Source: Nitrosarchaeum sp.
GTDB taxonomy: Archaea > Thermoproteota > Nitrososphaeria > Nitrososphaerales > Nitrosopumilaceae
Assembly (NCBI GenBank): GCA_023265135.1
Contig: JAHFUM010000001.1
Location: 219,632 to 251,631, forward strand
Reading direction: 5' to 3'
DNA: 32,000 nucleotides
Shown here: one piece after another, positions 1-32,000 of the stretch
Numbering within the stretch: position 1 is the first letter of the stretch
Layout of the letters: the number at the start of each line of letters is the position of its first letter
The notes under the pieces: generated by a model
What the model was told of the DNA's origin: nothing
Seen by the model: only the letters and a program-made list of their open reading frames with translations
Databases searched by the model: none
Program-made: the position numbers and the translations under genes

Positions 1-1
1 T

Positions 2-268
2 CATCAAAAAAAGTATGAAGCTGCATTGATTTATTGCGATAAGGCTGTTGAAATTGAGCCAGAATATGTGTATGCGTTAAGTTACAAAGGTTATTTACTT
101 TTTGAATGCGATAGATTTGATGAGGCCTTAAAATACTATAATAAAGCAATAGAAATTGATCCAAATAATAGTAGATCTTTGCATTATAAAAATAAAATAC
201 TGGATAGAATAGAAAAGAGTAAAAAAAGATCATTTCTTAACAAGTTAAAACATCAATATTTTCAATAA
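2..268 (+). CDS. TPR-repeat protein, C-terminal fragment (5' end outside window)
   Basis: The frame is open from the window edge (HQKKYEAALIYCDKAVEIEP...). It shows TPR-like 34-aa periodicity: AVEIEPEYVYALSYKGYLLFECDRFDEALKYYNKAIEIDPNN. The TTG at 26 in the ORF track is probably internal. Confidence 0.7.
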   Translation, partial: HQKKYEAALIYCDKAVEIEPEYVYALSYKGYLLFECDRFDEALKYYNKAIEIDPNNSRSLHYKNKILDRIEKSKKRSFLNKLKHQYFQ

Positions 269-318
269 TGAATTAGCTAAATAGAAATTTGTGGAAATTT
301 TTAATAATTTAATTTGAA

Positions 319-1860
319 TTAGATAGCTTGGCTACTAGCTCCCTGTTGACCAGCATGGAAATGTTTCAAGTCTTCACCTGATATTACATCTTCTTCTGGA
401 GGAACATAATCATTAATATCATGTCTTTCTTTGCCTGGCCATTTCTTCTGAGTTGCAAGAGCCACTATGATAAAGAGTGTAAAAGAGATGACTGGAGGTA
501 TCATTGTATCTAAACCTGCCAACTCAGGTGGCAGAATAAAGTACAACAATAATCTAATTGATGTACCAACAATAAGGGATACTAAAGCAGCTGGCAAGTT
601 GGCTTTTTTCCAGAATAATCCTAATGTCAATGGAGCAAGAGCTCCAGCAAATACAACATCAAATGCAAGAATCAAGTATATTCCAGGTTGAGGCATAGCG
701 TAACCAAGTACAAGTGCAGCAATCATAACTGGAACAACAGATATTCTAGTGATCATAAGTAATTTGGAATCACTCCAAGTGCCTTTGCCTAACATTCTTT
801 GTCGAATAATTCTTGAAAGAAAAGTTCTGGAAATTACTGCAGATACAGCTAACATACCACCATTTGCAGTAGACATTGAAGCTCCAAGAACTCCCATTAA
901 CAGTGCTGCTCCTATTGCAAATGGCATATGATTAAGAGCTAATTCTGGTAGTGCAGTATATGGATCTGCAAGTCCTGGTAAAAAGTGAAATGCTATAATT
1001 CCCAACATGCCAACTGGAATCACAGTAAAGAATGTGAGTCCTGCTCCCATGAAAGCTCCTCGACGTGCTGTATTTGGATTTTTTGCTGCAAATACTCTTT
1101 CCATAAAGTCCAACGCAACTATATCACCTAATCCTAATGCCAGTATTCCAGCCCAATTAGTCAAAGCACCATTTGCAGTATCAAATAGTCCAGAAAGATC
1201 AAGATATCCAGGTGGAGCACTAGCTAGTATTGTGTCAAATGAAACTCCAGAAAATCCTCCTGCAAAGAAAAGAAAAGCTGCCCAAAATGAACCAATTGCA
1301 AGATATATCTGGAAAATATCAGTATATGCAGAAGCAAATAATCCTCCCGCAATGGTATACGTTAAGACTACTAATGCTGCAATAATAATTGCCAGTATGA
1401 AAGGTATCCCTAAAACAGTTTGTAAGATAAAACCACTCGCAGCAAAATTTCCGGCAACCAGTATAACGAAACTTATTATCATCAAAATGCCAGAAATTCC
1501 TTCTGCAGAATTTCCATATCTTCTGAAATAGTAATCAGGTAAAGTAAACATGGACATTTTGTTGAGTTTTTTTCCGTAAACCAAACCAGTAAGAAGAAGA
1601 CAAATACCTAATCCAATTGGAATAACAGCACCTGCCCAGAAACCAAATTGGTAAATCAGTGCAACAGCTCCAAGTGATGAATTGCCATCAACTGATTGTG
1701 CAACTAGCATAGTTCCAACCATAAATAAAGGCAGACTTTTTCCTGCAACGATTAATCTTTTACCACTTTTTTTTACAAGCTTGTATGTTACTGTTCCAAT
1801 TACTAATGACATAACAAGAAAAAGAATTACGGCTACTCCATAACCTGTTATTTCTACCAT
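319..1860 (-). CDS. sodium:solute symporter family (SSF) transporter
   Basis: 513-aa ORF that is hydrophobic throughout, with about 13 helices. Overall resemblance to SSF/TC 2.A.21 permeases. Substrate not inferable; no urease or proline genes nearby. Confidence 0.75.
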   Translation of the reverse strand: MVEITGYGVAVILFLVMSLVIGTVTYKLVKKSGKRLIVAGKSLPLFMVGTMLVAQSVDGNSSLGAVALIYQFGFWAGAVIPIGLGICLLLTGLVYGKKLNKMSMFTLPDYYFRRYGNSAEGISGILMIISFVILVAGNFAASGFILQTVLGIPFILAIIIAALVVLTYTIAGGLFASAYTDIFQIYLAIGSFWAAFLFFAGGFSGVSFDTILASAPPGYLDLSGLFDTANGALTNWAGILALGLGDIVALDFMERVFAAKNPNTARRGAFMGAGLTFFTVIPVGMLGIIAFHFLPGLADPYTALPELALNHMPFAIGAALLMGVLGASMSTANGGMLAVSAVISRTFLSRIIRQRMLGKGTWSDSKLLMITRISVVPVMIAALVLGYAMPQPGIYLILAFDVVFAGALAPLTLGLFWKKANLPAALVSLIVGTSIRLLLYFILPPELAGLDTMIPPVISFTLFIIVALATQKKWPGKERHDINDYVPPEEDVISGEDLKHFHAGQQGASSQAI

Positions 1861-2282
1861 GACTTTTTACTTTAAACTAAAATTATATAAGGATTAAAAA
1901 AAATAGGGATTATACGTTTTTAAATTGAAAATAACACAAAAAATTACATCTATACAAGGAAAAAATGTAATAATTACTAAAAAATTACGTATTTTACGTT
2001 TTATAAACAAAAATAATAGGAATAATAAAATTTACTAAGAAAAAATCAAAACAATTTCTAAAAATAGTAAATCTATGAAAGATAAATCAAGTGTATCTTT
2101 TACATTTGTTATAATAGATAGCACATCTCAAGCACAATACTTGAATTAAGATTTTTTGAAATTTGATTTTTTGAAAAAATATTTTTGATTATGAATATAA
2201 CATAGACATTAATGCATTTTTAATTTTTAACAATTAGATTTTTGCAGATATGCTTTAATATTTTAAGAAATGTCCTAATTGG

Positions 2283-3977
2283 ATGAAGTACCCTGGTTTG
2301 CTTAATCATGATATGGCACGAGTTGGAATAGAAGAATCTAGAAAATTAAATTTAATTGTAGGTGGAATGGTTACGGATGCAATCAAGACATCTTTTGGTC
2401 CTCGTGGAATGGAAAAAGTTTTCATTGATATTCTTGGAGAAGATACTATCACAAAACACGGCGGTGCATTTTTGAGAAAGATTGATGTTAACCATCCAGT
2501 TGCAAAAGCTATCATCGAGGGAGTCAATACTGTTGATACTCATGTAGGTGATGGAACTATTTCTACAGCAATTTTAATTGGAATGTTACTAAAGAAATCA
2601 CAGGAATTATTGAAAATGAAAATACAGCCCACAACAATTATCAAAGGTTATGAAAAAAGTTTAGAATTTACATTAAATATACTTGATGAAATTAAAAAGG
2701 AAGAAAGATTTACTGACAAAAAAATCATGCATAGTCTTGCTACTTCATGTTTAGCAGGAAAAGCAGTTACTAGTTTAGTATCTGATGACATATCAATTAC
2801 AAATTTAATTATTAATGCAGTTTGTAGCGTGACTAATTTCCAAAAAAAAGAGATTGATGTAGACGATATAAAGATTGAAGAAAAAGCAGGAAATGCAAAT
2901 AGCATTCAATTAGTGTGGGGAGCATTAATTGATAAAACAATTGATAATTCTGCCATGCCAAGAAGTATTGAAAATGCAAAAATTCTCCTATTAAATGAGC
3001 CTCTAGAAATAATGCGTACAAAAACAGAGGATCAGATTGAAATAAATTCGCCTGAACAAATGACACTTTTTTTGAATCAAGAAACGATAGACATACATGC
3101 AAAGATTAAAAAAATTATTAATTCGGGAGCTAATGTAGTAATATCTAGAAAAGGAATTAATTCCGTCGCACAAGAATATCTAGCAAAAGCAGGAATAATT
3201 TCAATGCGAAGAGTCAAAATGAATGATCTTTTCTGGCTTGAAAAATCTACAGGTGCTAAAATATGTAAAAATTTAGAAGATATTTTCAAAGAAGAGTTAG
3301 GATTTGCAAAGAAAGTGTATGAAAAAAATATCGGAGGTGACAAAATGGTGTTTGTAGAAGGATGCAAAAATCCCAAGTCTGTAACTATTTTACTGAGATG
3401 TAATTCCAAACGTTATCTAGATGAATTTCACAGGGATGTATTGAATGTGATTTATGTTCTACGAAACTTTATCGAGAATTCATTTATTGTTCGTGGTGGA
3501 GGTTCTACTGAGGCAATTATTGCAAATAAAATCAGGGAGCAAAGTACAACAGTTGTAGGTAGGGAACAAATTGTAATTGAGAAATTTGCAGACGCAATAG
3601 AAGAGATCCCAATAACTCTGGCAAGAAATGTAGGTATGGATCCAATAGATACACTGACTCAATTGAGATCAAAATATGCAAATTGCCCTAAAGGCATACT
3701 CAAATGGTATGGTATAGATTCTGAAAAAAGAAAAGTTTCAGAAATATTTCCAAATGAAGTTATTGAGACACTAGTGGTAAAACAACAGATCATTAAAACA
3801 GGAATTGAAGTAACAAATATGATATTGAAAGTGGATGATATATTTATGAAAGATGAAATTGACAATACTCATTGTCATATTGACGGAGTTGTTCATGCAC
3901 ATCATGATGGTGGAAAAGCACATGATCATTTTGAACAAGAAGGACTGGAACAACGACAGATGCATCATTATTACTAG
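2283..3977 (+). CDS. group II chaperonin (thermosome/TCP-1 family) paralogue, divergent, His-rich C-terminal tail
   Basis: 564 aa with family signatures SFGPRGMEKV, VGDGTIS, IVRGGGSTE and PITLARNVGMDPID. Conserved nucleotide-site motifs are altered (see finding). The tail is THCHIDGVVHAHHDGGKAHDH...QMHHYY. Confidence 0.85.
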   Translation: MKYPGLLNHDMARVGIEESRKLNLIVGGMVTDAIKTSFGPRGMEKVFIDILGEDTITKHGGAFLRKIDVNHPVAKAIIEGVNTVDTHVGDGTISTAILIGMLLKKSQELLKMKIQPTTIIKGYEKSLEFTLNILDEIKKEERFTDKKIMHSLATSCLAGKAVTSLVSDDISITNLIINAVCSVTNFQKKEIDVDDIKIEEKAGNANSIQLVWGALIDKTIDNSAMPRSIENAKILLLNEPLEIMRTKTEDQIEINSPEQMTLFLNQETIDIHAKIKKIINSGANVVISRKGINSVAQEYLAKAGIISMRRVKMNDLFWLEKSTGAKICKNLEDIFKEELGFAKKVYEKNIGGDKMVFVEGCKNPKSVTILLRCNSKRYLDEFHRDVLNVIYVLRNFIENSFIVRGGGSTEAIIANKIREQSTTVVGREQIVIEKFADAIEEIPITLARNVGMDPIDTLTQLRSKYANCPKGILKWYGIDSEKRKVSEIFPNEVIETLVVKQQIIKTGIEVTNMILKVDDIFMKDEIDNTHCHIDGVVHAHHDGGKAHDHFEQEGLEQRQMHHYY

Positions 3978-4036
3978 AAAATTAAAAAAACTGTGATAAC
4001 AAACGTTTAAAATTCAAAATAATCTAAAAATAAATT

Positions 4037-4270
4037 GTGGATGTTAAAAATAATAATTTGGAATACTATACCGATATGTTTAATTTTATAAATGAACACA
4101 AACCAGATTGGGAGAGATTAACTGATGGCGATAAAGTCAAAATTAAAACTAACGAACATGCAGTGAAATTTGAATTTCTAGAACTACTAAAGAAAAAATA
4201 CAATTTTAGAATCACTGAAGTATCATTTTCTGATTATTATGGTATCGTATTTTCAATAGAAAGGCAGTAA
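4037..4270 (+). CDS. hypothetical protein (GTG start)
   Basis: 77-aa ORF in an otherwise empty gap. No recognisable motif and a non-ATG start. Confidence 0.35.
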   Translation: MDVKNNNLEYYTDMFNFINEHKPDWERLTDGDKVKIKTNEHAVKFEFLELLKKKYNFRITEVSFSDYYGIVFSIERQ

Positions 4271-4335
4271 AGAGATTAACTATTTACTTAAGAGAGGAAA
4301 TAAAATGTGTTATTAGAATCAACTAACACATTTAG

Positions 4336-5271
4336 CTATTTTATTCTAGCAAGAAGTGCAGAATAAATAAATGGCAAGATGGTTGTTATTTCTGCGTGTA
4401 TTGTAGTTTGTTTTGCATTTTGAGTAACCTTACCCCATGAGATTGCTTCTTTAACTAGAGCTCCACTTAGACTTCCGTCAAATTCTTGGGCCGTTGTAAT
4501 GTATACAGCATAATCAAGGCCATCTCTGTATTGATTCCACCAGAGAGTATGATGTTTTGATATTCCACCACCTAGCATAAGTGAGCCAGATTTTTTTGCT
4601 TTAAAAATAAGTGAAGATAAAATTTCACTATCGGCAATTACATTGAGTTTGAAATCCTTATGTTTTTGAGTAAATAGCCAGATCTGACTACCTACAGCAC
4701 CATCTACTATTCCAGGCACTACTACTGGAATATTGTTCTTGTATGCCCAATACAAAAATGAGCCTTCTCCCAGATTTTCGCCTATCATTCTTGTAATATC
4801 TGCAGTAGACATTTCTTTTTTGCCAGATTTGTACGCAGCTTCTAAAAACATTTGCATCTTTTCCTCAATTATTGGCCCATAACTTTCCATAGGTACTAGA
4901 ACATTACCGAGTCTGTGAATATTTTCTTCTAAGAGTTTTGCATCATCTAGAGTAAATGATCCCTCCAGATAATTTGAAAAATATCTTGCAATATCATGAT
5001 CTAAAGCACCACAAGTAGTAATGACAACATCAAACATTTTTTTCTTAAGCATATCTACAATTATTCCTCGAAGACCAGTGGATGTAATAGCTGCAACAAA
5101 TGAGAGGAATTTTAGACAGTCTTTATCGTTTATCATTGTTGAGAGAATTTCAAGACCCTCTGCAAGATTTCTTGATTCGAAACCTCCTGAATTAGATAAC
5201 TGATCAAAAATACTTTGAATATCATCTCCATTTTTTATTGAAATATCTTTTACTATTTTGTTATCTCTCAT
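4336..5271 (-). CDS. dys: deoxyhypusine synthase
   Basis: 311 aa. Motifs GGGISKHH (NAD site) and EAISWGKV (catalytic Lys context). Length is typical of archaeal DHS. Confidence 0.85.
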   Translation of the reverse strand: MRDNKIVKDISIKNGDDIQSIFDQLSNSGGFESRNLAEGLEILSTMINDKDCLKFLSFVAAITSTGLRGIIVDMLKKKMFDVVITTCGALDHDIARYFSNYLEGSFTLDDAKLLEENIHRLGNVLVPMESYGPIIEEKMQMFLEAAYKSGKKEMSTADITRMIGENLGEGSFLYWAYKNNIPVVVPGIVDGAVGSQIWLFTQKHKDFKLNVIADSEILSSLIFKAKKSGSLMLGGGISKHHTLWWNQYRDGLDYAVYITTAQEFDGSLSGALVKEAISWGKVTQNAKQTTIHAEITTILPFIYSALLARIK

Positions 5272-5349
5272 CCTGATCTATTTTTCATGGGAGTATAAAT
5301 TTCTTGAAATTTTATTTTTATCCTCGAAAGAGTTTATATACTTTTTAAG

Positions 5350-5913
5350 ATGGTTGTGTCCATGCTAGAACTAGTACCAAAAAAAATGTTTTTTACTAAA
5401 GGTAAAGGAGTACATGCAGATCAGCTTACTAGTTTTGAATATGCATTACGAGATGCTGGTATTCCAAATTTGAATTTGGTATTTGTTTCAAGTATACTTC
5501 CACCCGGTGCAAAAATAATTTCACGTAAGGAAGGATTAAAGCTAATACGTCCTGGTAGTGTCCAATTCGTAATCTATGCACGTCAACAATCCAATGAACC
5601 ACATAGATTGATTACAGCTTCGGTAGGATTAGCAGAGCCCATGAATAAGAAAAGGTGGGGATACCTATCCGAGTATACCTCTTTTGGAGAAACTGAAAAA
5701 GAGGCCGGAGATTACGCTGAAGATATTGCAGCTCAAATGTTAGCCTCATCTCTAGGAATTCCGTTTGATGTGGACAAGAATTGGGATGAAAAAAGAAATC
5801 AGTGGAAAGTATCTAAGCAGATATACCGAACTAGGAACATAACTCAGAGTGCAGTGGGGGATCTAAAAGAAAATTGGACCACAGTTTTTGCTGCTGCAGT
5901 ATTGATACTTTGA
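5350..5913 (+). CDS. pdaD: pyruvoyl-dependent arginine decarboxylase
   Basis: Motifs FFTKGKGVH...SFEYALRDAGI...NLVFVSSILPPG match the PdaD family, including the Ser-Ser self-cleavage site. The true start may be the Met at 5362. Confidence 0.85.
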   Translation: MVVSMLELVPKKMFFTKGKGVHADQLTSFEYALRDAGIPNLNLVFVSSILPPGAKIISRKEGLKLIRPGSVQFVIYARQQSNEPHRLITASVGLAEPMNKKRWGYLSEYTSFGETEKEAGDYAEDIAAQMLASSLGIPFDVDKNWDEKRNQWKVSKQIYRTRNITQSAVGDLKENWTTVFAAAVLIL

Positions 5914-5952
5914 ATGAATTTTCTAAGAAAAACTGAGCAGGTATGCTTATGG

Positions 5953-7023
5953 TTACTTTAATTTATTTTTGTTAAAATAGGTTTTAGATAGATCCTCATA
6001 ATATTTTCCTAGTTTTTTGTACAATCGTTTTGGTTTTCGTGGACTTTCCATACTAAGTGCGTATAAGCATAAAACTGGAAACGCTATTGTAGCATCAGCA
6101 TAAACTACAATAACATCTTCGTGAGAATCTTTTACTTTCCCCCAGCTTTTACCTTCTTGAAGTGTAGCTCCTGACAAACCTCCAGTATCTGGTCTAGCAT
6201 CAGTGATCTGAATAATATAATTTTGTCCTCCGTGACCAAGACCCAAAATCTGATCTAATAATGGACCTGTTTGTTGCGCAGTGTTTTTTGGCACACCACC
6301 ACCTATCTCTACAATTCCCGCCTTTTTTGAATTGTATAAAATCGCTGCCTGTTCAATTATTTCTCTTACAAAATCCAACGAAAATGGCTTGTTGGCCAGT
6401 CTAAGCGGAGCTAGATCAAGGGCAAGTGAAGAATCTTTCAGTGTAGAAATATAGAGCGGAACATCATAATCATATGCAGAGACAACAAAACTTCTTTCCG
6501 GATGTTTTGAAAACTCTTTTGAATATTTACCCATCCAGTTTGAAAATTCTGCAGTTGTAAACGGCTTTTCAAATAAATTATTTTCAAACATTTTTTGTAT
6601 GATCATATCTTGTTTTTTCAGCGTTTCCTTACCTTTGATATAGACGTCTCTTATCCTGACAATGTCTTTTTGATAAAGAATCATGTCATCAACCTCAAAA
6701 TGTCCTTGTTTTACAGGTAGATTCCATGCAAAATGATCTTCATGATACAAATTAGATCCTGTAGAGATTATCCAATCAACAAAGCCTTTTTCAATAAGAG
6801 ATTTGAATAGACCTCCAAATCCAACTGGCGTCATAGCGCCAGCAATGGTAAGACAAATTGTTGCGTCATCTTCAATCATCTTGCGGAATAGTTTTGCAGC
6901 TTCCCCAAGTTGTCTTGCGTTGTAACCTGAGCTTGCATAAATTTCGACAAGATCATCAATTTTCATGTCTGGATTTACTTCTATGTGAGGAATATTTTTT
7001 CCATGAAAATTATGATAATCCAT
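5953..7023 (-). CDS. deoxyhypusine synthase-like paralogue
   Basis: 356 aa. It has GGGVPKNT in place of GGGxxKHH but retains SWGKV (EGKSWGKV). Same fold family as 4336..5271 but clearly divergent. Confidence 0.75.
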   Translation of the reverse strand: MDYHNFHGKNIPHIEVNPDMKIDDLVEIYASSGYNARQLGEAAKLFRKMIEDDATICLTIAGAMTPVGFGGLFKSLIEKGFVDWIISTGSNLYHEDHFAWNLPVKQGHFEVDDMILYQKDIVRIRDVYIKGKETLKKQDMIIQKMFENNLFEKPFTTAEFSNWMGKYSKEFSKHPERSFVVSAYDYDVPLYISTLKDSSLALDLAPLRLANKPFSLDFVREIIEQAAILYNSKKAGIVEIGGGVPKNTAQQTGPLLDQILGLGHGGQNYIIQITDARPDTGGLSGATLQEGKSWGKVKDSHEDVIVVYADATIAFPVLCLYALSMESPRKPKRLYKKLGKYYEDLSKTYFNKNKLK

Positions 7024-7157
7024 ATCAAATAATCAAATTCTACCAGATAATATATCTAATGTCAGGAAGTATTTTGATGAATTTGTTAGAGTACCTCATA
7101 TTGAATTATAGAAATATAGATTATAGTAATGGAGATCAGAACAACGAATATGAAACT

Positions 7158-7280
7158 CTAATCAAATTTTATTTCTTCTTGTTGTGTTGATGAATTACAA
7201 TGTGCACATCTTTCTGATGAAGTTTTAAAATATACCATGTGACATAATTTACAGGCCCTTAGTTCATTTAGTTTAACCAT
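7158..7280 (-). CDS. small zinc-ribbon protein (40 aa), not in ORF track
   Basis: Hand translation: MVKLNELRACKLCHMVYFKTSSERCAHCNSSTQQEEIKFD. ATG start, TAG stop, and CxxC-x11-CxxC spacing. Confidence 0.35.
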   Translation of the reverse strand: MVKLNELRACKLCHMVYFKTSSERCAHCNSSTQQEEIKFD

Positions 7281-7409
7281 AACAATCTAACTATTACAGT
7301 CATACAAAAATCTTATTTTGGTTATATGCCTTCCCATTATTAAGTCGAGATAACAATAGTCAAATTTTAACAATTTAGGACTATGTTTAGAAAAAACCTT
7401 GTATCTAAA

Positions 7410-7712
7410 TTATTTACTTTTTTCCAATTTACCAACAATCTCGTTAAATGACTCCATATTGGTCTCAATGAAATTTGATGTAAAGTAAACAACATTGTAT
7501 TTTTCTCCAATTTTTGTGATCATATTGTTTTTTTCAAGAACTTTAATGTGATGCTGAATAGCCTTGTAGTCAAGACCTAATTCCTTGGATAATTGATTTG
7601 TGTTAAGTGGTGTATTTTTCAATATTGATATAATTTTCAGACGGTTTAATCCTCCTCGCGAGCCTGCAAAAACAAACCAGAGTAATCTTTTTGAATCAGG
7701 ATCATTTGCCAA
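7410..7712 (-). CDS. ArsR-family winged-helix transcriptional regulator
   Basis: 100 aa with an HTH core NTNQLSKELGLDYKAIQHHIKVLEKNNMI followed by a wing. Divergent from the radical SAM gene. Confidence 0.7.
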   Translation of the reverse strand: MANDPDSKRLLWFVFAGSRGGLNRLKIISILKNTPLNTNQLSKELGLDYKAIQHHIKVLEKNNMITKIGEKYNVVYFTSNFIETNMESFNEIVGKLEKSK

Positions 7713-7810
7713 GTTATAAAATTCTTGTATGCCTTAATTAAAAGACATTACGGGATTTGCAAGATTAGAAAGTATAAAAAACACAATCAAACAATTACTG
7801 TGAATCAAAA

Positions 7811-8692
7811 ATGATGTTAAATTATGATGGTCCATTGTATAGACCGCCTTCAGAGGCAAGATCATTAATTTTTCAAGTTACGTTGGGTTGTTCCTTTAAC
7901 GAATGTTCTTTTTGTGATATGTATAGATCAAAACAATATTCAGAAAAACCTTGGGATGTAGTAAAATTAGAAATTGATTTAATGTCAAAACAATTACCTG
8001 ATACAAAAAAAATATTTTTGGCAGATGGTGATGCTCTAAATCTTGATTCAGAGTATATTGTAAAGATTGTAAAATATCTTTATGAAAAGTTTCCAAGCCT
8101 TGAAAGAATTTCTTGTTATGCAATGCCTATGAATATTTTAAAGAAAAGTGATGACGAATTAAAGAAAATGCATGATGCAGGATTAGATATGCTTTATTTG
8201 GGAATTGAGAGTGGCTCAGACATTGTTTTAAAAAAAATAACAAAAGGAGCAATTGCAAAAACAATCATCAGATCAATCAACAAAGCAAAAGATGCAGGAT
8301 ATATCATGTCTTGTATGATAATTTTAGGTTTGGGTGGAAGAACTTATTCTAAAGAACACATCAAGGGAACTGCTGAAGTGATTAATGCTAGTTCTCCTCA
8401 TTATGTAGGTGCATTAACTCTCTATTTAGAAAATGGAATCAAGCAAGAATTTTTAGAAAAGTTTGGAGAGCCATTTATCAAGATCAACGATGATGAATCG
8501 CTAGAAGAGTTGTATGATTTGATAAGCCAGATAGAAACCAAAGAAGAGATAATTTTCAGGGCAAATCATGGTTCAAATGCATATACAATAAAAGGTACAT
8601 TTCCACAAGACAAACAAGAAATGCTAGATAAAATAGAATGGATGAAACAGCATCCAGAAATTATGCGTCCTGAGGGGCTGCGAGGATTTTAA
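7811..8692 (+). CDS. radical SAM domain protein
   Basis: 293 aa. N-terminal Cys cluster GCSFNECSFCDMY (Cx4Cx2C), then FLADGDAL and LGIESGSD TIM-barrel motifs. Confidence 0.75.
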   Translation: MMLNYDGPLYRPPSEARSLIFQVTLGCSFNECSFCDMYRSKQYSEKPWDVVKLEIDLMSKQLPDTKKIFLADGDALNLDSEYIVKIVKYLYEKFPSLERISCYAMPMNILKKSDDELKKMHDAGLDMLYLGIESGSDIVLKKITKGAIAKTIIRSINKAKDAGYIMSCMIILGLGGRTYSKEHIKGTAEVINASSPHYVGALTLYLENGIKQEFLEKFGEPFIKINDDESLEELYDLISQIETKEEIIFRANHGSNAYTIKGTFPQDKQEMLDKIEWMKQHPEIMRPEGLRGF

Positions 8693-9083
8693 AATCTAGA
8701 TATATTTTCTAAAATTCCAATTTTGCATATAATTATGATGCCACAGACAAAGCTAAATGAGTCTGTCAATATCTCATTATTGTTTTGCATTATTTGACAA
8801 CCTAAATGAGATGAATTGTGGTTGGATGTTCAGCCCCCTAAAATACTCAAGTAATGATGGTTTTGTGAAACTTGATTTGATAAATTATTTTTTGAATTGT
8901 ATTAGAGTATGTGATCTAAGTACTGCAGCTATATGATCAGCTTCAAAAGTATGTTGTATTCCAAGAGTTAATCTAATTCCATCAATAATTACAGGGAGAA
9001 AATCTCCAATGTCACCAAAGATTTCTTCTTTCAATTTATCACATAGAGTTTCTCGATATTATCTTAAAAAGAATTTCCAAAGT

Positions 9084-9335
9084 TCAGAGCTGCTCAACTA
9101 TAGGCTTTAGATTATCCGGTAAATCAGGAATTTCAGTATGGCTTTCATTGTTTTGAAGTATTTCAGGTCCTATTCTTCGTACTCTTTGTGTTCCAATTAA
9201 TGTATCAATATTTCGTTGGATGTCTTTTTCTGACAAAACTGACTTTAATTTTTCAATTACAGTTTCCTCATTTTCATATTTTTTAATTGCATATTGCACA
9301 AGGATCATTTTTTCATTTGCAGAATAATCAGTCAT
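9084..9335 (-). CDS. hypothetical protein
   Basis: 83-aa ORF, same strand and 42 nt downstream of the thioredoxin-like gene. No recognisable motif. Confidence 0.45.
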   Translation of the reverse strand: MTDYSANEKMILVQYAIKKYENEETVIEKLKSVLSEKDIQRNIDTLIGTQRVRRIGPEILQNNESHTEIPDLPDNLKPIVEQL

Positions 9336-9377
9336 TTGAAAATATCATCATATCTAGAGTAAAAAAACATTCGTGAG

Positions 9378-9599
9378 TTATGAGAATCTCTTTTGAAGAT
9401 CTTCTTTTTTAGGAATACCAGTAAATTCTAATTTTCCATCAATTACCAATCCAGGGGCTGTAAATATGGGGTATTTTTCTAAATATTCTGGTTTTTCAGT
9501 TACATCAATCAAGTCATATTTTATGCCAAGTTGATCTAAGATCTTCTCAAGAACTAAACAATTTGAGCATCCAGGAGTGGTAAGAACTTGAACATTCAT
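9378..9599 (-). CDS. small thioredoxin-fold / glutaredoxin-like protein (CxxC)
   Basis: 73 aa. MNVQVLTTPGCSNCLVLEKIL is typical of single-domain thioredoxin-fold redox proteins. Confidence 0.75.
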   Translation of the reverse strand: MNVQVLTTPGCSNCLVLEKILDQLGIKYDLIDVTEKPEYLEKYPIFTAPGLVIDGKLEFTGIPKKEDLQKRFS

Positions 9600-9733
9600 G
9601 GCTCAGTAAACTGTGCAGGGTTATGCTCAAAAGCCCATCTGCAACTAGCACAACAGAAATAGTATTTCTTACCTTTATGATCTATAGAATCATGTTTTTC
9701 ATCAACTTCCATGCCACAGACTGGATCTTTCAT
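9596..9733 (-). CDS. YHS/TRASH-type metal-binding domain protein (45 aa), not in ORF track
   Basis: Hand translation: MKDPVCGMEVDEKHDSIDHKGKKYYFCCASCRWAFEHNPAQFTEP. This is the classic DPVCGMxV...YYFCxxxC...F..NP pattern. ATGA overlaps join it to both neighbours. Confidence 0.8.
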   Translation of the reverse strand: MKDPVCGMEVDEKHDSIDHKGKKYYFCCASCRWAFEHNPAQFTEP

Positions 9734-10728
9734 AGTACCATCTTTACCTTCTTTTGATTAATAAAATACCATATAATTGGAAATATAACTAGTCCTAAAA
9801 ATATTATAGGAATAATCTCGTTTGGAATTGTAAAATTATACGGATTTTGATGAACATGTTGTCCTATGTGAAATTCAACAGGCAATCCTATCAGAGATAT
9901 TAAATTATTCCAACCAAGATGAACTATTGTACCTTCATACCAAACATGACCGCCTGGAATACCATTAATTATTAAAAATGCGCCAATTATAACTAGCATC
10001 CATCCTGTTATTTTTTCAACCTTGATTCTGTTTGTAGTTAATCCTTTAGTTGCATTTACTCCAAGTACTGCAAGAAGCGAGAAAAGAATCAAAGGTATTG
10101 CTCTACCGACACCATGCACGAAACCTAGTGATGCGCCAATCTCTAAACTTCCAGTACTTGCAATGTAAATTAACAACCAGTAAAACATTGGATTTGGACA
10201 TCCAACTCCGGCATTACCAAGTAGAATTCCCATCAGATATGATTTTACATATTCGCCTCTATTTTGAATAAATTTAGGTGTCCTGGAATAAGTCGGCATT
10301 GTAAATGTAATCAATTTTAGTTGTGATAAACCAAAAACAAATCCTGCAATTCCAGCTATAAGAAACATTATTGTGGAGAACTGGTCTAGTGATGCTGTTT
10401 TTCCAATAGTTGCAACAGCCAAACCGTACAAAGTTATGGTTGTAGTTAGTCCAGCACCAAAAAGTAATGCCATAGTCAAACCCTTTTTGTAACCTTTTCC
10501 CATGCTTAATGGAATTATAATGAATACTAGTGGAAGCGTACACGGTAAAATAATCATTGAAAGACCAGCAACATAAGATATGACCAACCAGGATGTATAC
10601 GAAAATTCACTTCCAGACTTTATAGCTAGATTACTAGTTAATGAAAAAATAACCCCAAGAAAAATAAATGAAAACAAGACAAATGCTATAATGACGCCAG
10701 ATTTTTTGGCAAGAATAGAATTTGACAT
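9730..10728 (-). CDS. CcdA/DsbD-family membrane thiol-disulfide electron transporter-like protein
   Basis: 332-aa polytopic membrane protein. Two intramembrane Cys-Pro motifs (ILPCTLPLV and GVGCPNPMF), as in the DsbD transmembrane domain. Longer than a typical CcdA. Confidence 0.6.
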   Translation of the reverse strand: MSNSILAKKSGVIIAFVLFSFIFLGVIFSLTSNLAIKSGSEFSYTSWLVISYVAGLSMIILPCTLPLVFIIIPLSMGKGYKKGLTMALLFGAGLTTTITLYGLAVATIGKTASLDQFSTIMFLIAGIAGFVFGLSQLKLITFTMPTYSRTPKFIQNRGEYVKSYLMGILLGNAGVGCPNPMFYWLLIYIASTGSLEIGASLGFVHGVGRAIPLILFSLLAVLGVNATKGLTTNRIKVEKITGWMLVIIGAFLIINGIPGGHVWYEGTIVHLGWNNLISLIGLPVEFHIGQHVHQNPYNFTIPNEIIPIIFLGLVIFPIIWYFINQKKVKMVL

Positions 10729-10852
10729 ATCTTGAGTGGCTTTTTCAGATATTTAACTAGAATATTTTAGGCTGAAAAGAGAGTACAATGAATCAGAGTG
10801 ATAAATTTTATTTTTTATAATAAATTTTCATTTATTAAAATCCATCACATGT

Positions 10853-11014
10853 TTAGAAATTTCGTGAAAAATTATCTGATTTTATTTTTCCACATTTTAT
10901 ACATGAAATAGTTCCATTATGGGAATATTCATGAATGCATTCTTCAAATCCTAAGGACAAATCATTTTGGAATCTTTCTAAATGTTCATGAATTTCTCTT
11001 CCATTTTCTGACAT
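10853..11014 (-). CDS. possible small Cys/His-rich protein (53 aa), not in ORF track
   Basis: Hand translation: MSENGREIHEHLERFQNDLSLGFEECIHEYSHNGTISCIKCGKIKSDNFSRNF. ATG start. No family recognised. Confidence 0.25.
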   Translation of the reverse strand: MSENGREIHEHLERFQNDLSLGFEECIHEYSHNGTISCIKCGKIKSDNFSRNF

Positions 11015-11116
11015 GGTGAATTATGCTCAGATTTTATACAAAACATTAGTTTTACATCATTGCTAAAAAATTATCATCACAGCTAATTAGTTGTAATATA
11101 CAATTTTTTCAAACAC

Positions 11117-11410
11117 TTGATAATGTCACAAAAGAAACTTGCTACAGTTATTTTACCTGATTATGTTTATCATAAGATTAAATTTTTCCAAAAGGAATTA
11201 TCATATAAAGACAATAAAGAATGGAGTATATCAGATACAGTCAATTTATTGTTAAAGTTCTGTCTTTATGAAGAAAATGACTTGATTTATACTCAAGATT
11301 ATTCATTTTTTAAAGAATTCACATATGGAAAGGAATCATTTTTGCAAGATTTTACTTCAAATGTTTTGAGATCATGTATAGAATTTCAAACTATCAGATA
11401 TGATAAATAA
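11117..11410 (+). CDS. hypothetical protein, possible ribbon-helix-helix N-terminus
   Basis: 97-aa ORF; the likely ATG is at 11123. The N-terminus KKLATVILPDYVYHKIKFFQKEL has a strand-helix pattern. Confidence 0.45.
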   Translation: MIMSQKKLATVILPDYVYHKIKFFQKELSYKDNKEWSISDTVNLLLKFCLYEENDLIYTQDYSFFKEFTYGKESFLQDFTSNVLRSCIEFQTIRYDK

Positions 11411-11440
11411 TTATAATAATAACAATCAAGTGGGTTAGTT

Positions 11441-11698
11441 ATGCCACCTAGAAAAAAGATAGAAAAAGATCAAAAACTAAAAGGAGATCAAGCACGAATG
11501 GAATTTTTACAAAGAATAGTAGAAGATAAGCGAGCCGAAGTAGAAATCTATCGAGTACGTGTAGAACAATATTCAAAATGGCCTACAATCAAGGCACAGG
11601 CACAAAAGAATTTAGAAAATGCAGAAAAGGGACTAAAAAAAGCCAGCAGTGATCTCAAGATTCAACAAGAAAACATGGCCAGATTGGAAGAGAAGTAG
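11441..11698 (+). CDS. hypothetical coiled-coil protein
   Basis: 85 aa, highly charged, heptad-like sequence (RMEFLQRIVEDKRAEVEIYRVRVEQY...). Confidence 0.45.
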   Translation: MPPRKKIEKDQKLKGDQARMEFLQRIVEDKRAEVEIYRVRVEQYSKWPTIKAQAQKNLENAEKGLKKASSDLKIQQENMARLEEK

Positions 11699-11808
11699 AA
11701 ATTTTAACTTAATTTTTTATCTACTTAATACTTGTATGTGATTTTGTAAAATTAAGATTAATGTAAAAACAAATGAGTCATATTTATTTATAATGCAAAA
11801 AAAAAGAT

Positions 11809-12330
11809 TTATTCAAATGATTCAGTTCTATTTTTAAGTAATTCTCTTTCAGAGTTAAGTTTGGCGATATCATCCATAATTTTTTTAATTTGTTCATCAT
11901 CTGCAACAGATTTTTTTTCAACTCCTGAAGGTAATTCAATAAAATTACCAACCAACTCATTTTGTTTTCTAATTAGCTCTTCATTTTTTAAGTTTAGTTT
12001 TCCAGAAGCATTATAGGCTTTATTTATGTCATTGTTTTTAGAAGTCAGATCACCTACTTGCCCTGTCAAATGTTGAACAGGCTTTTGGCCAAAATAGAAA
12101 CCGATTATTGTTCCTAAAAAAGGTGCAAGCATGGCGATTAATTGATACGAAGAATCAAATTTATTCTTGTCATAAGTTTGCACAGATAGTACAATATACA
12201 CAAACACTGTAAATGATATAATGATAATCATCGCTATAATGAATTGAAAGAGCTCATCAACCTTAATGTTATATCTCAATTTTTTGTTTGACTTTTCCTC
12301 TTTATTTTTTAATGGTTCTTTATCTGTCAA
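11809..12330 (-). CDS. membrane protein with two TM helices and a C-terminal coiled coil
   Basis: 173 aa. TM segments FQFIIAMIIIISFTVFVYIVL and LIAMLAPFLGTIIGFYFG, followed by a charged helical tail. Confidence 0.55.
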   Translation of the reverse strand: MTDKEPLKNKEEKSNKKLRYNIKVDELFQFIIAMIIIISFTVFVYIVLSVQTYDKNKFDSSYQLIAMLAPFLGTIIGFYFGQKPVQHLTGQVGDLTSKNNDINKAYNASGKLNLKNEELIRKQNELVGNFIELPSGVEKKSVADDEQIKKIMDDIAKLNSERELLKNRTESFE

Positions 12331-12622
12331 CTAAATATAATGAATATGTGTTATTTATTAACAGATCGTTTTATAAATAGTACAAATGCAATTAGGATTC
12401 TAATTAATTGATTTTGCGTTATTTAATCCATACAACCTTAATAATAACATAATTTATTGTCCAAAAATTTTTCAAATAATTTGAGTAATCACATGTTGAG
12501 ACTCAGGTCAAAGATGATTAAATAGTAAATTATGCACTTCGTAAAAAAATGTTAGAATACAGTGAAATTATATTTAAATAATAAATGTTAGAAAAATTTT
12601 TTAATTTTAAAGACTCTGTTAA

Positions 12623-13435
12623 CTATAAACCCAATTCAGCGATTATATTAGTACGATTATTTGTAGTCAAGTAGTTTTTTAAATGAAGAATGATGTTTTG
12701 AATTCGAATTCCTTCATTATTTATGTAAACTGATTGCCCGCTTGCATTAGTTCCTACTGCCCCTTTGCCACGATGAATAGCGATCAAATTCCAAGAATCA
12801 TCAAATACAGGTGAACCTGAAGATGAGGTTTCGGTATCGGATGTGTAACGTATTACTTTTTCAAAGATATTCGTTATAATACTATCACGTAATGCAACTT
12901 TTTTTGGCACACCTAAAGGATGTTGTATAATATTGCATCGATCATTTAATGCGATGTTTGGTATTTTTAATTTAATAAATGCATGTTTATTCCCAGGATT
13001 TCCATTATTTGGAGCTAATCTTATAATTGTATAATCCAGAACATCATTTGTATAGAAAAAACGGGTTGCTAGATCAATGGATGCGTGAAATGTATCAACA
13101 GGTAATTGTGAGCCATGAATATCTAATTGATAATTAAATTGAAATTCGGCGGCTTCTGCATCTTGTATCGTAGGTAAAACATGATTATTTGTCATAAAAA
13201 GTGAGGGTGATACTAAGAATCCTGAAGCAAATTTACCGCTAGGATGTGTTATCACCTTACCTACAGCTTTCTGTATATTTGCACCTGTTTCTAAGAAATT
13301 AACATCTAATAAATCATTATTACCGATCATCGATTTTGATTCAACATGTGGATCATTCTCAGGTGTAGAGATTATTGAAGGAGATTCAAATTCGCTTGTT
13401 AGTTTAATGATAGGCTTTTCATTAATCACGATCAT
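12623..13435 (-). CDS. trypsin-like (clan PA, S1-type) serine peptidase, no signal peptide
   Basis: 270 aa. Triad contexts are GFLVSPSLFMTNNHV (His), VLDYTIIRL (Asp) and TETSSSGSPVF (Ser). The N-terminal NFLETGANIQKAVGKV motif is common in cytoplasmic trypsin-like effector domains. Confidence 0.75.
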   Translation of the reverse strand: MIVINEKPIIKLTSEFESPSIISTPENDPHVESKSMIGNNDLLDVNFLETGANIQKAVGKVITHPSGKFASGFLVSPSLFMTNNHVLPTIQDAEAAEFQFNYQLDIHGSQLPVDTFHASIDLATRFFYTNDVLDYTIIRLAPNNGNPGNKHAFIKLKIPNIALNDRCNIIQHPLGVPKKVALRDSIITNIFEKVIRYTSDTETSSSGSPVFDDSWNLIAIHRGKGAVGTNASGQSVYINNEGIRIQNIILHLKNYLTTNNRTNIIAELGL

Positions 13436-13702
13436 TAGCTGAGTTTATTCTATATAAGATTTATTGGAATAGGGTGAAATTATATTTTAATAAATTCACA
13501 GTAAAATAGTTTCATCACAATGTGGGGGAAAATTATGACGTTTTCATATTCTAATTTATGTTTGGATACCTATGTAATTTGTAATTCTAATTTTATTATG
13601 TAAACATATGTCATTTTCAGGTTCTTTTGTTACAATTAGTGAAATGTTTTATTTTAATACTCAAAAAAATGATAATACAGTGATTACTGAAATTAACAAA
13701 TA

Positions 13703-14029
13703 TTATTTACTTTGTATTCTCTTGATTTCATGTCCTTCTGAATCAAAAATATAAATATGATAATTTTTGATTTTCTCCCCATCATCGGCTTGTATTGATT
13801 TTGCCACTGATATCTGATATTCTATTTTTGGTTTTTCAGGTAATAAGTGAACTGGTTTAATGAATTTTTTTTCAGGTAAGTGAAATTTTCTGTTACAACT
13901 TGCAATCTTTGCCATTGTTTTCGGTTCCGTTAACTGGCTTTTTATTTCATTAGTTGTAAGAGTAACTTCACTGTCTTTATTTTTAGCTTGTATTTCTTTA
14001 AAAATTTTTTTTATAATTTCATCAGACAT
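13703..14029 (-). CDS. hypothetical protein (108 aa), starts 10 nt downstream of the C25-like peptidase gene
   Basis: ORF only, Lys-rich, no TM segment and no motif recognised. Confidence 0.5.
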   Translation of the reverse strand: MSDEIIKKIFKEIQAKNKDSEVTLTTNEIKSQLTEPKTMAKIASCNRKFHLPEKKFIKPVHLLPEKPKIEYQISVAKSIQADDGEKIKNYHIYIFDSEGHEIKRIQSK

Positions 14030-14039
14030 GAATATTCAC

Positions 14040-15149
14040 TTATAGAGTGGGATCTCCATATAAAACAAATTCTATTAATGTTTTTTCAGCATATTTATCA
14101 TTATTTTGCAAAGATTCTTGATAGTATTCGATTTTAGTCTCTATGAAGGCATCTCCACATTTCTTACCACAAGCTATTTTTCTTAAAAACTTATCAGCGA
14201 TCAAATCTGAATAATACAATATTGGTGATGTTCCATTATTTCCATATGCAGTTGCTGTGGAACCAATCACACACTTTGCGCCCATTTTTAGATACATTAA
14301 AGAAATTGCATTGTCAGGGTTTTTTTGGATAATGTATGCACCATAACATGCCTGCGAAATTACGATTGCATTTGGTACTTTAGTAGTATTAATAACATCA
14401 GTGCTTACAGCTGCGGATAAATTTCTTCCATCCGCACCATACCAAAATTTAGATGTTTGATTACCATGTAGATTAAAATAATGGTAAAGACAATCTTTAA
14501 TATTATTAGAAGATACTGTGGTGGATGGATTTATCAGTAAACTATGAGATTGACTAATATTTTCGTAGATTCGTTGTGATGGAAGTTGCCAAGATGATGC
14601 TACACAGCCCATTGATTTAACTTTGTGGTTGGTATGAGAACTATGTGCATTGATTGCTGTTTCTAGTTCACTAATTAAGAAGTTAGAATCATTAGATTTA
14701 CCATCAGGAATTCTACCAACAATCCACTCCGGAAGTAAAAAATCGTTGTCTGATGATGCATAAGGTGCATCAGAATAAACTAGATGATCAGAATTATCCA
14801 CATGTGATTGTTGAATTGTATGAAATGGAATTATTTGGTGTCCACCAACAATTAGCAAGTATTTCAGGTTAGTATTATTTTTATAAAATTGTTGTATTAA
14901 GTCAAGAATTGCATCAGAACTATCATTTTGTACTTTCGTCAAATTAATAGGATTAGTACTTTGAGGGTTATCCACAAAAACTAAACTTGTATTGATGCCT
15001 TCATTTTTTATTGTATCTCTCAGCTTTTCCAAGGAATTTTTTATTTTATTAAAATATGGATCAGAATATTTTTGTCTAAGATTTCCTTCATGTGAGATAA
15101 TCAATAACATAGAAATACAATTAAAATTGAAGTTTATTAATATTTTCAT
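14040..15149 (-). CDS. clan CD cysteine peptidase, gingipain (C25)-like, no signal peptide
   Basis: KYLLIVGGHQIIPF...YSDAPYASSDNDFLLPEWIVGRIP matches the C25 N-terminal pattern. His-Gly (YFNLHGN) and QAC (VISQACYG) form a dyad 40 residues apart. GAKCVIGSTATAYG follows. An alternative start is the ATG at 15110. Confidence 0.65.
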   Translation of the reverse strand: MKILINFNFNCISMLLIISHEGNLRQKYSDPYFNKIKNSLEKLRDTIKNEGINTSLVFVDNPQSTNPINLTKVQNDSSDAILDLIQQFYKNNTNLKYLLIVGGHQIIPFHTIQQSHVDNSDHLVYSDAPYASSDNDFLLPEWIVGRIPDGKSNDSNFLISELETAINAHSSHTNHKVKSMGCVASSWQLPSQRIYENISQSHSLLINPSTTVSSNNIKDCLYHYFNLHGNQTSKFWYGADGRNLSAAVSTDVINTTKVPNAIVISQACYGAYIIQKNPDNAISLMYLKMGAKCVIGSTATAYGNNGTSPILYYSDLIADKFLRKIACGKKCGDAFIETKIEYYQESLQNNDKYAEKTLIEFVLYGDPTL

Positions 15150-15214
15150 ATTATACTCACCTATAGATAGTTATGATTTAGAACTAAGGTTAAATCTGAA
15201 TAACCAAGGTAGTT

Positions 15215-15751
15215 TTAATGTCTAGGTACAGCTGATACGACTGGTTTGTAAATATCTGTTACTTCTTTAATGGTCTCTTGAACATTGTGTACGACTCCAG
15301 ACTTTTTGGAAGATACAAAAGTTACTGTTAATTCATTTATCAGATCTTTAATGGATGTAAACATTTCCTGAGTGGAAATAATTACATTGTGAATATCCTT
15401 ACCATTTACACCGTTTTCATCATTGCCAAATGAATCAATTTTTTTCTTGGCAGAGTCTATTAGAGATGTAGTTTTGTTGATTATACCTGTTTCCTTGAGC
15501 TCCTGTGTAATGTTTTGCATCTTTGTTGCCGTATCATTGATGTTTTCAGAAATTATACGGAAATTTTCAATGTTCTTTACCATTTCTGGCGTTTGGAGTC
15601 CTTGAATTATTTCATTAATCTTGGATACAGTCTCTTTAACATTGGTCAGTGATTCTAGAACTCCTGGTGTGCCAATCTGGCGCATTATTGCTGCTGCATC
15701 AAAAGCAGTTGCCCTGATTTCACTTAATTTGCTTGATTTTTTTTCTTCCAT
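15215..15751 (-). CDS. alpha-helical repeat protein, paralogue A
   Basis: 178 aa. Shares PEM-x3-I...ND...T-x-ELK-x-x-G-x-I motifs with 16093..16620. Confidence 0.6.
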   Translation of the reverse strand: MEEKKSSKLSEIRATAFDAAAIMRQIGTPGVLESLTNVKETVSKINEIIQGLQTPEMVKNIENFRIISENINDTATKMQNITQELKETGIINKTTSLIDSAKKKIDSFGNDENGVNGKDIHNVIISTQEMFTSIKDLINELTVTFVSSKKSGVVHNVQETIKEVTDIYKPVVSAVPRH

Positions 15752-15781
15752 AGTGTTTCAACTTTTCAAATTCAACGATAT

Positions 15782-16096
15782 CTATGCTATTGTATCTGGA
15801 ACGTCTTCCATATAATGAACCTTGTCTGTCAGACGCATTTGTATTACAAATATCAAGCCGCCAATTACAAACATCGAGTTTAGCACGGCAAAGCCAATGT
15901 TGTTTGTAAGAAAGTCATTTACAGCAAGTAAGAGATTAAGTCCTGTTAAGCAAACAGAAATGATAGGAAAATACTTGCCTGTTTTAATTATGACATCAAG
16001 CAAGTGGACAAACAAACTGATCTTTGCAGAATCAGAAATTGGGGTTACAAAATGTACCAATTTCTGTCCTGATTTTGTATTCACTATATGTTTCAT
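15782..16096 (-). CDS. small membrane protein (2-3 TM)
   Basis: 104 aa. Its start codon overlaps the upstream stop (ATGA at 16093-16096). Hydrophobic segments FPIISVCLTGLNLLLAV and AVLNSMFVIGGLIFVI. Confidence 0.55.
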   Translation of the reverse strand: MKHIVNTKSGQKLVHFVTPISDSAKISLFVHLLDVIIKTGKYFPIISVCLTGLNLLLAVNDFLTNNIGFAVLNSMFVIGGLIFVIQMRLTDKVHYMEDVPDTIA

Positions 16097-16620
16097 CGGA
16101 CACCAACTTTGGTTTTTAGATCTTTTACGACCATGCCAGTCACATGATTTGTCTCCTTTTTGACAAGGTCTACTCCTTTGTGTATTGCCTTTGTTGTGTG
16201 TGGAGATACTCTCCCAGCGTCAGTTGCAATATCTTTTACAGTTGATGCAGATTCTTCTGCAATTTTCAAGGTGTTCTCTATAGCACCTGCAGTGTCAACT
16301 ATTGCACCTTTTCTTTTCAGCTCTTTTGTTGTTTCGTTAATATCGTTTACAGTATCACGAACAGCAAACGAAGCTTCACGTATTGCATCAGCCATTTCTG
16401 GTATGGCACCACTTTCGCGAAGAGTTTTCATTGTTTCTCTCATCTTAAATGAATACTCTCTGATGTTCTTTGAGACATTTTGGATGGCTTCCACAGTCTC
16501 GGTTGCAGTCCATTTGTGGACCAGATCCCCTTGCGAAGATCCATTTTGATGATTATTGTAGTCTTTCATGCTGTAATGGCACATGATTTTACTAATAACG
16601 CTCGCTAACAATTTATTCAT
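16093..16620 (-). CDS. alpha-helical repeat protein, paralogue B
   Basis: The ORF track starts at TTG 16641; the first ATG is at 16620 (MNKLL...). Internal repeats: ESGAIPEMADAIRE / RKGAIVDTAGAIEN. Paralogous to 15215..15751. Confidence 0.6.
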   Translation of the reverse strand: MNKLLASVISKIMCHYSMKDYNNHQNGSSQGDLVHKWTATETVEAIQNVSKNIREYSFKMRETMKTLRESGAIPEMADAIREASFAVRDTVNDINETTKELKRKGAIVDTAGAIENTLKIAEESASTVKDIATDAGRVSPHTTKAIHKGVDLVKKETNHVTGMVVKDLKTKVGVR

Positions 16621-16804
16621 ATCATTGATCCATTTATCCAAGGCAGAAATATGGTAAATAGATAGATTCCTCTACTTAATCGGGCAATGTTTTGGGCGTA
16701 ATTATGCGTGAAATTAAATTTCAAGTTCCCAATATAGTTTAAAAAATCACTTTTTATAAGAAATTTTATTAGCTACAATGACATATAATATTCAGAGAAA
16801 CTAA

Positions 16805-17065
16805 ATGACTGAAAATTATGTACGTGTAGGTGGAAGAGGAACATCTAGTAGAATTGCTAAAAAAGAAGATCAGAATTGGACTGGTTCAGCATTTAAAAAT
16901 CTGCAAGAGAAACGAAAAGAAGAATCAAAAAACAGTTACATTTCTGTAGGAAGAGGTACTAGTAAAATCAAGTTTGGAGATATCAATACAGGTTCTCAAC
17001 GACCAACAGGGAAAGGAATGTGGGTAAGTACTGGTCGAGGAACTGGTAAGCGTTTGATAAAATGA
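16805..17065 (+). CDS. small basic protein with three GRGT repeats
   Basis: 86 aa. The three repeats are YVRVGGRGTSSRI, YISVGRGTSKIKF and WVSTGRGTGKRLI. Confidence 0.5.
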   Translation: MTENYVRVGGRGTSSRIAKKEDQNWTGSAFKNLQEKRKEESKNSYISVGRGTSKIKFGDINTGSQRPTGKGMWVSTGRGTGKRLIK

Positions 17066-17166
17066 AATGCTTTCATGATACATAAAACTTGATCAAGATT
17101 TGTTTATTATACTATTTAATTAAAAATAAAATTATATTTTAAGTAAAATAGAAAAAATTTAGAAGT

Positions 17167-17514
17167 TTATTTAAAAGAACGAACTTTGCGAATTACTTTG
17201 TTGTGATCAAATGCAGCTGTAGTAGTAACATACAAGATATGATTCTTACCAGCAGGCATTACTATTCTCTTAACTGTATCATACTCAGCTACAACATATT
17301 TGCATGATCCAAGTGTTCGAAGTAGTTTTTTTCTTTGTTTCCAATCATGAGCAGCAGCTTTTAGTGATGCCAAGCTTTGATTTTTGGACACAAGAATTTT
17401 TACTTTCTTTGAACGTGCAGAGAAAATCAATTTTCCTTGAAGGTCACAAACACTAACTACTCTTACAGAAGGACTTAACTTCAAAAGTTTTTCTGCGGCA
17501 GATTGTATTTCCAT
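17167..17514 (-). CDS. hypothetical protein, possibly Roadblock/LC7-like
   Basis: 115 aa. Pattern LLKLSPSVRVVSVCDLQGKLIF...ILYVTT loosely resembles the Roadblock/LC7 fold. Weak, by eye only. Confidence 0.4.
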   Translation of the reverse strand: MEIQSAAEKLLKLSPSVRVVSVCDLQGKLIFSARSKKVKILVSKNQSLASLKAAAHDWKQRKKLLRTLGSCKYVVAEYDTVKRIVMPAGKNHILYVTTTAAFDHNKVIRKVRSFK

Positions 17515-17568
17515 GTTATTGGTTTGTGTTATAGTTGATAAAATTTTCTATTTCATTTACTAAAATAA

Positions 17569-17647
17569 ACTAACTGATAGTAAGAGAACGGCAGGGCTTG
17601 AACTAACAGATAGTATGGGCCCACAGGTTCTCTCACTATCAGTTAGT
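17569..17647. repeat. imperfect inverted repeat (21-nt arms, 1 mismatch, 37-nt spacer) enclosing the distal att copy
   Basis: Left arm 17569-17589 is actaactgatagtaagagaac. Right arm 17627-17647 is gttctctcactatcagttagt. Confidence 0.8.
17590..17627. repeat. att direct repeat, distal copy (displaced 3' end of tRNA-Val plus trailer)
   Basis: ggcagggCttgaactaacagatagtatgggcccacagg matches 24727-24764 at 37 of 38 positions. Confidence 0.9.
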
Positions 17648-17769
17648 AAGAGCCCAAGAAATTTTGTGAATAAAAGTTGACATAAAATGCAGAAAGCTTA
17701 TCGGAGTAGCTACAAACTCCTTTCCTATTTTTTATTTTTCGATAAAACTGTAATTTATGAAAATTAAAC

Positions 17770-18885
17770 ATGAACAATTATAGAAAAACAAATTTATCGA
17801 CAACCAGTAAAAATGGTATCCCCCGTTTTGTTCGGGAAGACATACTATGTTGGCGTAAAGCTTTTTGTCAAGTAAACGAATATTTTATTGTGAGATTATT
17901 CATATTTCCAATAATTGGGATTTTGTTAGTTTCAGTTGGAGGGTATATTACAATTCCAGTTAGTGCAGAAGAAAATCCATGTAGAGATAGTGAATCAGTC
18001 GAGCTAAACTACAAAATCGATAAAGGTATGGTAAAATCAATCTGTCGTGATAGGGAGACAGAGAGTTTAATTGTTTCAATCAATGCTACTGGTAACGGTA
18101 CAATATTTTTGGACATTCCAAGAAAAATTATGAATCAAATAAATTCAAATTGTGAAGATGTTCCATTTTTTGTACTTGTTAATGATGAAGAAATATTTCA
18201 AGATAGAAAAAACAATTTTGGAATAGATCCTTATGTAGAAACAAAGTCTATCTATTCTCGTACATTGCAAATTCCATTTAAAACAGAATCTTATAAAATC
18301 GAGATTATGAATTATTCATTCATTCCTGAATATTTGCAAGACGTAAAAACATGTCAAGAGAAAATAAATTCACTTCCACCCAAACAACAAATAATGAAAG
18401 GAGTATTGCCTGAAGAGATAGTTTGTAAAGAAGGATTACAATTAATCTTCAATTCAAAGAATAACTCTCCTGCATGTGTAAAACCACAATCAGCTAAACA
18501 ACTTGTTGAGCGCGGATGGGGAATAATTGTAACACAAATACCAGACAAAGATAGTCCATCAAAATCAATGAAATTATCTAACTCTGATTTTATGATATAC
18601 TATGACATAACAGGAGGCAATATTCTTGAAGTTAAAGAGGACAAACAAGAAAGAACAATAACAATATCATTAGACACCACAAGTCAAGGGATGCTAACAA
18701 TAACTCTGCAAAAAGCCTTGATAGACTCAACTTTTGGGAACAAGTTTGAGCCTACCTTATTTGTCTTAGTAGATAAAAATGAAGTTAACTTTGAGGAAAC
18801 AGCTACATCTGCAGATAGAACACTAACAATACAATTCCCAGCAGGAGCTGAGACTATTCGAATCATTGGACCTATTTATCCATAA
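17770..18885 (+). CDS. secreted/anchored modular protein (two beta-rich modules plus a Cys-bracketed RGW module)
   Basis: 371-aa ORF. An in-frame GTG at 17890 would give a clean signal peptide, MRLFIFPIIGILLVSVGGYITIPVSAEE. Modules are shared with 19506..22109. Confidence 0.65.
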   Translation: MNNYRKTNLSTTSKNGIPRFVREDILCWRKAFCQVNEYFIVRLFIFPIIGILLVSVGGYITIPVSAEENPCRDSESVELNYKIDKGMVKSICRDRETESLIVSINATGNGTIFLDIPRKIMNQINSNCEDVPFFVLVNDEEIFQDRKNNFGIDPYVETKSIYSRTLQIPFKTESYKIEIMNYSFIPEYLQDVKTCQEKINSLPPKQQIMKGVLPEEIVCKEGLQLIFNSKNNSPACVKPQSAKQLVERGWGIIVTQIPDKDSPSKSMKLSNSDFMIYYDITGGNILEVKEDKQERTITISLDTTSQGMLTITLQKALIDSTFGNKFEPTLFVLVDKNEVNFEETATSADRTLTIQFPAGAETIRIIGPIYP

Positions 18886-19066
18886 TTATTTCAGGACTTG
18901 TCGCTTATTTGGATAATTACATTGAGGACCTTAACACGAGGATGGTCAAGTGATTGAATATTTTGATTTTAACACTTTTTTTCTGAGGTCACAATAAGAT
19001 TACATGCTGTGTTGTCGTAAAGGTTATGGTTAAGTAAGAAGATTATTTTTCACTCTGCAGATAAAA

Positions 19067-19315
19067 ATGAAAACCAGATTATTAATAATTATTGGAATCT
19101 TAATCATAGTTAGCATACTCTTTTTCTGTTTTAGTATTTTTGAATATACAAAACAACATCAAGTATTTGTAGATTATTTTACAAAACCTATCCATAAAGC
19201 AGGTTCCAGTATGCCATTGCCTGATACGAACACTTTCGTTCCTTATCTAATAATTGGAATCATAACGAGTGCTTGTGGAATTTTTACAATAATTCAAAGT
19301 AGAAAATCAAAATGA
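19067..19315 (+). CDS. small membrane protein (2 TM)
   Basis: 82 aa. TM segments LLIIIGILIIVSILFFCFSIF and YLIIGIITSACGIFTII. Confidence 0.5.
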   Translation: MKTRLLIIIGILIIVSILFFCFSIFEYTKQHQVFVDYFTKPIHKAGSSMPLPDTNTFVPYLIIGIITSACGIFTIIQSRKSK

Positions 19316-19505
19316 CTCTCAAAGGACAAAGAAACCACTACAACGTAAAATTTCTCAAAGGATATGGTCACTCCATTTCAGTGAAAGATTCAAAAATTAT
19401 TCTCAGACTGCCCGCCTTGTGAGTAAAAACGTGCGTCTGACTAAAGTAATGACGTAAGTTGATTTGTTGGAAAATCATTATAACAAAAGATGCAATCATA
19501 ATTAT

Positions 19506-22109
19506 ATGCAGAAATTTTTTGCTTTGGTGATACTTTCCATTTTAATTTCATCAACATTTCTGTTGTCTAGTGTATATGGACAAACTGTTCAACCAAATTC
19601 AAATACTGTCATAAAAGATGGGTTAAAACTTACAGTATACACTGACAAAAAATTCTATACCAAGGAAGATGCTATTAATATAAAATGGACTGCTCAAAAC
19701 ATTGGGTCAGAAAATATTACTTATGACAATTTCATAGTAAAAATAATTGGAAATGCTACTGAATATGACTCTTCTAGATTAAAACCATCTGAGATACTGC
19801 TTATATCACCAGATGATACTCGTGTAAAGAAATTTGACAGCGATGTATTTTATGGAAAAATATTATCTTTGATAAAACTTGGGGAAACTAGATCTTATGG
19901 TATCATTATGATTGTCTCTGATCAAAATAAAATTACTGTTGAAGACATTTTGAAAACCAAACACCATGCCACAAATGTATTTGCGGGGGAGAGACTTTCA
20001 TTTGTAACTGCGCAAGTACCTCTTCAAGAAATTCCAAAACTTGCAGATTATGACGTTATTAGTCTAATCGGAGACGGTGAACAAAAGATTATTTTTGACT
20101 ATGTAACAATAAACACTTTACAGGTAGGTCAAACTCTGAATGGAGGCTTGTCATTGAGTCAGCATCTTTATCCCAGATATTACGATAAACAACAGGTAAT
20201 CCCATCTGGGCAATATACAGTACAACTATCATTTGCAGGGAATCAATCTTCAGTACCTATATCCATAGATGAATCACCATCACCAAAAATACAACCATCT
20301 ATAGTGAATCAATCTTCAGTACCTATATCCATAGATGAATCACCATCACCAAAAATACAACCATCTATAGTGAATCAATCTTCAGTACCTAACTCTCTTA
20401 CAATAGATCCAGACATCATATTTCCAGAGATGCAAAGAAATGAGGCACATGAATTACATGGACAAGTTTTTTTTGCAGGTAATTTGGCAAAGGATGTCTT
20501 TGTAACTATGTCGATAGAAAATCCTGATGGTTCATTTTTAAATAAACACTCAGAGACACAAACCGACAAGGACGGCAATTATAATTTTTCAATTTTTATT
20601 CCTCAGGACAGTGCTTTAGGAACTTATACAGTATCTCTTAATGCTACGATATCAGGGTATGCATCAACTAGCATGCAATACTATTTTTGGATCACCAATT
20701 CGCCAACCCTTGATGACTATGCTTGGAAAATCACGAAAGTATTTCGTGACAAGAATGAATTTCAGGTTCCATATAGAATTACCAGTGGAAATGTACATGA
20801 CATGGAATCAAAAAACGGCTCATTTTTTTTATATTTGGATAGTTATTCAGAAGGACTTCTTGAAATTGCAATCCCAAGAAATCTGATAGAACCTGATCTA
20901 AAGTCAATCTATGATGAATTTACACCTTTAGTTGATGGATATTACCAACATTCCAAAGAAACAGATTCTGAATGTTTTCGAACATTTACTATTCAACTAT
21001 TTCAAAACGCTAAAACTGTAGAAATAATTACAGCTCCTGATGCATTAGGTCCTAAATACCAAACAAACATTCCTGAGAAATGTAATAATTCAGCAACATA
21101 CGCTAAGTTTTCAGAAAAAAAACCATCTATAAATAAAATCTCTAATGGAGTCAGTCCCAATATTTCAGAAATTAGCAAACTTCCTTTGAAGTTTTATGTG
21201 TTACACGAAAATTTGTTTTATGAAAATAATGATTATGCTGAACAAACTTTTAGAATTCCATACAAACTTTATAATGCAAATTTAGAATTTATCGGATATA
21301 ATTCTGGTACAATCACAATAGGTATAGACAATAAAGATACTGGCACAATGCAAATTGCGATCCCTAACAATATCCTTGAATCAGAAAAACCTGAACAGCT
21401 AAATGATTTTTCCCTTTCCATCGATGGACACACTTCAGATTTTCATAGTTTAAAAACGCCCTGTTATCGAGAATTTACTTTTGAACTTCCTAAGAATTCA
21501 AATGAGATTTTACTCACACATAACATTCAATCAGGAAGTAGATTGCCATACGTTAACCCTTTGAATTTTCCAGCTAACTGTATAACGGGTGATACCACCC
21601 CAAGTAGTCAAATTTTATCAGGAAAATTGCCTAGTGAAATAGGATGTTATGACAAAGAAATGATACCGTTTAAGAGATTATCTGAGGACGAAATTGTTTG
21701 TGTAACACAAAAAACTGCTGAAGTACTTGTGAAAAGAAATTGGGGAAATTATCCAATTGATCTAAAAAACGGTCAAACATGGGTTGAACTATACCCTGTA
21801 CTCTGTCATAAAGATTTATGTGCAATTAGATCAATTTGGGAAGAATCATATCTTTCAGGTGAATTACAACCAACATTATTTGAAGGAACATCGGGTTATG
21901 ATATTGAAACTACATCCAAATTGATAATTGAAAGTTATAAAAAACAGGGAATTAAAATCTACGATGTAAAATTTGAACAAAACAATCCTGTCAATTGTGA
22001 TACAAAAGGCTGTTTAGATCCATATACTCTCAAACTTTTGATTAATGACAGTGATCTAAACAAAATGAACGGATATAGTTTTGAAATTTTTGAAAAATAT
22101 AGGCCGTAG
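19506..22109 (+). CDS. large secreted modular protein with an internal perfect tandem repeat
   Basis: The ORF track starts at TTG 19464. The ATG at 19506 gives signal peptide MQKFFALVILSILISSTFLLSSVYGQ. Two modules are homologous to those in 17770..18885, plus a CysRGW-type module (CYDKEMIPFKRLSEDEIVCVTQKTAEVLVKRNWG). Confidence 0.7.
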   Translation: MQKFFALVILSILISSTFLLSSVYGQTVQPNSNTVIKDGLKLTVYTDKKFYTKEDAINIKWTAQNIGSENITYDNFIVKIIGNATEYDSSRLKPSEILLISPDDTRVKKFDSDVFYGKILSLIKLGETRSYGIIMIVSDQNKITVEDILKTKHHATNVFAGERLSFVTAQVPLQEIPKLADYDVISLIGDGEQKIIFDYVTINTLQVGQTLNGGLSLSQHLYPRYYDKQQVIPSGQYTVQLSFAGNQSSVPISIDESPSPKIQPSIVNQSSVPISIDESPSPKIQPSIVNQSSVPNSLTIDPDIIFPEMQRNEAHELHGQVFFAGNLAKDVFVTMSIENPDGSFLNKHSETQTDKDGNYNFSIFIPQDSALGTYTVSLNATISGYASTSMQYYFWITNSPTLDDYAWKITKVFRDKNEFQVPYRITSGNVHDMESKNGSFFLYLDSYSEGLLEIAIPRNLIEPDLKSIYDEFTPLVDGYYQHSKETDSECFRTFTIQLFQNAKTVEIITAPDALGPKYQTNIPEKCNNSATYAKFSEKKPSINKISNGVSPNISEISKLPLKFYVLHENLFYENNDYAEQTFRIPYKLYNANLEFIGYNSGTITIGIDNKDTGTMQIAIPNNILESEKPEQLNDFSLSIDGHTSDFHSLKTPCYREFTFELPKNSNEILLTHNIQSGSRLPYVNPLNFPANCITGDTTPSSQILSGKLPSEIGCYDKEMIPFKRLSEDEIVCVTQKTAEVLVKRNWGNYPIDLKNGQTWVELYPVLCHKDLCAIRSIWEESYLSGELQPTLFEGTSGYDIETTSKLIIESYKKQGIKIYDVKFEQNNPVNCDTKGCLDPYTLKLLINDSDLNKMNGYSFEIFEKYRP
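20241..20391 (+). repeat. 66-bp perfect tandem repeat, 2.3 copies, in frame
   Basis: Unit aatcaatcttcagtacctatatccatagatgaatcaccatcaccaaaaatacaaccatctatagtg at 20241-20306 and 20307-20372, plus 19 nt of a third copy. It encodes NQSSVPISIDESPSPKIQPSIV. Confidence 0.95.
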
Positions 22110-22334
22110 TGCAATAAATGATTTGAGAAACACAAGTATTTGCTTGAGTGTAGCTATGTATGTTTTTGATAATAATTCTTGCTTTTATTGTAGCGTATAA
22201 GGGAACTAGTTATACAAAAAGAAAATCTAAACTTTATTCCTAAATCCTTAAGTTTTATACATCAGGCTTGAGAATGAAAATAAAAAAAATCTAATTTTAT
22301 TACATTCTAAGACAAAGCACTTCACCATTTGAAA

Positions 22335-22637
22335 TCATAACAATGTCTCACAATTAGGACAAGCAGTAGTATCTGTATCTTTTTTTACAAGACCTGCAAA
22401 TTTACAGCCACATTCAAGGCAGACAAATCCCCTTCTCTTCCAAAGTCTAGCGTGATAATACGGAATCATCAGCCAAGATATTTTTCTGAATCGCAGTTTC
22501 ATATCCTCATTAAGATAATAGATTCCAAGTACACGTTTTGCGCCTTTTATCCCTCGATTTCGAGGATCTTTATAGTGAGTTCTTGCATGATTGTATCTTT
22601 TTGCTATTGAAATTACGTACTCCATTTGAGCTATCAC
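22335..22637 (-). CDS. hypothetical basic protein with a C-terminal zinc ribbon
   Basis: 100 aa. C-terminus is CLECGCKFAGLVKKDTDTTACPNC (CxxC-x17-CxxC). Confidence 0.5.
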   Translation of the reverse strand: MIAQMEYVISIAKRYNHARTHYKDPRNRGIKGAKRVLGIYYLNEDMKLRFRKISWLMIPYYHARLWKRRGFVCLECGCKFAGLVKKDTDTTACPNCETLL

Positions 22638-22769
22638 TGAGCTATCGGATTTTATAGATAATAAAGGCAGATTATGACGTTTTTCATAATTTCCTTTTTC
22701 TATTGAAATAATTTGCTTTTGTTAGTATGCATTTAGTAGTTATATTTTTTAAAATAAAATGTAAAACAA

Positions 22770-23177
22770 TTATGCTTTTCCAGTATCTTTTGGTCTTCCG
22801 CGTTTTCTTTTCAGTGGTTTTCGTCCACGTTTTCTGTTTTTATCAAAGATATTGTCAGCCTGAGAGAATACTTTGGCAATTCCAGCAGATAGTTTCTCAA
22901 GTTGCTCTTCTTGATCTTTTACAGGTATTGTCTTCAAAACCTCATTAATTTCAGCCTCCAGATTTTTAGTGTATTTGTTACCGATCTTTCTTATTCTTTT
23001 GATGATTTTATTATCAGTTGTAGCATACAACTCTGACATTGCAATTAATCTAGCGAGTATTTCTATTCCGTTTTTCAAAGATTGATTATAATTCAAGTCA
23101 TACTTATCACGCAATTTATCAAGAATTCGTTTTTCATCTTCTGTGAATCTGCCTGTAATAGTATGCCATTCTGTCAT
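22770..23177 (-). CDS. putative ribbon-helix-helix DNA-binding protein with a C-terminal AT-hook tail
   Basis: 135 aa. N-terminus HTITGRFTEDEKRILDKLRDKYDLNYNQSLKNGIEILARL has a strand-helix-helix pattern. C-terminus is NRKRGRKPLKRKRGRPKDTGKA. Confidence 0.55.
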   Translation of the reverse strand: MTEWHTITGRFTEDEKRILDKLRDKYDLNYNQSLKNGIEILARLIAMSELYATTDNKIIKRIRKIGNKYTKNLEAEINEVLKTIPVKDQEEQLEKLSAGIAKVFSQADNIFDKNRKRGRKPLKRKRGRPKDTGKA

Positions 23178-23226
23178 TTAATGTGTAGACAAATTTCGAT
23201 ATTAATTTCTGTTATTATTGTATTAT

Positions 23227-23451
23227 ATGAAAGATGAACTGAAAGATTCAGAATTTGTGCAAAAAGAGATTGATTTTGGTGAGAGAAAAATCTCAAAGAT
23301 GAATTTCAGTCATATTGTAACTATTCCAAAAAAATTCATTCAGAGTACAAGATATGAGAAAATCACAACAGTGCGAATGATCATGACAGATGGTTATCTA
23401 AAACTTGTACCTGTACGCGCAAAGAACGGAGATGAGGAAGTAGATCTGTAA
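23227..23451 (+). CDS. AbrB/SpoVT-like small DNA-binding protein
   Basis: The ORF track starts at TTG 23218; the ATG is at 23227. FSHIVTIPKKFIQS...GYLKLVPV resembles a swapped-hairpin barrel. Its stop lies 3 nt before the integrase ATG. Confidence 0.5.
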   Translation: MKDELKDSEFVQKEIDFGERKISKMNFSHIVTIPKKFIQSTRYEKITTVRMIMTDGYLKLVPVRAKNGDEEVDL

Positions 23452-23454
23452 GTC

Positions 23455-24738
23455 ATGAAAAGAGTAAATACGGTAAACCCTCTTGAAATTACTGATGAGG
23501 TCCGCACAGATGTGCGGTCTGATGTGGGAAAAATGACGCAAGAACAAAGCCAAATAACAACTGCAAAACAAAAAAGAATCACAAAAAAAGACAGCCTTCT
23601 TTCAAACCAAGACATACAACGCTGGTACGACAACCTAGCAAGAAGTAGCGTTGTAACAGCAGAAGTGAGACTGCGAAAGCTGGGCAAATTCTGTGAGAAC
23701 AACAACATGACTCCAAGAGAGTTAATCGAGTTGGGACTCAAAGATCCAAGGGCAGTAGCAGATCTTCTAGAAGACAACATTACAACACTTGAAAGAAAAA
23801 GATACGCACCTCAGTACATAAAGACAGTAATCACAGCAGTCAAGTCATGGTTACACCACTTTGACATCGAAGTAAAGCGAAGAATAAAGATTGCAAATGT
23901 GGATGCAACACCAACACTTGCAGATGAGCGAGTTCCAGAGACATCAGAACTAACAGAATTGTTCAACCGAGCAGATCTAAGGGCTGGTGCAGTTATATCA
24001 CTGATGGGAAAAGCTGGACTGCGACCACAAGTGTTAGGAAATCATAACGCAACAGACGGGCTGATGATACAAGATCTGCCAGAACTTGAAGTGATAAACG
24101 GGATTGCAAGGTTTACAAAAATACCTGCAAGAGTGATTGTCAGAAGTACACTCTCAAAGGCAGGGCACAAATATTTCAGTTTCATTACAGAGACTGGAGC
24201 AGAAAAAATAATTGCATATCTCAATCAGCGAATGATTGACGGTGAGATTCTAGGTCCTGAAAGTCCTGTGATAGTGCCTTTTTCAAAGTACAAAAGATTC
24301 CGTGGAAAAAATGAGGGAAGAAAGTTTCTTTGTACTGCAATAATTGAAAGAGACGTACGAGATACCATGAGACCGCGCTTCAAGTGGAGACCGTATGTGC
24401 TAAGAGCGTTCTTTGATACGCAATTATTAATTGCAGAGTCTAGAGGCAAAATAGCTCATGACTTTCGTGTTTTCTTTATGGGACACACTGGTTCCATGGA
24501 GGCAAAATACACAACAAACAAGAGCATACTACCAAAAGCACTGACAGATGAGATGTACGAGTCTTTTAAAAAATGTCAGGAATTTTTGGACTATGAAAAC
24601 AACAAGAAACAGGACGAAGAAATCACAAAACAGCGAGTGGTAAGTCTAGAAGAATTTGAAGAAATGGTAATAGAAGGTTGGCAGTTTCTTGGAACATTGC
24701 CAAATGGCAAAATTGTCATCAAAAATGGCAGGGTTTGA
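23455..24738 (+). CDS. int: tyrosine recombinase / integrase (archaeal MGE type)
   Basis: 427 aa. Catalytic contexts are KAGLRPQVLG (Arg I), YVLRAFFDT (Arg II) and FFMGHTGSMEAKYT (His and the Tyr nucleophile). The stop codon lies inside the att repeat. Confidence 0.85.
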   Translation: MKRVNTVNPLEITDEVRTDVRSDVGKMTQEQSQITTAKQKRITKKDSLLSNQDIQRWYDNLARSSVVTAEVRLRKLGKFCENNNMTPRELIELGLKDPRAVADLLEDNITTLERKRYAPQYIKTVITAVKSWLHHFDIEVKRRIKIANVDATPTLADERVPETSELTELFNRADLRAGAVISLMGKAGLRPQVLGNHNATDGLMIQDLPELEVINGIARFTKIPARVIVRSTLSKAGHKYFSFITETGAEKIIAYLNQRMIDGEILGPESPVIVPFSKYKRFRGKNEGRKFLCTAIIERDVRDTMRPRFKWRPYVLRAFFDTQLLIAESRGKIAHDFRVFFMGHTGSMEAKYTTNKSILPKALTDEMYESFKKCQEFLDYENNKKQDEEITKQRVVSLEEFEEMVIEGWQFLGTLPNGKIVIKNGRV

Positions 24739-24764
24739 ACTAACAGATAGTATGGGCCCACAGG
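24727..24764. repeat. att direct repeat, tRNA-proximal copy
   Basis: ggcagggTttgaactaacagatagtatgggcccacagg. Positions 24753-24764 are the 3' end of tRNA-Val. Confidence 0.9.
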
Positions 24765-24827
24765 GATTTGAACCCTGGATTTTCGCCGTGTAAGGGCGAC
24801 GTCATAACCGATCTGGACCATGAGCCC
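24753..24827 (-). tRNA. tRNA-Val (anticodon UAC), 75 nt, no encoded CCA
   Basis: Folded by hand. Acceptor stem GGGCTCA/TGGGCCC, anticodon stem TCGCC/GGCGA with loop CTTACAC, T arm CAGGG-TTCAAAT-CCCTG, discriminator A. Confidence 0.9.
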
Positions 24828-24849
24828 AGAGACAGTCCTTGATGAAAAC

Positions 24850-24859
24850 CATTTAAACT
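24850..24859 (-). promoter_or_regulatory. archaeal TATA box for tRNA-Val
   Basis: The minus strand reads GTTTAAATGG, with TTTAAA 25-30 nt upstream of tRNA position 1. Confidence 0.5.
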
Positions 24860-24906
24860 TTGAGACAAGTAATAATCTAGAAATTTGATCAGAATTTTGT
24901 ACAAGT

Positions 24907-25923
24907 ATGGTAGATTTAGATTTTTTTTCTAGTCCGATAGGATTAGGTCATGCAACAAGAGACATAGCTATTGCGAATAATTTTGAAAACATATCAACAA
25001 AATTTGTAACAGGAAATGGAGCTGCAGAAATTTTAAAAAATTCAGATTTTAATGTAGAGGACAGATATATTCCACCACAGTTTATTGTGGAAAACGGAAT
25101 ACTAAAGAAATCTACAAAATGGCTTTGGAATTATTATCGATATTATAAACAGTGTAAAAAAATTGCTAATAAAATTATTGAGTTAGATAATCCAAGATTA
25201 GTTGTCAGTGATGAAGATTTTGCGTCACTTACTGTTGCTCAAAATAAAAAAATACCTACAGTTTTGATTACAGATATTTTACAAACTAATTTTATAAATG
25301 GAATAACATCATTTATTGAAAAAAAGATGAATAAATCGATGCAAGAGATTATTAAAAAATGCGACGTTGTGATTATTCCAGAAAATGGTCAAGATGAAGG
25401 AAATATTAGAAGAGTTGGATCAATTGTAAGACAAACAAATTTTTCAAGAGAAGAACTACGAAAAAAATTCTCTTTTGATAAAAAAACTATAGTTGTATCA
25501 ATAGGAGGGACTGATGCAGGACTTTTTCTAATTGAAAAAACACTAGAATCCATACAGAAAATAAATCAGGACGTAAATTTAGTAGTTGTTTCAGGTCCAT
25601 CTTTGAGCAAAAAATTTGGAGATTCTATAAGAAATTTAGGATTTGTCAATAATCTCCATGAAATAATTTTTGCATCTGACGTAATAGTATCTCTTGCAGG
25701 TAAATCGACTATTGATGAGGCAAAAATATACGGAACACCAGGAATTTTTATTCCAATTAAAGGGCATTTTGAGCAGGAAGATAACGCCAAAGAGGAAGGA
25801 TTTGTTTTTGAGGATATTAACAAATTAGACAAGTTAATCATAGAAAAACTGGAGCAAAAACGAAATCCTTTGGAAAACAAAGGGGCAGTCAATGCATACA
25901 ATATAATCAAAAAGTTAATTTGA
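24907..25923 (+). CDS. GT-B fold glycosyltransferase (MurG/UDP-glycosyltransferase-like)
   Basis: 338 aa. N-terminal FSSPIGLGHATRDIAIA motif. C-terminal half VVSIGGTDAG...ASDVIVSLAGKSTIDEA is typical of GT28/GT1-like enzymes. Confidence 0.65.
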   Translation: MVDLDFFSSPIGLGHATRDIAIANNFENISTKFVTGNGAAEILKNSDFNVEDRYIPPQFIVENGILKKSTKWLWNYYRYYKQCKKIANKIIELDNPRLVVSDEDFASLTVAQNKKIPTVLITDILQTNFINGITSFIEKKMNKSMQEIIKKCDVVIIPENGQDEGNIRRVGSIVRQTNFSREELRKKFSFDKKTIVVSIGGTDAGLFLIEKTLESIQKINQDVNLVVVSGPSLSKKFGDSIRNLGFVNNLHEIIFASDVIVSLAGKSTIDEAKIYGTPGIFIPIKGHFEQEDNAKEEGFVFEDINKLDKLIIEKLEQKRNPLENKGAVNAYNIIKKLI

Positions 25924-25975
25924 TAAAATTTGATCCAATCCTTAATAGATAGCCAATTAATTTTGTTAAAATACT

Positions 25976-27379
25976 ATGAAGTTAGTTGTAGCCAAGTTTG
26001 GTGGAAGTGCAATTGGTATTGACGGTATTTCAATTCCATTAATTATTGACAGAATTAATGATTTAAAGCGAGATTCCAAGGTTATCGCAGTCTTTTCAGC
26101 ACCCCTTACAACTCAAAATGGAAAAAAATGCTCACTTACAGACGTAATTTTAGAGCAAGGAAGAAACGTGGAAAATGGAACCAAGGCGACTTTGGATTCT
26201 GTAAAATCATGTTATCAAAAAATTCTGGAATCAGTAGATTCGAAAAACAAAGAAGATTGCCAAAAAAGCATAGATTTTTTCCTAAAAAAAGCAGAAAAAG
26301 CGTTAGATGAGGCACTAGAGAAAAAAGAATTTGCAGATGAGATACGTTCACGCTCATTGGCTTTTTCAGGGGAAATTTTGATGTCACATGTGATGAATTA
26401 CATTCTCAAAAGTAACGGAATTAAATCAAATGCAGTAAGTTACGATGACTGGCCAATAATCACAGATCACAACATAGAATCCACGAATTTTCTTGCAGTA
26501 AAATCTAGAGAAAATCTGGACAAAACGGCCAAACTTGTGGAAGAAAATGAGGTAGTTACAATAGGCGGTTTTATAGGCAAAACTCTAGATGGAATTACTA
26601 CCACCTATGAGCGAGGAGGTTCTGATAGAACTGCAGCTGATCTTGGAATATTATTTCATAAAAAATATGAAACCAGCATAGACTTTGAAAAAGATAGCTC
26701 TGTAGTATCTGCGGATCCAAAAATTGTTGAATCTGGATTGACTGAAGTAGATCAACTTTCATACAATGAAGCAAGATTGGCAGGAATGTTTGGAATGAAG
26801 ATTTTGGATCCCATTGCAATAAAAGAGATTGTAGAAAATGGAGTCGATATGCCAATTATTGTCACAAATATGAAAGATCCATCAAAGACTACTATAATCA
26901 AGAGAGTTCCAGATAGTAAAGATGAGCATCCAATTAAAATAATCACTGGAAAAGAGAATTGTGCAATTTTTAAAATTGAAACAAATTCAGCGCAAAAATT
27001 GTTAGTGTCTCTGGAAAAAGATAAGCGGTATAGCGAATATGTGATATTGTCTCCATTTACAAAAGATGGTGTTGAATTTTCAAGAATATTATTTTTAGAT
27101 GGAGATTATGTCAAAAGAAATGAAAAATATTTTCTAGGTTTTGATCCACTTGCATCAATTACATACAACAGAGGAGTAATCACTTTGATTGGGGACGAGA
27201 TGTGGAAAGTGCAGCAAGTAGCATCACGAACCAGTGCAAAGATTGGTGAAGCTGGACTCAACATTTTGAATATGGATGCACAAGAAGAGACTTCAAGAAT
27301 AATTATTGTTATTGAAGATTCCAAAGACAACATCAAAAAAGCAATAAATGCAGTTCATCAAGTAAAGTCTGAAATTTAA
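25976..27379 (+). CDS. aspartate kinase (amino-acid kinase domain plus C-terminal ACT-like region)
   Basis: 467 aa. Motifs KLVVAKFGGSAIG and YERGGSDRTAADLG. C-terminus ITLIGDEMWKVQQVASRTSAKIGEAGLNILNM is ACT-like. Confidence 0.7.
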   Translation: MKLVVAKFGGSAIGIDGISIPLIIDRINDLKRDSKVIAVFSAPLTTQNGKKCSLTDVILEQGRNVENGTKATLDSVKSCYQKILESVDSKNKEDCQKSIDFFLKKAEKALDEALEKKEFADEIRSRSLAFSGEILMSHVMNYILKSNGIKSNAVSYDDWPIITDHNIESTNFLAVKSRENLDKTAKLVEENEVVTIGGFIGKTLDGITTTYERGGSDRTAADLGILFHKKYETSIDFEKDSSVVSADPKIVESGLTEVDQLSYNEARLAGMFGMKILDPIAIKEIVENGVDMPIIVTNMKDPSKTTIIKRVPDSKDEHPIKIITGKENCAIFKIETNSAQKLLVSLEKDKRYSEYVILSPFTKDGVEFSRILFLDGDYVKRNEKYFLGFDPLASITYNRGVITLIGDEMWKVQQVASRTSAKIGEAGLNILNMDAQEETSRIIIVIEDSKDNIKKAINAVHQVKSEI

Positions 27380-27387
27380 TAAGTGAA

Positions 27388-27500
27388 AAGTGGCGTTACG
27401 GGCTTTCACCAGTACCGCCATTAAGGGTTTGTTCATGGACCGTTATCATGATTTAGTCCGGCGTTACCCAAAAACACGCGTTAAGTATAGTTGTTTTTTC
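27388..27500 (+). ncRNA. candidate structured RNA or bidirectional terminator in a GC-rich island (class unknown, strand uncertain)
   Basis: Local GC is clearly above the surroundings. Hairpins 27392-27419 and 27425-27469. GGCGTTAC occurs twice, and each copy is complementary to GTACCGCC. A T-run lies at 27491-27499. Confidence 0.3.
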
Positions 27501-27560
27501 TAGTATTTAGAGATAATCTATATAGATCAGTTTAGATAGGCTCGGTCAAATACGAAAATA

Positions 27561-29414
27561 TTATTCGACTAACCAGTTTCTATGTAAAACCATAGAATTT
27601 GCACTATGTGATGTAAAACATCCACCAAATTCTTGAGTCGGTTTCAGTAATTTTTCAAATCCTTCCTTACATTCTAGATTAATATCGGGGATTCCAGATT
27701 CTCTTTGATCTTTTATCGATAATCCCATATCTTTGAGAGGAAGTCCTGATGATAATTCATCAGTAATTATGACTGTTGCACTTACTTGATCATCCTGATT
27801 GGGAAGGAAATCTTGATTGGGAGTAATATCTTCTCCTCTCATCTGATCCTCCTCAAAAGAGTTTGCACCAAAACCAAGTGGACTTAATTTCATTTGATTG
27901 CTATCCCAATCTTGAAATCCTGCAAGAACTTGACCAGGGGAACTTGGACAGTTTGTAATAGTGCTAAAATTGTTAAGATCGGCTACTATACCTGTATCTA
28001 CTACATCTCCATCACGATTCCAATCAAAAGCCTGACCAGTTACATTAACCCATAGAGGAGTTGGTGAATAGACAGTTTTCAATCCAAGTGGTAAACTAGC
28101 TCCAACTCCGACTGATTCAGAGAGTGAATTTTCATTTAATGATGGTAATGCTGATCTAGAAAAATCCAATAGTCTGTTAGTACCAAATTTGTCAAACTGG
28201 AATGAAGGATTCATCACACTAAGATAGTTTGGTTTACAACTCATAGTGCTATTGCCACCATGATCAAGGTAGAGATTATGTCCTATCTCATGCAATAAGG
28301 TTCCTTGTTGTTGATCTTTAGTACCTACCTTACCATCAAAAGAACCTAATGAGATCATAGCATCATTTCCTGGCATTTCAGATATACCTGATGACGCCAA
28401 ATTAGAAGCGCCAGATTGTTGATGTGTGAAAATTACATAATGAAATACTTGGGCTTTTTGACTTCGTTGAGAGCTATTCCATATATTATTGAGAGGTTCA
28501 TTTGGAATGGTATATCCTCGTTCCGTTGCATTTCCAAACCACCAATATTTTAATTGATCAAATCCAGGAGTGCTACTACTTCCTGCCCATGGAATTGTGT
28601 CAACGTGTGGAAGTTCTTCATCTAATTGTGCATGAAAAGTTATACCCATAACATTATTTGCTGATACATAGTTTGAATTTGCAAACGTATCATTAATTGC
28701 AGATATTACATCGTCTCCTGGCTTGTGTCCCAACATCCAATCAATTTCATAATATAGATCAGCTTTTGTAGGAGATGGGCAAGCAGTTCTCCAGTGAGTA
28801 GAGTTGGGAGTACAATCTATAAAATAAGGTACTATAGATGGCGATGATGAATTTGTTATAACACATAATCCTTGTTTACCAGAACATATAGTTCCTGGTG
28901 GAAATAATGAAGGGTTTTCCCATGCATCACAAATACCATCTCCATCGGTATCACCACCATTATTATTAACATTACAGGTGGATGAACCTGGATCTATCAT
29001 TTTTTTATTTTTTTTGTAATCTGCTGATAATGAACTAGTTGAAAATATATTTGCACTACTAGAAGTAAAACCTGAAGCAGTTAAATTGATTTGTTGGCCT
29101 GCAGCTGTTGTAAAAAAATCCGAAGAGCCACTAGTAGATGTTGTAAATTTTATAAAATTACTTGAATAATCATTAGTCGTACCAACTTTGAAGAGAGTAA
29201 AAGTTTTACCGCTTGGTACTGATGGACCAGTCAAAGTGGCAGTCATATTGTCAGCACCGTTTGCACCAGTGCAATCAATACATGAAATAACACCACTGTG
29301 TTCTAATACAATTCTTGTTTGATCAAAACTCAGCGAATTAGATGCATAAACATTATAGAAACTAAACGTAGATATCAAAATTACAAAAAACAATATTGTG
29401 TTTTTGTATATCAT
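27561..29414 (-). CDS. secreted metzincin-type zinc metallopeptidase with Ca-binding-like Asp repeats and a C-terminal Cys module
   Basis: The ORF track starts at TTG 29462. The ATG at 29414 gives signal peptide MIYKNTILFFVILISTFSFYNVYA. Motifs are HEIGHNLYLDH (HExxHxxxxxH), GGDTDGDGICDAWE, and C-terminal CKEGFEKLLKPTQEFGGCFTSHSANSMVLHRNW. Confidence 0.7.
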   Translation of the reverse strand: MIYKNTILFFVILISTFSFYNVYASNSLSFDQTRIVLEHSGVISCIDCTGANGADNMTATLTGPSVPSGKTFTLFKVGTTNDYSSNFIKFTTSTSGSSDFFTTAAGQQINLTASGFTSSSANIFSTSSLSADYKKNKKMIDPGSSTCNVNNNGGDTDGDGICDAWENPSLFPPGTICSGKQGLCVITNSSSPSIVPYFIDCTPNSTHWRTACPSPTKADLYYEIDWMLGHKPGDDVISAINDTFANSNYVSANNVMGITFHAQLDEELPHVDTIPWAGSSSTPGFDQLKYWWFGNATERGYTIPNEPLNNIWNSSQRSQKAQVFHYVIFTHQQSGASNLASSGISEMPGNDAMISLGSFDGKVGTKDQQQGTLLHEIGHNLYLDHGGNSTMSCKPNYLSVMNPSFQFDKFGTNRLLDFSRSALPSLNENSLSESVGVGASLPLGLKTVYSPTPLWVNVTGQAFDWNRDGDVVDTGIVADLNNFSTITNCPSSPGQVLAGFQDWDSNQMKLSPLGFGANSFEEDQMRGEDITPNQDFLPNQDDQVSATVIITDELSSGLPLKDMGLSIKDQRESGIPDINLECKEGFEKLLKPTQEFGGCFTSHSANSMVLHRNWLVE

Positions 29415-29546
29415 ATAACGTGTATTGAAGACATATTTATAAGAATTTCCTAAAATCAACAAAAATAAGACAATAAAAAAAACATAGTTTCTTAAATTAC
29501 TAATCTTTGAAGATTGCTGAATTATTTTTCCAGTTTTTAAATAATT

Positions 29547-31439
29547 CTAGTCATAAATTCTTCCAGGATATATTTTTGTAAAATATTGTTTTAATAGTTC
29601 TTGAGCCTTCTGATCCTCTGTATGCATCTGATTTACTGCCTGCTCACGTTTAGAATTTGCAGGCAGATCATATGAAAAAATATCATTGATTCTATCATAT
29701 GATTCATTTTGACATTTTGGACATAAATCATTCATTATGCTTTGAGCCTTATTTTGTTGCTGTTCCTTTGCATCTGCAAAGCGATGATCCATCCTATCAA
29801 ATCCAAAAATTGCCTGACCGTCTGAATATCCAAATCCTAGCTGTTCTATTGCAGTAATTTTTTGTTGATTCAAGATATCACTGTCTACTACATTTGGTTT
29901 TATGTAATCACGGTTCCAAATTTTATCCATAGTCCAAGTATTTCCTTGATCATCTATTGCGGTATTTTTTCCAGTCTCTGTTAGTTTGTATATGTGACCT
30001 TGGAATATTCCAGAATATTGCTCGGGAGGATTCATTGATTCGCCTGTTATCTGTATTCCATGGTTAAAGTAATTTTGCCAGCCATTTCGTTGAAAATCCC
30101 AGATGTTTGTAGCTATCATGTTATACTCTAATGGTTCCCGAAATGCATGACGGAATGTAAATTCACGACAAACAGCATTGCTGCTATCACCACATCGTAC
30201 ATCTGCTGTAGTTACATTGACTTCTCCAAGTACGTAATGTGGATCAAATGTAGTGACAAATTCCTTACCATCAAATGTTCTATCATATTCTATAGTAGCC
30301 CGTCCCTCGTTGAAAGTTTCGCCTTTGCCTAATCCATATGATAATCCAACGTGAGCAATGTTATCCAAACCTTCTTCTTCATAGATTTTGAGCTTGATTG
30401 TATTGTTTTGCCCAACTGCAGTTGTGATGAGTGGATATAGTGTATAGTATTGCAACACATCAATTGGGTTATCATTAAATGAAAATCCTCCATATACAAT
30501 TCTTTTTTGATTTTCGTTTAATCCTATTGTTGGTGGAGTAGAATGATTGCTTCCTCCCCCTTCAAGTAAAGATGCTATGAAATTAAGTACAAGGCCAGGC
30601 CTCACAGTTAGACCACCACCTCCAGTTCCAGATCCATCATCATACAGGTCTAACCCTTTTGAAAGCCCATTATATGTAACAGTCACTTCTGCAGTGTCAT
30701 CATCATTCGGATCATCAAAATCAGCAATAATTGAACCCTTTCCGATTACTGATGGAAGAATTTGTCCGCTATAATATTTAAAATCATATTTATCCTCAAA
30801 TACCAAAATATCCCCTTTTGAAACATGTAATGTTCCAGTGGTCTCATCAGTGGAACTAGCAGAAAATTTTACTTGTCCTGTAAATGTACATGTATTATCA
30901 CCAGTTTCAGTTAGAATAAGTCCAACACCATCAAGATCAGTGTTTGAGTATACTTTGAATCCATTATCAAAGAGCGAACTACTCCTACTGTCAAGCTGAG
31001 TAATTGTATTATCATCAGCACAACCAGATAGAGGATCAATGGTATAAATTAAATTTACAATGTCTGTTATTTGAAATTTATAATTACCCTTGAGAAAGAC
31101 AAAATTTGTTCCTTCAAATATTCCTGTATTAGGACCTGTTTCATTCAAAATATATGCTGTCACATTAGGATCATTAACTGAAGTTACAGATACAGTTATG
31201 GTATCATAAACACCATTTATTGTAAAATTACTTTCATCAGTTGCATCAACACGAACTGTTAATGGAGAATCAGCAATAATATTTCCAGTCATTGGAGATG
31301 CTGAAGGAATAGAACCTGGACCTGGAGGTAAGACAAATCCACCATAAATCCACTCTATTGAATTAACTGCATATACATTGTGTGAAAATATTGCAAGTGT
31401 AAAAATAATTGCGATTAATGCAAAATATTTCAAATACAT
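29547..31439 (-). CDS. large secreted protein, function unknown
   Basis: 630 aa. Signal peptide MYLKYFALIAIIFTLAIFSHNVYA. Repeated ETG-x-NTG-x-F-x-G motifs (NETGPNTGIFEG, TETGDNTCTFTG) and a Gly-rich hinge GSGTGGGG. Confidence 0.7.
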   Translation of the reverse strand: MYLKYFALIAIIFTLAIFSHNVYAVNSIEWIYGGFVLPPGPGSIPSASPMTGNIIADSPLTVRVDATDESNFTINGVYDTITVSVTSVNDPNVTAYILNETGPNTGIFEGTNFVFLKGNYKFQITDIVNLIYTIDPLSGCADDNTITQLDSRSSSLFDNGFKVYSNTDLDGVGLILTETGDNTCTFTGQVKFSASSTDETTGTLHVSKGDILVFEDKYDFKYYSGQILPSVIGKGSIIADFDDPNDDDTAEVTVTYNGLSKGLDLYDDGSGTGGGGLTVRPGLVLNFIASLLEGGGSNHSTPPTIGLNENQKRIVYGGFSFNDNPIDVLQYYTLYPLITTAVGQNNTIKLKIYEEEGLDNIAHVGLSYGLGKGETFNEGRATIEYDRTFDGKEFVTTFDPHYVLGEVNVTTADVRCGDSSNAVCREFTFRHAFREPLEYNMIATNIWDFQRNGWQNYFNHGIQITGESMNPPEQYSGIFQGHIYKLTETGKNTAIDDQGNTWTMDKIWNRDYIKPNVVDSDILNQQKITAIEQLGFGYSDGQAIFGFDRMDHRFADAKEQQQNKAQSIMNDLCPKCQNESYDRINDIFSYDLPANSKREQAVNQMHTEDQKAQELLKQYFTKIYPGRIYD

Positions 31440-31523
31440 GTTATATCCGCTCCAAGATTTGTGAAGATATAAAATAATTCACAAGTAAATATTTGATATT
31501 GCATATTTAAGAATATGTTAAGG

Positions 31524-32000
31524 TCATTTATCTGATACAGAATAAACAGGATAAGATTGCTTAAAACCTAAAGAGAAATCATTGATTTCTTTAAATTGAT
31601 AATTTTTGAATTCTCTGATCATCAGAAAGAGATCATTGCCAACAATAAATTGGTTTTTGGCTGCTAAACGATTGATTTTTGAGCACATATTTACTGGTGG
31701 TCCCACCATGTCAAATCGTTCAGAAATGTTAGTCTTCATTAATAAAACAGTACCATAATCTGCACTAACTCTAAAGTTAATACTTGGCAGTTGTTCACTT
31801 GTTAGTTGTCTAGATAAATATTTTTGAGATCGCGTCATATCCAAACCACACTCAATGCAGTTAGTAAGACCTTGTTTATCAGAGTCAGGAAAATAGTAGA
31901 ATAGACAATCTCCTATATTTTTAATTACAATGCCATCATATCTAGAAAGAATTTGTGACATTGAATTTAGAAAAACTTGGTAGTATCGCGCTGATTTTAT
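31524..32000 (-). CDS. class III nucleotidyl (adenylate/guanylate) cyclase domain protein, N-terminus outside window
   Basis: Motifs GIVIKNIGDCLFYYF, FRVSADYGTVLL and FDMVGPPVNMCSKINRLA match the cyclase catalytic domain. The frame stays open from 31961 to the window edge. Confidence 0.65.
   Translation of the reverse strand: MKSARYYQVFLNSMSQILSRYDGIVIKNIGDCLFYYFPDSDKQGLTNCIECGLDMTRSQKYLSRQLTSEQLPSINFRVSADYGTVLLMKTNISERFDMVGPPVNMCSKINRLAAKNQFIVGNDLFLMIREFKNYQFKEINDFSLGFKQSYPVYSVSDK

Follow-up and report, generated by a model that had tools for sequence, protein, structure and literature searches.

Gingipain-type enzymes are known as secreted virulence factors. The gingipains RgpB and Kgp of Porphyromonas gingivalis are clan CD peptidases of family C25 and are regulated by a separate domain that is able to act in trans: the prodomain of RgpB puts Arg126 into the S1 pocket (PMC4357240). 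Legumain, a lysosomal or secreted, pH-activated clan CD enzyme of family C13, is inhibited by its own C-terminal domain, the LSAM prodomain (PMC4357240). One report on Tannerella forsythia describes potempins, small inhibitors of 98–132 residues encoded beside, and upstream of, the genes for their cognate peptidases; these inhibitors are outer-membrane lipoproteins and target secreted peptidases (PMC9890683). Separase with securin and TPR-CHAT (Csx29) with Csx30 of type III-E CRISPR each combine a cytoplasmic caspase-fold protease carrying a helical or TPR N-terminal scaffold with a small partner that controls the protease or is acted on by it. Finally, trypsin-like peptidases occur in the trypsin-NucA conflict system termed System 3 (Kaur et al. 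2020, PMC7159879).

The window analysed here, a stretch of 32,000 nucleotides of Nitrosarchaeum sp. DNA, contains seven minus-strand ORFs between positions 11809 and 16641. In transcription order, these encode a helical protein (B), a 104-aa protein, a second helical protein (A), a C25-like cysteine peptidase, a 108-aa protein, a trypsin-like serine peptidase and a 173-aa protein. All seven were found where the original prediction had placed them, as were the ATGA overlap that couples B to the 104-aa gene (16093–16096), the 10-nt gap between the C25-like and 108-aa ORFs, and an upstream gap, of 267 nt, belonging to the trypsin-like gene itself. Short gaps or overlaps had been described throughout: five of the genes are indeed closely spaced, but the trypsin-like gene is preceded by 267 nt and the 173-aa gene by 292 nt of AT-rich sequence containing T-runs, and the sequence thus points to three likely transcription units. 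Since the 65 nt that separate A from the C25-like gene contain no T-run, B-104-A may be co-transcribed with the latter in this genome. The seven genes are neighbours by chance in a variable genomic slot and are not one system. In the reading that we consider probable, this Nitrosarchaeum-like genome carries three independent modules, of which the C25-like and 108-aa proteins would constitute a self-contained, two-subunit, self-regulated cytoplasmic protease.

The C25-like ORF (14040–15149, minus strand) is 369 aa long. Its true start is probably Met14 at 15110, giving 356 aa, because all homologues begin at that position, with a common 'MxLIIS' start, and residues 1–9 of the structural model have pLDDT values below 50. 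The protein matched Pfam PF01364 with an E-value of 3.4e-17 (63.2 bits; cut-off, 23) over profile positions 9–372 of 374. As in gingipains, His-Gly and Ala-Cys lie at the ends of consecutive strands: the dyad consists of NLHG (H228-G229) and SQAC (A267-C268), with His228 and Cys268 as the catalytic residues, and HG/AC was invariant in the homologues aligned (13 in one alignment, 21 in another). Gingipains owe their specificity for Arg or Lys to an Asp in the S1 pocket; three acidic residues here, D127, D149 and D315, are also invariant. The AlphaFold2 model (pLDDT 85, pTM 0.89) has the two-subdomain α/β fold of gingipains, and a Foldseek search with it returned RgpB as the top match (1cvr; E = 1.9e-15, TM 0.64), with Kgp also among the best matches (E = 2e-12) and separase and TPR-CHAT as second-tier matches (E ~1e-6, TM ~0.4). 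Profile score, dyad and fold place the protein in family C25 in the Pfam sense, in agreement with the clan CD peptidase bearing an HG...QAC dyad of the original prediction. Its identity to RgpB and Kgp is 13–15%, and no PDB chain was matched at the sequence level. Hydropathy and inspection of the N-terminus revealed no signal-peptide-like segment; the aligned stand-alone homologues begin directly with the first β-strand, with no leader, and the protein ends at 'FVLYGDP', the end of the catalytic domain. Unlike gingipains, it has no signal peptide, N-terminal prodomain, IgSF domain or T9SS C-terminal domain. Judged by sequence and model, the peptidase looks active and cytoplasmic.

The 108-aa protein (13703–14029, minus strand) had been called an orphan and placed with the C25-like gene; the orthologous pairs and fusions described below make this link stronger than the original prediction knew. 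In one locus (L005), an orthologue (36% identical, E = 3e-16) directly follows the C25 orthologue. A profile of five archaeal small ORFs found the ORFs that follow stand-alone C25 genes in Desulfobacterales, Anaerolineae, WOR-3 and archaea, with E-values of 1e-8 to 1e-35, and, once iterated, matched the final ~90 residues of long C25 homologues. An HMM built from the tails of these long homologues alone recovered the free ORFs without background. The sequences represent a small domain (SD) of ~95 residues for which there is no Pfam model. Among the 150 top family representatives, 120 have SD joined to the peptidase at its very C-terminus, and in 109 it reaches the last residue; the terminal dipeptide is SR, SK or SH in 114. 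Most bacterial relatives encode peptidase and SD as a single fused protein. In the model of a fused homologue, SD consists of a helix (490–503) and four strands (511–516, 558–568, 572–582 and 588–594), with a block-mean pLDDT of about 73–89.

The 108-aa protein ends SK, in line with the Ser-Arg/Lys end that is usual for SD. In a leave-out profile test, it was recovered over its full length with an E-value of 1.4e-3, ranking directly behind all true members among 7,706 short ORFs, and its alignment to SD using hhalign had a probability of 91.7% (E = 8e-7). From its sequence, it is a divergent, free-standing SD member, an assignment supported in part by position and motif, with the leave-out E-value at ~1e-3. 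With an SD-type ORF immediately downstream, the C25-like gene belongs to the C25-like + SD family, and the two proteins are a well-supported candidate for a functional unit, the one such unit in the cluster. Pairs of this type without a trypsin gene were found in L005 and about 17 other loci (L006, L007, L009, L015–L018 and L024; further, L041, L044, L057, L069, L075, L087, L088 and L094), in hosts that include Altiarchaeum, Desulfobacterales, WOR-3 and Chloroflexia. Clustered at 50% identity, the family yields at least 1,000 clusters, most of them in Chloroflexota. A large C25-like family inside the cell always travels with a Pfam-less domain, fused or as the next gene, a pairing that is undescribed as far as literature could be found.

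The trypsin-like protein (12623–13435, minus strand; 270 aa), predicted to be a separate transcription unit, matched Pfam PF13365 (Trypsin_2; E = 9.4e-18, 65.8 bits against a threshold of 27.6). Its triad, His85/Asp134/Ser208, was 100% conserved in 120 trypsin-like sequences, and profile and triad together identify it as the S1-type serine peptidase that had been proposed. It has no signal-peptide-like N-terminus, and a hydrophobic N-terminus occurred in 5 of 119 homologues. This peptidase also looks active and cytoplasmic, and the earlier placement of both proteases in the cytoplasm agrees with the lack of a leader-like N-terminus in either. The homologues, more than 600 in bacteria and archaea, are in many cases annotated 'endonuclease G', and distant ones occur in unrelated gene contexts. 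The protein is 41% identical to one encoded at the System 3-type loci L013/L014, which contain two trypsin genes, a trypsin-Endonuclease_NS fusion and an S8 peptidase. No NucA/Endonuclease_NS nuclease was detected among the ORFs at 9000–19500 or the other Pfam-scanned ORFs of the window; unlike in System 3, the neighbour of the trypsin-like gene is not a nuclease gene but one for a 2-TM coiled-coil protein, preceded by a promoter-like element of its own.

That 173-aa protein (11809–12330, minus strand) has, as predicted originally, two TM segments (helices 30–48 and 63–81 by hydropathy) and a C-terminal coiled coil. A homologue in L011 (42% identical, E = 3e-33) is encoded ~270 nt downstream of a trypsin homologue that is 47% identical, at a locus where the C25 gene is absent. 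Based on this one further genome, the trypsin-like and 173-aa proteins would be a looser pair. Directly upstream of the 173-aa gene lies a conserved non-coding block with a TATA-like core (12331–12369, minus strand; CGATCTGTTAATAAATA...TATTCATTA), which is nearly identical in the window and L011, the flanking proteins there being only 42–47% identical. The block is a probable promoter or operator of the 173-aa gene itself.

The remaining three genes, B-104-A (15215–16641, minus strand), are a lineage-conserved triad lying outside the protease units. Indeed, they occurred in the same order, at 57–83% identity, in 16/16 related Nitrosopumilaceae metagenome contigs, and the C25, 108-aa, trypsin and 173-aa genes were found in none of these 16. 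The true start of B (16093–16641) is probably Met25 at 16569, matching its orthologues. The 104-aa protein (15782–16096) has two predicted TM segments, consistent with the membrane protein foreseen. A (15215–15751) and B had been described as helical-repeat paralogues, and their similarity (BLASTP, E = 3e-4; hhalign, 79% probability, E = 1.6e-5) weakly suggests this relationship. B also had a weak ApoLp-III-like profile match (E = 2e-5), below threshold.

Comparison using blastn with a syntenic relative (L095) delimited a variable slot of 3.85 kb: homology stops at 15228 and returns at 11373. The slot (11374–15227) holds the C25, 108-aa, trypsin-like and 173-aa genes and a plus-strand ORF for an 85-aa coiled-coil protein (11441–11698); in L095, its position is taken by 2.2 kb of unrelated sequence, which carries an ORF of 521 aa on the opposite strand. 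The C25 + 108-aa and trypsin + 173-aa modules probably came by horizontal acquisition. Accessory status, claimed originally for the whole cluster, applies to the protease genes, which lie in the slot.

The original prediction had likened the layout of all seven genes to conflict and cell-death systems such as those of gasdermins and proposed a new configuration. Taken as a single system, this would have both proteases turning the small membrane and helical proteins into effectors, in gasdermin-like fashion. A common strand, the close spacing of five genes, the lack of a T-run between A and C25, two active-looking cytoplasmic proteases and an arrangement that is identical in four samples from one population speak for such a system. 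It fails on the condition that had been set originally for its refutation, as each protease gene turns up in related genomes apart from the other and in different company: the conservation survey revealed three modules, each of which occurs alone and is inherited independently, B-104-A being kept in relatives without either protease. Searches of Pfam, NCBIfam and PADLOC found no gasdermin match for the five non-protease proteins and, as had been noted originally, neither an NTPase sensor nor a known effector. PADLOC-DB v2 contained no defence system matching the cluster as a unit and nothing for C25, 108-aa, A or B; its hits under 1e-3 were at the domain level only, the trypsin-like protein to RT-Protease_XI (5e-5) and the 173-aa coiled coil to DndD (1.4e-4). 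We regard a single system as extremely improbable, and the two-protease 'death system' as a false lead now removed. Alternatively, the variable slot may be a small defence island of two separate abortive-infection modules, in each of which a protease is checked by, or activates, a small partner; the membrane effector would then be the 173-aa protein, and the 108-aa protein would inhibit in the manner of a securin or antitoxin. Protease-activated effectors are established defence logic (PMC12799240), relatives of the trypsin-like protein include the trypsin-NucA systems, and the C25 fold also resembles separase and TPR-CHAT. The patchy, accessory distribution, the weak PADLOC/PHROG matches of the trypsin-like and 173-aa proteins and the HEPN/NTase, Fic or Endonuclease_NS genes near some archaeal C25 pairs are in keeping with this. 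Against it, the window has no sensor, nuclease or known effector, most stand-alone C25 pairs have housekeeping surroundings, no viral structural relatives were found, and the Chloroflexota fused form keeps a stable, conserved neighbourhood with ftsZ and a sigma-54 regulator, whereas defence islands typically turn over. This analysis gave no evidence that the cluster serves in defence or cell death, and a defence island appears unlikely.

To return to the self-regulated protease that we favour, what we infer of physical contact, of inhibition or targeting, of the preference at P1 and of a role in the cell is as follows. The C25-like enzyme would be an active gingipain-fold cysteine endopeptidase of the cytoplasm. 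Its regulatory subunit, bound non-covalently, would be the 108-aa protein, in which the C-terminal domain obligatory to the family, of one helix and four β-strands, has become detached. This subunit would most likely hold the enzyme latent or steer it to substrates, by analogy with the gingipain prodomain and the C-terminal domain of legumain, and its encoded C-terminal Ser-Lys may sit in the S1 pocket as a product mimic. The likeness to gingipains lies in regulation by a separate domain; unlike theirs, SD is C-terminal or a separate gene, is unrelated to the gingipain prodomain, and occurs with C25-like proteins in archaea and Chloroflexota. In fused members, SD holds the position of the legumain LSAM, from which it differs in predicted fold and in being able to stand as a separate gene. 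Long Chloroflexota C25 forms share a helical/TPR scaffold with separase and TPR-CHAT, whereas the window protein has no TPR region and the C25 pair no CRISPR or cohesin context. With potempins, the likeness is one of gene layout, except that the 108-aa gene lies downstream. These TPR scaffolds would also suit a reading in which SD is no inhibitor but an adaptor, recognition module or substrate; it would connect the protease with FtsZ or another target, and the pair would carry out regulated housekeeping proteolysis. All 15 free SD genes found away from C25 are located in Chloroflexota at the 3′ end of ftsZ, and their loci encode a fused C25-SD protein as well. That one locus has SD in two different proteins suggests homotypic binding or a shared partner, and these copies are explained by an adaptor or targeting role no less well than by inhibition; the L018 pair, moreover, adjoins Cdc48, LonB and an M42 peptidase. 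However, no ftsZ was found near the window pair or the other stand-alone pairs looked at, and Nitrosopumilales divide with Cdv proteins, not FtsZ. We consider the adaptor role in place of inhibition distinctly unlikely. A broader proposal is more tentative than the favoured reading and unlikely: that C25 + SD is an undescribed, widespread cytoplasmic clan CD family in which the Ser-Arg/Lys end of a dedicated SD plugs S1 as a product mimic, free SD translationally coupled to ftsZ in filamentous Chloroflexota ties it to division control, and archaeal members are scattered transfers. Free SDs of one subclade (Altiarchaeum, L015, L017 and L018) end Ser/Thr-Gly-Asn rather than Ser-Lys/Arg, which weakens a universal S1-plug model. 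Should SD serve as a latch or adaptor built into the system, clan CD proteases would have a new mode of regulation, and SD would offer a handle on cytoplasmic substrates, possibly including the division machinery of Chloroflexota.

The cluster had been said to abut tRNA-Val. In the window, this gene (24752–24828) is 8.1 kb from B, which it directly adjoins in L095; the locus documents horizontal gain of protease modules in Nitrosopumilaceae beside a tRNA-linked hot spot. Location of the cluster inside a tRNA-integrated mobile element was rejected, as 11809–16641 lies outside the att-like 41-nt repeats, which bracket a separate 7.1-kb element beside tRNA-Val (17587–24764).

The seven predicted minus-strand ORFs were all found at their predicted positions. 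The source is Nitrosarchaeum-like, within the Nitrosopumilaceae: its thermosome groups at ≥90% identity with proteins of that name. In order of transcription, they encode helical protein B, a 104-aa protein, helical protein A, a 369-aa C25-like peptidase, a 108-aa protein, a 270-aa trypsin-like peptidase and a 173-aa protein. ORF B (16093-16641) shares an ATGA overlap with the 104-aa ORF, which is followed after 30 nt by A; spacers of 65 nt and 10 nt separate A from the C25 gene and the C25 gene from the 108-aa ORF, respectively. AT-rich spacers with T-runs precede the trypsin-like gene (267 nt) and the 173-aa gene (292 nt). The true start of the C25-like protein is probably Met14 and that of B is probably Met25, the position at which B orthologues begin. 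The proposed paralogy of A and B found weak support, and the cluster does not abut tRNA-Val as had been claimed: this tRNA, the only one in the window, lies 8 kb off (24752-24828, minus strand). No credible Rfam match was obtained over 11300-17200.

Pfam matches above the curated thresholds were obtained for both proteases: Peptidase_C25 for the 369-aa protein (E=3.4e-17) and Trypsin_2 for the 270-aa protein (E=9.4e-18). For the cluster proteins, NCBIfam gave nothing beyond the Pfam assignments, PADLOC returned domain-level matches only, and the PHROGs matches were weak and to proteins of unknown function. The triad of the trypsin-like protein, His85/Asp134/Ser208, is kept in 100% of 120 sequences. 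Two hydrophobic helices are present in the 104-aa protein and likewise in the 173-aa protein. Both proteases lack a leader peptide, for which reason we rejected a secreted C25-like protein. The His-Gly/Ala-Cys dyad of the latter is invariant across homologues, and on this ground an inactive homologue was rejected as well. Its structural model was confident (pLDDT 85, pTM 0.89) and, among PDB structures, best matched the gingipains RgpB (E ~1e-15) and Kgp (E ~1e-12), with separase, TPR-CHAT and SAVED-CHAT ranking next (E ~1e-6). A BFVD structure search found no viral relative of this model. The C25 family profile matched no PDB sequence even at E=10, and hence no alignment to Asp163 in the S1 pocket of RgpB was obtained.

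The recovered extent of the C25 family depended on the search: 23 relatives by word-indexed search, 96 loci when genomes were scanned using the family alignment, and 1,009 representatives (E≤1e-30) by exhaustive HMMER search. Most of the 96 loci were from Chloroflexota, the rest being from Desulfobacterales, WOR-3, Altiarchaeum and other archaea; none came from a Nitrosopumilales species representative, and the best identity in the scan was 37%. Word-indexed search with the 108-aa protein matched only itself, so its homology was established using our own profiles, built from ORFs beside C25 homologues. A profile from five archaeal downstream ORFs matched ORFs right after stand-alone C25 genes in distant lineages (E 1e-8 to 1e-35). 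Once iterated, the small-ORF profile aligned over its full length to the long homologues (550-1,160 aa), covering their final ~90 residues up to the protein terminus. An HMM of these fused tails alone recovered the free ORFs, the next-best among 7,706 short ORFs having E=0.26. Finally, a profile lacking the proteins of the window and of L005, the locus of the closest C25 homologue, placed both immediately below the complete set of true members, at E ~1e-3 over the full length, with the next match at E=1.1, and hhalign of the 108-aa protein against the family gave 91.7% probability (E=8e-7).

This ~95-residue small domain (SD), which no Pfam model covers, resides in the same polypeptide as the peptidase in 120 of the top 150 representatives, and its end is the last residue of the protein in 109. 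Of the terminal dipeptides among these 150, 86 are Ser-Arg, 23 Ser-Lys and 5 Ser-His. The window 108-aa protein terminates in ...DSEGHEIKRIQSK, where a fused homologue has ...DEGGHILKVAVSK; a subclade of free SDs ends in Ser/Thr-Gly-Asn instead. For structure prediction, the 108-aa protein, which MAFFT scattered over the peptidase domain, was left out of the fused-protein alignment. In the resulting model of a fused homologue, SD comprises one helix followed by four strands, plus a disordered insert (block-mean pLDDT ~73-89 across structured parts). Compared with the PDB, this model again matched gingipains, with no match for SD. Judged by these sequence relationships, the C25 and 108-aa proteins are a real unit. 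What remains is a gingipain-fold protease of the cytoplasm that has its own, apparently undescribed partner domain: the literature searched contained no description of such a family with an SD partner, an absence that is not proof of novelty.

Stand-alone C25 + SD pairs adjoin varied housekeeping genes, such as SepRS, UbiE and GT2; further neighbours include Cdc48, LonB and an M42 peptidase, GidA, and ROK-family genes, and in Altiarchaeum glycosyltransferase clusters lie nearby. Neither these contexts nor the Chloroflexota loci described below look like a defence island; they suggest a cytoplasmic protease that is regulated and self-contained. The prodomain of RgpB puts Arg126 into S1, and legumain is regulated by its C-terminal domain (PMC4357240). 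By analogy with these two domains, the 108-aa protein would be a detachable regulatory subunit of the C25 peptidase, with its terminal Lys possibly docked in the S1 pocket. A serious rival is that SD serves as an adaptor or targeting module.

Free SD genes away from C25 all lie at, or overlap, the 3' end of ftsZ (15/15; loci L025-L033, L047, L050, L054, L061, L072 and L092; also L010 3594-4945), as exemplified by L061 (ftsZ, 12937-14085; SD, 14075-14308). These copies, of 75-125 aa and ending in Ser-Lys/Arg, occur in 14 of 16 ftsZ-containing loci; the same loci, which are bacterial, encode a fused TPR-C25-SD protein. Long Chloroflexota C25 forms carry extra N-terminal TPR repeats within a conserved locus encoding a giant TPR protein, a 2-TM protein, a sigma-54-type response regulator and ftsZ. 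The free SD copies at ftsZ suggest that the C25-SD protease family is linked to cell division.

The giant TPR protein (~1,700 aa) is directly upstream of the Chloroflexota C25 gene in 41 loci and in L008 is a NACHT-TPR protein of 2,225 aa; a ~111-aa 2-TM protein and, downstream, an unannotated ~428-aa protein are also encoded (L039 3779-8938; L008 1223-7900; L068 3135-3467; L058 1922-3106). The giant TPR and 111-aa proteins were rejected as counterparts of A, B and the 104-aa protein, as there was no BLAST similarity and Pfam content differs. Just upstream of its C25 + SD pair, Altiarchaeum contig L009 (190-591 and 1578-2197) has another C25-like copy, truncated to 133 aa, as well as a HEPN/nucleotidyltransferase pair. 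The L005 pair, the closest orthologues, divergently adjoins an Endonuclease_NS gene (7010-7897).

The original prediction treated all seven genes as a single conflict or cell-death system. A metagenome scan was performed with B, and related contigs were then searched with all window proteins using tblastn. The B-104-A triad (15215-16641) was present at 57-83% identity in 16/16 related contigs long enough to judge; the C25, 108-aa, trypsin and 173-aa genes were found by tblastn in 0/16. In the related contig L095, synteny with the window extends to both flanks of the cluster. Its homology spans aspartokinase, GT28 and tRNA-Val (window 27566-24750), returns over B-104-A (16636-15228), which directly adjoins tRNA-Val in L095, breaks off, and returns at 11373. 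At the place of window 11374-15227, L095 has an unrelated 2.2-kb segment, whose 521-aa ORF lies in the opposite orientation. As homology breaks at both edges, window 11374-15227 replaces this segment. C25 + SD is present here in split form, inside a horizontally acquired slot. In L107, Rad50/Mre11-like genes come after the triad.

The two proteases likewise occur apart: the nearest relative of the C25 protein (L005, 50% identity) keeps the 108-aa ORF and lacks the trypsin gene, and the closest trypsin homologue (L011, 47% identity) has a 42%-identical 173-aa neighbour past a ~270-nt spacer and lacks the C25 gene. The cluster consists of independent modules. Since the protease modules and B-104-A separate across genomes, the single seven-gene system does not hold; the observations behind it were largely correct, its system-level interpretation was not.

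B-104-A, conserved in related Nitrosopumilaceae (L095-L113), comprises two ~175-aa helical proteins around the 2-TM 104-aa protein; its only informative homology was a sub-threshold ApoLp-III-like Pfam match. The gene for a DsbD-like membrane protein (9730-10728, 332 aa) is represented in L095 by just two short fragments (8587-8851) and appears partly deleted there.

A non-coding block containing a TATA-like core is conserved just upstream of the 173-aa gene (12331-12369, minus strand). This block, CGATCTGTTAATAAATA...TATTCATTA, is near-identical in the window and L011 (~6146-6185), whereas the proteins on either side share only 42-47% identity. Its probable role is that of a promoter or operator, and its conservation suggests independent but linked regulation of the trypsin-like and 173-aa genes. 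With the pair seen in just two genomes, a protease-plus-membrane-partner function is no more than possible. More distant trypsin homologues occur in other contexts, including an HtrA-like cluster and trypsin-Endonuclease_NS loci. In two of the latter (L013 6001-9056; L014 6001-9054), a 41%-identical homologue has another trypsin gene and a trypsin-Endonuclease_NS fusion as neighbours, and an S8 peptidase is encoded close by, matching the architecture of 'System 3' of Kaur et al. 2020 (PMC7159879).

Two copies of a 41-nt direct repeat, sharing 95% identity, occur at 17587-17627 and 24724-24764, the latter copy overlapping the 3' end of tRNA-Val. The repeats bracket a 7.1-kb segment with ORFs of 371, 82, 881 (MG2-like), 100, 135 and 427 aa, which looks like an integrated element with putative att sites; in L095, merely 16 bp separates the tRNA from B. 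The 427-aa ORF adjoining the tRNA had no Pfam or PHROG match, and thus no integrase was recognised. Tandem 66-nt repeats (20225-20391; 2-3 copies, 83-91% identical) inside ORF 19464-22109 encode the repeated PSIVNQSSVPISIDESPSPKIQ segment of the 881-aa MG2-like secreted protein of this element. Finally, two deoxyhypusine synthase (PF01916) paralogues (4336-5271 and 5953-7023, both minus strand) lie <2 kb apart with a 187-aa ORF between them.

Follow-up and report, generated by a model that had tools for sequence, protein, structure and literature searches.

The tRNA-Val(UAC) gene of a Nitrosarchaeum sp. genome lies next to a 7-kb stretch bordered by a direct repeat, in a window of 32,000 nucleotides (the whole stretch of DNA that was analyzed). 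This raises the questions of whether the DNA is a mobile element, which part of it would move, and how it would be maintained. A preliminary description had reported a 38-bp repeat (37/38 identical; 17590-17627 and 24727-24764) around 7,099 bp. A repeat search in the window confirmed these values and extended the repeat to 41 nt, 39 of which are identical (17587-17627 and 24724-24764). A 25-mer derived from the repeat was present in two exact copies in the window, compared with none in 100 shuffles. The overlap of the right copy with the last 12 nt of an intact tRNA-Val was also verified, ARAGORN and Rfam agreeing on 12-13 nt. All features are compiled in Table 1.

Table 1. Features of the tRNA-Val locus, with positions in the window.
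Feature	Position	Strand	Evidence or remarks
Flexible-island DNA outside the mobile unit, 6.8 kb	10778-17586	.	Separates attL from the conserved DsbD flank; not present at the BD3 empty site
Left arm of 20-bp inverted repeat flanking attL	17568-17587	+	19/20 match, in inverted orientation, to nt 1-20 of the element's left end
Integrase 3'-tail copy outside the element, beside the core	17587-17614	+	28 nt, reads NGRA-stop; same register as 24724-24751, 2 mismatches
attL core ATGGGCCCACAGG	17615-17627	+	Duplicates the tRNA-Val 3' end (last 12 nt) + 1 nt
Conserved non-coding left end, arm of reconstructed attP	17628-17739	+	12-mer CTAACTGATAGT on the minus strand at 17635-17646; hairpin, then T-run
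371-aa cargo protein, WING-49 domain	17770-18885	+	NCBIfam NF058652, E 5e-22; N-terminal hydrophobic stretch (membrane anchor or signal)
82-aa cargo protein, two hydrophobic segments	19067-19315	+	Translation; weak DUF matches only
881-aa secreted modular cargo protein	19464-22109	+	Signal-like N-terminus, MG2/prealbumin-like domain, WING-49 domain
Zn-ribbon protein, backbone hallmark, 94-100 aa	22335-22637	-	Weak Pfam/NCBIfam match
135-aa backbone protein, C-terminal AT-hook-like tail (KRGRKP..KRGRPK)	22770-23177	-	Translation
AbrB/MazE-like backbone protein, 77 aa	23218-23451	+	Ends 4 nt before the integrase start
Integrase, divergent tyrosine recombinase, 427 aa	23455-24738	+	Points towards the tRNA; stop codon falls within the right repeat, 13 nt ahead of the core/tRNA end
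attR	24724-24764	+	Integrase tail 24724-24751 (CTAACAGATAGT at 24740-24751) + 13-bp core 24752-24764
Target tRNA-Val(UAC), intact	24753-24827	-	Rfam RF00005, 60.6 bits; ARAGORN: tRNA-Val(tac) 24752-24828

The interpretation as an integrated element was supported by a shared backbone with unrelated cargo and by precise empty sites. The backbone consists of a 120-bp left end and the genes for the Zn-ribbon, 135-aa and AbrB-like proteins and the integrase. It was found in the window and at the same tRNA-Val spot in L001, L003 and L086, with wholly different cargo in each. The search for unoccupied sites that had been proposed was successful. In L011, L009 and L038 an empty tRNA-Val is located about 100 nt from the genes of the window's left flank (16683-17546, 86% identical). 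In Nitrosarchaeum sp. BD3 (L021) the DsbD flank abuts the tRNA exactly where the sister lineage L003 holds a 4.4-kb element. Neither an integrase nor a tail was present at 46 of the 49 assessable species-representative tRNA-Val loci, and in the flank tree occupied and empty genomes are intermixed. Relative to the BD3 site the inserted DNA begins at 10778, and thus the element occupies the side nearest the tRNA in a flexible island of 14 kb. The adjoining island DNA encodes trypsin-like and C25 peptidases, and its left edge has no copy of the core.

Regarding the extent of the unit, the predicted att identity is shorter than the repeat. The 13-bp core ATGGGCCCACAGG is the sole identity between attL and attR in L001 and L003, and it occurs exactly twice in the window, both copies being perfect. 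Judged from sequence, the functional att core is predicted to span 13 bp instead of 38-41 bp, and the remaining 28 nt are a copy of the integrase tail. The mobile unit comprises 7,137 bp from core to core (17615-24751).

Analogous sites indicate that the 28 nt at attL most likely stem from an element that occupied the site earlier. The 41-nt repeat would then be composed of the core and the integrase tail that a previous, now degraded element left beside the tRNA. The attL of L001 and L003 is devoid of this tail copy, and that of L086 carries a 17-nt tail. Integrase tails without an integrase lie beside the tRNA in L013 and L018, and an integrase fragment remains in L025. The remnant model leaves the 20-bp inverted repeat at attL unaccounted for, which counts against it. 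As a DNA hairpin this repeat has a predicted energy of -21.4 kcal/mol (z = -6.5); it is absent from the attL of L001, L003 and L086 and occurs in the window genome only. Alternatively, the full 41 bp could be the true identity segment in this lineage, with an attB that naturally holds the 28 nt and an element that evolved to match it. Some archaeal att sites are known to be 40-60 bp long and to reach past the tRNA (PMC8371274), and L086 is a second genome with tail sequence at attL. However, the 28 nt are missing in the four empty sites described above, they form the end of the integrase coding sequence and adjoin the tRNA only at sites that are or were occupied, and 13 bp of identity sufficed for the integration of the siblings L001 and L003. 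This alternative is very unlikely.

The left end is 90-93% identical to those of L001, L003 and L086, whereas the adjoining cargo is unrelated. In a reconstructed circular attP, the core would be framed by two inverted 12-mers with a spacing of 20 bp: the integrase tail contributes CTAACAGATAGT, and the left end contributes the complement. The motif was found at the predicted positions in the sibling elements, and an integrase at tRNA-Arg that is 81% identical has a near-copy in its tail. The inverted pair is likely to represent the integrase-binding sites and is proposed as a candidate for this role.

The preliminary description had placed a tyrosine integrase beside the repeat. The gene ends 13 nt before the tRNA end, and fold and motifs agreed with the assignment; no sequence match was obtained in Pfam, NCBIfam or PDB. 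In a Foldseek comparison of the structural model with the PDB, the best 38 matches were all tyrosine recombinases (XerA with an E value of 3.7e-7, Cre, IntI, Tn1549 Int). The alignment revealed invariant motifs, i.e., GLRP..(R190), SK(235), Y314xxR317, GH344 and Y352. The catalytic C-terminal part was modelled at a pLDDT below 50, and thus the catalytic residues rest on motif spacing, not on structure. Based on fold and motifs, the 427-aa ORF is a predicted tyrosine recombinase. The suggested comparison with published thaumarchaeal elements yielded a close counterpart: the integrase is 63% identical over 92% of its length to CUR51021.1 (P0103), the integrase of NitDev-E1. No relatives were found in the viral collections IMG/VR and INPHARED.

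The three small backbone proteins had been described as a zinc-ribbon, an RHH/AT-hook and an AbrB-like protein. The zinc-ribbon assignment stood, on the weak library match given in Table 1. The protein is 82-94% identical in L001, L003 and L086 and 33-36% identical in the distant elements L087 and L089, and its relatives form at least 90 protein clusters. Its AF2 model (pLDDT 78) had no fold match in PDB or BFVD. The AT-hook motifs RGRKP and RGRPK are visible in the 135-aa sequence, which had no family match in Pfam or NCBIfam; its homologues in L001, L003 and L086 are 50-65% identical. This protein, with a putative RHH fold, is a candidate DNA-binding regulator or architectural factor. The AbrB-like assignment was retained tentatively, via a 51%-identical homologue in L088 that matches PF04014 at an E value of 9e-4; the 77-aa protein is a candidate regulator or directionality factor.

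As stated before, large open reading frames fill the region 17770-22109 (17770-18885 and 19464-22109). The 371-aa protein had no Pfam match. In the 881-aa protein MG2 was detected at E 6e-6 and WING-49 at E 1e-5, and a 66-nt tandem repeat at 20225-20422 gives rise to three 22-aa repeats. The two proteins are 30-37% identical.

The earlier observation that no Rep, primase, MCM, polymerase or capsid gene is recognizable held for the element and for the three siblings sharing its backbone. This absence amounts to failed detection, and the Zn-ribbon and 135-aa proteins are without assignable function. The element could thus be an autonomous plasmid or virus with unrecognizable replication or virion functions, e.g., with the Zn-ribbon or the AT-hook protein acting as initiator on the 120-bp left end. 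The Zn-ribbon protein is indeed a strongly conserved hallmark without fold relatives, the non-coding left end is conserved beyond the needs of a simple core site, and a survey leaves open that wHTH-type proteins serve as initiators in small elements (PMC6563490). Nevertheless, this is quite unlikely: the conserved backbone has only about 740 codons, 427 of which belong to the integrase, neither the integrase nor the junction has relatives in IMG/VR or INPHARED, the metagenomes yielded no free circular contig, and the cargo consists of ordinary cellular-type proteins.

The lack of own transfer and replication genes would also fit a helper-dependent element that excises itself and is moved in thaumarchaeal virus particles, in vesicles or on a conjugative element of larger size; such transfer has been proposed for tycheposons and PICI-like satellites. 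Piggy-backing of thaumarchaeal elements has been discussed (PMC6563490), and similarly laid-out tycheposons were found in vesicles and capsids (bioRxiv 10.1101/2020.12.28.424599). Little probability is assigned to this route, because none of the four siblings was found to carry packaging, interference or capsid-related genes, the element is missing from the viral contig collections searched (IMG/VR, INPHARED), and a candidate helper was not identified.

The proposed search for a circular junction was negative: the attP-junction pattern had no match in IMG/VR, and the single match in JGI metagenomes was another integrated copy, not a free circular contig. Current activity is therefore unproven. 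The preliminary description had set a lack of empty sites, together with comparable divergence, against mobility. Empty sites exist, while the backbone and the host flanks have diverged to a comparable degree, and thus nothing points to a very recent transfer. This divergence and the negative junction search would be in line with a fixed, immobile island, i.e., an old vertical insertion with an integrase that was kept for another role or has not yet decayed, and with cargo differences due to ordinary indels. Moreover, decay is frequent at the tRNA-Val site, where tails, integrase fragments and integrase-less partial tRNA copies were observed, and a 1-nt deletion alters the last residues of the window integrase compared to L001 and L003. 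However, the resulting NGR[AV]-stop ending is also seen in other full-length family members, e.g., P0015. None of the four backbone genes is disrupted, and their dN/dS values of 0.08-0.40 (Zn-ribbon 0.08-0.22, integrase 0.10-0.16, AbrB-like 0.16-0.32, and the fast-evolving 135-aa protein 0.29-0.40) show purifying selection. The integrase dS is consistently below that of the flanking chromosomal genes (about 0.6-fold), the cores are perfect, the left end is well conserved, and close relatives alternate between occupied and precisely empty sites. A fixed island is unlikely.

Taken together, the Nitrosarchaeum-like genome probably carries at this locus a small mobile element of the integrative type, which falls into the thaumarchaeal "cryptic integrated element" class. 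The integrase would act on the element's core and on the identical sequence at the end of tRNA-Val(UAC) (the last 12 nt, +1), and their recombination would regenerate the tRNA gene and duplicate the core. The AbrB-like, AT-hook and Zn-ribbon proteins probably control expression and directionality. With no replication module, the element would be copied passively with the chromosome, and a circle would be only transient. The constant backbone encloses a central slot with unrelated cargo in each lineage, here apparently for secreted WING-49 surface proteins.

This class of elements has already been published, including elements at the same tRNA (Krupovic et al. 2019, PMC6563490); the att of those at tRNA-Val(TAC) is CCTGTGGGCCCATT. 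One of them, NitUzo-E1 of Ca. Nitrosotenuis uzonensis N4, is similar in size (8.9 kb; PMC6563490 Table S2), and its att is the reverse complement of the window's core plus 1 nt. Its integrase belongs to the same published cluster (cog.006082, arCOG01245) as CUR51021.1, and the published table lists no replication or virion genes. It differs in genus and cargo, which includes an ArsR regulator, and, as the table appears to show, also in the integrase strand relative to att. NitDev-E1 (Nitrosotalea devanaterra) and NitNCS1-E1 (Nitrosotalea okcheonensis) are likewise small (3.7-5.5 kb), encode an integrase and hypothetical proteins, and have the integrase 3' end abutting the tRNA-side att. In NitNCS1-E1, CopG/RHH and AbrB regulators are present in addition. 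In contrast to the window element, they target tRNA-Arg (TCT or GCG) and carry other cargo.

The Prochlorococcus tycheposons are comparable in their workings; membership is not claimed. They are tyrosine-recombinase elements that enter the 3' end of island-associated tRNA genes (Hackl et al., bioRxiv 10.1101/2020.12.28.424599), they combine a constant mobility module with swappable cargo, and their serial integration and decay lead to partial tRNAs, integrase fragments and flexible islands. They are bacterial, their integrase is lineage-specific, and a primase/helicase module for replication is usually present, whereas the family described here has no recognizable replication module and has the Zn-ribbon, AbrB-like and AT-hook proteins as hallmarks. 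With the SSV-type ("suicidal") integrases the window integrase shares that it is an archaeal tyrosine recombinase with a tRNA target and an attP at the integrase gene. However, its core is located 13 nt downstream of the stop codon, and the gene stays intact after integration. On this point the topology resembles that of pNOB8 and not that of SSV.

The 7.1-kb segment next to tRNA-Val(UAC) is an insertion. The orthologous tRNA-Val/GT28 glycosyltransferase locus was fetched from 80 species-representative genomes, and 49 of the loci, those in which the sequence upstream of the tRNA reached 1.5 kb or more, were assessable. Neither an integrase nor an integrase tail was present at 46 of these 49 loci, two carried a tail only, and one carried a C-terminal integrase fragment. 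The preliminary description, made from the sequence alone, had proposed that empty sites should be sought in related genomes, and such sites were indeed found. At three loci (L011, L009 and L038) an unoccupied tRNA-Val lies at a distance of about 100 nt from the genes of the window's left flank (16683-17546, 86% identical), and in Nitrosarchaeum sp. BD3 (L021) the DsbD flank directly abuts the tRNA. The sister lineage of the latter (L003, L004, L005, L016) contains a 4.4-kb element at exactly the DsbD-tRNA junction of L021. Occupied loci were mixed among empty ones on a neighbour-joining tree of the tRNA and GT28 flank. Both the flanking genes and the integrase had their best matches in Nitrosarchaeum and Nitrosopumilaceae genomes, and the host is probably a Nitrosarchaeum-like ammonia oxidiser.

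Next, the boundaries of the element are described, and the coordinates are collected in the table. A repeat search of the window revealed a 41-nt direct repeat with 39/41 identities, and the repeat of 38 nt (37/38) and the spacing of 7,099 bp of the preliminary description were both borne out by it. A 25-mer from the repeat had exactly two occurrences in the window and none in 100 shuffles. The right copy covers the last 12-13 nt of tRNA-Val(UAC), which is the sole tRNA in the window. Embedded in the repeat is a core of 13 bp, ATGGGCCCACAGG, which consists of the final 12 nt of the tRNA-Val plus one base, and which is the sole sequence common to attL and attR in the two siblings L001 and L003. 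It is the reverse complement, minus one base, of the published att of NitUzo-E1 (CBTY010000006: 64627-73529), CCTGTGGGCCCATT (PMC6563490).

The 28 extra nucleotides of the left repeat copy are a copy of the 3' tail of the integrase gene and would read NGRA-stop. Site-specific recombination places the attB sequence on this side of attL, and, thus, the site would have borne an integrase tail before the arrival of the element. Analogous remnants were found at other loci: integrase tails of 40-50 nt adjoin the tRNA without an integrase in L013 and L018, L025 retains integrase residues 378-426, and the attL of the sibling L086 carries a tail of 17 nt. The 28 nt are missing from the empty sites that have the window's own flank, indicating that they are not a conserved chromosomal feature. 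By analogy to these sites, the 41-nt repeat probably represents the 13-bp core and the remnant of an earlier occupant. At attL, a 20-bp inverted repeat (19/20) was additionally observed, the outer arm of which is an inverted copy of the first 20 nt of the element. The predicted DNA hairpin has a z of -6.5. The inverted repeat is specific for this genome, and none was present at the attL of L001, L003 and L086. Several MAG contigs (L014, L015, L019, L036) start at the 13-bp core or at most 2 nt from it. Assemblies thus seem to break at the att site, consistent with population heterogeneity at this position.

Anatomy of the element, cargo of its siblings, and predicted recombination products
Feature	Position in window	Strand	dN/dS	Description
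Outer/inner arm of inverted repeat	17568-17587 / 17627-17646			brackets attL
Left repeat copy	17587-17627			contains the integrase tail copy, 17587-17614
Left end	17628-17739			non-coding, ~120 bp; 90-93% identical among window, L001, L003 and L086
WING-49 protein	17770-18885			NF058652, E 5e-22
WING-49 protein	19464-22109			NF058652, E 1e-5
Tandem repeat	20225-20422			inside the 881-aa cargo gene
Zn-ribbon gene	22335-22637		0.08-0.22	right-hand module
135-aa gene	22770-23177		0.29-0.40	right-hand module; AT-hook-like tail
AbrB/MazE-like gene, 77 aa	23218-23451		0.16-0.32	right-hand module
Integrase gene, 427 aa	23455-24738	+	0.10-0.16	right-hand module; runs towards the tRNA
Right repeat copy	24724-24764			contains the integrase stop codon, 24736-24738
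Core, right copy	24752-24764			within the 3' end of tRNA-Val
tRNA-Val(UAC)	24752-24828	-		ARAGORN; 24753-24827 according to Rfam
Window cargo				two modular secreted proteins, both with a WING-49 domain (NCBIfam), small membrane protein
L001 cargo				Nuc_deoxyrib_tr-like protein, several unannotated proteins
L003 cargo				single 625-aa secreted repeat protein
L086 cargo				TPR and membrane proteins
Predicted circle junction (element)				...ATCAAAAATGGCAGGGTTTGAACTAACAGATAGT / ATGGGCCCACAGG / TTCTCTCACTATCAGTTAGTAAGAGCCC
Predicted healed chromosomal site				...CTAACTGATAGTAAGAGAACGGCAGGGCTTGAACTAACAGATAGT / ATGGGCCCACAGG / GATTTGAACCCTGG

The integrase could not be assigned to a family by sequence comparison, because searches against Pfam, PHROGs and NCBIfam gave no match at E <= 0.1-1, and PDB sequences were matched neither by phmmer nor with a 35-sequence profile. 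The enzyme nevertheless is a predicted tyrosine recombinase, based on fold, motifs and a published homologue. In a Foldseek search of the PDB the best 38 matches were all tyrosine recombinases, including XerA (5hxy, E 3.7e-7), Cre, IntI (2a3v) and Tn1549 Int. The model matched the two-domain fold of core-binding and catalytic domain with TM-scores of just 0.27-0.42; the pLDDT of the AF2 model was 65, and it was poor at residues 307-390. The 35-sequence alignment revealed the invariant residues GLRP (R190), SK (K235), Y314-x-x-R317, G-H344 and Y352, which show canonical box I / box II spacing and would correspond to the catalytic signature R..K..H/YxxR..H/W..Y of tyrosine recombinases, in a region for which the pLDDT of the model is <50. 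More than 1,200 homologous proteins were found in Nitrososphaerota at E <= 0.001. One of them, P0103 (CUR51021.1), is 63% identical to the window integrase and has been published as the integrase of NitDev-E1, a XerC/XerD-family protein of arCOG01245 and of cluster cog.006082, in which the NitUzo-E1 integrase is also grouped (PMC6563490). Therefore, the integrase family has already been recognised in the literature. A split integrase of the SSV type was rejected: the core begins 13 nt past the stop codon, and, thus, integration leaves the gene whole, with an intact ORF.

Two close relatives of the integrase, 72-81% identical to that of the window, abut a different tRNA, i.e., tRNA-Arg(GCG), and genes near them are of defence type. 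The first, P0022 (L088, 10001-11372; 81% identical), has a type I restriction-modification system and GmrSD as cargo, and the tail motif GGACTAACAGATA is retained adjoining the tRNA-Arg end. The second is P0058 (L087, 820-2259); OLD-like/AAA_15 and SLFN_AlbA_2 genes are located near the integrase on this contig and may lie inside or outside the element. The use of tRNA-Arg(GCG) shows that the tRNA target is switched at high protein identity.

The window element has a backbone in common with L001, L003 and L086, i.e., the left end and the four genes of the right-hand module, and the cargo between them is wholly unrelated among the four. None of the four backbone genes is disrupted, and all of them evolve under purifying selection. 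The dS values of the integrase were 0.27-0.46 versus 0.38-0.88 for adjacent chromosomal genes (about 0.6x), which lends mild support to exchange after host divergence. The G+C content was 0.37-0.42 in the integrase region (23001-25000) versus about 0.30-0.34 in the rest of the element and the flanks. The conserved left end had no Rfam family at threshold, and a small-RNA explanation was rejected on this basis. The 135-aa protein had been labelled RHH in the preliminary description, an assignment for which Pfam gave no support, even with the N-terminal 61 aa alone. The AF2 model of the Zn-ribbon protein was confident (pLDDT 78), and its fold had no match in the PDB (best E 1.1) or in BFVD (best E 0.15). 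This protein may hold a function that is not recognised, replication included. In distant elements (L087, 2303-2896; L089, 9423-9902), a second Cys-rich family of 159-197 aa (CPxCH...YWLTYTH...KKCRIRQY.NTPDP) is encoded alongside the integrase and the Zn-ribbon protein; it is missing from the window's element.

The two WING-49 proteins of the window cargo have another repeated module in common, with 30-37% identity, and a literature search found no mention of the WING-49 domain (49 aa). The near-perfect tandem repeat has a unit of 66 nt in about three copies and encodes units of 22 aa (..QPSIVNQSSVPISIDESPSPKI..); surface-protein length may vary here.

Free, viral or replicating forms of the element were searched for in several ways. 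The attP-junction pattern was absent from IMG/VR, and its single match in JGI metagenomes was traced to another integrated copy, the attL of which has a tail remnant; no excised circle was found in either collection. IMG/VR and INPHARED contained no relatives of the integrase. Searches with Pfam, PHROGs and NCBIfam revealed no replication, virion or conjugation genes in the window element, L001, L003 and L086; MCP, packaging ATPase, Cas1 and VirB4/VirD4 were not found in any ORF, and primase, helicase or polymerase domains were detected in none of the four. Capsid, terminase, packaging or interference genes, as they would be expected in a provirus or a PICI-like satellite, were not detected with PHROGs and Pfam.

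A likely mechanism can be proposed for the element. In the attP reconstructed by joining the two ends, the 13-bp core is flanked by an inverted pair of 12-mers 20 bp apart, with CTAACAGATAGT in the integrase tail and its complement in the left end. The motif occurs in the window only at att-associated positions (four matches versus 0.26 expected), the siblings have it where it was predicted, and the tRNA-Arg element (L088) carries a near-copy in its tail. The paired 12-mers (CTAACWGATAGT, two sites) are putative integrase-binding sites, as judged from sequence. As no replication module was recognised in the backbone of about 740 codons, the simplest model is that the element would be passively replicated within the chromosome, would excise occasionally and would then be transferred; possible vehicles are a helper virus, vesicles and a larger element.

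The insertion is embedded in a larger island. Relative to the empty site of BD3 (L021), inserted DNA starts at 10778, and the 6.8 kb from the conserved DsbD flank to attL (10778-17586), the genes of which include trypsin-like and C25 peptidases, are missing there. A simple tandem element was considered for this region and rejected: no copy of the core was present at or near 10778, even with two mismatches, and pieces of the region adjoin unoccupied tRNAs elsewhere, indicating a flexible-island mosaic. The stretch 10778-11373 adjoins tRNA-Val in L018 and L006, 16683-17546 does so in L011, L009 and L038, and 11374-16682, which encodes a membrane protein, a trypsin-like S1 peptidase, a C25 peptidase and an apolipophorin-like protein, is restricted to the window.

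Further traces of integration were seen at the same site. In eight loci of Nitrosopumilus and Nitrosarchaeum genomes (L023, L028, L030, L053, L057, L065, L073, L077), second core copies are located 1-9 kb upstream of tRNA-Val, and these extra partial copies of the tRNA-Val 3' end delimit segments without an integrase; L057 has two of them in tandem. Most extra core copies are followed by another conserved end, GACTCACCCAC...GGGGATGAAAATG. The segments that were checked (L028, L077) encode subtilase, EEP nuclease, CBS, Usp and MBL proteins. The extra partial copies suggest that integration also took place earlier, and a second element family may have been responsible.

Few routes of gene exchange are known for ammonia-oxidising archaea. 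For this element family, it could be traced to the single base how unrelated cargo is brought into one tRNA site by a minimal integrase module, and the cargo of the window and its relatives includes surface and TPR proteins as well as genes for restriction-modification and other kinds of defence. As integration and decay recur, tails and partial tRNAs are left behind and a flexible island builds up. In addition, two annotation gaps became apparent, i.e., an abundant integrase family that is missed by Pfam and NCBIfam, and a co-conserved Zn-ribbon protein of unmatched fold. For the years after 2019, a literature search found nothing specific to the tRNA-linked islands or the integrases of ammonia-oxidising archaea.

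The tycheposons of Prochlorococcus are similar to the element in tRNA integration, in swappable cargo and in islands that arise from decaying copies. Their hallmark replication module (primase/helicase/polymerase) is missing from the element, and the two are likened by their mode of working only. It is a rather unlikely, speculative extension that the four-gene backbone and the 120-bp left end form a 'cargo shuttle' family of ammonia-oxidising archaea that is complete and self-sufficient, a functional tycheposon counterpart that builds the tRNA-linked flexible islands of Nitrosopumilaceae, with the Zn-ribbon protein as a new replication initiator or recombination directionality factor. The element has all features that define the thaumarchaeal cryptic integrated elements sensu Krupovic et al. 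2019, i.e., an integrase of the tyrosine recombinase superfamily, att repeats at the 3' part of a tRNA, an empty orthologous site, and no signature genes of viruses, casposons or conjugation. Two such elements at tRNA-Val(TAC) have already been catalogued, and many such elements are without replication genes (PMC6563490). Taken together, the element belongs to a class that has already been catalogued; it extends the 2019 catalogue and overturns nothing, and the added value is its base-precise anatomy: the core, the left end, the four-gene backbone with its cargo slot, the tail remnants, and the two annotation gaps.
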